Assembly (NCBI GenBank): GCA_003244045.1 | Contig: QHBU01000256.1 | Location: 9,892-73,891, forward strand | DNA length: 64,000 bases | Reading direction: 5' to 3' | Origin: Candidatus Aeolococcus gillhamiae | GTDB taxonomy: Bacteria > Chloroflexota > Dormibacteria > Aeolococcales > Aeolococcaceae | In this document: piece after piece, positions 1-64,000 of the stretch | Layout: the number at the start of each line of letters is the position of its first letter | Numbering within the stretch: position 1 is the first letter of the stretch | The notes under the pieces: generated by a model | What the model saw: only the letters and a program-made list of their open reading frames with translations | Databases searched by the model: none | What the model was told of the DNA's origin: nothing | Translations under genes and position numbers: made by a program

Positions 1-1
1 C

Positions 2-478
2 AACTGCGCGGTGATCGGCGACCACTCAGTGGCCCGGCCCTCGCTCCTCGAACAACCAACCAAGCGAGGCCTCCTCAGCTACGACGACAAGTACCGCGCC
101 GGCGGATCGAAGTCGGGGGCAGCGAAGTCGACCGGGATGAAGAGCGCGCAGCGAATCGTGCCGGCGCCTCTGGACGACGCGCTAGGAGCGCGGATCACGG
201 AGGCTGCGCTGGCCGCCTTCGCGGCGGTCGGTGCCTCGGGCGTGGCGCGCATCGACTTCATGGTCGACACCGAACACTCGTCGTTCGTGGTCAATGAGCT
301 GAACCCGATCCCGGGATCGCTCTCCTTCTATCTCTTCGAGCCCGCAGGGCTCTCATTCCCCGCGCTCATCGACGAGCTCATCGACATCGCGCGCCGGCGG
401 CACGCCGCTCATCTCGCCAGCACCGTGGTGTTCGAGCCCTGGATGCTCGGCGGCGGCGGCTCCAAGACCTCACGGTGA
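2..478 (+). CDS. ddl: D-alanine--D-alanine ligase, C-terminal part (5' truncated by window)
   Basis: ATP-grasp motifs LSYDDKY, GVARIDF, VNELNPIPGS; upstream of murF. Confidence 0.85.
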   Translation, partial: NCAVIGDHSVARPSLLEQPTKRGLLSYDDKYRAGGSKSGAAKSTGMKSAQRIVPAPLDDALGARITEAALAAFAAVGASGVARIDFMVDTEHSSFVVNELNPIPGSLSFYLFEPAGLSFPALIDELIDIARRRHAAHLASTVVFEPWMLGGGGSKTSR

Positions 479-1245
479 CGACCGCCACGGCCGAGGCGCC
501 CGCCGCCGCGGTCCTCGACTCCGGCGCCGGACCCGCTGTGCTCCTTCTCCACGGCTGGGGGGCGACCAAGGAGCTGATGAACCCGGTCGCGGTGCGGCTG
601 CAGGGATATCGCGTCGTCATCCCCGACCTCCCCGGCTTCGGTGCCACCCCGGCACCGCCACAGGCGTGGGGCGTCGACGAGTACGCCGCGTGGGTCATCG
701 CGCTCCTCGCCAGGCTCGGCATCGAGCGCGCCCACGTCGTCGGCCACTCCAACGGCGGCCGGATCGCCATCGCGCTCGCTGCGGCACACCCCGAACGCGT
801 CGACAGGCTGGTGCTCACCAACAGCGCCGGGATCCGGCCGCGCCACGGGGTGCGGGATTGGCTGCGCGTGCGCACCTTCAAGCTGCTGCGCGCCGCCTCG
901 CGGTGGGGTTGGCTGCCCGCCGGCGTGCGCAGGGAGGCGGAACGCCGCGCAGCGCAACGCGGCAGCGCGGACTACCGCACCGCGTCGGGCACGCTGCGGT
1001 CCAGCATGGTGCGCCTGGTCAATGCCGACATGCGCCCGCAACTGGCTCGGCTGTCCGCATCCACGCTGATCATCTGGGGTGACCAGGACCGGGAGACGCC
1101 GCTTCCCGACGCGCGCACCATGGAGGCGCTGATCCCCGACGCGGGCCTGGTGGTGTTCGAGGGGGCGGGCCATTTCGCGTACGCGGAGCAACCGGACCGC
1201 TTCTGCCGCATCGTCGACGTCTTCCTGCGCGGGGAAGGGCGGTGA
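475..1245 (+). CDS. Alpha/beta fold hydrolase
   Basis: LLHGWG, DLPGFG, GHSNGG nucleophile elbow, GAGHF; overlaps both neighbours by 4 nt. Confidence 0.9.
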   Translation: MTTATAEAPAAAVLDSGAGPAVLLLHGWGATKELMNPVAVRLQGYRVVIPDLPGFGATPAPPQAWGVDEYAAWVIALLARLGIERAHVVGHSNGGRIAIALAAAHPERVDRLVLTNSAGIRPRHGVRDWLRVRTFKLLRAASRWGWLPAGVRREAERRAAQRGSADYRTASGTLRSSMVRLVNADMRPQLARLSASTLIIWGDQDRETPLPDARTMEALIPDAGLVVFEGAGHFAYAEQPDRFCRIVDVFLRGEGR

Positions 1246-2894
1246 CCGACGGGCTCCAGGGAGCGCTCGTCGCGCTCGCCGGCGCGGGCTGGCTGGCGCT
1301 GCTCGCGCGAGCGGTGCTGGTCGCCGCGCGCATGTTCCAGATCGAGGAGTACGAGGCACCACGGCTCTTCGACTGGGGCGGCACGCGCGCGTGGTCGCTG
1401 CACACATCGGCGCTGGCCGCGGCTGCACCGGTGGCGGTGGCGACGCTGTTCAGCGTGGCCGACCTCGCGCGACCGGGACTGCGCCTGGCTCTGGCCGCGA
1501 GCTGGCTCGTGGGGGTGGCCGCAGCGCAGGCGGTGTGGCGATGGTTGCCCCCCAAGAAGGAGCTCGTGTTCACGCCGCGGATGCGCCGGCTCCTGGCCAC
1601 CACGGCGCTGCTTGCCGCGCTGCTCGGTGCCCTGGTCTGCATCGCTGTAGAGCTGGCCCCGCCCTGGCTGGGGGGTGCCGCCGCGGCCGTCATCGGGATC
1701 GGTGTCACCACGCTGGCGCTGGTCCTGCCGGCGACGGCCAACATCATCAACGCGCCTGTCGAGGCACAGGTTCGCCGCGGCTTCCTGCGCCACGCCCGCC
1801 GCCGGCTCGAGGCCGTCCATCCCCTGGTGATCGCCGTCGCCGGAAGCTACGGCAAGACCTCCACCAAGCACATCCTCGCGGAGATGCTCGAGCGCTACGG
1901 ACCCACCCTGGCGACGCCGAAGAGCTTCAACACACTGATGGGCGTCTCCAAGACGATCAACCAGAACCTCGAGGACCGTCACCGTACGTTCGTTGTGGAG
2001 ATGGATGCGTACGGACCCCGTGAAATCGCCTCCATCTGCGCGCTGGTGCATCCCACGCACGCCCTGCTGACGTCTGTCGGGCCGCAGCACCTCGAGCGCT
2101 TCGGCACCATCGAGCGCATCGGCGACGCGCTCTACGAGACCATCGACGCGCTGCCCACCGACGGCTTCGCGGTGGTCTACGCGGGCGACCAGCAGACGGC
2201 TGGCCTGGCCGCGCGCGCCCGTGCGGCGGGTCACGAGGTGATTCGCTACGGGATCGAAGACGGTTCCGCAGACGTCGATGTTGTGGCCGCGAATGTCCAG
2301 ATCACGGGGACCGGTTCGCGGTTCACGTGGCGCTGGACAGCCGCCGGCCTCGAGCACGACATCGCCGTCCCGCTTCTCGGCCGCCACCAGGTGCTCAATG
2401 TCAGCGCGGCTCTCGCCACCGTTCACAGGCTCGGCCTGCCGCTCGAACCCGCGTTGGACGCGGTGGCATCGCTGCGGCCGGTCGATCACCGCCTCCAGCC
2501 GGTGGCCACGGGCAACGCGATCACGGTCATTGACGACAGCTACAACGCCAACCCCGTCGGCGTGCACAACGGGCTCGAGGTGCTGGCCGAGATGGATGCC
2601 CGGCAGCGCATCCTGGTCACCCCTGGCCTGGTCGAGCTGGGCTCGGTGGAGGACGCCGAGAACCGCCGCTACGGAGAGCACGCCGCGCAGGTATGCGACC
2701 ACGTCATCGTCATGGACGCGCGCCCGGCGCGAGCGCTCCGTGAGGGGCTGCACGCCGGCGGAATGCCCGACGACCACGTGCACCTGGTGCGGTCGCTCGT
2801 GCAGGCCACCGAGGTGATCGGCGGCATCGCCGGTCCGGGAGACGCGGTGCTGTTCGCCAACGACCTTCCGGACACCTACCTGGGCGCCGCCTGA
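1242..2894 (+). CDS. murF: UDP-N-acetylmuramoyl-tripeptide--D-Ala-D-Ala ligase with N-terminal membrane domain
   Basis: AGSYGKTSTK P-loop, SFNTLMG, VVEM, IDDSYNANP, TPGLVELG; hydrophobic N-terminal ~170 aa. Confidence 0.85.
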   Translation: MTDGLQGALVALAGAGWLALLARAVLVAARMFQIEEYEAPRLFDWGGTRAWSLHTSALAAAAPVAVATLFSVADLARPGLRLALAASWLVGVAAAQAVWRWLPPKKELVFTPRMRRLLATTALLAALLGALVCIAVELAPPWLGGAAAAVIGIGVTTLALVLPATANIINAPVEAQVRRGFLRHARRRLEAVHPLVIAVAGSYGKTSTKHILAEMLERYGPTLATPKSFNTLMGVSKTINQNLEDRHRTFVVEMDAYGPREIASICALVHPTHALLTSVGPQHLERFGTIERIGDALYETIDALPTDGFAVVYAGDQQTAGLAARARAAGHEVIRYGIEDGSADVDVVAANVQITGTGSRFTWRWTAAGLEHDIAVPLLGRHQVLNVSAALATVHRLGLPLEPALDAVASLRPVDHRLQPVATGNAITVIDDSYNANPVGVHNGLEVLAEMDARQRILVTPGLVELGSVEDAENRRYGEHAAQVCDHVIVMDARPARALREGLHAGGMPDDHVHLVRSLVQATEVIGGIAGPGDAVLFANDLPDTYLGAA

Positions 2895-2999
2895 CCTCCG
2901 TCTTCCCAGTCGCGCAAAGCAGTCGTGACCGCAGATTCGGTCCCATAATGTGCGGACCGGCGCCCCGGGCGCATTCGTCCCTGCTCACGTCTTCCACCC

Positions 3000-4145
3000 A
3001 TGCCCCAGAACCTCATCGAGCGCCCCTCCGCGAGCACTCCTCTTGACGCGGCGGACGCGCGCCGTGCGCAGCTCCGCGCCATGGCGGCCGCCCTGGTGGA
3101 TGGGCCGCGCATGGGCCGGCGCTTCCACATCCCCGCGGGAGTGCCGCTGGAGCCGTCGCCGCGGCGACGGCACCACGGGCCGCGCCTCCGGCCGCCCGCG
3201 GTCGTACGCCGTCGCGGGCCGATGGTGCGGCGGTTCGTCGCGGGAGCGTTCCTGCTGGGGCAGGTCGGCCTGCTGGCGGCTCTGCTCACCGCACCCACCT
3301 TTACTGTGCACACCGTCGAGGTCACCGGCGACCACCTGCTCAGCCGCGACACCGTCCTCGCCGCCGCGCATGTCCCGCAATCGAGCCTCTTCACCGTCGA
3401 CGGCGACGCCATCCGCGCGCGGATCACCAAGCTTCCCTGGGTGCGCACGGCGACGGTCACAACCCAGCTGCCGTCCACCGTGCGGATCATCGTCACCGAA
3501 TGGCAACCCGACCTGCTGCTCCGCCACGGGACGCAGACCACCTTCGTCGCGGCCAACGGCGCGAGCGTGCCGTTCACCCAGTCGACCGCGGCGGCGCGCA
3601 AGGACGTTCCACTCCTCCTCGACTACCGTCCCGGCAGGCAGCAGCCGCTGCTGAGCGGGCTGGCCGGCCTCCTCGCCAGCGCGTCCCAGCGGTGGCCGTC
3701 GGTATTCGGCTGCAGGGTCAGCGTCTTCGTGATGAGCAACAGCAACGTGCTCTCTGTGTGGTCGAGCACCGGCTGGCAGGCGATCCTCGGCCCGCTCGAC
3801 AGCAACGACGCCCTGGCCGCCATCCCTGGCCAGCTCTCCGTGCTTGCCGCCCTGAAGGGACGGCTCGACTTCAGCCGACCCACCTTCGGCTACGTCGACC
3901 TCGAGAACGCTGCGACACCGGCGATCGGAGGCCATCCAGGTCTGCCCACCAGCCTGCGCGACGACATCGCCGGCAGCGCGCTGCCCACCTCCAACCCCGG
4001 GGTGGCCGTGGCGCCGTCGACGTCGCCCGCCGCCGCCGGTGCCACACCGACACCGGCGCCGACGGCAACCCCGGCCCCCACCCCGCGTCCGACGCCGAGC
4101 CCGCTGGTCCTGAGCCTGCCGCCGCCGCCGACACGGCACGGCTAG
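3000..4145 (+). CDS. ftsQ: Cell division protein FtsQ/DivIB (single TM, POTRA domain, Pro/Thr-rich tail)
   Basis: TM helix followed by FTVHTVEVTG...LPWVRTATVTTQLPSTVRIIVTE POTRA pattern and YVDL; dcw context; start uncertain. Confidence 0.75.
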   Translation: MPQNLIERPSASTPLDAADARRAQLRAMAAALVDGPRMGRRFHIPAGVPLEPSPRRRHHGPRLRPPAVVRRRGPMVRRFVAGAFLLGQVGLLAALLTAPTFTVHTVEVTGDHLLSRDTVLAAAHVPQSSLFTVDGDAIRARITKLPWVRTATVTTQLPSTVRIIVTEWQPDLLLRHGTQTTFVAANGASVPFTQSTAAARKDVPLLLDYRPGRQQPLLSGLAGLLASASQRWPSVFGCRVSVFVMSNSNVLSVWSSTGWQAILGPLDSNDALAAIPGQLSVLAALKGRLDFSRPTFGYVDLENAATPAIGGHPGLPTSLRDDIAGSALPTSNPGVAVAPSTSPAAAGATPTPAPTATPAPTPRPTPSPLVLSLPPPPTRHG

Positions 4146-5035
4146 AAGCTCCGCGTCTCCCAAGGGCGCGCGATCCGCAGCGCGGTGAGGATGGCGCGAG
4201 TCGCCGGCGACCGGTTGAGGGTGATGAAGTGGATCCCCGGCGCGCCACCGCGCAACAGCTCGCTGCACTGCAGCGTCGCCCACGCCACGCCGAGCTGGAG
4301 CACCGCCGCGGCATCGTCGACGCGGGTCTGCAGCGCCTCGCGCAAGGGCGCCGGGATCGACGCCCCGATCTTGGCCGTGAACCGGTACACCTGGTCGACG
4401 TTGGTGATCGGCATGATGCCCGGCACGATGGGCACGGTCACGCCCGCCGCGCGCGCCCGCGCCAGGAAGTCGAAGTACACACGATTATCGAAGAACAGCT
4501 GCGTGATCAGGAGGCTGGCGCCCGCCTGCACCTTCTGCACCGCCGCGGCGACGTCCTGCTCCAGCGAGTGCGACTCGACGTGCTTCTCCGGTGAGCACGC
4601 CGCGACGACGCAGAGGTCGGCCTTGTCATGCAGCAGTCGCACCAGCTCGCTGCCGAAACGGAGGCCACCCGCGCGGGCGACGAACGCACCCTCGCCGTTC
4701 GGTGGGTCGCCGCGGATGGCCAGCACGTTCTCGATCCCGACCGCCTGGTACTGGCGAATCTCGTCGAGAAGGTCGTCGACCGTGGAATCCCGGCAGGTGA
4801 GGTGCGCCATCGGCAGCAGGCCGGTCTCCTCACGAATCCTTTTGACGAAACGGACGGTGCGATCGTCGCGTGCGCTGCCCCCGGCACCGTGGGTCACCGA
4901 GACGAAAGCGGGTTCGAGCTCGCGCAGCGCGGAGATGGTGGCGAACAGGCGATCGGCGCCCTCATCGTCTCGCGGAGGGAAGAACTCGAACGAGAAAAGC
5001 GGTTCCCCACGCGCGAAGAGGCTGTCGATGCGCAT
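4142..5035 (-). CDS. metF: 5,10-methylenetetrahydrofolate reductase
   Basis: FSFEFFPP, FVSVTHGAGG, AHLTC, ITQLFFD, GIHFITLN; start taken at MRIDSLF. Confidence 0.93.
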   Translation of the reverse strand: MRIDSLFARGEPLFSFEFFPPRDDEGADRLFATISALRELEPAFVSVTHGAGGSARDDRTVRFVKRIREETGLLPMAHLTCRDSTVDDLLDEIRQYQAVGIENVLAIRGDPPNGEGAFVARAGGLRFGSELVRLLHDKADLCVVAACSPEKHVESHSLEQDVAAAVQKVQAGASLLITQLFFDNRVYFDFLARARAAGVTVPIVPGIMPITNVDQVYRFTAKIGASIPAPLREALQTRVDDAAAVLQLGVAWATLQCSELLRGGAPGIHFITLNRSPATRAILTALRIARPWETRSF

Positions 5036-5093
5036 CCTCGGATGGTAAGCGCACACCCGGCGATCGGCCGCTGTGATGCTACCGTTGGCGGCC

Positions 5094-6143
5094 GTGCTCG
5101 CAGCTCGCGCGGCCCGATTCGGCGGGGACGATCCCCTCGCCAACCTCGAGCTCGTCGAGGTTCCGGACCCGTCGCCCGGTCCCGGCGAGGTTCTGATCGC
5201 GGTCGGCGCGGCATCGCTCAACCACCACGACCTGTGGACACTGCGCGGTGTCGGTTCACGGCCGCTGACCGAGCCGCAGGTGCTCGGCTGCGACGCCGCG
5301 GGGACGGTGATCGCGTACGGTGAGGGCGCCACGCCGCCAGGCGCACCGCCGGTCGGCTCGGAGGTGGTGGTGCACAGCGTGATGACCTGCGGTCATTGCC
5401 CCGCGTGCCGGTCGGGCGACGAGCTGCACTGCCCGCGGGTCGGCCTGCTCAGCGAACCGCCGTACCCGGGGGCTCTCGCGGAGCTGCTCGTCGTCCCTAT
5501 CGGCAACCTCCTGCCGCTGCCGCCCACCGTCGACCTGGTCAACGCCGCGTGCCTGCCGACGGCGTACCTGACCGCGTACCGGATGCTGTTCGTGCGCGGC
5601 GCTCTCAAACCCGGACAGCGCGTGCTCGTTCACGGGGTCACCGGCGGCGTCGCCAGCGCGGCCATTCTGCTGGGCGCAGCCGCGGGGCTCACCGTCTACG
5701 CCACCTCGCGTGAGGAGGCCAAGCGAGCCGCTGCGCTGGAGCTGGGGGCCTGCGCCGCCTTCAACACCGACCGTGACGCGGTCAAGCAGGTGGTCGCGGC
5801 GAGCCAGGGTGGTGTGGATGCGGTGCTCGACACCGTGGGCGAGGCGACGTGGGACTTCTCGGTGCGCGCGGTCAGGCCCGGCGGGACGGTGGTGGTCTCA
5901 GGAGCGACCAGCGGCCCCAACCCCCCGGCGCAGCTCAACCGCATCTTCTGGCGCCAGCTGACCGTGGCCGGCAGCAGCATGGGAACCCGCGACGAGCTGG
6001 CGCGCGTGGTGGAGCTGTGTGCCACCGGCACCCTGCGGCCGCTGCTCGACTCGGTGCGCCCGCTCGCCGCGGTGGCTTCGGGATTCGCCGCGCTGGCGGC
6101 CGGCGAGCGCCGCGGCAAGCTGGTGCTCCGGCCCCGGGCCTGA
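5094..6143 (+). CDS. Zinc-binding medium-chain dehydrogenase/quinone oxidoreductase
   Basis: SLNHHDLW, LGCDAAG, CGHCPAC...C structural Zn site, GSSMGT; start uncertain (5073-5094). Confidence 0.85.
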   Translation: MLAARAARFGGDDPLANLELVEVPDPSPGPGEVLIAVGAASLNHHDLWTLRGVGSRPLTEPQVLGCDAAGTVIAYGEGATPPGAPPVGSEVVVHSVMTCGHCPACRSGDELHCPRVGLLSEPPYPGALAELLVVPIGNLLPLPPTVDLVNAACLPTAYLTAYRMLFVRGALKPGQRVLVHGVTGGVASAAILLGAAAGLTVYATSREEAKRAAALELGACAAFNTDRDAVKQVVAASQGGVDAVLDTVGEATWDFSVRAVRPGGTVVVSGATSGPNPPAQLNRIFWRQLTVAGSSMGTRDELARVVELCATGTLRPLLDSVRPLAAVASGFAALAAGERRGKLVLRPRA

Positions 6144-6323
6144 GCCGGGTATACAGAGCCGCCCGCCGGTGGGATGATGGCCGGCGCTACGCGGCCCGAC
6201 AGGGGCCCGCGGCCGGCAGGGTCTCGTCCCAAAGGTGCAGTTGGACGGGGCCCTGTTGGATTTAACGGGCGCGTCGCGGGCCCCTGATTGACGCCGTAGC
6301 TACGTTTGGAGCTAAGCCGCCGC

Positions 6324-6371
6324 AGGCAACATCTTGTGGCATACTCCGGCGGCAAACTCAGCATCTTGCGG
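6324..6371 (+). promoter_or_regulatory. Tandem NrdR-box-like operators flanking an extended -10 element
   Basis: AGGCAACATCTTGTGG (6324-6339) and ACTCAGCATCTTGCGG (6356-6371), 32 bp apart, resemble acaCwAtATaTwGtgt; TGnCATACT at 6337-6345; nrdR is two genes downstream of ftsA. Confidence 0.6.
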
Positions 6372-6430
6372 TTTTGCCCCTAACAACCCCTTTCGGAGGG
6401 GGAGGGCTCCGGCTATACTCAGAGGCCAGT

Positions 6431-7669
6431 GTGACCCGTTCTCGCCGCGTCTTTGCACTCGATCTAGGAACGACGAAGGTCTGCTGCGCCATCGCTGAGC
6501 TGGACAGCACCGGGTTGCGTGTCATCGGTGTGGGCGAGGCCGTGTCCCGTGGGATCCGTAAGGGCGCGATCATCGAGATCGATCGCGCCGCCGAGGCGGT
6601 GGCCGAGGCGGTCGACCTGGCCGAACAGATGAGCGGTGTGCCGGTGGACTCCGCAGTGGTCGGCCTGGCCGGCACCAGCATCACCTCGCAGAACTCGCGC
6701 GGGGTCGTGGCCGTGTCCGCGGGACACCGTGAGGTGCGTGACGCCGACGTCACCCGCGCCGTCGAGGCGGCGCGCGCGGTCAGCGTTCCCTCGGACCGAA
6801 AGATCCTCCATGTGCTGCCTCAGCAGTTCACCATCGACGGCCAAGAGGGCGTGCGCGACGCGCTCGGCATGGCCGGTACGCGCCTCGAGGTCGACGCACA
6901 CATCATCACCGGCACCAACACCGCCATCCAGAACGTCATCAAGGTGGTGCACAAGGCGGGGCTCGACGTCGACGACCTCGTGCTCCAGGTGCTCGCCTCC
7001 GCAGAGGCGGTGATCGGCGAGGACGAGCTCGACCGCGGCGTGATCGTCGCCGACATCGGCGGTGGCACCACCGACCTTGCAGTTTTTGCCAAAGGCAGCA
7101 TCATCCACACCGCGGTCATCCCCGTCGGTGGCAACCACGTCAGCGGCGACCTCGCGGTGGGGCTGCGCTGCGACCTCGAGACCGCCGAGGCGACCAAGCG
7201 GGCGTACGGGCACTGCCTGCAGTTGACACTGCCCGCCGACGCAGAGGTGAAGCTGACCCCGATGGGCTACGACGAGCCCGTCAACGTGCCGCAGCGTTTC
7301 CTCGCCGAGATCATCGGTCCGCGCGCGCGTGAGATGGCCCAGCTCATCGCCGAGCAGGTGGAGCAGGCGGGGCCGCCCAGCAGCTTCCCGGGCGGGATCG
7401 TGCTCACCGGTGGCGGCGCGCTCCTGCGCGGCTTCGTCGAGGTGGTCCAGCAGGTGACGGACCTACCCGCGCGGGTCGCCGCACCCATGGGCGTGCACGG
7501 CATGAACGACGAGATCAGCGGGCCACACCACGCCACTGTAGTGGGGCTGCTGCGCTGGGGCGCGCGCGGGCGACTGGGCCGCAGCGTGGACCTGACCGGC
7601 AGGGTGCAGAACGGCAACGGACATCACGTTGGCAGTGGATTTGGACGGTGGTTGCGTGAACTTTTCTGA
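6431..7669 (+). CDS. ftsA: Cell division protein FtsA
   Basis: [32 protein letters not shown]. Confidence 0.95.
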
Positions 7670-7805
7670 ACGGATGAAGTTGTATGGGCTCGACGACGGC
7701 GAGACGCCGCCGGAAAAGCCCGTCAGTCGTGGCAACGATGATGAAACGACGCGTGCGGGGAAGTTTTCGCTGCGTCCGAAGAGTAGGCAGCGTGAGGAGA
7801 CGCAC

Positions 7806-8906
7806 ATGAACGATCTGGACCGGACGTTGGAAGGTAACGCACGCATCAAGGTGGTGGGCGTAGGCGGTGGCGGCAGCAACGCCGTCAACCGCATGATCCA
7901 GAGCCGCCTCAAGGGCGTCGAGTTCATCGCCGTCAACACGGATCACCAGGCGCTGCAGCTGAGCAACGCGCACAAGAAGGTGCGCATCGGTTCCAAGCTG
8001 ACCCGCGGCCTCGGCGCCGGCGGCGATCCTCTGCGCGGCGCTGAGGCGGCCGAGGAGACTCGCGAGGAGCTCACCAAGCTGCTCGAGGACTGCGACATGG
8101 TGTTCGTCACCGCGGGCATGGGCGGCGGCACGGGCACGGGCGCCGCCCCGGCGATCGCCGAGATCGCGCGCGAACAAGGCGCGCTCACCATCGGCGTGGT
8201 CACCAAGCCGTTCAAGTTCGAAGGCCTCAAGCGGCAGCGCGCCGCCGACGACGGCATCGCCAACCTGCAGGGACGCGTCGATACGCTCATCACCATCCCC
8301 AACGAGAGGCTCATGCAGGTGGTCGACAAGCGGACGCCGATCACCGAAGCGTTCAAGCTCGCGGACGACGTGCTCCGCCAGGGTGTCCAGGGGATCAGCG
8401 ACCTGATCGTCTTCCCCGGCCTCATCAACCTCGACTTTGCGGACGTCAAGGCGATCATGTCGGGCCAGGGCGCCGCACTGATGGGGATCGGATTCGGCAA
8501 CGGCGATACCCGGGCTGCCGACGCGGCGCGCGACGCCGTGGCCAGCCCGCTGCTCGAGACCACCATCGCCGGTGCCAAGGGGATCCTCCTCAACGTCACG
8601 GGCGGCCCCGACCTCACCCTCTACGAGGTCAACGAGGCGGCGCAGCTGGTCAGCGAGTCGGCCGATCCCGACGCCCAGATCATCTTCGGCACCGTCATCG
8701 ACGAGCAGATGAAGGGTGAGGTGAAGATCACGGTCATCGCCACCGGGTTCACGGGCCACATCGACGTGCTCGGGACGCTCGCATACGAGCCGGTGGCGCG
8801 CCCGGTGGCCGCCTCGACGCCGGCGTTCACCATCGGTGGCCGCTCCGCAACACCGCCGAACGCGGATGACCTCGACATCCCCGCGTTCCTGCGGGATCGG
8901 CGCTAG
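7806..8906 (+). CDS. ftsZ: Cell division protein FtsZ
   Basis: [25 protein letters not shown]-terminal DIPAFLR; RBS GAGGAG upstream. Confidence 0.98.
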
Positions 8907-8925
8907 AGGGCCAGCAGCCGTCGCA

Positions 8926-8952
8926 GCCGCCCCCCGCGGTTCGGGGGGCGGC
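8926..8952 (+). other. GC-rich stem-loop between ftsZ and nrdR
   Basis: GCCGCCCCCCG-CGGTT-CGGGGGGCGGC, 11-bp perfect stem, no U tract. Confidence 0.6.
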
Positions 8953-8963
8953 CCGCCTACCCC

Positions 8964-9503
8964 ATGAAGTGCCCCTACTGCTCGCAGCCGGAATCCAAGG
9001 TCGTCGATTCGCGCGATTCGGAGACCGGGGAGGCGATCCGCCGCCGCCGCGAATGCCTAGGCTGCGGCAAGCGTTTCACCACATACGAGCGCGTCGAGGC
9101 GGTGCCGCTCTGGGTGGTGAAGAAGGACGGCCGGCGCGAGGAGTTCAACCGCCGGAAGCTGCTTGGTGGCCTGGTCAACGCCTCCACCAAGCGTGACATC
9201 GCCTCAGCGCAGCTCGAGACCATCGTCGAGGACATCGAAAACGCGCTGCGCGGCCGCAACGTCACCGAGGTGCGCAGCCGAGAGGTGGGCGAGATGGTGA
9301 TGCAGCGCCTGCGCAGCCTCGACGAGATCGCCTACGTGCGGTTTGCGTCCGTGTACCGCTCGTTCCGTGACGTCGAGCAGATGCGCGCCACCATCGAGGA
9401 CGTGCTCGCCAATCCACCCGGGACCAGGCCGCCCGATGCGCCACGCCGGCGCCGCCGCGGCGCCGACGACGGCCGTGAGCTGCCTCTCGACATGGGGAAG
9501 TGA
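8964..9503 (+). CDS. nrdR: Transcriptional repressor NrdR
   Basis: MKCPYC...SKVVDSR...IRRRRECLGCGKRFTTYE zinc ribbon, ATP cone, AYVRFASVY. Confidence 0.97.
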   Translation: MKCPYCSQPESKVVDSRDSETGEAIRRRRECLGCGKRFTTYERVEAVPLWVVKKDGRREEFNRRKLLGGLVNASTKRDIASAQLETIVEDIENALRGRNVTEVRSREVGEMVMQRLRSLDEIAYVRFASVYRSFRDVEQMRATIEDVLANPPGTRPPDAPRRRRRGADDGRELPLDMGK

Positions 9504-9537
9504 GCCCGCTCTTCGCGACGACAGCGCAGCACGGCCG

Positions 9538-10248
9538 GTGAGCGAGCCGAGCGCAGCCGAGGTCGCCGAACGACTCGAGAAGGTCCGCGACCGGGTGCGC
9601 CGCGCCGCGGCGGCTGCCGGCCGAGACCCCGCAGGTATCCGCCTGCTCGCGGTCACCAAGGGCCACAGTGTCGACGCGGTCGCGACGGCGGCGTCGCTCG
9701 GGTTGCGCGATATCGGCGAGAGCCGCGTGCAGGAGGCGCAGGGGAAGCGGTCCGCTTTCGCTGGTGGCGATGTGACCTGGCACATGATCGGCCACCTGCA
9801 GCGCAACAAGGCCCGCGCCGCGGCCACGTTGTTCGACGTCGTCCACTCGGTGGACGGCATCGCGCTCGCCGCGGCCCTGGCTCGGCATCGGACTGGCGCG
9901 CCGACCCCCCTGCGCGTGTTCGTGGAGGTGGAACTGACCGGCATCGCCGGCCGCACGGGCGCGACGCCCGACGAGACGCCCGCCCTGCTCGACGAGCTGT
10001 GCGCGCTCGCCGAGCTCGAGGTGGCTGGCCTGATGACCATCGCACCCCCGGGGGCACCGGAGCTCGCCGATGACTGCTTCGCACGGCTGCGTGATCTGCG
10101 CGATGCGCTCCGTGATCGCCAGGGCATGACACTCGACGGTCTCAGCATGGGGATGAGCGACGACTTCGAGATCGCCATCGCCCACGGAGCCACGGTGATC
10201 AGGCTCGGCCGTGTGCTCTTCGGAAACGGCCTGGTGGCGGGGAGATGA
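9538..10248 (+). CDS. yggS: PLP homeostasis protein YggS/PLPBP
   Basis: LLAVTK, GESRVQE, WHMIGHLQRNK, LSMGMSDDF, IRLGR. Confidence 0.93.
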   Translation: MSEPSAAEVAERLEKVRDRVRRAAAAAGRDPAGIRLLAVTKGHSVDAVATAASLGLRDIGESRVQEAQGKRSAFAGGDVTWHMIGHLQRNKARAAATLFDVVHSVDGIALAAALARHRTGAPTPLRVFVEVELTGIAGRTGATPDETPALLDELCALAELEVAGLMTIAPPGAPELADDCFARLRDLRDALRDRQGMTLDGLSMGMSDDFEIAIAHGATVIRLGRVLFGNGLVAGR

Positions 10249-10276
10249 GCGCATCGGCGGCTATCCTGAGACGACC

Positions 10277-10819
10277 ATGATCGACGACGCGGCGCCTGCG
10301 GCCCACCACTCCGCTGTCGTGGCTGAGGTGAGACCGCCCGGCCGCCGCCGCCAGCTCACCGTCCTGCTCGGCACCGCCGTGGTGGTGTTCCTCGTCGATC
10401 ATGTGACCAAGTGGCTGGTGACCCAGAACATTGCGCTCGGCGACCAGGTGCCCGGCAGCGGGCCGATCACCATCCACCACATCGAGAACCGCGGCGCCGC
10501 GTTCGGGCTGTTCCCGCAGATGCAGTTCATTTTCCTGGCCGTCGCCGTCGCGGTGGCCGCCTATATCCTCGTCGCGGGGCGACGCTTCGGCCCCGGGGTG
10601 TTCCCGCAGGTGCTGCTCGGCATGGTTCTCGGCGGAGCGCTCGCCAACGCGGTGGACCGAGTCGTGCAGGGCTACGTCGTCGACTTCATCGACCTGCAGC
10701 GATGGCCGGTCTTCAACGTGGCTGACATGGCCATCGTTCTCGGCATTCTGGTCGGCGTCCTGACCCTGCGGATGGTGCCGGTGCCGGCGGTCCGCGGCGA
10801 CAGCGATCCCTCGACGTGA
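10277..10819 (+). CDS. lspA: Lipoprotein signal peptidase II
   Basis: DHVTK, NRGAAFG, GALANAVDR, VVDFI, FNVAD. Confidence 0.93.
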   Translation: MIDDAAPAAHHSAVVAEVRPPGRRRQLTVLLGTAVVVFLVDHVTKWLVTQNIALGDQVPGSGPITIHHIENRGAAFGLFPQMQFIFLAVAVAVAAYILVAGRRFGPGVFPQVLLGMVLGGALANAVDRVVQGYVVDFIDLQRWPVFNVADMAIVLGILVGVLTLRMVPVPAVRGDSDPST

Positions 10820-11718
10820 GCGGCGTGACCGAAGCGCAGCCAGCATCGGTGCGGCTCGATGTGCGCGTGATGCAGCAGGCGGGGGTGAGCCGCAGCGCGG
10901 CCCAATCGCTCATCGCCGGCGGCCACGTACGCGTCAACGAGGGACCGGCCAAGGCGGGACAGCGAGTTCGACCGGCCGACGAGGTGGTGGTGACCATCCC
11001 CGATGCGCCGCCGGCACCCACCGAGGCCCCCGGACCGGCGGTGCACCTTACGGTGGTCTACGAGGACGAGGCCCTGGCGGTGATTGACAAGCCCGCCGGC
11101 ATGGTGGTGCATCCTGCGCCCGGGCACGCAGCCGGCACGCTTGCCGACGGCCTCCGGCAACGCGGATCCACCTGGTCGCAACTGGGCGGCGAGCAGCGTC
11201 CCGGCATCGTCCACCGGCTTGACCGCGACACCAGCGGCCTGCTTGTCGTGGCCAAGTCGGAGGCAGCCCACCGCTCGCTGTCGCTGCAGCTGCAGCGGCG
11301 CACGCTGGGGCGCGTGTACTGGGCGCTGGTACACGGCTCGTTCCGTGAGGCGACCGGGCGCATCGACGCGCCCATCGGTCGTGACCCCGGCCACCGCCAG
11401 CGCATGGCGGTCGTCGACGAGGGGCGCGCGGCGGTCACCGACTTCGTGGTGATGGAGCGCATGCGTCGCTTCAGCCGCCTCGAGGTGCGCCTGCACACCG
11501 GTCGGACGCATCAGATCCGCGTTCACCTGGCGTCGATCAGCCACCCCATCGCCGGCGACCCGGTGTACGGACGGCGCGGCGACACGATCATCGATCGTCC
11601 CGCCCTGCACGCCCAGCGCATCAGCTTTATCCATCCGGTCAGCGGGGAGCAATGCGAGTTCGAGTCCGCGCCGCCTGACGACCTGCTCGCGGCGCTGGCC
11701 GAGGCGGAGCTCGCTTGA
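10816..11718 (+). CDS. rluD: RluA/RluD family 23S rRNA pseudouridine synthase
   Basis: S4 domain, DKPAGMVVHP, VHRLDRDTSGL, TGRTHQIRVH. Confidence 0.9.
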   Translation: MSGVTEAQPASVRLDVRVMQQAGVSRSAAQSLIAGGHVRVNEGPAKAGQRVRPADEVVVTIPDAPPAPTEAPGPAVHLTVVYEDEALAVIDKPAGMVVHPAPGHAAGTLADGLRQRGSTWSQLGGEQRPGIVHRLDRDTSGLLVVAKSEAAHRSLSLQLQRRTLGRVYWALVHGSFREATGRIDAPIGRDPGHRQRMAVVDEGRAAVTDFVVMERMRRFSRLEVRLHTGRTHQIRVHLASISHPIAGDPVYGRRGDTIIDRPALHAQRISFIHPVSGEQCEFESAPPDDLLAALAEAELA

Positions 11719-12314
11719 TGGCGCGTGCTCCGCGGGTTACCACCCAGCCGGGACGGCTGATCGTGCTGTCGGGACCGAGCGGGGTGGGTAAGGACACCGT
11801 GCTTCACGAGCTGCGCAAGCTCGACGCGTCACTGCGTTACAGCGTCTCCTACACCACTCGGGAACCGAGACTCGGCGAGGAGGACGGCGTGGCCTACTCG
11901 TTCATCGACGAGGACATCTTCCGAGCCATGGCGGAGCGCGGTGAGTTCCTGGAGTGGGCGGAGGTCCACGGAAACCGCTACGGGACCTCCGAGGCGCGCG
12001 TGAAAGCGGCGCTCGAGCGTGGTGAGGACATCGTGCTGAAGATCGACGTGCAAGGCGCCGCCTGGATCCGTCCCCGGGTTGACGGCGCGGTCTTCATCTT
12101 CCTTCTGCCCCCGTCTGAGGAGGAGCTGCGCCGTCGCCTGGTCGCGCGTGACACCGAGGACGAGGCATCGCTGGACCTGCGCTTCCGCAACGCCGTCGCG
12201 GAGCTTGCCGACGGGGCGGCGTACGATCACCGCGTGGTGAACGACGACGTGCGCCGGGCTGCCGGGGAGATCCTCGACATTGTGCGCCGCCGTCGTGCGG
12301 AGAGGCGAGCGTGA
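11718..12314 (+). CDS. gmk: Guanylate kinase
   Basis: SGPSGVGKDT, SYTTREPR, FLEWAEVHGNRYGT, IDVQGA. Confidence 0.95.
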   Translation: MARAPRVTTQPGRLIVLSGPSGVGKDTVLHELRKLDASLRYSVSYTTREPRLGEEDGVAYSFIDEDIFRAMAERGEFLEWAEVHGNRYGTSEARVKAALERGEDIVLKIDVQGAAWIRPRVDGAVFIFLLPPSEEELRRRLVARDTEDEASLDLRFRNAVAELADGAAYDHRVVNDDVRRAAGEILDIVRRRRAERRA

Positions 12315-12883
12315 CCCCCGCCTCCGCAGCGCCTCGACGGGTCGCGATCCATGTGTGCGGCAGCGTTGCCGCGTACAAGGCCTGCGCGGTGATCACCGCA
12401 CTGCGCAAGCAGGGATGTGAGGTGCGCGTGGCCATGACCAGGAGCGCGCGCCATTTCGTCACCGAGACGACGCTGCAGAGCCTCAGCGGGCACCCGGTGG
12501 CGCGCACCATCTGGCAGGGCGGGGACGCCGGCCACGGCATGGGCCACATCGACATCGGTGCCTGGGCGCAGACGCACGCGGTGGTCGCGGCCTCCGCGAA
12601 CCTGATGGCACGGCTGGCGCATGGGTTTGCGGACGATGCGGTCACCGCCGCCCTGCTCGCCACCCGCGCCCGGCTGATCGTCGCGCCGGCGATGGAGTCG
12701 GCCATGTGGGAGCACCCCGCAACGCAGGCCAACGTGGCCACGCTGCGAAGTCGCGGGGTCAGCTTTGTCGGGCCTGTGCGCGGACGGCTGGCGAGCGGGG
12801 CCGAGGGCGACGGACGGATGGCGGAGGTGGATGACGTGGTGGCCGCGGTTCTCAGCTCGCTTGGGGACGCGGCGCCCACCTGA
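12311..12883 (+). CDS. coaC: Phosphopantothenoylcysteine decarboxylase (CoaC half of coaBC)
   Basis: GSVAAYKA, APAMESAMW, GRLASGAEGDGRM flavoprotein motifs. Confidence 0.88.
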   Translation: MTPASAAPRRVAIHVCGSVAAYKACAVITALRKQGCEVRVAMTRSARHFVTETTLQSLSGHPVARTIWQGGDAGHGMGHIDIGAWAQTHAVVAASANLMARLAHGFADDAVTAALLATRARLIVAPAMESAMWEHPATQANVATLRSRGVSFVGPVRGRLASGAEGDGRMAEVDDVVAAVLSSLGDAAPT

Positions 12884-12901
12884 GGCGCTGAGCTGTCGCA
12901 G

Positions 12902-13567
12902 TTGTCTCGCACGGGCTCGTCGCGGCTCGCCGGCCGCATCGTCGTGGTCACAGCCGGGGGAACACGGGAACCGATCGACCCGGTTCGCTATCTCGGCAAC
13001 CGCAGCAGCGGCAAGATGGGCCACGCCATCGCGGTTGCGGCCGCGGACCGCGGCGCCCAGGTCAGGTTGATCACCACGGTCACGGCCCCGGACGACGAGC
13101 GCATCGCGACGGTGAAGGTGGACACGGCAGCTGAGATGAACACCGCCGTCCGCGCCGCGCTGCCCGGCGCAATGCTGCTGGTCATGGCCGCAGCGGTCGC
13201 CGACTACCGGGTGGCTGAGGTCGCTGCAAAAAAGATGAAGAAACGCGACGCTCTGACGCTCGACCTGGTCCCGACGGTCGACATCCTGCGCTCCCTCGCC
13301 GGCGACCCCTTGGGCGAATCCGTACTGGTGGTGGGCTTCGCCGCCGAGACCGACAACATCGAGGAGAACGCGGTGCGCAAGCTCGCTGAGAAACGCTTGG
13401 ACCTCGTCGTTCTCAACGACGTCTCGCGCGCGGACATCGGCTTGGGCAGCCACGACAATGAGGTTCGGGTTTTCGACTCCGGTGGCCTGGTCGCGCACCT
13501 TGAGAAGCGCGCCAAGCCATTGGTCGCCAGTGCGCTGCTCGACCTCATCGAGAAGCGCCTGAGCTGA
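12902..13567 (+). CDS. coaB: Phosphopantothenate--cysteine ligase (CoaB half of coaBC)
   Basis: TAGGTREPIDPVRYLGNRSSGKMG, AAAVADY, VGFAAET; same frame as coaC after one TGA. Confidence 0.88.
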   Translation: MSRTGSSRLAGRIVVVTAGGTREPIDPVRYLGNRSSGKMGHAIAVAAADRGAQVRLITTVTAPDDERIATVKVDTAAEMNTAVRAALPGAMLLVMAAAVADYRVAEVAAKKMKKRDALTLDLVPTVDILRSLAGDPLGESVLVVGFAAETDNIEENAVRKLAEKRLDLVVLNDVSRADIGLGSHDNEVRVFDSGGLVAHLEKRAKPLVASALLDLIEKRLS

Positions 13568-13568
13568 G

Positions 13569-14357
13569 TCAGTCCCGGTACCGGGCAGGCAACTCCGCCG
13601 CGCGGGTGGCTCCCATCACGGCTCCCAGGGAAGCGTCCAGATTGGCCAACATGCTCGGGTCATCGAGCCCGGGGACCGAGAGCACCACGCCCTCGTGGAG
13701 GTCGCGGAGGCTGGCGTGCACGATCGCCTCGGGTTCCATCCTCGGGGCCGAGCTCAGGTCCATTCCCTGCCGAGTGTGGAACTCGGTGCGCACGATGCCG
13801 GGGCAACACACCTGGACGCGGATGCCCTGGTCGCGCACTTCGCTGCTGAGGACCTGGCTGAAGGTGACAAGGAAGGATTTGGCAGCCGCGTAGACGGCGC
13901 GGGCCGGCATGAATGGACCGGTCCAGGTGCCGCTGAACGCGAGCAGTGACGAGATGTTGATGACTGCGCCGCTGCGCCGGGACTGCATGCCGGGAAGCAC
14001 CGCTCGGGCGAGTCGGACCGGGGCCAGGACGTCGAGGTTCACCAGGTCGAGGAGTGTCGGCACTGGGAGGTCGGTGAACGGCATGTACTCGCCCAGCCCT
14101 GCGTTGTTGACGAGCATCTCGACGGGAAGCTCGCTGACCCGATCGGCGAGGCGCTCGAGCTGATCGGGGCGAGAGAGGTCCGCTTCAGCCACGGTCACCG
14201 CAATCCGATGCTCCGAGCCCAGGCGCGCGGACAGCTGGTCGAGTCGATCCTTGCGCCGCGCCACGACGAGGAGGTCCCACCCGTCGGCGGCGAGAACCTC
14301 GGCGTAGGCGGCTCCGATCCCGGACGATGCGCCCGTCACCAGCGCGAGTCGACTCAT
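13569..14357 (-). CDS. Short-chain dehydrogenase/reductase
   Basis: TGASSGIG, NNAG, YAAAK. Confidence 0.9.
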   Translation of the reverse strand: MSRLALVTGASSGIGAAYAEVLAADGWDLLVVARRKDRLDQLSARLGSEHRIAVTVAEADLSRPDQLERLADRVSELPVEMLVNNAGLGEYMPFTDLPVPTLLDLVNLDVLAPVRLARAVLPGMQSRRSGAVINISSLLAFSGTWTGPFMPARAVYAAAKSFLVTFSQVLSSEVRDQGIRVQVCCPGIVRTEFHTRQGMDLSSAPRMEPEAIVHASLRDLHEGVVLSVPGLDDPSMLANLDASLGAVMGATRAAELPARYRD

Positions 14358-14440
14358 CTCACCTCCACCGGTCCGTCACGTGGAAGGGTAGGGCTTGCCG
14401 GCGCCGGCTGTCCCAACCGCTCGGCTGCCAGACTTCGCGC

Positions 14441-16498
14441 GTGACGGCGCACAGGATCGAGGCCACCACCGCAGCGCCCGCCGTGGCCACCGGCCCGGCT
14501 CACGTCGCCGTCACGCCGGACACTGGCGCGATCCTTCCCAAGGACACGTACACCTACGCGGTCCCCGACCACCTGGTCTCGCTCGCCGTCCCGGGCGCGC
14601 GGGTCATGGTGCCGTTCGGCTCGCGCGAGGTGCTCGGCTATGTCGTCGGGGTCGACGTCGCGCTGGCGGGCGTCGAGGTCAGGCAGGTCGCCGACGTCCT
14701 CGACGAGCCGCCCATCCTCGGCGCACCCGCCCTGCAGCTGGCGCGCTGGATCGCCGCGCGCTATTGCGCGCCGCTCGGTGAGGTGATCCGGGCGATGCTT
14801 CCGAAGGGGGTGCGGTCCGCCCGGCCGGGAGGTCGCAAGCGCGGACCGCGGACGACGTCGGCCGCGGTGGAGGCGACGCGTGCGCACGACGGCGCCGTCG
14901 CCGAGGCTGCGCTCCCCCTCACCTCCGCGCAGCAGGCCGCCGCCGCTCCATTGCTCGAGGCGGTCGCTGCGCGCAGCCATCGCCGCGTCCTCCTCCATGG
15001 CGTCACCGGGGCGGGCAAGACCGAGGTGTACCTGGTCGCCATCGCTGCGGCGCTGGCCGCCGGACGGCAGGCGATCGTCATGGTCCCGGAGATCGCGTTG
15101 ACGCCGCAGACGATCCGCCGCTTCGCCGCGCGCTTCCCCGGGCGGGTCGCCGTGCTCCATTCCGCGCTGACCGAGTCCGAGCGCGCGCGCGAGTGGCGCC
15201 GGCTGCGCGACGGCGAGCTCGACGTGGTGGTGGGTTCGCGCAGCGCGGTGTTCGCTCCTCTGCCGCGGCTCGGCATCATCGTCATCGACGAGGAAGACGC
15301 CTCGGCGTACAAGCAGGACCGCATCCCGCGCTACCACGCGGTCGACGTCGCCCTGGAGCGTGGCCGGCTCGAGGACGTCCCGGTCGTGCTCGGCAGCGCG
15401 ACGCCGCGCGTCGAGACCTACTACGCCGCCCACACCGGCGGATTCGAGCTTGTCCGGCTCGACGAACGCATCAGCGGCCGCCCGCTGCCGCCCATCGAGG
15501 TCGTCGACCTTCGTGAGGAGCTGCACGCCGGCAATCGCAGCCCACTCTCGCTCGACCTGGAGCGCGCCCTGCGCGAGTGTCACGATGGGGGAGGGCAATC
15601 CATCCTCTTCCTCAACCGGCGTGGCACCGCCACGGTGGTGGTGTGTCGCAACTGCGGCGAGGCGGTGACCTGCGACAGCTGCAGCGTCTCGCTCGTCTAC
15701 CACGCCGACAGGCGCCGCTGCGACTGTCACTATTGTGGCGCGTCGCGACCGCTTCCCGACATCTGTCCGAGCTGCGGCTCGACCGCCATCCGCGGACTCG
15801 GCATGGGCACGGAGCGGCTCGAGGTGGAGGTGCACGAGCGCTTTCCCACGCTGCGCCTGCTGCGCATGGACCGCGACACGACAGCCAGCCGCGACGCGTA
15901 CTTCACCATCTACGACCGCTTCGCAAACCACGAGGCTGACTGCCTGATCGGGACGCAGATGGTGGCTAAGGGCTGGGATCTCGGCAACGTCCGCCTTGTT
16001 GGCATAGTCAACGCCGATGTCTCCCTGCACTTCCCCGACTACCGCAGCGGCGAGACGACGTTCTCGCTTCTGACCCAGGTTGCCGGCCGCGCCGGCCGCG
16101 GCGACGAACCCGCTCGCGTCATCCTGCAGACGTATAGCCCGCAGCATTACGCGGTGCGTCATGCCGTCACCCACAACTACCTCTCCTTCGCGCGCGAGGA
16201 GATCCGCGTGCGTCGCGCACTGCGTTTTCCGCCGTACACGCGCTTGGTGGTGTGCACGGTCAACCATCGCGAGGATGCTCGCGCCGAGATCGAGGCACGG
16301 CGGGCTTTCGCGGAGGTGTCTGATAAACTCGGCGCCGGATCGGGCCTGGACGTCCTCGGGCCGACTCCCGCCTTTCTCCACCGCCTGCGCGGGGAATATC
16401 GCTGGCAGATCACGGTTCGAGGCGAGGCGATCGAGAGGGCCTTCCCGCACCTGCCGCACGGACGCGGCTGGAGCATCGACGTCGATCCCGGACCGTGA
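14441..16498 (+). CDS. priA: Primosomal protein N'
   Basis: HGVTGAGKTEVY, VPEIALTPQ, DEED, four CxxC pairs, GTQMVAKG, QVAGRAGR. Confidence 0.95.
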   Translation: MTAHRIEATTAAPAVATGPAHVAVTPDTGAILPKDTYTYAVPDHLVSLAVPGARVMVPFGSREVLGYVVGVDVALAGVEVRQVADVLDEPPILGAPALQLARWIAARYCAPLGEVIRAMLPKGVRSARPGGRKRGPRTTSAAVEATRAHDGAVAEAALPLTSAQQAAAAPLLEAVAARSHRRVLLHGVTGAGKTEVYLVAIAAALAAGRQAIVMVPEIALTPQTIRRFAARFPGRVAVLHSALTESERAREWRRLRDGELDVVVGSRSAVFAPLPRLGIIVIDEEDASAYKQDRIPRYHAVDVALERGRLEDVPVVLGSATPRVETYYAAHTGGFELVRLDERISGRPLPPIEVVDLREELHAGNRSPLSLDLERALRECHDGGGQSILFLNRRGTATVVVCRNCGEAVTCDSCSVSLVYHADRRRCDCHYCGASRPLPDICPSCGSTAIRGLGMGTERLEVEVHERFPTLRLLRMDRDTTASRDAYFTIYDRFANHEADCLIGTQMVAKGWDLGNVRLVGIVNADVSLHFPDYRSGETTFSLLTQVAGRAGRGDEPARVILQTYSPQHYAVRHAVTHNYLSFAREEIRVRRALRFPPYTRLVVCTVNHREDARAEIEARRAFAEVSDKLGAGSGLDVLGPTPAFLHRLRGEYRWQITVRGEAIERAFPHLPHGRGWSIDVDPGP

Positions 16499-16506
16499 GG
16501 TGAACC

Positions 16507-17019
16507 GTGGCAGTGCTCCCCATCGTCCTCGCCGCTGACGAGGACCCCATCCTGGTCACCAGGGCCAACCGGGTCCCGCGCGTCGACGACACGATTCGCA
16601 AGCTGATGGACGACATGGTCGAGACCATGATCGAGGCGCACGGCGCCGGCCTGGCGGCACCGCAGGTGGGCGTCCCCCTGCGCGTCATCGTGCTCAAGGT
16701 CGACAACCAGCTGTACCAGCTGGCCAACCCGGAGATGGTGCGCTGCGAGGGCGAGCAGACCGGCGTCGAGGGGTGCCTCTCCGTGCCCGGCCTGATCGGC
16801 GACGTCACCCGCTGTCAGCGCGTCGTCGCCAGGGGACTGAACCGCCACGGCAAGGAGATCCGCGTCAAGGGCGACGGCCTGCTCGCGCGAGCCATCCAGC
16901 ACGAGGTGGACCACCTTGATGGGATCCTATTCACCACCAAGGTGATCGAGGGCACGCTGCGCAGCTGGAACGCGGCGGACGTGGACGCCGAGGAGCTCGA
17001 GGGAGAGCTGGTCGGCTGA
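16507..17019 (+). CDS. def: Peptide deformylase
   Basis: GAGLAAPQVG, EGCLS, QHEVDHL. Confidence 0.97.
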   Translation: MAVLPIVLAADEDPILVTRANRVPRVDDTIRKLMDDMVETMIEAHGAGLAAPQVGVPLRVIVLKVDNQLYQLANPEMVRCEGEQTGVEGCLSVPGLIGDVTRCQRVVARGLNRHGKEIRVKGDGLLARAIQHEVDHLDGILFTTKVIEGTLRSWNAADVDAEELEGELVG

Positions 17020-17050
17020 CAGCGGCCGCGGCGGCCTCGCCGGCACTGTG

Positions 17051-17974
17051 ATGCGCATCGTCTTCTGTGGCACGGCTCACTTCGCGGTCCCTTCGCTCCG
17101 CGCCCTTGTGCCCGAGCACGAGGTCGTGGCAGTGGTCACGCAGCCGGATCGCAGCGGCTCGCGCGGACGCCCGGCGCCGCGCCCGGTTGGTGAGACGGCG
17201 GCGCGGCTCGGCCTGCCGATGCTGCGCCCCGAGCGCATCCGCGCGCCGGAGAGCGTGGCAGAGATCCTCAGCCTCGCGCCCGATGCGCTGGTTGTAGCCG
17301 CTTATGGCCAAATCATTCCGGCCTTGCTCCTCGATGCGTCGTTGCACGGCGGCGTCAACGTGCACGGCTCACTGCTGCCGCGCTGGCGAGGGGCGGCGCC
17401 GGTTGCGGCGGCGATCCTGGCCGGCGACACGCGCACCGGCGTGTCGATCATGCGCATGGACGCTGGCCTGGACACCGGCCCCGTCTACGCTACCAGCGAG
17501 ACGGAGATCGGCGCCGACCAGACGGCGCCGTCGCTGACCGGCAGGCTCGCCGACGCGGGCGCGCGCCTGCTCCTCGAGGTCCTCTCGGGCCTCGAGGACG
17601 GCAGCGTGGCGGCGGTGGCCCAGGACGACTCGCAGGCGACGTACGCGCCGCGGCTGCGTCGTGAGGACGGCAACCTCGAGTGGAGCTCGATCGGCGCAGT
17701 CGACCTCGACCGGCGAGTGCGGGCCCTGCAACCGTGGCCAGGGGTGACGGCGCCTCTCGGCGGGCAGCCGGTGCGCATCCTCGAAGGAGCTCCGGCCGGA
17801 TCCACGGATGCAACGGGGGCACCCGGCGAGGTGCTCGGGCTGAGCGGCGAGGCGGCCGACGTGGCCACCATGTCGGGGGTGTACCGGCTGGCCCGCGTGC
17901 AGCCTGCGGGCAGCCGTCCGATGACGGCGGCGGCGTACCTGCGCGGCCGTCGCGTGCAGCTGGCGCCGCGATGA
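17051..17974 (+). CDS. fmt: Methionyl-tRNA formyltransferase
   Basis: VTQPDR, AAYGQI, NVHGSLLPRWRGAAP, GLDTGP. Confidence 0.96.
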   Translation: MRIVFCGTAHFAVPSLRALVPEHEVVAVVTQPDRSGSRGRPAPRPVGETAARLGLPMLRPERIRAPESVAEILSLAPDALVVAAYGQIIPALLLDASLHGGVNVHGSLLPRWRGAAPVAAAILAGDTRTGVSIMRMDAGLDTGPVYATSETEIGADQTAPSLTGRLADAGARLLLEVLSGLEDGSVAAVAQDDSQATYAPRLRREDGNLEWSSIGAVDLDRRVRALQPWPGVTAPLGGQPVRILEGAPAGSTDATGAPGEVLGLSGEAADVATMSGVYRLARVQPAGSRPMTAAAYLRGRRVQLAPR

Positions 17975-18447
17975 CACGCGCAGCGACGACGGCCAACCCG
18001 GTCCTGGCGCGCAATCGCCAGGCGACCCACGAGTACTCCATCCTCGAGACGTTCGAGGCGGGGATCGAGCTGACCGGGACCGAGGTCAAGGCGTTGCGTG
18101 ATGGTCGCACCCAGCTTCGCGAAGGGTATGTGCGAGTGGAGAACGGAGAGGCGTGGCTGCTCGGTGTGAACATCGCGGAGTACGCGCAGGGAAACCGCCG
18201 CAACCACGACCCGCAACGCCGCCGCCGACTGCTCCTCCACAAGCGCGAGATCGAGTACCTCGGCGCCAAGGTCGCCCAGCAGGGTCTGACCCTGATCCCG
18301 CTGCGCATCTACCTCAAGGGCAACCGCATCAAGCTCGAGTTCGGCCTGGCCAAGGGCAAGAAGCTATGGGACAAGCGCCAGGCGATCGCCGAACGCGACG
18401 CCCGCCGGGACGCCGAACGCATCACCGCGCGAGCGCAGCGCCTCTGA
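17971..18447 (+). CDS. smpB: SsrA-binding protein
   Basis: NRQATHEY, EAGIELTGTEVKALR, RRLLLHKREI, GKKLWDKR. Confidence 0.96.
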   Translation: MTRAATTANPVLARNRQATHEYSILETFEAGIELTGTEVKALRDGRTQLREGYVRVENGEAWLLGVNIAEYAQGNRRNHDPQRRRRLLLHKREIEYLGAKVAQQGLTLIPLRIYLKGNRIKLEFGLAKGKKLWDKRQAIAERDARRDAERITARAQRL

Positions 18448-19735
18448 CCCCTGGGGACGCAGCAGCCGTGCGCAGCGCGCGGATCATCATCATCAGCAGC
18501 GCGGCGGCCAGCACCGCGGGCAGCGAGCACGCCTGAAGGAACAGCCACCAGGCCGGGCTGGTGGCGACGGCGCCGATGCTCGAAACGGTCAACGCGGCGA
18601 TCGCCGCCCCGCCGACGACCCCCACACCGACCAGCGCGGCGGTGCTCGAGCCCACCAGCGCCCGATCGGGGCGGCCGCGCCCACAAGCCAGGCCGAGCGC
18701 GGCGGCGATGGCGATCAGCAGGTGGACGTAGACGGGATACCAGGCGATGCTGCCCACGAGCAGCATCACGGTCACCCCGCACGCGAACTCCGCACCACGC
18801 TCCGCGCGCGTGCGCTGGCGGCTGCTCACCGCAAACCACAGCGCCGCGACTGTCAAGACTGAGAGCGCGGTGGCGAGGCCGTGCAGCCACATCGACGGTG
18901 CGTCGACTGTCAACACAGAGTGCTGCGCCAGGCGGTTGACCACGCCGTTCCACGTCTGGTTGTAGATCCAGCCGTTGTCGCGGTTGAGAACAGGCAGCAC
19001 CGAGGTGAGGTAGTGGCGGGTCAAGGGCCAACCCAAGGCACCGATGCCGATCGAGACCGTGGCTGCGCCCGTGGTAACCCCGGCCAGCGCGGCGCGCCAC
19101 CACCCGCGGCGCACCAGGACAAGCAGCAGCACCACCGGGGCGATCTTGATGCCGGCTGCGAGGCCGAGGATGACGGCACAGCGTGTGCGATGACCCGACA
19201 GGTAATCGGAGAGAGCCAGTGCGAGCAGCAGGAAGATGACGGTGTTCATCTGCCCATGCCAGAGGTTGTACGTGGCCGGCGGGAAGGTCAGCGCCACGAA
19301 CACGGCGATGCGGACGCGCGGCCACGTGGCCGGCAGCAGCGCTCGCGCGGTCATCACGGCGCCGCCCAGGAGCGCCCCGAGCGCGATCCAGAGCCAGACC
19401 AGCTCCTGCCCGCGCACCGACAGGAACGCCAGCGGGCGGAGCACCACCGCGGCGAACGGCGGGTAGTCGAACCCGGCCATGACGATGGGGGCGCCGCCAA
19501 ACGATGCATACGGGCTCGTGCCGGTAGCGACGGCGTGGGCGGCCCCTGAGTAGGCGCCGAAATCCTCGAACGGCCCGGGGAACGAACCGGCGAGTGGCAA
19601 GACGATGAACGTGTAGGCGCTACCGATCGCGGCAGCCACAGCGCCGACCGTGAGCAGCAGCTCGACAAGGGACCGCCAATCGCGGCTGGATCGCTTGGCT
19701 CGCGGCGCCGACCGCCGCCGGGTCATCACCGACAC
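18422..19735 (-). CDS. GT-C polytopic glycosyltransferase (GT87/DUF2029-like)
   Basis: DFGAY, FDYPPF, GQMN, GLAAGIK, NQTWNG; multiple TM helices. Confidence 0.8.
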   Translation of the reverse strand: MSVMTRRRSAPRAKRSSRDWRSLVELLLTVGAVAAAIGSAYTFIVLPLAGSFPGPFEDFGAYSGAAHAVATGTSPYASFGGAPIVMAGFDYPPFAAVVLRPLAFLSVRGQELVWLWIALGALLGGAVMTARALLPATWPRVRIAVFVALTFPPATYNLWHGQMNTVIFLLLALALSDYLSGHRTRCAVILGLAAGIKIAPVVLLLVLVRRGWWRAALAGVTTGAATVSIGIGALGWPLTRHYLTSVLPVLNRDNGWIYNQTWNGVVNRLAQHSVLTVDAPSMWLHGLATALSVLTVAALWFAVSSRQRTRAERGAEFACGVTVMLLVGSIAWYPVYVHLLIAIAAALGLACGRGRPDRALVGSSTAALVGVGVVGGAAIAALTVSSIGAVATSPAWWLFLQACSLPAVLAAALLMMMIRALRTAAASPGVRGAALAR

Positions 19736-19817
19736 GCCCGCAAGTGTCGGCGGTCGGTGGCCGTCGATTCCCGCGAGAGCTTGACCGTTACTCAGACGCG
19801 ACGGCGCCGACGGCGTG

Positions 19818-19938
19818 AGGAACTCGGGGTGGGCTGCATCGCTCCGGTCGCGATGCTCGCGGGCGCTTCGGAGCTAACTCGGCTTCGCCGAGTGGATCTC
19901 CTCGCTGCTGCGCACGATGCCGCCCACCCGGAGTTCTT
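19818..19938. repeat. Palindromic REP/MITE-like element
   Basis: 22-bp inverted arms 19820-19841 and 19915-19936 (2 mismatches) enclosing internal hairpins such as ACTCGGC-TTC-GCCGAGT. Confidence 0.55.
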
Positions 19939-19953
19939 GTCGAGACGGTGCCA

Positions 19954-21210
19954 TCAGGAAGCAGCGCGGCGGGCTGCTCGGACGGGCGTCTCGTCGAGCT
20001 CGGGCACCGGCTCCTCGACAGCGTGCGCGGCGATGATTGGGCGGTTGGCTCGGGTGTCCGGGACGACGTGCGCGACGAGCTCGTCGATGGCGGTACGCAG
20101 GTCGCGCAGGCCGGTTCCTTTGGCTGCGGAGATGAGCACCGGCTCCATGCCGGCGATGGCGCCGAGGCGCTGGGCGACCTCGTTTGCCTCTGCGGAATCG
20201 AGGCGGTCGATCTTGTTCACCGCGAGGATGGCCGGTTGGTTGCAGCCCATCTCATCCAGCGTCTCGAGGACGGTCTCGAGCTGTGCCTCGGCGTCCGGGT
20301 GCGACGCGTCGACAACGACGGTGAGCAGGTGGGCCTCGCGAACCTCTTCGAGCGTGGCGCTGAAGGCTTCGACTAGCTCGTGCGGGAGCGACTGGATGAA
20401 GCCGACGGTGTCGGTGACGATGACGCGGCGCCCGCTGGAGAGGCCGAGCAGGCGTGAGGTGGGATCGAGCGTGGCGAACAGCAGGTTATCGGCGAGGACA
20501 GTTGAGTTGGTGAGGCGGTTGAGAAGGGTCGACTTGCCGGCGTTGGTGTAGCCGACCAGCGCGCAGGACGCCAGTGGCACCGCGGTGCGCGCCGTGCGGC
20601 GGGTGGTGCGCTGTCGCTGGATCTCCTTGAGTCGCTGGCGCAACCTGCGCAGCTTCTGGTTGATGAGGCGGCGGTCGACCTCGATCTGCTTCTCACCCAT
20701 GCCGCCGCGCATCCCACCCGTGCCGACACGACCGCGCTGCCGTTCGAGGTGAGCCCAGCCGCCCGCGAGGCGCGAGAGCTGGTGTGCGAGCTGGGCCATC
20801 TCGACCTGTACCCGGCCCTCGGCACTGCGGGCGCGCCGCCCGAAGATGGCCAGGATGACGTCGGTGCGGTCGAGCACCGGCACGCCCCATGTCTCCTGCA
20901 GGTTGCGCTGCTGGCGCGGTGAGAGCTGGTCGTTGACCAGCGCAGCCGGGCTGCGGAGTTCCTCGATGCGAGCCCCGAGCGCCTCGACGGTGCCGGAGCC
21001 GAAGAACGTGCCCGGATGCACCTCGCGCAGAGGCACGGCGGCGCGCTCGACAACAGTCGTCCCGAGTGTGCGTGCCAGCTCCTCGAGCTCGTCGAGCTCG
21101 ATCTCGGTCTGTTCTCGCCGCGAGCTCCGCTGGAACGAGCCGGCGATGAGCACCCGGGTCAGCGCCGTGCCCAGGACGGGTGCGGAGGCCGCCCCTCTCT
21201 GTCGTGCCAT
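19954..21210 (-). CDS. hflX: GTPase HflX
   Basis: LSPRQQRNL, GYTNAGKSTL, LFATLDPT, DTVGFI, NKID, ISA. Confidence 0.96.
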   Translation of the reverse strand: MARQRGAASAPVLGTALTRVLIAGSFQRSSRREQTEIELDELEELARTLGTTVVERAAVPLREVHPGTFFGSGTVEALGARIEELRSPAALVNDQLSPRQQRNLQETWGVPVLDRTDVILAIFGRRARSAEGRVQVEMAQLAHQLSRLAGGWAHLERQRGRVGTGGMRGGMGEKQIEVDRRLINQKLRRLRQRLKEIQRQRTTRRTARTAVPLASCALVGYTNAGKSTLLNRLTNSTVLADNLLFATLDPTSRLLGLSSGRRVIVTDTVGFIQSLPHELVEAFSATLEEVREAHLLTVVVDASHPDAEAQLETVLETLDEMGCNQPAILAVNKIDRLDSAEANEVAQRLGAIAGMEPVLISAAKGTGLRDLRTAIDELVAHVVPDTRANRPIIAAHAVEEPVPELDETPVRAARRAAS

Positions 21211-21263
21211 GTCCGGTTAGCCTATTCCATTGCCGTCAGCCACGCTCTGGGATCCTCGCAGTC

Positions 21264-21923
21264 ATGAGTGCTCGAAATCGACCTGTGCGGGTGGCGATCG
21301 AAGCCACCGAGAAGCGCGCCTTCGCGAGCGCCGTCGACTGGCCCGGCTGGTCGCGGACCGCCAAGACCGGCGAGGCCGCCCTCCAGGCGCTCGCTGAGCA
21401 CGCGGAGCGGTACGCAGTGGTGGCGGCCCAGGCAGGACTCTCATTTGCGCCAGGGGAATACACGATCATCGAGCGTGTGCGGGGAACGGCGACGACGGAC
21501 TTCGGCGCGCCGGACGTTCCCACCGCCGCCGAGCGGCAGCCGCTCACGAGCGCGGACGCGCATCGCATGGTGAAGCTCGTTGAGGCCGCCTGGGCGGTTC
21601 TCGACCGTGTCGCGCGCGATGCTCCGCCGTCGCTGCGCAAGGGACCGCGCGGCGGCGGCCGCGACCGCGACGCCATCGTCGAGCACGTGCTCGCCGCCGA
21701 GCACGCCTCCGCGCGCAAGCTGGGAGTCAAGGTGGCGGCCCCTCACCGCGGTGAGAAGACGGCGATCGCGACCATGCGAGGAACGATCGTCGAGGTGCTT
21801 CGAGATGCGCGCTCCGCTGACGCGCTCGTCGAGCGCGGCTGGTTGCCCCGATACGCCGCGCGACGCATCGCCTGGCACGCGCTCGACCACGCTTGGGAGA
21901 TCGAGAACCGCAGCCAGGCGTGA
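21264..21923 (+). CDS. Hypothetical protein (HicB-like N-terminus, DinB-like C-terminus)
   Basis: FASAVDWPGWSR and RRIAWHALDHAWEIE motifs; coding-like composition. Confidence 0.6.
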   Translation: MSARNRPVRVAIEATEKRAFASAVDWPGWSRTAKTGEAALQALAEHAERYAVVAAQAGLSFAPGEYTIIERVRGTATTDFGAPDVPTAAERQPLTSADAHRMVKLVEAAWAVLDRVARDAPPSLRKGPRGGGRDRDAIVEHVLAAEHASARKLGVKVAAPHRGEKTAIATMRGTIVEVLRDARSADALVERGWLPRYAARRIAWHALDHAWEIENRSQA

Positions 21924-21924
21924 G

Positions 21925-22344
21925 TCAGGAGCGGCGACGGACCGCCGCCGCCGGCGGCGGCGGCAGGTCGGCGATGCGGCAGGGGATGTCCTCGTCCTCG
22001 TTGATGTGATAACTGGCGCAGATGCGGTGGTAACCGTCAGCCACGGTCAGCATGCGGTCGTGGTACAGGCCGCCACGGACCAGCAGGACAGGCGACAGTT
22101 TCTCGCCCTTCTTCACCTTCTTCAGGTCCTTGTTCATCTCGCCGTCGTCAGCCGGCAGGAGCGGCAGCCCGCTGGCGCGGAGCAGGTCCTTCGCCTTCTT
22201 TGTGGTAGGCGATGCAGTGCGAAGACGGCGGACGACTGCGCGAACGGCTGCGGTGTCGAACAGCAGGCTGAGGTAGTCCGCTGCCGCCTCGAAGTCATGG
22301 GCGGCCGGTTCCCGATCCCACAGTTCCTTGGACTTGGGGCTCAT
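21925..22344 (-). CDS. Small hypothetical protein with ParB/Srx-like motif
   Basis: LSPVLLVR...VADGYHR; RBS-like GGAGA upstream. Confidence 0.65.
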   Translation of the reverse strand: MSPKSKELWDREPAAHDFEAAADYLSLLFDTAAVRAVVRRLRTASPTTKKAKDLLRASGLPLLPADDGEMNKDLKKVKKGEKLSPVLLVRGGLYHDRMLTVADGYHRICASYHINEDEDIPCRIADLPPPPAAAVRRRS

Positions 22345-22371
22345 GTCACATTCTCCGTTGATCCGACAGCG

Positions 22372-23175
22372 TCACGGCTGGGGGCGTGACTGGCCACCCT
22401 GGGCGGCACGCGTCGCCTCGGCATCGCCACCTGCACCACGCAAAATGTAGGCGAAGAGCACGGCGACAAGCGCACCGAGGAGCGGCCCGACCACGTACAG
22501 CCACGTGTGCGTGAGGTTCCCCCGCACCAGGTCCGGGGCGAAGGAGCGGACCGGGTTCATCGACGCGCCGCTCAGCGGGTCCGCCCACAAACCGGCGAGC
22601 GCGATGTAACCACCGACCGCAAGGGCTGACAGCCCCCCCACGTTCTGCGCGCTGGACGCGGTTCCGAGGATCACGCTGACCAACCCCATAGTGAGCGCCA
22701 GCTCGACCAGCATTGCTTGGAGATCGGAGACGGAGTGCCCCGGCACGGTGGCGCCGAACTTGCCGGGCGTGCCGAACACGGCCCAGAGAAAGAGGCAGGC
22801 GAGCAGGCCGCCGATCACCTGGCTGACGACATAGCCTGGTACGCGCCACCACGGGAAGTCACGGCGGAGCGCGAAGGCGATGCTGACCACCGGGTTCAAG
22901 TGCGCGCCGCCGACCTTGCCCATGAAGAGGATCACGGCCATGACCGTCAGTCCCGGCACGGTTACCGCCGCCGCTCGCGAGATGGGCATGCCGGTCACAG
23001 AGACGGCGACGCTGCTGCCCACGCCGCCAACCACGAGCAGGAATGTCCCGAGCACCTCGGCAAAGACGCGCCGCCACCACCGCGAGGTGTCGCGGAAGTC
23101 GTGGGCCCATCCCGGTTCGGCCTTGGGCTCCGCGCCCGACGAGAGATCCTCCGGGCGGACGTGTGCGGCGGTCAC
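22372..23175 (-). CDS. Aquaporin (MIP family)
   Basis: AEVLGTF, GAHLNPV, GASMNPVRS; six-TM pattern. Confidence 0.93.
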   Translation of the reverse strand: MTAAHVRPEDLSSGAEPKAEPGWAHDFRDTSRWWRRVFAEVLGTFLLVVGGVGSSVAVSVTGMPISRAAAVTVPGLTVMAVILFMGKVGGAHLNPVVSIAFALRRDFPWWRVPGYVVSQVIGGLLACLFLWAVFGTPGKFGATVPGHSVSDLQAMLVELALTMGLVSVILGTASSAQNVGGLSALAVGGYIALAGLWADPLSGASMNPVRSFAPDLVRGNLTHTWLYVVGPLLGALVAVLFAYILRGAGGDAEATRAAQGGQSRPQP

Positions 23176-23261
23176 AGCTTCCTCACGCCCGCCGAGTATG
23201 AGCGTGCGGAGCGCCTCCCGACGGTAGGTCGCGTACGCTCAAGCGAAAAGGAGCGACTCCG

Positions 23262-23726
23262 ATGGCACTTCTCACCGTTGGCGACCCGGCCCCGGACATC
23301 ACCGCGCGCAGCCGCGACGGCACGACGCTCACGCTGTCGTCCCTGCGAGGACGCCACGTGTTGGTGTACTTCTATCCCAAGGACGATACGCCGGGATGCA
23401 CGGCCGAGGCCTGCGGTCTCAACGACAACCTCACCGCCCTGTCCGAGAGCGGGGCCGATGTAATCGGCGTCAGCACCGACAGTTGGGAGTCACACCAGCG
23501 GTTCGCCGAGAAGTACGGGCTGAAGTTCGCGCTTGCGTCCGACCGTGACAAGAGCATCCGCAAGGCATATGGCGTCGGCAAGATGCTCGGCATCCTCCCC
23601 GCCGTGCAGCGCGTGTCTTTCCTCGTCGGACCGGACGGCAGGATCGTCCACGTGTGGCCCAAGGTCGAAGCCGCGCGCCACGCCGCCGACGTCCTTCAGG
23701 AGGTGCGCAGCCAGCGGGCTGCATAG
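23262..23726 (+). CDS. bcp: Peroxiredoxin Bcp/PrxQ
   Basis: YFYPKDDTPGCTAEAC. Confidence 0.93.
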   Translation: MALLTVGDPAPDITARSRDGTTLTLSSLRGRHVLVYFYPKDDTPGCTAEACGLNDNLTALSESGADVIGVSTDSWESHQRFAEKYGLKFALASDRDKSIRKAYGVGKMLGILPAVQRVSFLVGPDGRIVHVWPKVEAARHAADVLQEVRSQRAA

Positions 23727-23755
23727 CCGGCTGCGGGTCCAGGTGAGGACGGATC

Positions 23756-23779
23756 TGGAGGCGCCGGGAATCGAACCCG
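23756..23779 (-). repeat. att site: displaced tmRNA 3' fragment
   Basis: TGGAGGCGCCGGGAATCGAACCCG identical to 33499-33522. Confidence 0.95.
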
Positions 23780-23880
23780 ACGGGGGGTGTTTCAGGCCGT
23801 CGCAGCGCGTGTCAGGACGTCGATTTGAATACGCCGACCGTCCGCACACGTGTCAGGCGTTGTCAGCGCGTTGCACCGGG

Positions 23881-23901
23881 TTGGCTTCAGAATTGGCTTC
23901 A
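23881..23901 (+). repeat. Integrase arm-type tandem repeat (left)
   Basis: TTGGCTTCA-GAA-TTGGCTTCA; counterpart at 33437-33457. Confidence 0.75.
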
Positions 23902-25077
23902 CCCGTCGGCTGTCCTGCGCCCGGTCAGAGCCGCCTCCAGTCGGTCGGCGGCGTCTCGAAGCACTGCCGTTCGGACGTGCGTGTACGTCTCGAGGGTGAC
24001 TGCGGTTGTCGAGTGCCCAAGCATCTCGCTGATTGTTTTCGGTTCGACACCAAGCGAGAACAGGAAGGACGCTGCGGAGTGCCGCAGGTCGTGGAACCGC
24101 ACGCGCGGAACGCCGCCGCGGATCAGCAGCGCTTCGTACGCGCGACGGAAGCTGGTGATGGCCAATGCCCGGCCGTGAGGGCCGGTGAACACCAGGTCCG
24201 CCCCGGGCTCCGGTCCGTCCCACAGCCGTCCCGCCGCCAGCCTCTCCTCCGCCTGGCGTGCGCGCTGAGCCCGCAGGGCGACGACGGCAACGTTGACCAG
24301 AGGCAGACCTCGCTGCTTGCTCGCTCGTCGTTTTGGGGACGAGTAGATCGCGTCTGGCGACTCTTGTCCGCCCAAGGCGCGGCGCGAAGCCCTGGTGCGT
24401 GTTCGTAGCACGCGATATTCACGCCGTTCTAGATCCACATCTGTCCAACGCAGACCGAGGAGCTCGCCTCGTCGTCGGCCGGTAGTGAGCGCCAGCACCC
24501 ACATTGCCGCGAATGGATCCGCACCTGCAGCGATCAGAAGGCGGCCCGCCTGCTCCTCGTCGAGAGTGGTGATTTCCGTGTCTGCTCGACGCGGCACGGA
24601 CACCAGGCTCGCGGGATTGCGCGAGATGAGTCCGTCGCGCACGGCGTCCGCCAACGCTCGGTGCAATGTCGTCTGGAAATGTCCGACCGTTGTCGGCGAC
24701 CACCGGCCGCTCGCGAGCTTACGTCCCTGCCACGCGACTATATCGAGACGGCGCAGTCGGGACAGGCGCATATGCCCGAGATCGGGTATCAAGTGAACGC
24801 GGATGTGGCCCTCGAAGCTGTCCCACGCCGAGGGCTTGATCGTCCCGCGCATCCCCTCGATCCAGCGGAACAGGAAGTCGCGAAGGAGCACGCGGTCGTC
24901 GGGCACGTCCTCACCCTTCTTCAGTGCGGCGATCGCCGCGAACATGCGGGCTACCACGTCGGCGCGCGTCCGACCGTAGAAGTGCTTGCGGCGACCGTCG
25001 GAGAGGCTGACACGGGCTACCCAGCGCCCGCGGTAGCGTCCGACTGTTCCCTCGCCGTTGCCGCGCCTTCCTGCCAC
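23899..25077 (-). CDS. int: Tyrosine recombinase/integrase
   Basis: RRGNGEGT arm-binding N-terminus, TGRRRGELLGL (R), FHDLRH, LGHS...TY catalytic residues. Confidence 0.95.
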   Translation of the reverse strand: MAGRRGNGEGTVGRYRGRWVARVSLSDGRRKHFYGRTRADVVARMFAAIAALKKGEDVPDDRVLLRDFLFRWIEGMRGTIKPSAWDSFEGHIRVHLIPDLGHMRLSRLRRLDIVAWQGRKLASGRWSPTTVGHFQTTLHRALADAVRDGLISRNPASLVSVPRRADTEITTLDEEQAGRLLIAAGADPFAAMWVLALTTGRRRGELLGLRWTDVDLERREYRVLRTRTRASRRALGGQESPDAIYSSPKRRASKQRGLPLVNVAVVALRAQRARQAEERLAAGRLWDGPEPGADLVFTGPHGRALAITSFRRAYEALLIRGGVPRVRFHDLRHSAASFLFSLGVEPKTISEMLGHSTTAVTLETYTHVRTAVLRDAADRLEAALTGRRTADG

Positions 25078-25087
25078 GCTTTGAAGC

Positions 25088-25327
25088 CTACGCCTCGCCC
25101 GGCGGTGCCATGAGGGCCGATACGTACGCCTCGAGATCCTCCACGCGGATGCGGGTGAGGTGTCCGAGTTTTACGACCTGCAGCCGGCCTCGGCCGACCT
25201 CGCGGTAGAGGCTGCTCCTGCTCACTTGCAGTCGGTCCGCGGCCTGGCACATCGTCAGGAGCAGAGGGAAGTCGGGGCGAACGAACAATGCCGCTGTCCT
25301 GTCAGAGATCGCGCTCGAGTCGGACAC
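25088..25327 (-). CDS. xis: Excisionase-like helix-turn-helix protein
   Basis: LLLTMCQAADRLQVSRSSLYREVGRGRL...RIRVEDLEAY; immediately upstream of int. Confidence 0.85.
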   Translation of the reverse strand: MSDSSAISDRTAALFVRPDFPLLLTMCQAADRLQVSRSSLYREVGRGRLQVVKLGHLTRIRVEDLEAYVSALMAPPGEA

Positions 25328-25481
25328 GTCTGTACCGGCACTCCCATAGGTAGTAGCTTTGGATGGAGAAGCGCTTCAACTCTCATAACCCTCCGCTGGG
25401 CCGGCCATCGGACACATCGAGGCGAGGGACCTCCTCGCCCTCGGGTTCGGCGGTGCTGCCCGCCTTGGCTGTCGAGCGCCA

Positions 25482-26195
25482 CTACATCGACTTCCTACGC
25501 TTCTGAAACGCCCTCACGTCGGCTGCCGACAGCGCGAACCACTCGCTGGTCCCCAGCCGCGCGTCCGCAAACCGCCGATGCCAGTAGCTCTCGATTCCAG
25601 TGATATCGTCCGTTTCTATCTTGTGAATGACAACGTGCGGGTGAGGGAGTTGGATCGCAAACTGCCGCGACCGCTGGCCCAACCTCTTGGTCTTGCCGAT
25701 CTTGTACTGGTGACCCGACTTGATGAGGTAAACGACGCCGCTGTCGGTGATGGTCTCTACCGTACGTCTGGCGTCGACGCTCACAGAGTTCTGAATCAGT
25801 GGCCAGACATCGGCACAGTCTTCCCGGCCACGACAGTACTCGACCACAATCGTCCTGACAGCATTGGTGCCACCGAAACGTCGGACAGTTTCGACGCTTG
25901 GAAAGGTCGCGTCACTCCGCCGCTCGATGCTCCAGTCGCGCCAGGTTGGGTAACGACCCAAACGGCGAGCCAGATCGACAATGCTGGCCGCAACGAAGGA
26001 GCGCGTATATGAGGCATGGGGCACATTGGGCTCGAAGCCTGCCTCGCTAAGCGCGTCACCCCACCGTGCCCAATAGTGGCTCCAGGTGTGAGGTGTTATC
26101 CCCGTTGCCTTCTCGAACGAGCGGTAGCCCAGTGGCCGACCGTCATTCGCCGCGGCGGTTCGACGTACCTCAGCTAGAATGCGTTGCCGGTCCAT
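25482..26195 (-). CDS. GIY-YIG (T5orf172/MUG113-like) nuclease with N-terminal homing-endonuclease-associated repeats
   Basis: GVVYLIKSGHQYKIGKT...IESYWHRRF...SEWF; N-terminus with WARWGDALSEAG and LGRYPT...FPS...RRFG repeats. Confidence 0.8.
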   Translation of the reverse strand: MDRQRILAEVRRTAAANDGRPLGYRSFEKATGITPHTWSHYWARWGDALSEAGFEPNVPHASYTRSFVAASIVDLARRLGRYPTWRDWSIERRSDATFPSVETVRRFGGTNAVRTIVVEYCRGREDCADVWPLIQNSVSVDARRTVETITDSGVVYLIKSGHQYKIGKTKRLGQRSRQFAIQLPHPHVVIHKIETDDITGIESYWHRRFADARLGTSEWFALSAADVRAFQKRRKSM

Positions 26196-26258
26196 TATTC
26201 AGCCCGGTAGGGTACCGCGATGCTCCCCGAGATTTTCGCGCAGTAAACTCGGGCGATC

Positions 26259-26915
26259 GTGAAGGATGGCAGCCCGTTGGGTCAACGCGACGATCTGTTG
26301 GCGGAGATCGCCGATTACGTACTGCCGATCCTCAAGCCCTATCAACTTTCGCTGTACCTCTATCTGCTGCGGCGCAGTCAAGTAGCCGGGCACCCATTCG
26401 TTCGGGTGGGCAAGCGAACCATTGGCGTTGGTTTGGGGAAGAGTACAAGGTCTTCGCAGAGCAACTACCAGCACATCGGCGAGCAACTCAATGGGTTGGC
26501 GGAACTCGGCTTTCTTGTCATCGGTGATGTAACGCGCGAAGGGACACTCTACGAAGTTCGCCTACCTCGGGCGGTACCGGCGGTACGTGAGCTGCTGGCC
26601 CTCAGCGCCGATACCGCTCCTGAGTCCGTCGATCACTACCACTCGCCAGAACTGCGGCGAGCTCTCTTCGAGCGCGATCACTGGACTTGTCATTACTGCG
26701 CGGAAGTCGTCAATGAGAGCAACGCGACTTTGGATCACCTCGTCCCGGTTTCCGGCCTAGGCGACAACTCACCCTCCAACCTCGTCACCGCCTGTCTCGA
26801 ATGTAATTCGATCAAGTCCGGTCGGACCTATGAGGAGGCGGCGGCCGGCATCCTGGCGTCTGTCCGCAGGCGCAGGCTTGCTGGTGGAACGACGCTCGAC
26901 CCCGATCTCATATAG
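26259..26915 (+). CDS. HNH endonuclease with N-terminal winged-helix domain
   Basis: FERDHWTCHYC...TLDHLVPVS...NLVTACLECNSIK; N-terminal LYLYLLRRS...L-AELGF wHTH-like pattern. Confidence 0.85.
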   Translation: MKDGSPLGQRDDLLAEIADYVLPILKPYQLSLYLYLLRRSQVAGHPFVRVGKRTIGVGLGKSTRSSQSNYQHIGEQLNGLAELGFLVIGDVTREGTLYEVRLPRAVPAVRELLALSADTAPESVDHYHSPELRRALFERDHWTCHYCAEVVNESNATLDHLVPVSGLGDNSPSNLVTACLECNSIKSGRTYEEAAAGILASVRRRRLAGGTTLDPDLI

Positions 26916-26995
26916 GTCGCACGCCTTCCTGCGCCGAGATCTGGAAGGTTGTCCTACGCCCTGACTGGGGCGCGGATTACAGCCGCGAAGCTGGC

Positions 26996-27262
26996 CTAGG
27001 GGTGGCGACTCCGTCGGCGGCGCACGTCGACAACGCGCGCAACGTAAAGGGTCCGATGGCGCTCGGTGTAGTAGACCCCTTGAGGGGGGACCGGCCAGTA
27101 GCGCCGGCCGGGGCGCACCTCCGGACCCAGTGCGAAACCGGCCTCGGCCATCCATTCCATCGTGTTCACGACGGCCTCTGCCTGCCCCGGGGCGCGCTCG
27201 TGAAGCTGCTCGAGGTACCGTAGCGCGCTGTCCGACCAACTCAGCCTGAACGGCGTCGGCAA
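26996..27262 (-). CDS. RelE/ParE-like type II toxin
   Basis: FRLSWSDSALRYLEQL...GVYY...LYVARVVDVRR; 88 aa, basic, 2 nt downstream of an acidic partner. Confidence 0.65.
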   Translation of the reverse strand: MPTPFRLSWSDSALRYLEQLHERAPGQAEAVVNTMEWMAEAGFALGPEVRPGRRYWPVPPQGVYYTERHRTLYVARVVDVRRRRSRHP

Positions 27263-27264
27263 CG

Positions 27265-27483
27265 CTAGACGAGCTCGTCCGTGGGCGGCGTAGCGTCGGG
27301 CGGCGGCAAACCCAAACGCCGTCGGACATCCTCAGTCGAGTGCAGCTCCGACGCGGGAATCTGGCCGGCGTCGAGCCGTCGTTCGAACTCCTCGAGATCG
27401 GCGCTGAGGGCGGCGTCATCCTCCAGGAGCTCGAGCCCTTCCGCCTGGATCGGGTCAACGGGCTCGTGTCGATGGGTGGCCAT
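27265..27483 (-). CDS. Putative antitoxin (72 aa, acidic)
   Basis: LEEFERRLDAGQ...HSTEDVRRRLGL resembles antitoxin C-termini; upstream of toxin. Confidence 0.6.
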   Translation of the reverse strand: MATHRHEPVDPIQAEGLELLEDDAALSADLEEFERRLDAGQIPASELHSTEDVRRRLGLPPPDATPPTDELV

Positions 27484-27718
27484 GGGGCCACCGTACCACG
27501 GCCAGCAGTGACCCACTATGCCACCTCGTCGCCATCCACTCGAGCGGTCCCCGTTCGGCCATTCTGTGGTCGTCCGGCATCTCCCGGGGCGCCGCACTCA
27601 CGGTCGGCGCTCCCGACCTGGTGACGCTTGAGAGCCACCATTGGCAGCGCCGACTCCGTCGAACCCCGAGGTGGTCAACGGACTCAGACGGTTCAGCTAG
27701 ACTGCCGCCCCAGTGCCA

Positions 27719-28522
27719 ATGGGACACAACCGGGTGGGGCGGGCCGCCGTACTCGGTTTGCTCGCATCCGCCATGGCTGCCTGTGGCGGCGGAACCACCT
27801 CGGGGACTCCGAACACCGCGGGTAGCGCCGTCCCCTCTGGTGGAGCGTCTGCGTCCGCGCCTGCGGCGCAGCCGACGAAGTCCCAGTACCTGGCCGGAAC
27901 CGCAGCCCCAGTTTTTCCAGCAGGATCGCCGAATCAACTTGCTGTGGTCGCTCAAGCGGGCCTCACTCTGCCGGTACCGAGCGGCGGGGAACCGGTGCCG
28001 ATTGCCGTGCGGAATAACACGACTCGGACGGTGACGCACGTCACGGCGTCCGGGACCGTCCACGACAGTACGGGCAAGCCCGTCGCTACAGGCTCAGACC
28101 AAGGTTTTCATCCGGCCCTTCTTGAGCCCGGGCAGTTCGCGCTTGGGTTTATCTATCTGGGCGTGGGCACCAGCGTCCCCAGCGGGTCCACGCTGTCGGT
28201 GCAGGCGACGGCGACCCCAAGTGCTGGGCCAAACACATACTTCGCCGACTTGCTGGTGACCGAGGTGAATGACACCGGTCAGCAGATCGTTGGAACGGTA
28301 AAGAATCCGCGCGACCACGCGGTTACTGCGCCGTATAGCGTCGACGTTTTCTGCGTGGATTCATCGGGCACCCTGCTAAACGAATTCGGCGGGTTCGCTG
28401 ACGTCAGTACCGACCTAGCCGCCGGGGGGACCTCCCCGTTTACGGTCAGCCTCTACGGGTCGCAGTGCGCTCAGTTCCTAATCGGAGCCAGCGGGTACGA
28501 CATGACAGCGGCGGGGAACTAA
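27719..28522 (+). CDS. Lipoprotein with FxLYD-like beta-sandwich domains
   Basis: Lipobox MAAC-GG, Ser/Ala-rich linker, VRNNT and GTVKNP...LAAGGTSPF repeats. Confidence 0.7.
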   Translation: MGHNRVGRAAVLGLLASAMAACGGGTTSGTPNTAGSAVPSGGASASAPAAQPTKSQYLAGTAAPVFPAGSPNQLAVVAQAGLTLPVPSGGEPVPIAVRNNTTRTVTHVTASGTVHDSTGKPVATGSDQGFHPALLEPGQFALGFIYLGVGTSVPSGSTLSVQATATPSAGPNTYFADLLVTEVNDTGQQIVGTVKNPRDHAVTAPYSVDVFCVDSSGTLLNEFGGFADVSTDLAAGGTSPFTVSLYGSQCAQFLIGASGYDMTAAGN

Positions 28523-28609
28523 CGAGCCGTCGGCATCAAAACGTTTCCTGGACGCTCCCGGCGAAGCCAGCTGGATCTCATGAGCCTTGAGCCGCGCGAG
28601 AGCAAGTTC

Positions 28610-29305
28610 TCAGTAGGCTTGCCGGAACGGCGGATCGTCAGGCTTCCTCGGCAAGATGGGCCTCGCGAGCCGGGCTGCATCAAGAATTGATTGGGCATCA
28701 ATGTGATGTCGCGTTACCTCGATGCCGAATTGGGGCCATTCACAGACAAAACCTACTTCCCCGGGTGAGGGAAGTGGCCAGACCCAGAACATGGAATCGG
28801 CGGTCCACATGGTGCCGTCTTCGGACCGTACGGCGCTGCCGTGCCCCGGCTCGAGGTACCGCGTCTCTCCAGGGCGCGGGTCCATAGGTGGGCGCAGGTT
28901 GTGCGCTCTGGAGCCGTCCGAGAACTCAACGCTCAAGCGCAGGACGTCGTCTGCCAGGTCATATGGATCCTTCCCTTCTCGACCGCGGAGGCCTGCCAGT
29001 CCGAACATCGGGTCCCATACGTTCACTTCCTCGGTGAGGACCGCATAAGCGACGACCTGGAATTCGAAGCCGGTGGGGAATGCACTGAAGTGTTGGACCT
29101 GCACCGCGGCAGCGTCCGACTGAGCCAGGAGGAAGTTGATACTCAGCGGCGAACCCAAAACGCGTTCGGGCCGTCCCCACGGGTGCTGCCTGTCATCGGT
29201 GAACGTCACGTCACGTCCATTCTGCGTCTTCCGATTCGCCCGAGTGAGATCGGTGATCCCGATCAGCGTGTTGGTTCCCTCCTGACCCAAGTCACACATT
29301 TCCAC
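28610..29305 (-). CDS. Hypothetical protein
   Basis: Long ORF with structured-looking sequence (AFPTGFEF, LSVEFSDG, FWVWPLP, VCEWP); start uncertain. Confidence 0.6.
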   Translation of the reverse strand: MEMCDLGQEGTNTLIGITDLTRANRKTQNGRDVTFTDDRQHPWGRPERVLGSPLSINFLLAQSDAAAVQVQHFSAFPTGFEFQVVAYAVLTEEVNVWDPMFGLAGLRGREGKDPYDLADDVLRLSVEFSDGSRAHNLRPPMDPRPGETRYLEPGHGSAVRSEDGTMWTADSMFWVWPLPSPGEVGFVCEWPQFGIEVTRHHIDAQSILDAARLARPILPRKPDDPPFRQAY

Positions 29306-29399
29306 CGGCCGGTGTGTTCATGACCTGATGCGTCCGATCGGCGCCCGCTCGGCGGGTGTTGTAGGACGTGGACAAGCGCGGAGCCGGCCGCACGCCGGG

Positions 29400-32300
29400 A
29401 TGATCAGCATCGGCAACGTCGTGTCCGTCAGCGACGGCGCTCGCTACTTTCAGGAGGCCGTTGCCGAGAGCCCGGCAGACTACTACGCCGCCCGCGGGGA
29501 GGCGGCCGGGGTATGGCGCGGCCAGGCGGCTGCGGAACTGGGTCTCAACGGCCCGGTGCGCCGGGAGGACTTCGTCCGCATCCTCGACGGCCGGCACCCG
29601 ACGACCGGTGACGAACTGGGGCGGCACTACGCGGCACGGAAGAACGTCGCCTTCGACGTCACCTTCTCGCTGCCCAAGAGCGTGTCGCTGTTGTACGCGC
29701 TCGGAGACGACCACATGCGGGCCATCGTGCTGCTTGCCCTCGATGCCGGAGCGACTGCGGCACACGAGTATCTCGAGGAGCACGCTGCGTGGGGTCGGAT
29801 CGCCAACCCGCAGAACCGCGCGATCGAGCACGTCCGGGCGCAGCTGGTGACGGCCACCTTTGTTCACCGCACCGCCCGGCCGGTGACCCGCGACGGCGTG
29901 ATCACCGTCGACCCGCAGTTGCACACCCACCTGGTCGTCGCTTCCTTTGCCAAGCGGGCAAACGGCACCTGGGGTCAACTGCACGGCCAGCAGCTGTACG
30001 CCCATGCCGCCGCGGCCGGGGCGATCGGCCAGGCGACGACCCGCGATGTTCTCGTCCGCGAACTGGGGCTGCGGGTGCGGACCAACCCGAACGGGACGTT
30101 CGAGCTCGAGGGGTTCACTCCCGAGCAACTAGCGGAGTTCTCCCAGCGGCACCAGCAGGCGAGGGCGGCCGCGGGCGCAGCCGGCGTCACCAGCTACGAC
30201 GGCATGAAGGTCGCGGTCCTTGCGAGTCGGGAGTCGAAGAGCGCGGTCGCGCCGGGAACGGATCATTTCGAGCAGTGGCGCGACCGCGCCGCCACCCTCG
30301 GCCTGACACCGCGCAGTGTCCGCGACCTCCTCGACCAGGAGCAGCTACGTGACCTCCGCTGGTTCGACGTCGACACTGCGCAGGCGGTGATCGGCCGCGA
30401 TGAGGGGGGCCTCACCGCCCAGACCTCGGTGTTCAGCCGTCGTGACCTGATCCGCTCGCTCGCTGCCCACACGCCGCTTGGCATGCGTCGCGAGCAGATC
30501 GAGGAGCTCGCCGACGCCATCCTCGCCGACCCCGCCGTGACCACGCCGATGGTCCCGGCCCAACGCGAGGGTGAATCGCCGGGCGAAGCGATGGATCGCT
30601 GGCGCGACCGCGGCATGGAGCTCCACTACTCCACCCCCGAGGTGGTGGAGCTGGAGCGACGCATGCTCCGCTCCGCGGTCCTCCGCGACCAGGAGCGAAC
30701 CCTGGTGATCGACGGTGGGCATGTGCGCACGGCCGTCGCCGCCATCGGAAGCCAGCTCACCAAGGATCAGCGGGACATGGTGCTCGGTGTTTGCACCTCA
30801 ACGGCCGGCGTGGTCGTGGTCGAGGGCGCGGCGGGGACAGGCAAGACCACCGCCGTCCGACTGATCCGCAATATCCACGCCGATCTGGGCGTCTCCGTCG
30901 TCGGCTGTGCGCCATCCAACCGCGCCGCGGTCACGCTGGGGGAGGAGGCAGGGGTGACCGCCGTCACCACCGCCTCGCTGCTCGGCCGCCTGCGCGACGG
31001 TCAACACCTCGCCCGCGGCGGCCTTGTCATCGCCGACGAGTGCTCGATGCTCGGGCCCGACCTCGCCGAGCTGGTGATCCGGGCGGAGCAGGACGGCGCC
31101 AAGCTGGTGCTGATCGGCGACAGCGCGCAACTCCAGCCCATCCACGGCGGGGCGCTGTTCCGGTCGCTCGGGGACGCGCTGGGGCGGATCTCGCTCACCG
31201 ACGTGGTGCGCCAGCGGGAGTCGTGGGACCGCGAGGTGCTGATGGCGCTGCGCGCCGGCGACGCGGCACCATTGGTCCGCAGGTACCTCGACGAGGGGAG
31301 GGTGCATCACTGCCCGGACGAGGCCTCGCGGGTGGCCACCATCGCAGCCGACTGGGTGGCGGCAACAACGGAGGGCCACGAGGTGATCACCATCGCCCGC
31401 GAGCGGGCCGCGGTCGCCGAGCTCAACGCGGTCACTCGCGAGGCCGCGGTGGACGCTGGACTGGTGGGGCGGACGGGGGTTCATCGTGTGTCCACCGATC
31501 AGGTCGGCCACAAGACGATGCCCCTCGGCGAGCTGGAGTTCGCCGTGGGCGATCGCGTGCTCCTCGTGGGCAGGACGCAGCGCCACCGTGGGCTTGTCAA
31601 GGGCCTCCGGGGCACCGTGGTCGAGACGGCCGCGGACGGCACGCTCTGCCTCGAGACAGCCGAGAAGCGGCGGCTCACCGTGCCCCCCCGCTATGCGGGC
31701 GTCGCCCACGGCTACGCGCTCACCGCCCACCGCGCCCAGGGGGCGACTGCCGACATCGTGCTCGTCCACGGATCGGACGCCGCTGACCGCCACTGGCACT
31801 ACGTCGCGCTGAGCCGGCATCGACTCCGCGCCGCCTACTACGATGTCGCCTCACAACCCAGGGACACCGAGGGTGTTCACCATGGACCACCGGTGGACGC
31901 GTCATGGACAGACCAGGCACTCATCGCCTCGATGGAACGGGATGACGCCAAGCCGAGCACCCTGGACTACCCGGCGGCGTATGACCGCCAGCTCGTCGAA
32001 ACCTGCCCCTCAACAGATCCCACGGCGGGTCGCGGCGTGGCGCCGACTGAGCGACAGCTGGAACTGCTACGCCTGAACGGGTTGCTGGAGGAGCTTCCTC
32101 CGGCCGCCACGTGGATTCACGCGTCGCTGGTAGTCGACCGTCTCTTCGGCAACCCGGCTGGTGAGAGCGCCCAGCGATGGCTGACCAAGGGTGGGACCCC
32201 GCCGGATGAGGCCGGGAGGGCCGTCGCGATGGCAATGCAGGACGTCGCCGCGAGCCGCGGACGGAGTTGCATCCGCGACTCGCGGTCCGGCGTCATGGAT

Positions 32301-32453
32301 GGGCAGCTGCGCGCGCGACCGGGCTCGGCCGAGAAGGAGCTGGCCATGCAGGCCGAAGAGGCTCGGAGACGGCGCCGCCTCGAGCACAATCTCCATCACG
32401 ACCACCACGCCCCGGCGCATACGACGCAGAGCCCGGGCCGCGGAATCGGATGA
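29400..32453 (+). CDS. MOBF (TrwC/TraA-like) relaxase fused to RecD-like SF1 helicase
   Basis: DYY, FDVTFSLPKSVS, HRTAR, DPQLHTH, GAAGTGKT, DECSM, GDSAQL, YALTAHRAQG, YVALSR. Confidence 0.93.
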   Translation: MISIGNVVSVSDGARYFQEAVAESPADYYAARGEAAGVWRGQAAAELGLNGPVRREDFVRILDGRHPTTGDELGRHYAARKNVAFDVTFSLPKSVSLLYALGDDHMRAIVLLALDAGATAAHEYLEEHAAWGRIANPQNRAIEHVRAQLVTATFVHRTARPVTRDGVITVDPQLHTHLVVASFAKRANGTWGQLHGQQLYAHAAAAGAIGQATTRDVLVRELGLRVRTNPNGTFELEGFTPEQLAEFSQRHQQARAAAGAAGVTSYDGMKVAVLASRESKSAVAPGTDHFEQWRDRAATLGLTPRSVRDLLDQEQLRDLRWFDVDTAQAVIGRDEGGLTAQTSVFSRRDLIRSLAAHTPLGMRREQIEELADAILADPAVTTPMVPAQREGESPGEAMDRWRDRGMELHYSTPEVVELERRMLRSAVLRDQERTLVIDGGHVRTAVAAIGSQLTKDQRDMVLGVCTSTAGVVVVEGAAGTGKTTAVRLIRNIHADLGVSVVGCAPSNRAAVTLGEEAGVTAVTTASLLGRLRDGQHLARGGLVIADECSMLGPDLAELVIRAEQDGAKLVLIGDSAQLQPIHGGALFRSLGDALGRISLTDVVRQRESWDREVLMALRAGDAAPLVRRYLDEGRVHHCPDEASRVATIAADWVAATTEGHEVITIARERAAVAELNAVTREAAVDAGLVGRTGVHRVSTDQVGHKTMPLGELEFAVGDRVLLVGRTQRHRGLVKGLRGTVVETAADGTLCLETAEKRRLTVPPRYAGVAHGYALTAHRAQGATADIVLVHGSDAADRHWHYVALSRHRLRAAYYDVASQPRDTEGVHHGPPVDASWTDQALIASMERDDAKPSTLDYPAAYDRQLVETCPSTDPTAGRGVAPTERQLELLRLNGLLEELPPAATWIHASLVVDRLFGNPAGESAQRWLTKGGTPPDEAGRAVAMAMQDVAASRGRSCIRDSRSGVMDGQLRARPGSAEKELAMQAEEARRRRRLEHNLHHDHHAPAHTTQSPGRGIG

Positions 32454-32505
32454 CGGAGGGGTGCTAGCGCTCACGCGCGTCGTGAACGCCCCGCCGAGGG
32501 CACCT

Positions 32506-32654
32506 CTAGTCGCGCCGATCCCGGTCCCGCTGACTTTCGCGTACCTGCGTCATCGGACGCGACTGCTTTGGCAGTTCCGCAGGCGCTCTGGGCGGCACTG
32601 CCGGTGACTTCGGCGGCTGACCTTCGGGGGTGGGGGAGGCGCCGCGCCGGCCAC
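32506..32654 (-). CDS. Pro-rich micropeptide 2 (coupled GTG out of frame; in-frame GTG at 32598 gives 30 aa)
   Basis: PPRAPAELPKQSRPMTQVRES paralogous to micropeptide 1, with mostly synonymous codon differences. Confidence 0.55.
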
Positions 32655-32788
32655 TACTTCTTTTCGATCTTGTCGGCCCCGAGGCCCTTGCGCACGGTGA
32701 GCATCGGGTAATCGCGTTTGGGCAACTCGGATGGCGCGCGAGGGGGTTTCGATGGTTGGGGCGGGGCGGGCGATGCGCGGCTGGCCAT
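32654..32788 (-). CDS. Pro-rich micropeptide 1 (44 aa, MASRASPAPPQPSKPPRAPSELPKRDYPMLTVRKGLGADKIEKK)
   Basis: ATG 4 nt after the stop of the upstream membrane gene; paralog immediately downstream; below ORF-track cutoff. Confidence 0.7.
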   Translation of the reverse strand: MASRASPAPPQPSKPPRAPSELPKRDYPMLTVRKGLGADKIEKK

Positions 32789-32792
32789 GGGC

Positions 32793-33335
32793 TTACCGTA
32801 CCACCAGCAGATACGCCGTACACAAGATGGTGGCAGTGGCCATGACTACTGCACCCAATGCCCATCCGACGCGCTTCCGGTCACTCACGCGCCGGTTATC
32901 TTCGATCGCCTGAGTGAGCGCATCGAGGACGGCCACATTGGCGTCCAGGGCAGGTCCGGCGATAGTGTCTCGATAGAGGTCATCAATGGCCGGTCCGGTG
33001 GCGAAGCTTCGGGGCATGAGCGTCCAAGCGAACCCTGCCGCGGACAGGAATGCGGGGAAGAGGCTGGCCCACCAGAAGCGATTGAGCGAACCATGATTGC
33101 TCAAAAGCAGCGCCACGCCGGCAATGTCAGCACCCAGCAGCCCCAGCGCTTTGGTGTCATGGCTGTCCGCATTGGCCAAGGTGGCGGCAACCTGCGCCTG
33201 GGCCTGGCCGATCAAGACCGCCGTGATCTTTTCCTGTTCGCGGGACACCGCATCGGTCGCCAAGACGACGGCTGATGGCCGCTCCTTGGGATCGTCCGAG
33301 CCTCGATTGACCGAGACGGACACGCGCACTCGCAC
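32793..33335 (-). CDS. Membrane protein, PycTM/DUF5706-like
   Basis: DTKALGLL-TM-TM-PR...N...K-TM architecture. Confidence 0.6.
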   Translation of the reverse strand: MRVRVSVSVNRGSDDPKERPSAVVLATDAVSREQEKITAVLIGQAQAQVAATLANADSHDTKALGLLGADIAGVALLLSNHGSLNRFWWASLFPAFLSAAGFAWTLMPRSFATGPAIDDLYRDTIAGPALDANVAVLDALTQAIEDNRRVSDRKRVGWALGAVVMATATILCTAYLLVVR

Positions 33336-33341
33336 AGACCC

Positions 33342-33370
33342 AGTCTAGCCGATGAACGAACGTATGTTTG
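33342..33370 (-). promoter_or_regulatory. LexA (SOS) box plus -10 element, probable leaderless promoter
   Basis: CGAACGTATGTTTG (33357-33370) fits GAAC-N4-GTTY; TAGACT on minus strand at 33347-33342, 7 nt before GTG at 33335. Confidence 0.6.
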
Positions 33371-33436
33371 TGCATGCGGCTCCATCGGTCTCGAGCATCA
33401 GCGGACCCGCGCGACCCAGCCGTCGTCGACACCGCG

Positions 33437-33457
33437 TTGGCTTCAAAATTGGCTTCA
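33437..33457 (+). repeat. Integrase arm-type tandem repeat (right)
   Basis: TTGGCTTCA-AAA-TTGGCTTCA. Confidence 0.75.
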
Positions 33458-33495
33458 GGGGCCGCCCAGGGGAACCGTTTTCGTATTCAAAACGG

Positions 33496-33865
<370 letters not shown>

Positions 33866-33922
33866 ACGAGGTGAAGCTGCGAGCTCATGGTACCGCGTGT
33901 CGGCGGTCCAATCGCTCGTGTA

Positions 33923-34681
33923 TCAGCCCGTCTCATCACCGTGCGGCTCGTCGAGCACGCGCAGCCCGCTCCGGGTCCTCGGTGTGGCTGTAGCGATCGC
34001 CTCGCCGAACAACCCCTCGATCCCAGTCGAGATCAGCGCCGTGAGGTAGTCGACCAGCGCGGCGCGTGACATCGAGCGCCTGTCGATCCACCAGTCGGCC
34101 GCGGCCTGCACCATGCCCACGATGCCGTGCGACCACGGCTCGGCTCCGCCCGAGTCGACGCCGGCCTCACGGAGGCGGTCATCGAGCACGCGCGCCACCT
34201 CGGTGGCCATCAGGGCCATCTGGGCGTGCACCAGGTCGGAGCTCATCCCCCGATCGGCCAGTGACCCGTGAACGACGAAGCGGTAGAGCTCGGGGTCCTG
34301 CTCGATGATGGCCAGGTAGGTGTCGACGACGGCCGCGATGGTCTCGCGGGGAGGGCGCTCGACGAGCAGCGCGCTCGACATCGCCGCCAGCAGCTCGTCG
34401 TTCACCCTCCGGCCCACCGCCAGCCAGAGGTCGGCGCGGTCGGCGAAGTGGCGGTAGAGGATGGGCTTGCTCACCCCCGCCTGGGCGGCGATGTCCTCCA
34501 TGCCGACGCCGGCGCCCCGAGCCCGGATGGCTTCGACGGCGGCCTCGACGAGCTCGGCACGGCGCGTCTCCCGATGCCCACGCCAGCGTTCCCGCTGCCC
34601 TGCGGCCTGGGCCTCGCCGGCCGGTCCGGGAGGCCGGAGGAGTGCCCGGTTCTCGGGCCCCTTGACTTTTCGGGAGCGCAT
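33923..34681 (-). CDS. TetR family transcriptional regulator
   Basis: MEDIAAQAGVSKPILYRHF HTH; divergent from oxygenase operon. Confidence 0.92.
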   Translation of the reverse strand: MRSRKVKGPENRALLRPPGPAGEAQAAGQRERWRGHRETRRAELVEAAVEAIRARGAGVGMEDIAAQAGVSKPILYRHFADRADLWLAVGRRVNDELLAAMSSALLVERPPRETIAAVVDTYLAIIEQDPELYRFVVHGSLADRGMSSDLVHAQMALMATEVARVLDDRLREAGVDSGGAEPWSHGIVGMVQAAADWWIDRRSMSRAALVDYLTALISTGIEGLFGEAIATATPRTRSGLRVLDEPHGDETG

Positions 34682-34690
34682 GCTACTAAT

Positions 34691-34703
34691 AGTAACTGTT
34701 ACT
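34691..34703. promoter_or_regulatory. Putative TetR operator
   Basis: Perfect palindrome AGTAAC-T-GTTACT in the short divergent intergenic region. Confidence 0.6.
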
Positions 34704-34733
34704 CAAGGTAACGCTCAGATTCGAGGAGGACCC

Positions 34734-36056
34734 ATGACAGCCCCAGCCGCTCCCCACTTGGTCATCGGCGCCGGCTACGCGGGCCTCGGCGTCGCGCGCG
34801 CTCTCCGCGCCGACGGCCTCGACGTCGAGGTGGTCGAGAAGAACGACGAGGTCGGCGGTAACTGGCTCAACGGCGTGTACGACTCCACCCACATCATCAG
34901 CTCGCGGGACACCACCGGCTACGCCGAGTTCCCGATGCCGCGCAGCTATCCCGATTTCCCCAGCCGCGACCAGATGATTGCCTACCTGCGCTCGTACGCG
35001 GAGGCCTTCTCGCTGCGCGAGCTGATCCGCTTCCGCACCGAGGTGACCAACGTGGTGCCCGTTACCCCTGACGGCGTCGGCGGCTGGGACGCAACCATGC
35101 GCCTGCCCGACGGGACGGTGGTGACGCGCCGCTACACCGGGGTGGCGGTGTGCAACGGCCACCACTGGGACAAGCACATCCCCACCCGCCCGGGCATCTT
35201 CAGCGGCCTGCAGATGCATTCCAAGGACTACCGCAACCCGTCCGACTTCCAGGGCTCTCGGGTGCTGGTGGTAGGCGCCGGGAACTCCGGGTGCGACATC
35301 GCGGTAGAGGCGTCGCGCCACCTCGGCCATTCGCTCATCTCCATGCGCCGCGGCTACCACTTCCTGCCCAAGACCGTCCTCGGAATCCCCGCCGCGGAGC
35401 TGGACCTGCCCTGGATGCCGCTCTGGGCGCAGCGCACCTTCCTGCGCAGCATGGTTCGGATCATCCATGGCAGGAATGAGCGATACGGCATTCCCACCCC
35501 GGATCACCGCCTCTTCGATCGCCATCCCGTGGTCAACAGCGAGATGCTCCACGCGCTGCGCCACGGCCGCGTCGAGTACCGGCCCGACATCGAGCGCTTC
35601 GACGGCAAGACCGTGACCTTCATCGACGGCCGTCGCGAGGAGGTCGACACCATCGTCTGGGCGACGGGCTTCGCGGTGACTTTCCCCTTCCTCGACCGCG
35701 ACATCTTCGAGTGGGAGAACGGGATCCCCAAGCGCGTCTTTGGGATGCTGCCGTCAACGGTGGCGGGGATTTACGCGTTCGGAGTGCTGCAACCGCGCGG
35801 GGGCGCCGGTCCCCTGATCAGCCGGGGCGCCGAGCTGCTCGCCCGGCTGGCGCGCATCCAGGCCACCGTCGACCATCCCATCGCGATCGACCTCGCACGC
35901 ATCCGTCGTGCCGACGCCCGCCACCTCGTCGGCGTCAGCGAGACCATGCGCCAGATCGCCGTCGCCAATCGCATCCTCGATGTGTACACCTGGCGCCAGC
36001 GGCGGCGTGGTCTTCCAGCGCGGTCCGCACCGGAGTCTGCGGAGCGGGTGGCATGA
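34734..36056 (+). CDS. Flavin-containing monooxygenase (FMO family)
   Basis: IGAGYAGL, FSGLQMHSKDY (FxGxxxHxxxY), VGAGNSG, WATGF; RBS GAGGAGG. Confidence 0.92.
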   Translation: MTAPAAPHLVIGAGYAGLGVARALRADGLDVEVVEKNDEVGGNWLNGVYDSTHIISSRDTTGYAEFPMPRSYPDFPSRDQMIAYLRSYAEAFSLRELIRFRTEVTNVVPVTPDGVGGWDATMRLPDGTVVTRRYTGVAVCNGHHWDKHIPTRPGIFSGLQMHSKDYRNPSDFQGSRVLVVGAGNSGCDIAVEASRHLGHSLISMRRGYHFLPKTVLGIPAAELDLPWMPLWAQRTFLRSMVRIIHGRNERYGIPTPDHRLFDRHPVVNSEMLHALRHGRVEYRPDIERFDGKTVTFIDGRREEVDTIVWATGFAVTFPFLDRDIFEWENGIPKRVFGMLPSTVAGIYAFGVLQPRGGAGPLISRGAELLARLARIQATVDHPIAIDLARIRRADARHLVGVSETMRQIAVANRILDVYTWRQRRRGLPARSAPESAERVA

Positions 36057-36901
36057 CCGCCGAGCTTCGCGGCCGCCGCGTGCTCGTCACCGGCGCCGGT
36101 GGCGCCCTGGGAGGTGCGACGACCAGGGCGCTCCGCGCCGCCGGCGCCATCGTTGCCGGGCTCGACCTCATCGGGGGCGGTGTCATCGCCTGCGACATCC
36201 GCGACGCCGACAGCGTCAGCGCCGCGGTCGCGCGGGCGCGCACGGAGATGGGTGGCATCGATGCTGTCGTCCACTTCGCAGGCGTCGGGATGCCGACCAG
36301 CTCCGGAGCCGCGCCTGGTGACGCGGTGTCGCGCACGGTTGACATCAACCTGCTCGGTCCCTGGCGGGTCACCGCGGCGTGCATCGACCAGCTGGTGGCG
36401 CAGCGCGGCCGTCTGGTCTTCGTCGCTTCCCAGCTGGCCTACGCGACCATCCCGTTCGCGGCCGCATACACGGTGTCCAAGCGCGGCCTGGCGGCGTACG
36501 CTGACAGCGTCAGGGCAGAGTACGGCAGCCACGTCGGTGTGACCACCGTCTACCCCGGCTACATCCGCACCCCGATCCACGACGCCAGCATCGCTGAGGG
36601 CCTGTCGCTGGACGGCGCCACGCGCCCGCAGCGGCCCGCGGACGTCGTGGCCACCGTGCTTCGCGCGCTCACTGCAGATCGCCCGCCACGGGACCTGGCG
36701 TGCAGCGCGCTCGGCCGCTTCGAGCTGGCCGCGTGCCGCCACCTGCCGCGAACAGCCGACGCGGTGATCCGCCGGCGTCTGCGCCGCGACCTCGCCCGCG
36801 GACGGCACAACGCAGCGCCGCTGGCCGCCGCCATGCGCAGCCGCCTCGGCTTCCCCGACCCCACCCCGACCGCGCGCCCCACGGAGGAGAGGATCGCGTG
36901 A
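36053..36901 (+). CDS. Short-chain dehydrogenase/reductase
   Basis: TGAGGALG, YTVSK, VYPGYIRT. Confidence 0.88.
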   Translation: MTAELRGRRVLVTGAGGALGGATTRALRAAGAIVAGLDLIGGGVIACDIRDADSVSAAVARARTEMGGIDAVVHFAGVGMPTSSGAAPGDAVSRTVDINLLGPWRVTAACIDQLVAQRGRLVFVASQLAYATIPFAAAYTVSKRGLAAYADSVRAEYGSHVGVTTVYPGYIRTPIHDASIAEGLSLDGATRPQRPADVVATVLRALTADRPPRDLACSALGRFELAACRHLPRTADAVIRRRLRRDLARGRHNAAPLAAAMRSRLGFPDPTPTARPTEERIA

Positions 36902-37797
36902 GAACGCTGCTCGACCGGCCCGACCGCGAGGCGATGGCGCAGCGGCTGCTGCGCGCCTCGGCGCAGAAGTCCTTCGACCCTGAGGTGGATGTCGACTGGG
37001 AGCAGCCGCTCGTCGACGGCATGTTCTACATGCCCGAGCACCGGGTCAGCCTGTATGGGACGCCGCTGTGGGAGCGGATGAGCCACGCACAGCGCGTCGA
37101 CCTCTCACGCCACGAGATCGCCAGCACGGCGAGCGTGGGCATCTGGTTCGAGCTGATCCTGTTGCAGCTCCTGGCGCGACACATCTACGACCGGCCGGCG
37201 ACCAGCGACCACGTTCGCTACGCGCTCGTCGAGGTCGGTGATGAGTGCCGTCATTCGGTGATGTTCTCGCGCATGATCGAGAAGCTGGGCTGCCCCACGT
37301 ACGGCCCGGGCCGGCTGGCGCACACCCTCGGCCGCCTGCTCAAGAGCTTCGCGACCGGGCCCGAGGTCTTCGCCGCATTCCTCATCGCCGAGGAGATCCT
37401 CGACGCCTTCCAGCGTGAGTTGATGATCGACGAGAGCGTGCAACCGCTGGTGCGGCGCATCTCGCACATCCATGTGATCGAGGAGGCGCGCCACCTCCGC
37501 TACGCGCATGACGAGCTGGGGCGCCAGATGGCGGCGGCGTCACCGGCGGCGCGCACCTGGGCGCGCTGGGTGGTGGCGCGTTCGGCATGGACGGTCAGCT
37601 CGCACCTCGTGCACCCGGACGCGTATGCGGCGGTTGGGCTGGACCCGCGCGCCGCGCGCCGCATGGCGCTCGCCAATCCCGCGCGCCGCGAGTCGATGCG
37701 CTGGGCGAGCTCCAAGCTGGTGCGGTTCTTCGCCGCCAGCGACCTGCTCAGCGGCCCTGGGCTCCTGCTGTGGCGACGCAGCGGCCTGATCACCTAA
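36898..37797 (+). CDS. AurF-like diiron oxygenase
   Basis: GIWFE, DECRHS, AEEILD, HVIEEARH ferritin-like diiron ligands. Confidence 0.88.
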   Translation: MRTLLDRPDREAMAQRLLRASAQKSFDPEVDVDWEQPLVDGMFYMPEHRVSLYGTPLWERMSHAQRVDLSRHEIASTASVGIWFELILLQLLARHIYDRPATSDHVRYALVEVGDECRHSVMFSRMIEKLGCPTYGPGRLAHTLGRLLKSFATGPEVFAAFLIAEEILDAFQRELMIDESVQPLVRRISHIHVIEEARHLRYAHDELGRQMAAASPAARTWARWVVARSAWTVSSHLVHPDAYAAVGLDPRAARRMALANPARRESMRWASSKLVRFFAASDLLSGPGLLLWRRSGLIT

Positions 37798-37803
37798 CGG
37801 CGA

Positions 37804-37880
37804 AGGGGGAACTGCGTTCCCCCTCGGGCACCCCCGGCTAGCGCTGTCAGCTCCGGCGGCATGAAGTCGCCTGCGCTGAC
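37804..37880. terminator. Double hairpin between convergent genes
   Basis: AGGGGGAAC-TGC-GTTCCCCCT and GTCAGC...GCTGAC stems. Confidence 0.45.
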
Positions 37881-37884
37881 GGTT

Positions 37885-40275
37885 TCAACTGGCTTTGTCC
37901 GCGCTGTCCTCGCGGCGCTCGACTGCCAGCGGCCAGTGCAAGGTGAAGCAGGTCCCGTTCCCCGGCGTGCTGGTCACCGACACCTCGGCGTCATGAGCCT
38001 CGCTGAGGCGCCGGACCAGGGCCAGCCCCATGCCCATGCCGCCGTAACGGCGGGTGCGCGAGCCGTCCACCTGGCGGAGATGGTCGAAGACGGTGGGCAG
38101 CTCGCGCTCGTCGATGCCGATACCATCGTCGGCGACGTCCACGCGGCAGCTGGTTCCCACCTGCCGCGTGGTCACCGAGACGTGGCCGTCCGCGGGCGTG
38201 AACTTGATCGCGTTGTCGAGCAGCGCGCGCATCACCTGCTCGAACCTCTCGCGGTCGGCAACGATGAACGTGTTCGGTGCAAGGTTGAGGGCGAGCTCGA
38301 TGGGGAGGCCCTCCCTGAAGTTTTTGCGAAGCTGCGCTGCGGTGACGTTGATGACGGCGGCGGCGTCGACGTGTTCCGTGCGCAGCGTGACCGCCTCCGA
38401 GTTGAGTAGCGAGAACACAACGATGTTCTCGACGATGTCGCCGAGCAGGCGCGCCGAGATCTCCATATCGCGAACCAGCTCGAGCTTGGTCGGCTCGTCG
38501 AGCTGCTGCCATGCCGCCGTGATCAGCTCGATCTCTCCCTTGATGGCGAGAACGGGCGTGCGCAGCTCGTGCTGCGTGGTGGTGAGGAAGTTGGTCTTGA
38601 GGATGTCGAGCTCACGGAGACGCTGCACGGTGTGACGCTCCTGCTCGTAGAGGCGCGTGTTCTCAGTGGCCACGCTGGCGTTGTTGGCGAGCGCGGCGAG
38701 CGCACGCTCATCGCTTTCGGAGAGGGGGTCGAACGACCAGACGGCGAGCGCCCCGACCACCTCGGCGTGGTACATCATCGGCACTGCGAGGAGGCCCGGT
38801 GACACATCGCCCGCATCGCGGCGGATGTGCTCGCCACGCGCCAACCCGGCCACCTCCTCGGTATCGAACGCGGCGAGCACGCTCAGCGAGGCGCCGGCAG
38901 CTGCCTCCAGCGAACCATCGTCGATCGTGAACAGCGCAGCGCGCGCTTCGCCACCTCCGATGGCGCTCGCCGCGGCGAGCACGCTGCGCTGCAGCGCCTC
39001 CACGCCCTCGCCGGTTGCGGTCAGCGCGTGGGAGACGCTCTCGAGGCGCTCGATGGAACTGTCGAGGTGGCCGATGTAGCCGGCGATCTGGTTGCGCATC
39101 TGATTGACGCTCCGTGCCAGCCGGCCCAGCTCGTCGTTGCTGGTCACCGGGACGTCAGAGCTCAGGTCGCCCCCGGCGATCCGGCGCACGCCGCGCTCCA
39201 GCCGCGCGATCGGGCGCACCACGAACCGCGACGCGAAGGCCGCGATGATGAGGAACACCAGCACGATGGCGGTGACCCCGATCAGCAGGATGGTGCGTTC
39301 GTCGGCGCCGGTCTGCCCCGCGAACACAGCGGTGGGAACCTCGACGCCGAGGTAGCCGGGGACACTGCCGTCAGGGGCCGTGACCGCGATGTACGAGGTG
39401 GCGACGCTGCCGCCCGGCCCGGACAGGTACTTGGCGGAGAACGAGGCGGGATGATGGGCCAGCACCGACGTCCATAGCGGGTCCGCCGTTCCCTGGGCCG
39501 GTGAGTAGTTCTGCGCCGGGTCGAAGCGAAAGAGCATCGGCGAGTTGCCGTTGGTGAGCAGCGCGGGTGTGTACAGAAGGGCCGAACCGAACCGCGCGAA
39601 CTGCGCCTGCAGGGTTGTGCTGTACACGACCACGCCGATGAAATGGTGAGCGCTGTCCCTGACCACGACGGCGGCGTCGAACGCCGGCAGGGTGTTGCCG
39701 ATCAGCTCCACGCCCTCGTATCCGGGCGGGCACTCCTTGCCGGCCAGCCGGTTGGCGGCCGCGCTGCCCTCGCACTGCACGAGCCGGCCCTCGGCGATGG
39801 CCAGGGCCACCGACGCTGTTGCCGTGCCGAGGTGGGGGCCTGCCTGGGACTCGCACGACCCCACCGTCTGTCCGGCTCCGCACTCGTCGGTGTAGACGGG
39901 GGAGCCACCACTGTCGAGGACGGCGACCCGGCTGCCTGGAGACGATGCGCCGCCGAGACCGGATCCGAAGAGCGTGGCCAGCGCAGCGGCACGCGCCGTG
40001 GCGTCCGAGGTCGCCAGCGCCTTCTGCAGGGCGGCTGAGCGGGCCACGGCGGTGGCCGCGAACTGGGTCTGCGGTTGGGTGACGTGCACCAGGAGCTGGT
40101 AGCCGGTGGCCGAGCGGTTGCTCGCCTCGGACTGCACCGCCTGGTCGGTCTGCAGCGCGCGGCTGACCAGCAGGAAGCCGGACACGGTCGCCACCAGCGC
40201 CACTGTGATCACCAGTCCGCCGATGAGCAGCCGGGTTGTCAGGGTGCTCCGCCACCCCTGGCCGGTCGCCGCCAT
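37885..40275 (-). CDS. Membrane sensor histidine kinase (extracellular domain, HAMP, GAF, HisKA, HATPase)
   Basis: Two TM helices, NDELGRL HAMP, HELRTP, LLDNAIKF, DDGIGI, GMGMGL. Confidence 0.92.
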   Translation of the reverse strand: MAATGQGWRSTLTTRLLIGGLVITVALVATVSGFLLVSRALQTDQAVQSEASNRSATGYQLLVHVTQPQTQFAATAVARSAALQKALATSDATARAAALATLFGSGLGGASSPGSRVAVLDSGGSPVYTDECGAGQTVGSCESQAGPHLGTATASVALAIAEGRLVQCEGSAAANRLAGKECPPGYEGVELIGNTLPAFDAAVVVRDSAHHFIGVVVYSTTLQAQFARFGSALLYTPALLTNGNSPMLFRFDPAQNYSPAQGTADPLWTSVLAHHPASFSAKYLSGPGGSVATSYIAVTAPDGSVPGYLGVEVPTAVFAGQTGADERTILLIGVTAIVLVFLIIAAFASRFVVRPIARLERGVRRIAGGDLSSDVPVTSNDELGRLARSVNQMRNQIAGYIGHLDSSIERLESVSHALTATGEGVEALQRSVLAAASAIGGGEARAALFTIDDGSLEAAAGASLSVLAAFDTEEVAGLARGEHIRRDAGDVSPGLLAVPMMYHAEVVGALAVWSFDPLSESDERALAALANNASVATENTRLYEQERHTVQRLRELDILKTNFLTTTQHELRTPVLAIKGEIELITAAWQQLDEPTKLELVRDMEISARLLGDIVENIVVFSLLNSEAVTLRTEHVDAAAVINVTAAQLRKNFREGLPIELALNLAPNTFIVADRERFEQVMRALLDNAIKFTPADGHVSVTTRQVGTSCRVDVADDGIGIDERELPTVFDHLRQVDGSRTRRYGGMGMGLALVRRLSEAHDAEVSVTSTPGNGTCFTLHWPLAVERREDSADKAS

Positions 40276-40295
40276 GACCACACCCGCCGGGCGGG

Positions 40296-40916
40296 TCAGT
40301 CCTCCGGCGAGGCGAGCCGCCGGCGAAGTGCCATCCGCGCGATCACGGCGAGCGCGACCACGTCCACCGCCAGGAGCAGCGGCCAGATGAAGAGCCCGCT
40401 CCCGAATCTGATGCCACTCAGCGGTCCCAGCCTCTCGACCGGAAGCACGCGGGCGGCGTCGGTGGCGAACACCGCCTGAGCCGAGAAGGGTGCGGGGTCG
40501 GAGCTGTCGACCACGACCTTGGCGGTCGGGACGGGCGCGGCAGGTGTGGCCAGGCCCCGTGCGTGATGCGAGGTGGCCGGCTTGGCCGCCGGCGTGGGGT
40601 GCAAGGCCGGCTTGTGCGTCACGGCCGGGGCGGGCTTGGGCTTGCTTTTGTCCAGCTCGGCTATGAGCTTGGCGAGCGCGGCGGACACCCACGCGGGCGG
40701 CGTGTGGCTCGCGCTGTCGCCGTTGTTGTCGCCGCTGCTCTTCCCGTCGCTGGTGCCGTCCCCGCTCCCGTGGTCGGCCAGCACGATGGCCGGCGCCGAA
40801 CCCGGAGCGACGACCGCGGCTGCGACCAGGGCACCGGTGGACGAGAGCGCGAGCAGGCAGGCGGCTACGGCGGCGGCGCTTCGCAGCCACAGTCCGCGCA
40901 GTCCTCGAGAGGGCAT
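40296..40916 (-). CDS. Hypothetical secreted protein with C-terminal membrane anchor
   Basis: Signal-like N-terminus, low-complexity Pro/Ala middle, C-terminal TM + RRR. Confidence 0.6.
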   Translation of the reverse strand: MPSRGLRGLWLRSAAAVAACLLALSSTGALVAAAVVAPGSAPAIVLADHGSGDGTSDGKSSGDNNGDSASHTPPAWVSAALAKLIAELDKSKPKPAPAVTHKPALHPTPAAKPATSHHARGLATPAAPVPTAKVVVDSSDPAPFSAQAVFATDAARVLPVERLGPLSGIRFGSGLFIWPLLLAVDVVALAVIARMALRRRLASPED

Positions 40917-41042
40917 GCGGTCAGCCTACGGATGGGGTCGCGGCGCGGGTCAGAGGACCCGTTCGCAAAGCCATCACGGCTGTGTATCGCCGACCACCAC
41001 ACGGATACCCCCCGTGTGGCCATGGCCCCGTACTCTTAGCCC

Positions 41043-41594
41043 ATGTCCACACGGATGCGCCGGAGCGAGCTTGACCTGCCCAGGCGGCGTGGAGTCGCGG
41101 CCCAGCTGCGCCGCTGGACCATCCCCGCCATCGGGGCGGTGACGCCGGTCGGACTGATCATCGTCAACATCGCGGCCTTCATCGTGCACAACCTCGCGCA
41201 GTTCCGCCTCGGGATCAGCGTGCTCGCGTTTGTCAGCGGTCTGATGCTGAACTCCTGGACCGCGTTGAAGATCTACCGCGTCGCCAAGATCCGCTTCCCG
41301 CACTTCGGCCCTCTCGAGGAGAGCAACCAGGAGGTCGTCCTGATGATCGGGATGGCCCTGATCATCGGGATCTCCTTCGTCGAGGCGCTCTTTTGCTATC
41401 AGGGCCTCAGTAACGAGGCCAACCTGCCCAACGCCCCGACCTTCATCCTGGGAGTCGTGGCCATCGCCATCCCCATCCTCCTCCAGGGTCTGTTCGGCCG
41501 CCTGCTCGGTGAGCGCAGCGACAGCGCGGACGAGCGCGTCGACGGCTACCCGCTGCCGCCTCCGCCGGGACCCGGCGAGACCTGGAGGCCGTAG
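41043..41594 (+). CDS. Hypothetical membrane protein (about 4 TM)
   Basis: Hydrophobic helices; coupled to downstream gene. Confidence 0.7.
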   Translation: MSTRMRRSELDLPRRRGVAAQLRRWTIPAIGAVTPVGLIIVNIAAFIVHNLAQFRLGISVLAFVSGLMLNSWTALKIYRVAKIRFPHFGPLEESNQEVVLMIGMALIIGISFVEALFCYQGLSNEANLPNAPTFILGVVAIAIPILLQGLFGRLLGERSDSADERVDGYPLPPPPGPGETWRP

Positions 41595-42538
41595 TGACGA
41601 CCACATACCTGCTCGTGCATCACGCCCTGCTGCTCCGCGCCGGCGGCGGCCAGAGCTTTGGTGGCGGTGGTGGAGGCTTCGGCGGCGGGGGCGGCTACAG
41701 CGGCGGCGGTTACTACGGCGGCGGTGGCTACTACGGGGGTGGTGGGCTCGGCTCGCTGGGCCTGCTGTCACTGCTGTTCTTCGGCGGGGGGCCGATCTTC
41801 TTCATCTTCCTGCTGCTCGCCGCATTCAACGCGTGGCGTCGCATGTCATACCGGGGCCCGCAGGGAGTGACCGGCGGGGGAGGGGGCTACATCCCGCGCT
41901 ACGGTGACCAGCGGCCGATGGGCGTGCCCAGCGGTTTTCCAATCGGCGGCCAGCAGGAGCCATCCTCCGTTGACAGCGTGGCGTCGGGCCTCGCCGCGAT
42001 CAAAGCGCACGACCCGCAGTTCGATGAGACGGAGTTCATCAACCAGGCGCAGCGCGAGTTCTTCATCGTGGAGAAGGCCTGGAGCGACTGCAAACCGGAG
42101 GAGAGCCGCCGGGTCATGTCCGACACGCTCTGGGACCAGCACCGCGCCCAGATCGAGCAGTACGTCGCCAAGGGCCAGCGCAACGTGCTCGACAACCTTG
42201 CGCTCGCCGGCGCCACCATCGTCAGCGCCGGCGGTGGCCCGCAGAAGGACCACATCCAGCTGCGCATGCACGCCGCGTGTGCGGACTACGACGTCGACGT
42301 GGCTACCAACAAGGTCGTCCGCGGTGACCGCTCCGTCGGGGAGTGGTCCGAGGACTGGCTATTCGAGCGTTCCTCGAAGGCGACCACCCGCGCCGACGGG
42401 GGAACCATGGCGCAACACTGTCCCAATTGCGGCGCCCCGCTCGACGTCGACCTCAGCGGGGTCTGTTCGTACTGCAAGGCGCCGGTGATGAGCGGCGACT
42501 ACGACTGGGTGCTGGCCCGCATCGACCAAGTGCAATAA
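41594..42538 (+). CDS. Tim44-like domain protein with Gly-rich N-terminus and C-terminal zinc ribbon
   Basis: RAGGGQSFGGG, DPQFDETEF, WSEDWLFERS, CPNCGAP...CSYC. Confidence 0.8.
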   Translation: MTTTYLLVHHALLLRAGGGQSFGGGGGGFGGGGGYSGGGYYGGGGYYGGGGLGSLGLLSLLFFGGGPIFFIFLLLAAFNAWRRMSYRGPQGVTGGGGGYIPRYGDQRPMGVPSGFPIGGQQEPSSVDSVASGLAAIKAHDPQFDETEFINQAQREFFIVEKAWSDCKPEESRRVMSDTLWDQHRAQIEQYVAKGQRNVLDNLALAGATIVSAGGGPQKDHIQLRMHAACADYDVDVATNKVVRGDRSVGEWSEDWLFERSSKATTRADGGTMAQHCPNCGAPLDVDLSGVCSYCKAPVMSGDYDWVLARIDQVQ

Positions 42539-42544
42539 CCCGCG

Positions 42545-44515
<1,971 letters not shown>

Positions 44516-44528
44516 CAGGTTGGTCTCC

Positions 44529-45140
44529 TCAGGTTGGCAGCACGCGCCTCTTGAAGTTGGCGTTGGTCACGTCCGCGAACGAGGCGTACACGGCCGCCGC
44601 CGCGGTCGCGATACCGACATAGCCGCCGACGTTGTGAATGGTCGTGCTCGCCGCGTAGTCACCGATGGCGAGCACGACGAACGTGATCGTGAGCAGGAAG
44701 AAGACAAGTTGCACCGCCCGCGCGCCGGCCAGGGAGGCAAGGAACATGTACGCGGTGAAGATGCCCCAGGCGAGCAGGTACGTGGCCACGAACGTGCTGA
44801 TATCGGTGGGTGTGGCGGTCTTCATCTGCGGGATGAAGACGTTGACCAGGAGAAAGAAGCTGAACCAGAAGGCTCCGTACGCGGTGAACGCGGTGGCGGC
44901 GAAGGTGTTGCCCCGCTTGAATGCCCACATGCCCGCGAGGAGTTGAGCCAGACCGCCGAAGGTGAGCGCCAGCGCCATCACGCCGGCGGTGACCGTGGCG
45001 TGCAGGATGCCGGCGTTGATCAGAGAGAGCAGCAGCGTGGTGATCCCGAAGCCCGCCAGGCCAAGCGGAGCTGGGTCCCCGACCAGCGGCGCCGCCTGCT
45101 CCGGGGTCCTCAGCGCCGTGTCCTCGAATGCTCGCGCCAT
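44529..45140 (-). CDS. satP: Acetate uptake transporter (SatP/YaaH/GPR1-FUN34 family)
   Basis: DPAPLGLAGF, GGLAQLLAG, YGAFW; RBS GGAGAGGAGG; operon with acs. Confidence 0.88.
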   Translation of the reverse strand: MARAFEDTALRTPEQAAPLVGDPAPLGLAGFGITTLLLSLINAGILHATVTAGVMALALTFGGLAQLLAGMWAFKRGNTFAATAFTAYGAFWFSFFLLVNVFIPQMKTATPTDISTFVATYLLAWGIFTAYMFLASLAGARAVQLVFFLLTITFVVLAIGDYAASTTIHNVGGYVGIATAAAAVYASFADVTNANFKRRVLPT

Positions 45141-45275
45141 GGTCGGTGCCCTCCTCTCCATATGAAGCCCCCTCCGGAAGCCCTCCGGGGATGGCAAGGC
45201 CACAGGATCATGCGCCGTCGCCTTGGTCATATATAAGGGGGGTGAATTGGTCGGTCGAGCAACCAAATCGCCTTG

Positions 45276-45313
45276 AAACAGAAGAGCCCGGCACCTGCTG
45301 GTGCCGGGCCTTC
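45276..45313 (-). terminator. Rho-independent terminator of dnaK
   Basis: GCCCGGCACC-AGCA-GGTGCCGGGC followed by TCTTCTGTTT on minus strand. Confidence 0.75.
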
Positions 45314-45323
45314 AGCGGGAGGT

Positions 45324-47228
<1,905 letters not shown>

Positions 47229-47368
47229 GGGGTTGAACCCTCCCGGGTAAATGCGAATCGAGGAAATTCGAAGTGTTGAACTGACGCTTCTGCGCCGCTC
47301 CTGGTGGGATACCTCGCGCCACCGTGATGCTAAACGTCCGACGCCGGCGATGGCGGTACCCTGCTTCC

Positions 47369-47731
47369 GTGCATGAGGGCGACGGCCACGACACGGCCGC
47401 GCAGCTGCGCAGGCTGCGCGAGCGGGCCGACGAGGATTTCGATAGCCCGCCCGGCATCAAGCTGCCCGGCCGGCACCAGATCGACCTTGCCGAACTGGGC
47501 CTGAGGGTCGCCGTGACCCGAGCGCGGTACCCCAACCGCGACGACGGCGTCGACCAGTACGCGGTCACCCTGACCCGCTCAGGCCTCGACCAGCGTCCTG
47601 CCGACAGCGAGGTGTCCCTGGTCCTCGAGACCGCCTTCGGAGCGTCCGCGGGCGACGCCGTCGAGCGGACCGGCGGAGGCCCGCTGGTGCGCATGTTCCG
47701 GGTGCCCGCGGCCGCGGCTCAGCCGAGGTAG
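47369..47731 (+). CDS. Hypothetical protein
   Basis: ORF with host-like codon usage between dnaK and pcm. Confidence 0.6.
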
Positions 47732-48354
47732 GCGTCGCCCCCGATGAGGGGGACGAAGCGGCACGGCCCGAGGTTGTCGGTGACCCAGCGGCCATCCAGC
47801 AACCGGAGGCGCACGAGCTCGTCCATCTGCTCGCCCTCGCGATGCAGCGGGATCACCAGGCGGCCCCGCTCGCTGAGCTGGCGGGGCAGCGCCGGGGGCA
47901 GCCACGGCGCGGTGGCGGCGACGGCGATGGCGTCGAACGGCGCCAGGTCGGGCAGGCCCAGGGTGCCGTCACCCACGTGGACCGGGATGTCATAGCCGGC
48001 CGCCGTCAGGCGCTGTCGTGCCGACTCGGCCAGCTGGGTCAGGCGCTCGATGCCGACGACCTCCGCGCCGCACGCGGCCAGCACCGCGGCCTGGTATCCC
48101 GATCCCGTGCCCACGTCCAGGACCCGATCCCCTGCCTGGATGTCGAGTGCCTGGACGACCACGGCAACCATGAGCGGCTGGGAGATCGTCTGGCCGCAGT
48201 CGATGGCCAGCGCCCGGTCGGCGTAGGCCTCGCCCCGCTGCCCGGGCGGCACGAACTGCTCGCGCGGGACAGAGGCCATCGCGTCGAGGACGCGAGCATC
48301 GCGGATGCCCCCGCGACGCAGGGTGTTGAGCATCCCGATCACGTCACCATGCAT
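47719..48354 (-). CDS. pcm: Protein-L-isoaspartate O-methyltransferase
   Basis: VPREQFV, GQTISQP, VLDVGTGSGYQAA, CRFVPL. Confidence 0.93.
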   Translation of the reverse strand: MHGDVIGMLNTLRRGGIRDARVLDAMASVPREQFVPPGQRGEAYADRALAIDCGQTISQPLMVAVVVQALDIQAGDRVLDVGTGSGYQAAVLAACGAEVVGIERLTQLAESARQRLTAAGYDIPVHVGDGTLGLPDLAPFDAIAVAATAPWLPPALPRQLSERGRLVIPLHREGEQMDELVRLRLLDGRWVTDNLGPCRFVPLIGGDAYLG

Positions 48355-48393
48355 CCGTCCGGTGTAGCAGATGTCTGCCGCCGGCACGCTCCG

Positions 48394-48816
48394 TCAGGCC
48401 TGCGGTTCGAGCACCAGGTCCTCTGGCGGCGTCGGCGGCACCTTCCAGACCAGGAACCCCTTGTTCCAGCGGCGGTGGTATTCGTTGGCCGCATCGACCG
48501 CCTCGTGGAACGCTCGCTCGAACGCGGCCAGGTCGCCGCCCTCGCAGGCCGCCAAGAGGGGAGCCAGGTCCTCATCGATGAAGGTCTCGACGTTGGCCTC
48601 GTACTTGGGCCGGGTGACGTTGCCGAGCCGGAAGAGCTTGCGCATCTCCTTGAGCTGCCAGGTGGCCAGCGGCCAGTTCTGGGCGCGGCCCGCGTGGTAC
48701 GCCTTCCACATCCGCACCCCGATGTCGGGCATGAGCCGGGCCAGGCCTGGCTGCAGGCCGGTCAGCGCCTCGAGCTCGAGGCGCTCGGGGTTCTTGGGTT
48801 GGGGCGTCTCGCTCAC
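48394..48816 (-). CDS. Helical hypothetical protein resembling a cytochrome c'-like family but lacking CxxCH
   Basis: LMPDIGVRMWKAYHAG..QNWPLA...AF...AANEYH...FLVWKVP; RBS AAGGAG. Confidence 0.6.
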   Translation of the reverse strand: MSETPQPKNPERLELEALTGLQPGLARLMPDIGVRMWKAYHAGRAQNWPLATWQLKEMRKLFRLGNVTRPKYEANVETFIDEDLAPLLAACEGGDLAAFERAFHEAVDAANEYHRRWNKGFLVWKVPPTPPEDLVLEPQA

Positions 48817-48913
48817 CGGTGGCTCCTTGTAGTGGATCGCGCGGCGAGTGTAGCGACGCCGCCCGCCCCGGCCGGGATGTGACGAATCGCGCGCAGGGAC
48901 GTTTGTGCAGTCG

Positions 48914-49447
48914 ATGATCGCCGCCATGACCGGCGCACGGCTGGACGACGCGGTGAGGCCCTTCGACGAGGTGTATCGCGACCATGCCGACGCCGTCTAC
49001 CGCTTCTGCCTGTCCCAGCTCCGTGACCCCGACGTGGCCGAGGACGTCACCGGCGACGTGTTCGCCGCAGCCTTTGCGGCGTACGGCCGCGTCCGCCCTG
49101 ACGCCGTCGGCGTGCGCACCTGGCTGTTCCGGATCGCTCGCAACGCCGTGATCGACCAGTACCGGCGTGACGGCCGGCGACGCTCGCTGCTCGCGCGCCT
49201 CGGTCGGGATCGTGAGTTTCCCGACAGCGTCGAGGAGAACGTCCAGCAGCGCTTCGACCTCGCCTCCATCTGCACGGCGATGGAGACGCTGCGCGAACGC
49301 GACCGCCAGCTGGTCGGGCTCCGCGTCGCCGGAGGCTTGACCTTTGCCGAGGTCGGCCAGGTGCTGGGGATGCGCGAGAGCGCCGCCAAGATGGCCACCC
49401 ACCGCGCACTCGAGCGGGTTCGCTCGCGGCTTCGGGAGATGGCATGA
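48914..49447 (+). CDS. ECF RNA polymerase sigma factor
   Basis: AEDVTGDVF, WLFRIARN, LTFAEVGQVLG region 2/4 motifs. Confidence 0.92.
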   Translation: MIAAMTGARLDDAVRPFDEVYRDHADAVYRFCLSQLRDPDVAEDVTGDVFAAAFAAYGRVRPDAVGVRTWLFRIARNAVIDQYRRDGRRRSLLARLGRDREFPDSVEENVQQRFDLASICTAMETLRERDRQLVGLRVAGGLTFAEVGQVLGMRESAAKMATHRALERVRSRLREMA

Positions 49448-51072
49448 CCGAGGACGATCGCGACCTCTCAGCGGCCTTCGATGAGCTCAAGGCGCCCCCG
49501 TCGACAGCCAGCTACGCGACCCGGACATCGGGGCTCGACGGCCGTGCCCGCACGTCGCACTGGCCGCAGGCCCTCGCCGGGGCCCTGGTGGTGGCGGTGG
49601 CCCTTGCCGGGGCCGGGACCTTCCTGGCGTTGCGCACCGCTCGCCACGGCGACGCGCCGTCCAGCTCCGCAGGCGGACCGCCGGCGCGGTCGAACGCGGC
49701 GATGGCCTACGACTCGGCCGCCGGGGTCACTGTGATGTTCGGTGGCACCGACGCCTCAGGCAAGGCACTGACCGACGCCTGGACCTGGGACGGCTCCTCC
49801 TGGAAGGCGGCTGCGCGCGGCCCGGGGCCGTTGGTAGACGTCCGGATGGTCGACGACCCCGCCGACGCCGGCGTGCTCCTGCTCGGCGTCCCTGCCGCTC
49901 CGGTCAGCAGCAGTGGCGGGAGTGTCAGCAGCAGTGGCTGCGTGGGCAGCGGCACGGCTACGCCCGGCTCGGTGTCGGGGGGCACCCCGAACGCCGCCAC
50001 GGTGACAGCGGCGCCGGCGATCGCCCCGGCGCCGTCGAACGCCACGCCGCCTACCGGGGTTCCCGTCTCGGGGCCGGCGCTCTCCTGCCCTCCGGTTCCC
50101 CTGCCGGTGGTGCCCGCTGCGCAGACGTGGTTGTTCAGTGACGGCGCATGGTCCGGCGCCTCAGGGAACGCGGACACCACACCTCCCGCCGGCGCGCAGC
50201 TTGCGTTCGACACCGCGACGCACCAGGTAGTGGCGGTGTCGGCAGGCTTCTCCCGGTGCGGCCCTCGGATGCTGTCGCCGGTCGCGAACGGTGGCGCCAT
50301 CGCCTGCCCGCTGGCGGCGTCGAGCAGCAAGCCCGCGATCGCTCCCGATCCGCTCTGCCTGCCCACGTGTGCGGGCAGCAATGTCATCGTCACGTGGACG
50401 TGGTCTCGCGGCTTCTGGATGAAGCGACCGGCCAGCGTGCAAGCCGGGCCGTTCACGTTTCTCTTCAGTGACCCGGGGAGCCAGCACGCCACCCTGATGA
50501 CGCAGTCAGACAACGGCCTCTACAGCCCGTCGTGTCCCGCGACTGCGTCCTGTCCGCGGGCGCCGTCCCAGTTCGTCATCACCTCGACGTGGACCGGATC
50601 CGATTGGCAGCAGAAGTCGCAGCTCGACAATGTGGCGGCGCCGCCGACCTTTGCCGGTGGCACCGTCGCGGCTGTCGAAGGTCAGATTGTCGTGCTCACC
50701 AACTCTGGAGAGACCTGGCATTGGCGCCAGGGCCATTGGGTCAATGAGACGGCCACCACACCGTTCGTGGCCCATCCCAACCAGCGGACCGGCGCGGCGA
50801 TGTCCGAAGGCCCCGGCGCAACGGTGGTGTTGTTCGGCGGCGAGGTTCTGTACGGATTCCATGGCGCCTCTTCACCGGCGACGGTGGGCGCCGATACGTG
50901 GGTCTGGGACGCCAAGTTGTGGCGGCACGCGGGCGGGGGGCCGCTGCCGGCGCCGCCATCGGCGGTTCCGTGCCCGGCGCAGAAGAACGGCGTCATCCCC
51001 CCCTGCGTCCAACCGGAGCCCGCCGTGGTGTCACCTGGCTCCGCACCGGCGGCGCCCCCGGCCATTCCGTAG
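49444..51072 (+). CDS. Putative anti-sigma factor with extracellular Kelch-like beta-propeller
   Basis: Single TM, repeated AMAYD..VMFGG...TWTWDG motifs; overlaps sigma stop by 4 nt. Confidence 0.65.
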   Translation: MTEDDRDLSAAFDELKAPPSTASYATRTSGLDGRARTSHWPQALAGALVVAVALAGAGTFLALRTARHGDAPSSSAGGPPARSNAAMAYDSAAGVTVMFGGTDASGKALTDAWTWDGSSWKAAARGPGPLVDVRMVDDPADAGVLLLGVPAAPVSSSGGSVSSSGCVGSGTATPGSVSGGTPNAATVTAAPAIAPAPSNATPPTGVPVSGPALSCPPVPLPVVPAAQTWLFSDGAWSGASGNADTTPPAGAQLAFDTATHQVVAVSAGFSRCGPRMLSPVANGGAIACPLAASSSKPAIAPDPLCLPTCAGSNVIVTWTWSRGFWMKRPASVQAGPFTFLFSDPGSQHATLMTQSDNGLYSPSCPATASCPRAPSQFVITSTWTGSDWQQKSQLDNVAAPPTFAGGTVAAVEGQIVVLTNSGETWHWRQGHWVNETATTPFVAHPNQRTGAAMSEGPGATVVLFGGEVLYGFHGASSPATVGADTWVWDAKLWRHAGGGPLPAPPSAVPCPAQKNGVIPPCVQPEPAVVSPGSAPAAPPAIP

Positions 51073-51110
51073 CAGACGGCGCCCACGTACGGCGCGGTCA
51101 CAATCCGCGC

Positions 51111-51584
51111 GTGGCAGACGAGATCCGCATCGAGGAGATGTCAGGGCAGGACGCTGAGATCGCCGAGATGCTCATCGACCTGACGCTGGCCGAGCAGGAC
51201 CATTACGACCACCCCCGCGAGACACGCGACGAGGTGGAGCGCCGCCTGCGCGTCGCACCGACGTTCACCGGCGAGAACCACCTGATGGTGGCGCGCGACG
51301 GCCGCGGCCACGCAATCGGCGTGTGCTGGGTGGTGCTGTTCGATCCTGGGACGGGGCTCGAGGCCGAGCTTGCCGAGCTCTACGTCCGCCCCGAGGTCCG
51401 TGGCGGCGGTGTGGCCCGCAGCCTCGTCGCCGAGGCGGTCGCGTTCCTGCGCCGGCGCAACGTGAGCTTCGCGTCCGTGTGGACACGCGGCGACAACGAC
51501 GCTGCGCTCGCCGCCTACCGCGCCGCCGGCTTCGCGCCCACCGAGCAGGCGGTGCTCACCTGGCTGCCCCTGCCCGATCGCTGA
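51111..51584 (+). CDS. GNAT family N-acetyltransferase
   Basis: LYVRPEVRGGGVARSL, N..ALAAYRAAGF. Confidence 0.85.
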   Translation: MADEIRIEEMSGQDAEIAEMLIDLTLAEQDHYDHPRETRDEVERRLRVAPTFTGENHLMVARDGRGHAIGVCWVVLFDPGTGLEAELAELYVRPEVRGGGVARSLVAEAVAFLRRRNVSFASVWTRGDNDAALAAYRAAGFAPTEQAVLTWLPLPDR

Positions 51585-51622
51585 GCGCGCGAGGTCGCCC
51601 GTGGGTCGCGAATAATGTGGCG

Positions 51623-51910
51623 ATGACCCTGAGTCCGGACGAGGTCGCCCACGTCGCCATGCTCGCCAGGCTCGGCCTCGATGACGATGAGAAGCGCCGC
51701 ATCGCCGGCGAGCTCGACCTGATCCTCGAGCACATCTCCGCGCTGCAGCGCGCCGACATCTCCAACATCCCCGAGACGGCCCAGGTGGGTGACCTCGTCA
51801 ACGTCTGGCGCGAGGATGAGCCCGAGCCCTCGCTCACCGAGGCGCAGGCGCTCGCCAACGCTCCCGACACTGACGGCGAGTACTTCCGGGTGGGGGCCAT
51901 CCAGGAATGA
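51623..51910 (+). CDS. gatC: Asp/Glu-tRNA amidotransferase subunit C
   Basis: [23 protein letters not shown]. Confidence 0.92.
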
Positions 51911-53370
51911 CCACCGCCGGCATGACCGCAGCCGCGATGGCCACAGCTCTGCGCGCCGGGGAGCTGACCCCGGCCCAGCTCCTCGCCGACGCGCGCGCGC
52001 AGCTCGCCGGGCAGGGCCGCTCGCTCAACGCTTTCCTGGCGCTCACCGACGAGCTCGCCGACCAACAGGCCGGACGAGCCGCGCGAATGCTCCACGACGA
52101 CCCGGTGGCGGCGGGGCCGCTGTGCGGCATCCCCGTCGCCTTCAAGGACGTGCTCTGCGTCGAGGGATACCTGACCACCGCGGGCTCGCGCATCCTCGAG
52201 ACCTTCCGCCCGCCGTACACCGCCACCGCGGTGCAGCGCCTCCTCGACGCCGGGGCCGTGCCCGTGGGCAAGACCAACTGCGACGAGTTCGCGATGGGCT
52301 CGTCCACCGAGAACTCCGCGTACGGTCCGACCGGCAACCCCTGGGACGTCGAGAGAGTCCCCGGCGGCAGCAGCGGTGGCAGCGCGGCGGCGGTAGGCGC
52401 GGGAATCGTGCCGATCAGCTACGGAAGCGACACCGGTGGGTCGATCCGCCAGCCGGCGTCTCTCTGCGGGGTGGTCGGGTTCAAACCGACGTACGGGCGC
52501 GTGTCGCGCTACGGGCTCATCGCCTTCGCGTCGTCCCTGGACCAGGTGGGCCCGTTCGCGCACACCGTCGAGGACGCCGCCAGCGCGTACCTGGCCGTCG
52601 CGGGTCATGACGTCCGTGACAGCACCTCGGTGCCCGACGAGGTCGACGACCCCCTTGCGGCCATGCGCGACGGCGTCCGCGGCCTTCGCCTCGGGGTGCC
52701 TCGCGAGTACATGGGCGAGGGGTTGGAGGACGGCGTACGCCAGCGCGTCACTGAGGCGATCGCGGTGCTCGAGGGCCTGGGCGCGTCCATCCAGGAGGTG
52801 TCGCTGCCGAGCACCGATCTCGGCCTCTCGACGTACTACATCATCGCGCCCGCCGAGTGTTCCTCGAACCTGGCGCGGTACGACGGGGTGCGCTTCGGTC
52901 GCCGTGTCGAGCGACCATCGCTCACCGATACGTTTCTGCGCACCCGCGACGAGGGCTTCGGCGACGAGGTGAAACGCCGGGTGATGCTGGGCACCTACGC
53001 GCTCAGCAGCGGCTACTACGATGCCTATTACCGGCGCGCGCAGAAGGTGCGCACGCTGATCGCGCGCGAGTTCGACGCGGTCTTCGAGTCGGTGGACGCG
53101 CTGGTGTGTCCGACGTCGCCGAAGGTGGCCTTCACCACCGGCGCCATCCAGGACCCGCTGGAGATGTACCTCAACGACGCGCTGACCATCCCGGTCAACC
53201 TCGCCGGACTCCCGGGGATGTCGCTGCCCTGCGGATTCGCCGAGGGGCTCCCCGTCGGCCTGCAGGTGATCGCCCCGCGGTTGCGCGATGCGCGCGTCTT
53301 CCAGGTCGCCGCCGCCTACGAGGCGGCCACGGACTGGCACCTGCTGCGCGCGCCATTGGTGGCCGCGTGA
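51907..53370 (+). CDS. gatA: Asp/Glu-tRNA amidotransferase subunit A
   Basis: [47 protein letters not shown]. Confidence 0.97.
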
Positions 53371-54845
53371 CCGTGCAGGCGCGCAGCGGCGCCGTCGACA
53401 CCGGGTACGAGGCGGTGATCGGCCTCGAGGTGCATGCTCAGCTGCTGACGCGCAGCAAGATGTTCTGCGTCTGCAGCGCCGACTACACCGCCGCCGCGCC
53501 GAATAGCCACACCTGCCCCGTCTGCCTGGGGCTGCCGGGTGCGTTGCCGGTGATGAACCGTCAGGCAGTGGAGATGACGGTGCGCACCGCGCTGGCACTC
53601 AACTGCGAGATCCCGCCGTTCACCAAGTTCGATCGGAAGAACTACTTCTATCCTGACCTGCCCAAGGGGTACCAGATCTCCCAGTACGACCTGCCGCTCT
53701 CGCAAAACGGGCACCTCGAGTTCATGGTGGACGGGCAGCGCACGCGCTGCGGCATCACCCGCGTGCATCTCGAGGAGGACACCGGCACCATGCACCACGC
53801 CGGCGACGTGCTCCAGGAGGCGCTCAGCTCGCTGGTCGACCTCAACCGCTGCGGCGTGCCACTCATGGAGATTGTCGGTGAGCCAGATCTGCGCAGCGCC
53901 GACGCGGCGCGCGAGTACCTCGTGCGCCTCCGTCAGATCCTCACGTACATCGGCGTCAACGATGGCAACCTCGAGCAGGGATCGCTGCGCTGCGACGCCA
54001 ACGTGTCGATACGCCGCGTCGGTGAGACGCAGCTGGGCACCAAGGTCGAGGTCAAGAACATGAACTCCTTCCGCGCGGTGCACCGCGCCATCGCCTTCGA
54101 GATCGAGAGGCAGCGAAAGGTCCTCGAGGAGGGCGGCAAGCTGGTGCAGGAGACCCGCGGCTGGGTCGAGACCCGTGGCGCCACGGTGTCGCAGCGCAGC
54201 AAGGAGATGGCCCACGACTACCGCTACTTCCCGGAGCCCGACCTGCCGCCTCTGCAGTTGGACCGCGACCTGGTCGAGCGCATTCGCGTGGCGATCCCCG
54301 AGCTGCCCGAGGCCCGCGCGGTCCGGTTCAGCGAGCAGTACGGGCTGTCGGCATACGACGCGGCGGTGATCACCACCACGCGAGCCGACGCCGACACGTA
54401 CGAGGACCTGGTGCGTGCCGGCGCCTCCGCCAAGGTGGCAGCCAACTGGCTGACCGGCGACGTCGCCGCGCTCGCCAACCTGCACCGCGTGCCGCTCGCC
54501 GGCAGCGGGCTCGGCATTGCCGGTCTGACCGAGTTGCTCAAGCTGGTCGAGGCGGCCACGATCAACGGCTCGACCGCCAAGGACCTGCTCGCCGAGCTCT
54601 ACCTCGACGGTGGCGACCCGGCCGCGCTGGTGGCCGAGCGCGGTCTGGCGCAGGTGGGCGACGCCGCCGAGCTCGGCGCGCTGATCACCGAGGTGATCGA
54701 CGCGAACCCCAAAGCGTGCGACGACTTCCGCAGCGGGCGCGAGGCCGCGTTGCAATCGCTGGTCGGAGCCGTCATGAAGGCGACGCGCGGGCGAGCCGAC
54801 GCGCGCCTGGTCACCACCCTGCTGCGTGAGCGACTCGCCGGCTGA
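53367..54845 (+). CDS. gatB: Asp/Glu-tRNA amidotransferase subunit B
   Basis: [36 protein letters not shown]. Confidence 0.97.
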
Positions 54846-56130
54846 CGTCGCGCCGGTTGCGGTTGCGCGCGCGCACCGGCGCGGCGAGCGCTTCACGGTC
54901 CTGACCGGCGCGATGGTGCACGGCGCGCTCTGCCTGGCTCGGCTCGACGACGCCACCAGCCTGCTCGTCGACGGTGCGCTCCCCGGCGAGCGCGTTGTCG
55001 TGGAGCTAATGCACCGCAAGGGCCGGCTGTGGTTCGCCCACACCGTCGCCGTCGACGCGCCCTCACCACACCGCGTCGAGGCGCCGTGCCCGTACTACGG
55101 TGAGTGCGGCGGCTGCCAGTTGCAGCACGTCGAGTACGCACAGCAATTGGAGCTGAAGGCGGAGATCGTCCGCGACTCTATGCGCCGGCAGAAGGTGACC
55201 GTGCCACAGCGGTTCGCCGTGCACGGCGCGGCCGAACCGTGGCGCTACCGCTGGCGCGGCGAGTTCCACGTCATCCCCGGCACCGCGGGCATGAGCGATG
55301 CGCGCCTCGGCTTCAACCGGGTGCGCAGCTGGACACCTGTTGCGGTCGACGACTGTCTGATCCATCACCCCCGCATCACCTCGTCGCTGCCGGCGCTCAC
55401 CGGCCTGGTGCGCGACGCCGGGGAATCCGGGCTGACCGCCCTGCACCTTACCGCGGGGGAGGGGGGCGAAGAGCTGCTGCTGCGCCCACGGCCCCCGCGC
55501 GCCATCCCCAGCGCGTCGGTCGACGCGCACGCGCGCAGCGCGGGCGAGCGCTGGAGCGCGACGTCGACGACGCTGAGCTGGCGCGGGCACGACTATCGCG
55601 TCTCGCCGGACACCTTCATCCAGGTCAACTGGGGATCCATCGAGCTGCTCTACGGCGCGGCGCTGCGCGGCCTGGGCGACGTCGCAGGGCGCACCGTCGT
55701 CGACGCCTACGCTGGGGTTGGCGTCCTCGCCTGCGAGCTGGCCGCTAGGGGCGCGTCCGTGGTGTGCATCGAGAACAACCGCGACTCGGCGCGGCTGGGA
55801 GTCCTCAACGCCGAGCTCAACGACTGCGCTGCGCGGGTGCGCTACGTCGCGCAGGCCGTCGAGGATGCGCTGCCGGGCGCCGGTGTGGGCGTGGATGCCG
55901 TCCTGCTCGACCCGCCGCGCGCCGGTTGTGACCAGCGCGTCACGGCGTGGCTGGCGCTGGCCGGAGCCGCGAGGATCGTTTACGTCTCCTGCGACCCGGC
56001 CACACTGGCACGCGACCTGCGTGTGCTCTGTGTCTCGGGGCCGTACCGCATCGAGCAGCACGAGCTGGTGGACATGTTCCCGCAGACCCACCACATCGAA
56101 AGCGTGGTCACGCTCGTCCGCGAGGGCTAG
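54826..56130 (+). CDS. rlmD: 23S rRNA (uracil-5)-methyltransferase, RlmD/RumA family
   Basis: CPYYGECGGC, LLDPPRAG, YVSCDPATLARD, DMFPQTHHIE. Confidence 0.88.
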   Translation: MSDSPADVAPVAVARAHRRGERFTVLTGAMVHGALCLARLDDATSLLVDGALPGERVVVELMHRKGRLWFAHTVAVDAPSPHRVEAPCPYYGECGGCQLQHVEYAQQLELKAEIVRDSMRRQKVTVPQRFAVHGAAEPWRYRWRGEFHVIPGTAGMSDARLGFNRVRSWTPVAVDDCLIHHPRITSSLPALTGLVRDAGESGLTALHLTAGEGGEELLLRPRPPRAIPSASVDAHARSAGERWSATSTTLSWRGHDYRVSPDTFIQVNWGSIELLYGAALRGLGDVAGRTVVDAYAGVGVLACELAARGASVVCIENNRDSARLGVLNAELNDCAARVRYVAQAVEDALPGAGVGVDAVLLDPPRAGCDQRVTAWLALAGAARIVYVSCDPATLARDLRVLCVSGPYRIEQHELVDMFPQTHHIESVVTLVREG

Positions 56131-57092
56131 ACCGCGTCGCTGACGCCGACATCGTCGTCGGTGTCGTCGTCGTCGTCTGGCGGAGCCTCTCGGGGTGTGT
56201 GCGGACCGCGGTGCACGTAGCTGACGTCGAAAAGACGCTCGCCTGCCGTCTCGCCGGTCGAGCTGCGCCGGCTCACCACGATGTACGCGAGCGCGATGGC
56301 GAGCACGATGGCGACCACGTCGTAGCGACCTTCCGGGAAGATCTGGTACTTGAGGTCGAGGATCGCGCGCGTGAGCTGATCAAAGCCCGCGACGATGACC
56401 GCGATGATCCCGGCGTCAACGGCGAACGCGAGCCAGTAGCGGTCGCGCCGGGCGATGCCGAAGAACGGGCCCGACGTGGAGCCGCGACGCGGTTCGGGCG
56501 CGCGCCGCGCCGCCCGGTATGCGACCACACCGAGCGCGACCAGCAGGCCGCCGCTCAGCGCGAAGTTGAAGAGCTGAGCCTCGACCGCGGTCAGAGCGTG
56601 CTCGGCGGGCGCCCCCGCCACAAACCCGATGGCGGTCATCAGCGCGGTCCAGCCGATGAGGGCCGGGACATTCGCTTCCATGAAGGTCCGCGCCGGCACT
56701 CCGGCGGCGCCGGCGCAGAGTGTTGCGTACGGGCGCACGCCGGGGATGAGCCGGGCGAGCGCGATGTGGCGGACGTCGGCGCGGGCAAGCCGTCGCGTCG
56801 CCCGGTCGTACGCCCTGGCCGCGCGCAGCCTGACGGCCACCCTGCGAAGGCGTTGCGGCCCGACCCGCCGCGCCCAGCTGTACCCGGTGAACGATCCCCC
56901 GACGAGCGCCAGGAGCGCGACGGGGTAGAAGAAGAAGGGGTTGAGGGTTCCTGAAGCGATGAGCAGGCCGGCGACGATCAGCAGCACCTCGCTGGGGATG
57001 AACGGCAGCGGCACCCCCGCCTCGTCGATGAAGAGGAGGACGCAGATGAGGACGGTGGCGACGGCGCTGTTCAGGCCGGTGAGGAAGTTCAC
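56127..57092 (-). CDS. DedA family membrane protein with C-terminal RDD-like domain
   Basis: FIDEAGVPLPFIPSE, ARLIPGVR; C-terminal RYWLAFAVD...GETAGERLF. Confidence 0.75.
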   Translation of the reverse strand: MNFLTGLNSAVATVLICVLLFIDEAGVPLPFIPSEVLLIVAGLLIASGTLNPFFFYPVALLALVGGSFTGYSWARRVGPQRLRRVAVRLRAARAYDRATRRLARADVRHIALARLIPGVRPYATLCAGAAGVPARTFMEANVPALIGWTALMTAIGFVAGAPAEHALTAVEAQLFNFALSGGLLVALGVVAYRAARRAPEPRRGSTSGPFFGIARRDRYWLAFAVDAGIIAVIVAGFDQLTRAILDLKYQIFPEGRYDVVAIVLAIALAYIVVSRRSSTGETAGERLFDVSYVHRGPHTPREAPPDDDDDTDDDVGVSDAV

Positions 57093-57154
57093 GGGATTCC
57101 GAGGATACGGGTCGAGGCCTGGGCCACCTCTGCTCGCGAGAGGGCCTGTCCTAC

Positions 57155-57174
57155 TGCTACCGTACGTCTGTTCG
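57155..57174 (+). promoter_or_regulatory. LexA-like box overlapping extended -10 of dnaE
   Basis: CGTACGTCTGTTCG (57161-57174; reverse GAAC-AGAC-GTAC) and TGnTACCGT (57155-57163). Confidence 0.45.
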
Positions 57175-57193
57175 GCAGCAACGCGAGGAGAGC

Positions 57194-60100
57194 ATGGTCA
57201 ACGAGCCGGTCGGCGGGGTTGTCGAGGCGGATGACGTCGAGCCGTTCGTCCACCTGCACACCCACACCGAGTACTCGTTGCTCGACGGCGCCTCGCGCAT
57301 CACCGACCTCGTCGCCGCGGCCAAGGGACACGGCCAGACCGCGCTGGCCATCACCGACCACGGCGCGCTGTACGGCGCCGTCAAGTTCTACACCGCCGCC
57401 AGGTCGGCGGGGATCAAGCCGATCATCGGCTGCGAGATGTATATGGCGCCGCGCTCGCGCCATGACCGCGAGGGCCGCACCGACCGCGACCCCAACCACC
57501 TCATCCTGCTGGCCCGCAACGAGACCGGCTATCGCAACCTCATCCAGCTGGTCAGCAAGTCGCACCTCGAGGGCTATTACTACAAGCCGCGCATCGACAA
57601 GGAGCTGCTCGCCGAGCACGCCGATGGCCTGATCTGCCTGTCAGCCTGCATCGGCGGTGAACTGCCCCAGGCAATCCTCGGCGGCGACATGGATGCCGCT
57701 GAGAGCGTCGCCCGCCAGCACATGGAGATGTTCGGCCCCGACGGGTATTTCCTCGAGATGATGGACCACGCCATCGCCGAGGAGGAGGCGATCCGCGCCG
57801 GCCTGCTGGAGATCGCGCGGCGGACCGGCCTGCCCCTGGTGGCGACCAACGACGCCCACTACATCGGCGTCGAGGACGCCGAGGCGCACGACATCCTCCT
57901 CTGCATCCAGACGCAGGCGCGGCGCGAGGACGAGAAGCGTTTCCGGTTTGCGGGTCCGCATTTCTCGGTGACCTCCGGCGCGCACATGCGTGACCGCTTC
58001 GCGGCGTACGGGGAGGCGGTGCGCAACACGGTGGCCGTCGCCGGCCTCTGCAACCTCGAGCTCAAACTGGGCGGCAACCTCCTCCCGGCCTACTCGCCCA
58101 TCCCGCAGGGCCACACCGCGGAGAGCTACCTGCGCGAGCTGTGCCAGGTCGGCCTGCGCGAGCGTTACGGCGACGGCATCACCGCCGAGGCCCGTGAGCG
58201 CCTGGCGATGGAGCTCGATGTCATCGAGACAACCGGTTTCGCGCCGTACTTCCTCATCGTTTGGGACCTCATCCGGGCGGCGCGGTGCGACGGTGTGGTG
58301 GTCGGTCCCGGGCGGGGCAGCTCGGCAGGCTCGCTGGTGGCCTACGTGCTGCGCATCACCAACATCTGCCCGCTGCGCTACGGGCTCATCTTCGAGCGCT
58401 TCCTCAACCGCGAGCGGGTCGAGATGCCGGACATCGACATCGACTTCGACGACCGCCGCCGCGATCGCGTCCTGCAGTACGTGCAGCAGAAGTACGGCGA
58501 GGACCACGTGGCCCAGATCATCACCTTCGGCACCATGGCGGCCCGCGCGGTCATCCGCGACGTGGGCCGGGCGCTCAACGTGCCGCTGCCGGATGTCGAC
58601 CGCCTCGCCAAGCTGGTGCCGCTCAGCGTGAAGATCACGCTGGAGAAGGCGCTCGCGGACAGCAGGGAGCTGCGCGGCCTGTACGAGAGTGAGGGCTGGG
58701 CGCGCCAGGTCATCGACATCGCCAAGCGGCTCGAGGGCATCTGCCGCAACGCCTCGACACACGCGGCGGGTGTGGTCATCGGCGCCGAGCCGCTCACCAA
58801 CATCGTGCCGCTGCAGCGGTCCACCACCGGCGACCGGAGCAGCGCGGTGACCATGTTCGACATGGCCAGCATCTCCCAGGTGGGGCTGCTCAAGATCGAT
58901 TTCCTCGGCCTCGCCAACCTCACCGTCATCGACGAGGCCGTGGGGATGATCGAGCACTCCAACTCCACCGGCACGCGCATCGACATGGACGAGATCCCGC
59001 TCGATGACCCGGCGACGTATGCGCTGCTTTGCAAGGCGGACACGCACGGCATCTTTCAGCTCGAGTCCACGTTCGCCAAGCGGATCCTCATCGACATGCA
59101 GCCGCGTTCACTCGAGGACGTCGGTGTTGCGAATGCGCTCAACCGGCCGGGACCGATCGAAGGTGGTGTTGTCGACCTCTACAGCAAGCGCAAGCGTGGA
59201 GAGCTCTCAGTTGAGTATCCCGCCGGGCTCGAGTCACTGCTCGAGCCGGTGCTCGCTGAGACCCACGGCACCATGGTGTACCAGGACCAGGTGATGAAGA
59301 TCGCCCAAGCGGTCGCCGGGTTCACGCTCGGCGAGGCGGACCTCCTGCGCGGCGCCATGGGCAAGAAGGACAAGGCCAAGATGGCCAAGCAGCGCGAGAA
59401 GTTCCTCGCCGGCGCCGCTCTCAAGGGAATCTCCGAGGACGGCGCCATCGAGCTGTTCGAGCTCATGGCTCACTTTGCGGGCTACGGGTTCAACAAAGCC
59501 CATGCCATGGCATACGGGCTGATCTCATACCAGACTGCGTACCTCAAGGCGAACCATCCGGTCGAGTACATGGCGGCGCTGCTCAACAGCCGCGGTGGCG
59601 ACTTCGACAAGCTCAAGCAGACGATCCTCGACGCCCACGCCCACGGTCTGGTGGTGCACAAGCCGGACATCAACCGCAGCGGCGAGGGGTTCACCGTCGG
59701 CGATCGCGGGATCGGCGAGATCCTCTTCGGTCTCCAGCACATCAAGAACGTCGGCGAGAGCGTGACCCACGCCATCGTCGCAGCGCGCGACGAGGGTGGC
59801 CCATTCACGAGCCTGCTCGACCTGTGCATGCGCGTCGACAGCCGTGACCTGAACCGGCGCGTTCTCGAGTCACTGATCCAGTGCGGCGCGCTTGACTCTC
59901 TCGGTGACCGCCACGCTCTCCTGCGTCAGCTCGACTCCTCCATGGACCACGCCGCCGCGGTACGGCGCGAGCGTGATCTCGGCCAGACCGCGCTGTTCGG
60001 TGACGTCGTCGACATCATCGGGACGATCGTTCCCCACGCCGTCATGGCTGCAGGTGAGGGCGGTGCGGGCAACGGTGACGGGGCCGGGAAAGGTGACGAC

Positions 60101-60832
60101 TCCTGGCTGTCGTGGGAGCGTGACCTGCTCGGGATGTACCTCAGTGACCATCCTCTGCGCCGGATCGCTGCGACGCTCCAGACCCGCGTCGACACCTCGA
60201 TCAACGAGCTGGGCGCGCACCTCGATGGGCTCATCGTTCAGGTGGGCGGGTGCATCCGCGACGTGCGTGCCTTCGTGCCGCGAAAGAGCACCACCGGCCA
60301 GCGCATGGCCTTCCTGCAGATCGAGGACCTCACCGGCAGCTGCGAGGTGGTCGTCTTCAACCGGGTGTTCGAGGAGGTGGCTGAACTGCTCCGCCCCGAC
60401 GCGGTCGTGGTGATCCGCGGCAAGGTGGAATCCGGGAGACCATCACCGAACGCCGCGGTCGACGATGAGGAGCGCGAAAGCGAACCGTCGAAGATCCGCG
60501 CCGATGCCATCTTCGCGATGGACGATGCGCGCTTGGTGGCGTGGCGGCGCAACAGCACTGTGCATATCCGTCTCGCCCCCGACCAGCACCACCTCGTCGG
60601 TCCCCTGCACCAGGCGATCGCCGAGCATCGCGGTGACGCACCGGTGGTCATCCATGTTGAGAGCGACGAATCGATCGACGACATCGCGCTTCACGAGGGG
60701 TTCACCGTGGAGCCCGGCCCCGGCCTCGAGCGTACCGTCGAGGCGCTGCTCGGTCCGGGCTCCTACCGGCTCGAGACGCGGCGCGAGCGGGCCCCCGAGC
60801 GCGAGACGTGGGGAGCCGCTCGGCGCACCTAG
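57194..60832 (+). CDS. dnaE: DNA polymerase III alpha subunit
   Basis: HLHTHTEYSLLDG PHP domain, GPGRGS, PDIDIDF, KIDFLGL, YGFNKAH, OB fold. Confidence 0.97.
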   Translation: MVNEPVGGVVEADDVEPFVHLHTHTEYSLLDGASRITDLVAAAKGHGQTALAITDHGALYGAVKFYTAARSAGIKPIIGCEMYMAPRSRHDREGRTDRDPNHLILLARNETGYRNLIQLVSKSHLEGYYYKPRIDKELLAEHADGLICLSACIGGELPQAILGGDMDAAESVARQHMEMFGPDGYFLEMMDHAIAEEEAIRAGLLEIARRTGLPLVATNDAHYIGVEDAEAHDILLCIQTQARREDEKRFRFAGPHFSVTSGAHMRDRFAAYGEAVRNTVAVAGLCNLELKLGGNLLPAYSPIPQGHTAESYLRELCQVGLRERYGDGITAEARERLAMELDVIETTGFAPYFLIVWDLIRAARCDGVVVGPGRGSSAGSLVAYVLRITNICPLRYGLIFERFLNRERVEMPDIDIDFDDRRRDRVLQYVQQKYGEDHVAQIITFGTMAARAVIRDVGRALNVPLPDVDRLAKLVPLSVKITLEKALADSRELRGLYESEGWARQVIDIAKRLEGICRNASTHAAGVVIGAEPLTNIVPLQRSTTGDRSSAVTMFDMASISQVGLLKIDFLGLANLTVIDEAVGMIEHSNSTGTRIDMDEIPLDDPATYALLCKADTHGIFQLESTFAKRILIDMQPRSLEDVGVANALNRPGPIEGGVVDLYSKRKRGELSVEYPAGLESLLEPVLAETHGTMVYQDQVMKIAQAVAGFTLGEADLLRGAMGKKDKAKMAKQREKFLAGAALKGISEDGAIELFELMAHFAGYGFNKAHAMAYGLISYQTAYLKANHPVEYMAALLNSRGGDFDKLKQTILDAHAHGLVVHKPDINRSGEGFTVGDRGIGEILFGLQHIKNVGESVTHAIVAARDEGGPFTSLLDLCMRVDSRDLNRRVLESLIQCGALDSLGDRHALLRQLDSSMDHAAAVRRERDLGQTALFGDVVDIIGTIVPHAVMAAGEGGAGNGDGAGKGDDSWLSWERDLLGMYLSDHPLRRIAATLQTRVDTSINELGAHLDGLIVQVGGCIRDVRAFVPRKSTTGQRMAFLQIEDLTGSCEVVVFNRVFEEVAELLRPDAVVVIRGKVESGRPSPNAAVDDEERESEPSKIRADAIFAMDDARLVAWRRNSTVHIRLAPDQHHLVGPLHQAIAEHRGDAPVVIHVESDESIDDIALHEGFTVEPGPGLERTVEALLGPGSYRLETRRERAPERETWGAARRT

Positions 60833-61392
60833 TACACGGCCACGGCGTCGAAGAGCGCGCGGCCCACGAAGTACAGCACCAAAAACAGCAGGAACGCGAT
60901 TGCCGCACCGCCGTCGATGGCGGCGCCTCGCGGCAACACGCCCGCGAAGGGGCGCACCAGCGGATCGGTGAAACGCCGCACCATCAGCACGATCGGATGC
61001 CAGGGATCGGCGTGGAAGAGGGAGAACAGCAGCCGCACCAGGAGCACGATGCAGAAGAAGATGATGATCCCCAGCACGACCTGACGGACCACGCTGAGCA
61101 GCGCGTAGCCGGGCGACACCGACCCGGTGACGAGCAGTGAGTGGACCACCTGGGAGAGCACGTACAGCGTGGCCAGCGCGAGCAAGGGCGAGAAGTCGAT
61201 GCCGCTGAAGCTCGGTAGGACGCGTTGGAATGGTCGCAGGATGGGGTCGGCGATGCGGCGCAACCAGCGGGCCAGCGGGTTCCAGGGACTGATCGGCAGC
61301 CAGGACAGCATCACCCGCGCGAAGACGATCAACTCGAGCAGAGTGAAGGCGACGTCGACAACTGACGCCAGCGGTCCGGTGTTCAGCGTCAT
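60829..61392 (-). CDS. yggT: YggT family membrane protein (two repeats)
   Basis: RVMLSW...DPILRPF...IDFSP and second TDPLVRPF...IDG repeat. Confidence 0.85.
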   Translation of the reverse strand: MTLNTGPLASVVDVAFTLLELIVFARVMLSWLPISPWNPLARWLRRIADPILRPFQRVLPSFSGIDFSPLLALATLYVLSQVVHSLLVTGSVSPGYALLSVVRQVVLGIIIFFCIVLLVRLLFSLFHADPWHPIVLMVRRFTDPLVRPFAGVLPRGAAIDGGAAIAFLLFLVLYFVGRALFDAVAVY

Positions 61393-62255
61393 GTCGGTGC
61401 CCGCACCGTGTCGAGACGGCGCCGCCACGCGAGATAGACAAGCGGAGTCACCACCACCAGCATCACGATAGCCGTCCACTGCGCCTGGTGGAGTCCCAGG
61501 CCGATGACCGGCTCGCTGGCGCGGAACTGGAAGAGGATGAGCTGGCTGATCGCGTACAGGGGGATGTAAGCCACGGCCAGCGCCCCATTGCGAACCCCCC
61601 GCCGTCGCATTGCGAAGAGGATCACCCCGATGACAATGGTGCCGAGGGCCTCATATATCGCGGCGGGCTGGTAGTACCAGGGCGCTCCTGGCTGGTAGTC
61701 CACCAGGTGGAAGCCGGATTGCAGCACGGCGTGCGGGTTGGCGTAGCCGGTCGCCCAGGGCAGGTTGCTGCGGGCGCCGAGGATGTCCCCGTTGATGACG
61801 TTGCCGATGCGTCCGAGGGGCTGCCCGATGACCGCGAAGATCACCGCCGCGTCCCACATCAACCACACCGAGATGCGATTACGCCAGGCGAAGATCCCGG
61901 CGCACGCCAGCCCGGCGATGATGGCGCCGAAGAAGGCCATCCCGCCCTCCCAAACGGCGATGATGCGGATCGGGTTGCGCAGGTAGGCGTTGACGAGGTC
62001 GGGCTGCTGCAGGACGTAGTAGAGACGGCCTCCGAGCAGCCCGAAGATGATCGTCCAGACCAGCGCGCGCTCGGCGGCGCCACGGCTGACGCCACGGGGC
62101 ACGACGTGGGGGAGGACGCCGTAGCGGAAGGCGACGAGGAACGCCACCGCGTACATGACCCCGTACCAGTGCACCGCCAGGCTGCCGATGTGGATGACGG
62201 GATCGATGTCGATGCGAATGGTTGCGAAGGCGCTGTGGAGCGCAGCAACGACCAT
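61389..62255 (-). CDS. lgt: Prolipoprotein diacylglyceryl transferase
   Basis: DPV...VHWYGVMY, GGRLYYV, WEGGM, GRIGNVING, YE motif. Confidence 0.9.
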   Translation of the reverse strand: MVVAALHSAFATIRIDIDPVIHIGSLAVHWYGVMYAVAFLVAFRYGVLPHVVPRGVSRGAAERALVWTIIFGLLGGRLYYVLQQPDLVNAYLRNPIRIIAVWEGGMAFFGAIIAGLACAGIFAWRNRISVWLMWDAAVIFAVIGQPLGRIGNVINGDILGARSNLPWATGYANPHAVLQSGFHLVDYQPGAPWYYQPAAIYEALGTIVIGVILFAMRRRGVRNGALAVAYIPLYAISQLILFQFRASEPVIGLGLHQAQWTAIVMLVVVTPLVYLAWRRRLDTVRAPT

Positions 62256-62870
62256 TCAGCGATCATCCCCGACGGCCTGCCGGGCCTGCACGCGGAGGAT
62301 GCGAAAGCCGTCGTGCGAGGCCATCCGCTCGACGGAGAACCCCTCAGCACCAAGCCAGCGCGCCAGCGAATCGGAACCGAGGTGGCGATGGACGACAAGG
62401 TGGGCGGCAGCGCCGTCGTCGAGCCGGTCGAGCCATTCCGTCAGCAGCGGATGGAGCATGCGCAGCCCGACGCGGACCGGCGGGTTGCTGTAGATGGCGG
62501 CGAAGCGCATGCCGGCGGGGACGTCGTCCGGTGCCGCCGTGATCACGTTGGCTGCACCGGCGGTGGCGGCGTTTCGAGCGGTCAGCTCGAGGGCTCGCTG
62601 GTTGACGTCGACGCCCCACACCCGGGCTCGCGGCGACCGCAGGCCGAGCGTCACGGCGATCGGCCCGTAGCCGGTGCCAAGGTCGAGCAGGTCGCCCTCG
62701 GCGGGCGGGGCGGGGGCGCGGCGAAGCAGGAACAGCGTGCCGCTGTCGACCCGGCCGTGTCCGAACACCCCCGCGTCGCTCGCCAGCGACAGGCTGAGGT
62801 CGGGAAGTCGCAGTGGCACCTGGCGCGGCCGAGACGGTGCCGCAGGCTCGCGGTCGAAGTAGTGGGGCAC
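62256..62870 (-). CDS. Small methyltransferase (RsmC/MTS family)
   Basis: HYF, GVFG...VDSGT, LDLGTGYG, SNPPVRVG. Confidence 0.88.
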   Translation of the reverse strand: MPHYFDREPAAPSRPRQVPLRLPDLSLSLASDAGVFGHGRVDSGTLFLLRRAPAPPAEGDLLDLGTGYGPIAVTLGLRSPRARVWGVDVNQRALELTARNAATAGAANVITAAPDDVPAGMRFAAIYSNPPVRVGLRMLHPLLTEWLDRLDDGAAAHLVVHRHLGSDSLARWLGAEGFSVERMASHDGFRILRVQARQAVGDDR

Positions 62871-62997
62871 GGCGCGGATTGTGGCTCGAAACGCGCAGAT
62901 CAGCGTGGCCGCCTCGGGACAAACGGCGCGACTCGCATGGTGAAGAAACGGCAACGAGTGGCGGCCATTCGCGCCACCCGCCGTCATACTCGCGCCT

Positions 62998-64000
62998 GTG
63001 ACCCAGGCACTCGCGGCGCTTCAATGGGCGGTGGCCGCGGCGCTCTTCGTGCTCGGCCTGGTGACCGTCGTCGACTGGGTGCGTCACCATGGTCGCACCC
63101 GGCGCTACCTTGCGGCCGCGGTCGGCTTCCTCGGCGTCATCTCGTTGCTCGGCCGGGTCGGGCAGGTGTCGGGCTTTGCCGGAGCGGTGCTCTCCGCGGT
63201 GAGCATCTTCCTCTTGATGGCGTCTGCGCTGGGCTTCGCGCTCTTCCGCGACAGCCTCGTCCCGATGCAGCGATGGGCGCTGTGGACGTGCGTGGGGGGC
63301 GTGGCGCTGGTCACGGCCGCAGCCATTGCCGTCAACCTCGACGGAAACACCACCAAGCCTGGCGCCCTGTCATGGGCGATCGACATCGTGCTTCTGCTCA
63401 CCTGGTGCGCGGTGGTGGGAGCGGCGATTCTGCGCCTCTGGATGGTGTCGGGCAGCTTGCCGAGGGTGCAGCGGGCCCGCATCCGGGCGCTCAGCGCGGG
63501 CTTCGCCGGGATCATCCTGGCAGTTCTCGGCGTTGTCGCCACGGTGGGCGTCGACAGCCCGGCGCAGCAGATCGCGGTCGAGAGCGTGGTGTTCCTGAGC
63601 ATTCCGCTGCTGGCGGTGGCGCTATCGCCTCCCCGGTGGCTGCGCCGCGTGTGGCGCGAGTCCGAGGAGATCCAGCTGCGCCACGCGCTCAACAACCTGC
63701 TGCTCTTCTCCCCCGATGAGGAGACTCTGGCGGCGCGCGCTCTCGAATGGGCGGCACGCCTGCTCGGTGGCGGCGCGGCGATGCTCGCCCTCGACGGCCG
63801 TGTGCTGGCGCTGAGCGGGATCAGCGAGGCCGACGGCGAACGCCTCCACCGCGAGCTTGAGGGGATGCGCAAGTCTGCCGGTCTCTCGTTCACGAGCACT
63901 CTCGGGGCCGCGGCGGTGGTGCCGCTCAACGCGCAGGCGGGCGACGGATATCTCGCGGTCCTCGCGGGCCCGTTCACACCACTGTTCGGCGACGAGGAGC
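62998..64000 (+). CDS. Multi-TM sensor protein with GAF-like region (3' truncated by window)
   Basis: Open frame from GTG 62998 (MTQALAALQWAV...) with about 7 hydrophobic helices, running off the window. Confidence 0.65.
   Translation, partial: MTQALAALQWAVAAALFVLGLVTVVDWVRHHGRTRRYLAAAVGFLGVISLLGRVGQVSGFAGAVLSAVSIFLLMASALGFALFRDSLVPMQRWALWTCVGGVALVTAAAIAVNLDGNTTKPGALSWAIDIVLLLTWCAVVGAAILRLWMVSGSLPRVQRARIRALSAGFAGIILAVLGVVATVGVDSPAQQIAVESVVFLSIPLLAVALSPPRWLRRVWRESEEIQLRHALNNLLLFSPDEETLAARALEWAARLLGGGAAMLALDGRVLALSGISEADGERLHRELEGMRKSAGLSFTSTLGAAAVVPLNAQAGDGYLAVLAGPFTPLFGDEE

Follow-up and report, generated by a model that had tools for sequence, protein, structure and literature searches.

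Predicted two-box NrdR operator upstream of ftsA-ftsZ-nrdR suggests coupling of division gene expression to nucleotide pools in Candidatus Dormibacterota

NrdR is characterised as a repressor specific to ribonucleotide reductase (RNR) genes in two reports (PMC9110341, PMC12051234), the first of which adds that it frequently controls its own transcription. The ATP-dATP and ADP-dATP forms of NrdR bind DNA while the ATP-only form does not (PMC12176259), and the nrdHIEF, nrdDG and nrdAB sites of E. coli are bound by an ATP-dATP or ADP-dATP tetramer (PMC13584703, PMC12176259). NrdR needs two boxes, a single box being unbound, and the linker between them is 15-16 bp long; linkers of 15-17 bp bind best, those of 24-27 bp are tolerated, and the linker sequence is not conserved (PMC13584703, PMC12051234). 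A box is expected to have at least 63% A+T between C4 and G13, an A6G change in both boxes weakens binding by S. coelicolor NrdR 4-fold and binding by the E. coli protein 10-fold without abolishing it, NrdR proteins bind heterologous boxes, and Asp15 and Arg17 are the residues that contact DNA (PMC13584703). NrdR sites have been described as overlapping the RNA polymerase site (PMC13584703, PMC9110341). According to PMC12051234, which also describes an E. coli reporter assay for NrdR, the one target proposed outside the RNR genes, topA, has a single box and has been questioned because NrdR requires two.

Here we describe a pair of predicted NrdR boxes upstream of ftsA in a 64-kb stretch of DNA (the window, meaning the whole stretch analysed) from Candidatus Dormibacterota. 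Our literature searches turned up no account of NrdR boxes upstream of ftsA or ftsZ; the supplementary site lists of published surveys may include the site. The window was compared with 79 related loci, 77 of which hold the ftsA upstream region. The features discussed below are:

6217..6263, + strand: terminator-like hairpin with a T-rich tail, from folding; the end of an sRNA-like element at 6150-6263
6324..6339, no strand assigned: predicted NrdR box 1, AGGCAACATCTTGTGG, read from the sequence
6337..6345, + strand: extended -10-like element TGGCATACT, which runs across the junction of box 1 and the linker; a candidate for a distal promoter, in some clades only
6340..6355, no strand assigned: 16-bp linker between the boxes, its length kept at 15-17 bp
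6356..6371, no strand assigned: predicted NrdR box 2, ACTCAGCATCTTGCGG, read from the sequence
6372..6377, + strand: conserved T-rich flank TTTTGC after box 2 (1.3-1.9 bits per column), possibly UP-element-like
6391..6396, + strand: putative -35-like TTTCGG, 17 bp upstream of TATACT
6414..6419, + strand: -10-like TATACT, a promoter element conserved phylum-wide
6431..7669, + strand: ftsA (TIGR01174, 401.8 bits)
7674..8906, + strand: ftsZ (TIGR00065, 438 bits for the ORF 7629-8906; Tubulin and FtsZ_C domains)
8926..8952, + strand: G+C hairpin between ftsZ and nrdR, with a perfect 11-bp stem, a 5-nt loop and no T tail
8964..9503, + strand: nrdR (TIGR00244, 195.5 bits)
9538..10248, + strand: gene for a yggS/ylmE-like PLP-binding protein (Pfam Ala_racemase_N), with a predicted start

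Both 16-bp boxes are partly palindromic, and direct reading confirms the claim of the initial annotation that two 16-mers lie exactly 32 bp apart, start to start, upstream of ftsA. Box 1 has all six key positions (C4, A6, A8, T9, T11 and G13), and box 2 has five of the six, with G at position 6. Each box has C4 and G13 separated by 8 bp, of which 6 (75%) are A or T in box 1 and 5 (63%) in box 2. Box 1 shares 13 of 16 positions with the published synthetic consensus ACACAACATCTAGTGG. Apart from A6 of box 2, the 16-mers have the published sequence features of NrdR boxes, in line with their naming in the initial annotation.

Compared with the consensus used in that annotation, ACACWATATATWGTGT, box 1 agrees at 11/16 and box 2 at 10/16 positions. 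Only 11 of the 63,985 window positions reach at least 10/16 on their best strand, box 1 being the single best, and the ftsA boxes are the sole pair in the window in which both members score at least 10/16, whether the spacing is 31/32 bp or any of the others examined. We then used a position weight matrix (PWM), the scoring proposed earlier as a check, built from ten E. coli and S. coelicolor boxes with measured NrdR binding (PMC13584703, Table 1). Box 1 ranked first in the window with 14.8 bits and box 2 eighteenth with 6.5 bits, and the pair scored 21.3 versus 11.2 for the runner-up pair in the 64-kb window. In dinucleotide shuffles the maximum averaged 8.0 (sd 2.9) and peaked at 19.5, and none of 200 attained 21.3.

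Stricter searches of the window returned nothing. No site lies within three mismatches of the AT-rich ACACWATATATWGTGT; the boxes deviate mainly at non-critical positions, like those of high-G+C Streptomyces. No pair in the window fits the pattern used in published searches, C.[AT].[AT][AT].[AT].G spaced by 20-23 nt, because position 6 of box 2 is G, and this G, given the lower affinity of A6G boxes, counts against the pair. Among the relatives, 21 of the 77 loci have a match to the pattern at the ftsA site, and only 2 other sites match in 1,138,412 bases. The second-best PWM pair, at 13319 (11.2), lies inside the coaB coding sequence and within the shuffle range, and is treated as a coding coincidence; a rule-based pair like it also occurs at the matching place in loci L038 and L051. 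A box-like 16-mer at 6455-6470 (PWM rank 7) falls in the conserved ALDLGT codons of ftsA and was set aside.

Both boxes are present at the same place in all 77 loci with an upstream region, 105-110 nt 5' of the ftsA start, a clear outcome for the test of conservation upstream of ftsA on which the initial annotation had staked its proposal. The 79 loci come from a single phylum with conserved gene order in which a few clades dominate, and the locus counts are therefore not independent events. The linker is 16 bp long in 72 loci, 15 bp in 2 and 17 bp in 3. A strict rule at 31/32 bp spacing is passed by the window and 73/77 loci; three of the four misses have a 17-bp linker, and the other has G at box 1 position 4. 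Across 67 distinct relatives, the key positions of box 1 are near invariant (C4 in 66/67, G13 in 67/67), and C4, A8, T9, T11 and G13 of box 2 are all found in 67/67. At box 2 position 6 these relatives have G, A or T, with A in 15/67. Variation in the same 67 sequences is concentrated at box 1 positions 1-3, 10 and 16 and in the middle of the linker, where positions 23-28 carry 0.35-0.93 bits. The ftsA pairs are of the CAACATnTTGTG type.

The genes downstream of the boxes are ftsA, ftsZ, nrdR and yggS; they form no RNR operon. A longer ftsA ORF starting from TTG 6374 was rejected as non-coding, since relatives carry 1-nt indels in 6374-6430. The ftsZ start is either 7674, which lies 4 nt downstream of the end of ftsA, or 7806; where relatives differ in length over 7670-7805, they mostly do so by multiples of 3, and they share an M-x-x-Y-G-L-D motif. 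The ftsZ-nrdR spacer measures 21-198 nt (n = 65). Hairpins like the one at 8926-8952, which may attenuate transcription or stabilise the transcript, occur in relatives of the window's clade, with T-rich tails in L009 and L013. The window NrdR aligns with solved structures over residues 1-148, including the ...VVDSR... segment (E-values of 1.6e-36 with 9fzf from E. coli and 2.4e-31 with 7p37 from S. coelicolor), and is intact in its Zn ribbon, its ATP-cone and its DNA-contact residues Asp15 and Arg17.

As previously noted for the window, nrdR follows ftsZ, and this holds in 69/79 loci; another nine contigs stop before nrdR could appear, and the remaining one carries an unrelated tail. Locus L035 has the boxes, and nrdR is absent within ~680 nt after its ftsZ. 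The tail of L035 has a G+C content of 52% versus 68% for the rest, and this contig end may be chimeric. The statement that the operon has no ribonucleotide reductase gene can be widened to the whole 64-kb window, where no RNR gene or domain was found in three domain searches of 10, 41 and 4 ORFs. Gene order downstream of nrdR is conserved among relatives. The operon probably includes yggS and further genes beyond nrdR, and lspA, rluD, gmk and coaBC may extend the same-strand run.

The upstream hairpin at 6217-6263 probably closes the preceding transcription unit and insulates the ftsA promoter region. Compensatory changes affect 5 of its 18 pairs in 20 chosen sequences, and an upstream hairpin of -15 kcal/mol or better is found in 64 of 78 sources. 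The complement of the loop of the sRNA-like element, CTGCACCT, has 3 matches versus 2.4 expected and gave no target lead.

In the window, the boxes straddle an extended -10-like element, as the initial annotation had described, but this arrangement is clade-limited rather than phylum-wide. At linker positions 17-22, CATACT is found in roughly 47-54 of the 67 distinct sequences; other clades have CGTCCC, TGGGCC or similar there. An inter-box extended -10 is found only in the window's clade and one large clade and is absent from several others. The hexamer TA[TC]A[CG]T, in comparison, is present in 77/78 sequences, 11-15 nt before the start codon and at a steady 40-43 nt after box 2 (42 bp in the window) despite variable intervening sequence; TAnnnT itself occurs about once per kb on the + strand of this window. 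The boxes thus lie upstream of the likely core promoter, with their centres near -62 and -94 if transcription starts ~7 nt after TATACT. Overlap with a putative RNA polymerase site is seen in the window's clade only, at the extended -10-like element, and the conserved TAYACT lies downstream of the boxes, a position that counts against the operator given the overlap described for other NrdR sites. Since the inter-box -10 is clade-limited and TAYACT is better conserved, the promoter geometry and the sign of regulation proposed below are predictions. Near the -35-like hexamer, an alignment of 22 chosen sequences has a conserved CCTT block at a fixed distance, and some relatives have TTGAAG or TTGTGC at the -35-like position. 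A sigma-70 consensus and terminator scan of 6000-10400 returned no promoter and no + strand terminator, which carries little weight at 69% G+C, and GCTAYAMT as a general promoter word was uninformative (2 matches versus 1.03 expected).

Together, our results suggest a coupling between nucleotide pools and the expression of division genes throughout an uncultured phylum of soil bacteria. The two 16-mers probably constitute a genuine two-box NrdR operator through which the ftsA-ftsZ-nrdR operon is autoregulated. The box sequences, their geometry and conservation, the gene order and an intact NrdR are established in this analysis. The earlier proposal of an NrdR-autoregulated operon headed by ftsA thus stands as far as the box features, their conservation and the position of nrdR are concerned; we infer its remaining parts, namely NrdR binding, co-transcription, repression rather than activation, and an effect on septation and physiology.

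We then propose a mechanistic model for this operator. NrdR loaded with dATP plus ATP or ADP would assemble into a DNA-binding tetramer on both boxes, which are three helical turns apart, and its occupancy would lower transcription into the operon. In the window's clade, bound NrdR would occlude the extended -10-like element between the boxes, and it would also interfere with the phylum-wide promoter at TATACT. With ATP alone, NrdR would leave the DNA. The outcome would be negative autoregulation of nrdR, which would make the core division genes subject to the nucleotide and energy signal that also governs ribonucleotide reductase.

One alternative is that only the autoregulation matters: the boxes would control a minor distal promoter that feeds nrdR by read-through, most expression of ftsA and ftsZ would come from the proximal TATACT or from internal promoters and be little affected, and division would not really be coupled to nucleotide pools. 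The boxes do lie upstream of the conserved -10-like hexamer without overlapping it, and a distal box pair of unclear role is mentioned for Listeria nrdAB in PMC12051234. Moreover, nrdR is in the operon at every informative locus, and selection could act via nrdR alone; because nrdR is always there, its autoregulation and the control of ftsA and ftsZ are inseparable as the selected trait. However, clades without the inter-box -10 still keep both boxes at the same distance to TAYACT, so the boxes arguably work with the proximal promoter. Intergenic promoters find little room either: TAnnnT occurs neither before ftsZ nor in the 260 nt before nrdR, the ftsZ start is probably the one 4 nt after the ftsA stop and thus leaves no intergenic promoter, and the interval between the ftsZ-nrdR hairpin and the nrdR start cannot hold one. 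Promoters within the coding sequence of ftsA or ftsZ may nevertheless exist. We regard this alternative as unlikely. Should the effect be confined to nrdR autoregulation, it would be a modest addition to known NrdR biology.

Less likely again is that NrdR acts as an activator, aiding RNA polymerase at a weak -35 from -62 and -94 on one helix face, so that division genes go up when dATP is rich. The -35-like hexamer is indeed weak, and the inferred box positions resemble those of upstream-bound activators. P. aeruginosa topA has also been reported as NrdR-activated (PMC4409342), but topA has a single box, and the main NrdR laboratory has cast doubt on it (PMC12051234). NrdR is known as a repressor, activation would mean positive autoregulation of nrdR, and the start-site position behind the geometry is only assumed. 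A slightly smaller chance is given to another factor or promoter architecture (a -35-like TTGTGG/TTGCGG, or an UP element) with a coincidental likeness to NrdR boxes. Conservation does run past box 2, with GCAA before it and TTTTGC after it. The invariant and variable positions nevertheless mirror the NrdR logo in both boxes, the 15-17 bp linker agrees with the NrdR optimum, and no -10-like hexamer follows either TTGTGG or TTGCGG at a distance of 16-18 bp. A hairpin in the RNA at box 2 (GCAAAC...GTTTTGC) was rejected because linker position 31 and flank position +4 vary without covariation, sequences with C at +4 retaining A at position 31, and Rfam returned nothing credible on 6100-6460 (one hit, E = 9.6). 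Finally, a chance match in the 64-kb window might be read from the 5-6 mismatches per box to the AT-rich consensus, but the shuffles that never attain the pair score and the boxes kept at all 77 loci make it vanishingly improbable, and we reject it.

A further possibility, for which we would put the chances somewhat below even, is that ftsA and ftsZ of Dormibacterota are true members of the NrdR regulon, with one sensor of dATP versus ATP/ADP setting both precursor synthesis and division capacity. Slow-growing, dormancy-prone soil bacteria would then have a direct transcriptional switch from energy and dNTP status to septation. With a canonical two-box site before ftsA-ftsZ throughout the phylum, the NrdR regulon would come to include cell division, and septation could be gated by replication precursors and energy charge in a simple way, through transcription.

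Among known systems, S. coelicolor nrdRJ is similar in having two 16-bp, partly palindromic boxes before an nrdR-containing operon, with a 15-bp linker, and its box sequences (TCCCCACATCTAGTGG) are very close to those of the window's relatives (AGGCCACATCTTGTGG). There, however, nrdR is co-transcribed with an RNR gene, whereas in the window it follows ftsA and ftsZ, with no RNR gene in the operon or elsewhere in the window, and the window boxes, unlike those of nrdRJ, lie upstream of the best conserved -10-like element. The E. coli nrdHIEF, nrdDG and nrdAB sites have the same box logic and linkers of 15-16 bp, but they are AT-rich and overlap RNR promoters, and nrdR is not described as part of those operons.

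In clostridia, nrdR likewise lies just downstream of the end of the ftsA-ftsZ cluster (ftsA-ftsZ / spoIIGA-sigE-sigG-ylmC-nrdR), and on this gene order NrdR has been speculated to repress division during sporulation (PMC6362236). The clostridial case differs in that nrdR is in a separate putative operon with sporulation sigma genes, and the passage reports no NrdR boxes before ftsA. P. aeruginosa topA resembles ftsA and ftsZ as a non-RNR gene linked to DNA metabolism with proposed NrdR control (PMC4409342). It differs by its single box and apparent activation, while the ftsA site has the full two-box architecture and, if the proposal is true, would be the first non-RNR target of NrdR to do so.

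In systems of the LexA/SOS type, damage-induced FtsZ inhibitors such as SulA and YneA link DNA status to division. The system proposed here is similar in that a DNA-related signal would feed into FtsZ-dependent division. Unlike LexA/SOS, however, its signal would be the adenine (deoxy)nucleotide pools, acting on ftsA and ftsZ transcription itself.

Two candidate NrdR boxes lie upstream of ftsA, as read in the initial annotation, with a start-to-start distance of 32 bp and a 16-bp linker, in a window with a G+C content of 69%. The predicted operon and its upstream elements are as follows.

6324-6339: NrdR box 1, AGGCAACATCTTGTGG
6337-6345: extended -10-like element, TGGCATACT
6356-6371: NrdR box 2, ACTCAGCATCTTGCGG
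6431-7669, + strand: ftsA (TIGR01174, 401.8 bits)
7629-8906, + strand: ftsZ open reading frame (TIGR00065, 438 bits)
8926-8952: perfect 11-bp G+C hairpin in the ftsZ-nrdR spacer, ending 11 nt before the nrdR start
8964-9503, + strand: nrdR (TIGR00244, 195.5 bits)

According to the available parts of PMC13584703 and PMC12051234, NrdR binding needs two boxes, in which C4 and G13 are the critical positions, A6 and T11 important ones and A8 and T9 usual, with at least 63% A+T between C4 and G13; binding is best with linkers of 15-17 bp, whose sequence is free. By these rules, box 1 retains all six key positions and box 2 five of six, with 75% and 63% A+T between C4 and G13, respectively. Box 1 also matches the synthetic consensus ACACAACATCTAGTGG in the available part of PMC13584703 at 13 of 16 positions. 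The encoded NrdR aligns with the solved E. coli and S. coelicolor NrdR structures over residues 1-148 and keeps the Zn-ribbon cysteines, Asp15 and Arg17.

Against the consensus proposed in the initial annotation, box 1 has 11/16 matches and box 2 has 10/16. Only 11 of 63,985 window positions reach at least 10/16, with box 1 at the top, and the two boxes form the sole such pair at the spacings tried. The window was also scored with a weight matrix (PWM) trained on E. coli and S. coelicolor boxes alone, the ten for which Table 1 of PMC13584703 gives binding constants; it ranked box 1 first and box 2 18th across the window and scored the pair at 21.3, versus 11.2 for the runner-up. None of 200 dinucleotide shuffles reached 21.3 (largest shuffle maximum, 19.5). 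The AT-rich consensus of the initial annotation, with up to three mismatches allowed, found no site in the window, and the published regular expression did not match the window pair because position 6 of box 2 is G. The second-best PWM pair (13319-13366) lies within the coaB coding sequence and is probably a coding coincidence, since its score falls inside the shuffle range; two relatives (L038 and L051, near 14919) carry a comparable pair at the corresponding position.

A single FtsA scan yielded 79 related loci (FtsA identity 70-98%), mostly labelled Candidatus Dormibacterota or Dormibacteria, the rest carrying other or generic labels; the phylum is Candidatus Dormiibacterota. These loci are not independent, because a few clades dominate. 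The box survey covered 77 of them, leaving out two without the ftsA 5' end (L071 and L079). In 77/77 loci, the top-scoring pair sits 105-110 nt ahead of the ftsA start, bearing out the expectation that the boxes are conserved there in related genomes. The window and 73 of the 77 loci satisfy a strict rule that requires C4, G13, at least three of A6/A8/T9/T11, at least 5/8 A+T and a spacing of 31 or 32 bp. The four others are L029, L040 and L063, whose linkers are 17 bp long, and L064, whose box 1 carries G instead of C at position 4. Other strict-rule pairs are few in the 1.2 Mb of window and loci, namely those near 14,919 in L038/L051 and further neighbours in L005 and L065. The published regular expression recovers the ftsA site in 21/77 loci, with two other sites in 1,138,412 bases.

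Column statistics were computed on 67 distinct sequences, with five of 72 omitted as scored at a 15-bp linker (three of these actually have 17-bp linkers). In box 1, C4, A6, A8, T9, T11 and G13 carry 1.8-2.0 bits, while positions 1-3, 10 and 16 carry 0.7-0.9 bits. C4, A8, T9, T11 and G13 are invariant in box 2, where position 6 varies among G, A and T, and linker positions 23-28 carry 0.35-0.93 bits. Judged from these aligned columns, the conservation pattern is the NrdR logo. The divergent lineage L065 has a third NrdR-like box, CCCCCATATCTGGTGG (region 7853-7941), whose start precedes that of box 1 by 41 bp. This leaves a 25-bp linker, which corresponds to the alternative four-turn NrdR spacing described in the available part of PMC12051234.

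When 22 upstream regions, picked for diversity from the 78, were aligned, the conserved blocks were box 1, box 2 plus short flanking stretches, a CCTT block and the word GGCTAYACT. The hexamer TA[TC]A[CG]T is present in 77/78 sequences; its distance downstream of box 2 is 40-43 nt, with 74/78 at 41 or 42 nt, and it lies 11-15 nt ahead of the start codon. If this hexamer is the -10 element, the box centres would lie at about -62 and -94, upstream of the core promoter without overlap. Such a position is unusual for NrdR sites in the available parts of PMC13584703 and PMC9110341; Listeria nrdAB has a distal box pair of unclear role (PMC12051234, available part). The extended -10 that the initial annotation placed between the boxes occurs in two clades, the window's own and a large one; other clades lack it.

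Based on the promoter geometry and the conservation of these elements, we favour repression, in which nrdR would be autoregulated through the predicted NrdR operator, with ftsA and ftsZ carried along; we consider this reasonably probable. Autoregulation acting through a minor promoter only seems unlikely, and activation by NrdR less likely still. That the conserved boxes serve another factor is more doubtful again, given columns that read as the NrdR logo, and chance, with the pair score above every shuffle, is extremely improbable. The available parts of PMC12176259 and PMC9110341 describe DNA binding by the ATP-dATP and ADP-dATP forms of NrdR and not with ATP alone, so under repression the operon would be shut down at high dATP relative to demand, or at low energy.

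In agreement with the initial gene calls, nrdR follows ftsZ in a predicted operon without an RNR gene, and no RNR domain was detected in the 55 window ORFs scanned. Past nrdR, the same strand continues with a yggS-like gene, lspA, rluD, gmk and coaBC, which are separated by short gaps or overlap slightly. Among the relatives, the ddl-to-priA gene order is conserved and nrdR follows ftsZ in 69/79 loci; nine contigs stop too early, and L035 has an unrelated tail. Co-transcription is likely on sequence grounds, since no TAnnnT precedes ftsZ, nrdR or yggS and no + strand terminator-like site occurs within 6000-10400. The ftsZ-nrdR spacer measures 21-198 nt (n=65); in L009 and L013, a matching hairpin with a T-rich tail resembles a partial terminator just before nrdR. 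In L035, the sequence after the ftsZ stop (10515-11194; 52% G+C vs 68% elsewhere) lacks nrdR and may stem from a chimeric join at the contig end or from a rearrangement; its boxes before ftsA are intact. Two ATG codons are candidate ftsZ starts: 7674, which lies 4 nt past the ftsA stop, and 7806, which has GAGGAG in front of it. The former is probably used, because the sequence between the two, within 7670-7808, varies across relatives as coding sequence does and keeps an M-x-x-Y-G-L-D motif; it would imply an N-terminal FtsZ extension of ~44 residues.

Upstream of ftsA are an ftsQ-like gene, metF, which runs on the opposite strand, and a gene for a Zn-dependent dehydrogenase/quinone oxidoreductase. 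Within 3000-6143, the latter two separate the ftsQ-like gene from ftsA, an interruption of the division cluster shared by most relatives long enough to show it. A conserved small-RNA-like gene follows.

6150-6263, + strand: small-RNA-like gene, between the dehydrogenase gene and the NrdR boxes
6150-6155, + strand: its -35-like TATACA
6170-6178, + strand: its TG + GATGAT, 17 bp past TATACA (TGCTACGGT in most relatives)
~6191-6210 and 6217-6255, + strand: its hairpins

In the second hairpin, which has a T-rich tail, the loop AAGGTGCAGT is conserved. Within the 2.5 kb preceding ftsA, 65/78 sources contain this loop word, 64 of them with a strong hairpin and 61 with the promoter-like word. Compensatory changes affect 5/18 pairs in 20 chosen sequences, and no Rfam family was found for this gene.

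Elsewhere in the window, 23899-33865 is likely an integrated mobile element adjoining the tmRNA gene.

23899-25077, - strand: tyrosine integrase
29328-32453: TrwC relaxase/helicase
33496-33865, - strand: tmRNA gene, at which the putative element ends

It also carries HNH and T5orf172-type nuclease genes, and its ORFs have a third-position G+C of 0.68-0.77, lower than ~0.85-0.90.

Our search of the available full-text literature found no report of NrdR boxes ahead of ftsA or ftsZ; the 2022 survey (PMC9110341, available part) may list the site, because it searched whole genomes, and the 2026 survey covers only regions upstream of RNR operons (PMC13584703, available part). The proposed non-RNR target topA of P. 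aeruginosa has one box and has been questioned (available parts of PMC4409342 and PMC12051234). Clostridium nrdR sits close to ftsA-ftsZ, with a division role raised as speculation in the available part of PMC6362236. Among known systems, the S. coelicolor nrdRJ operator, which is autoregulated, comes closest.
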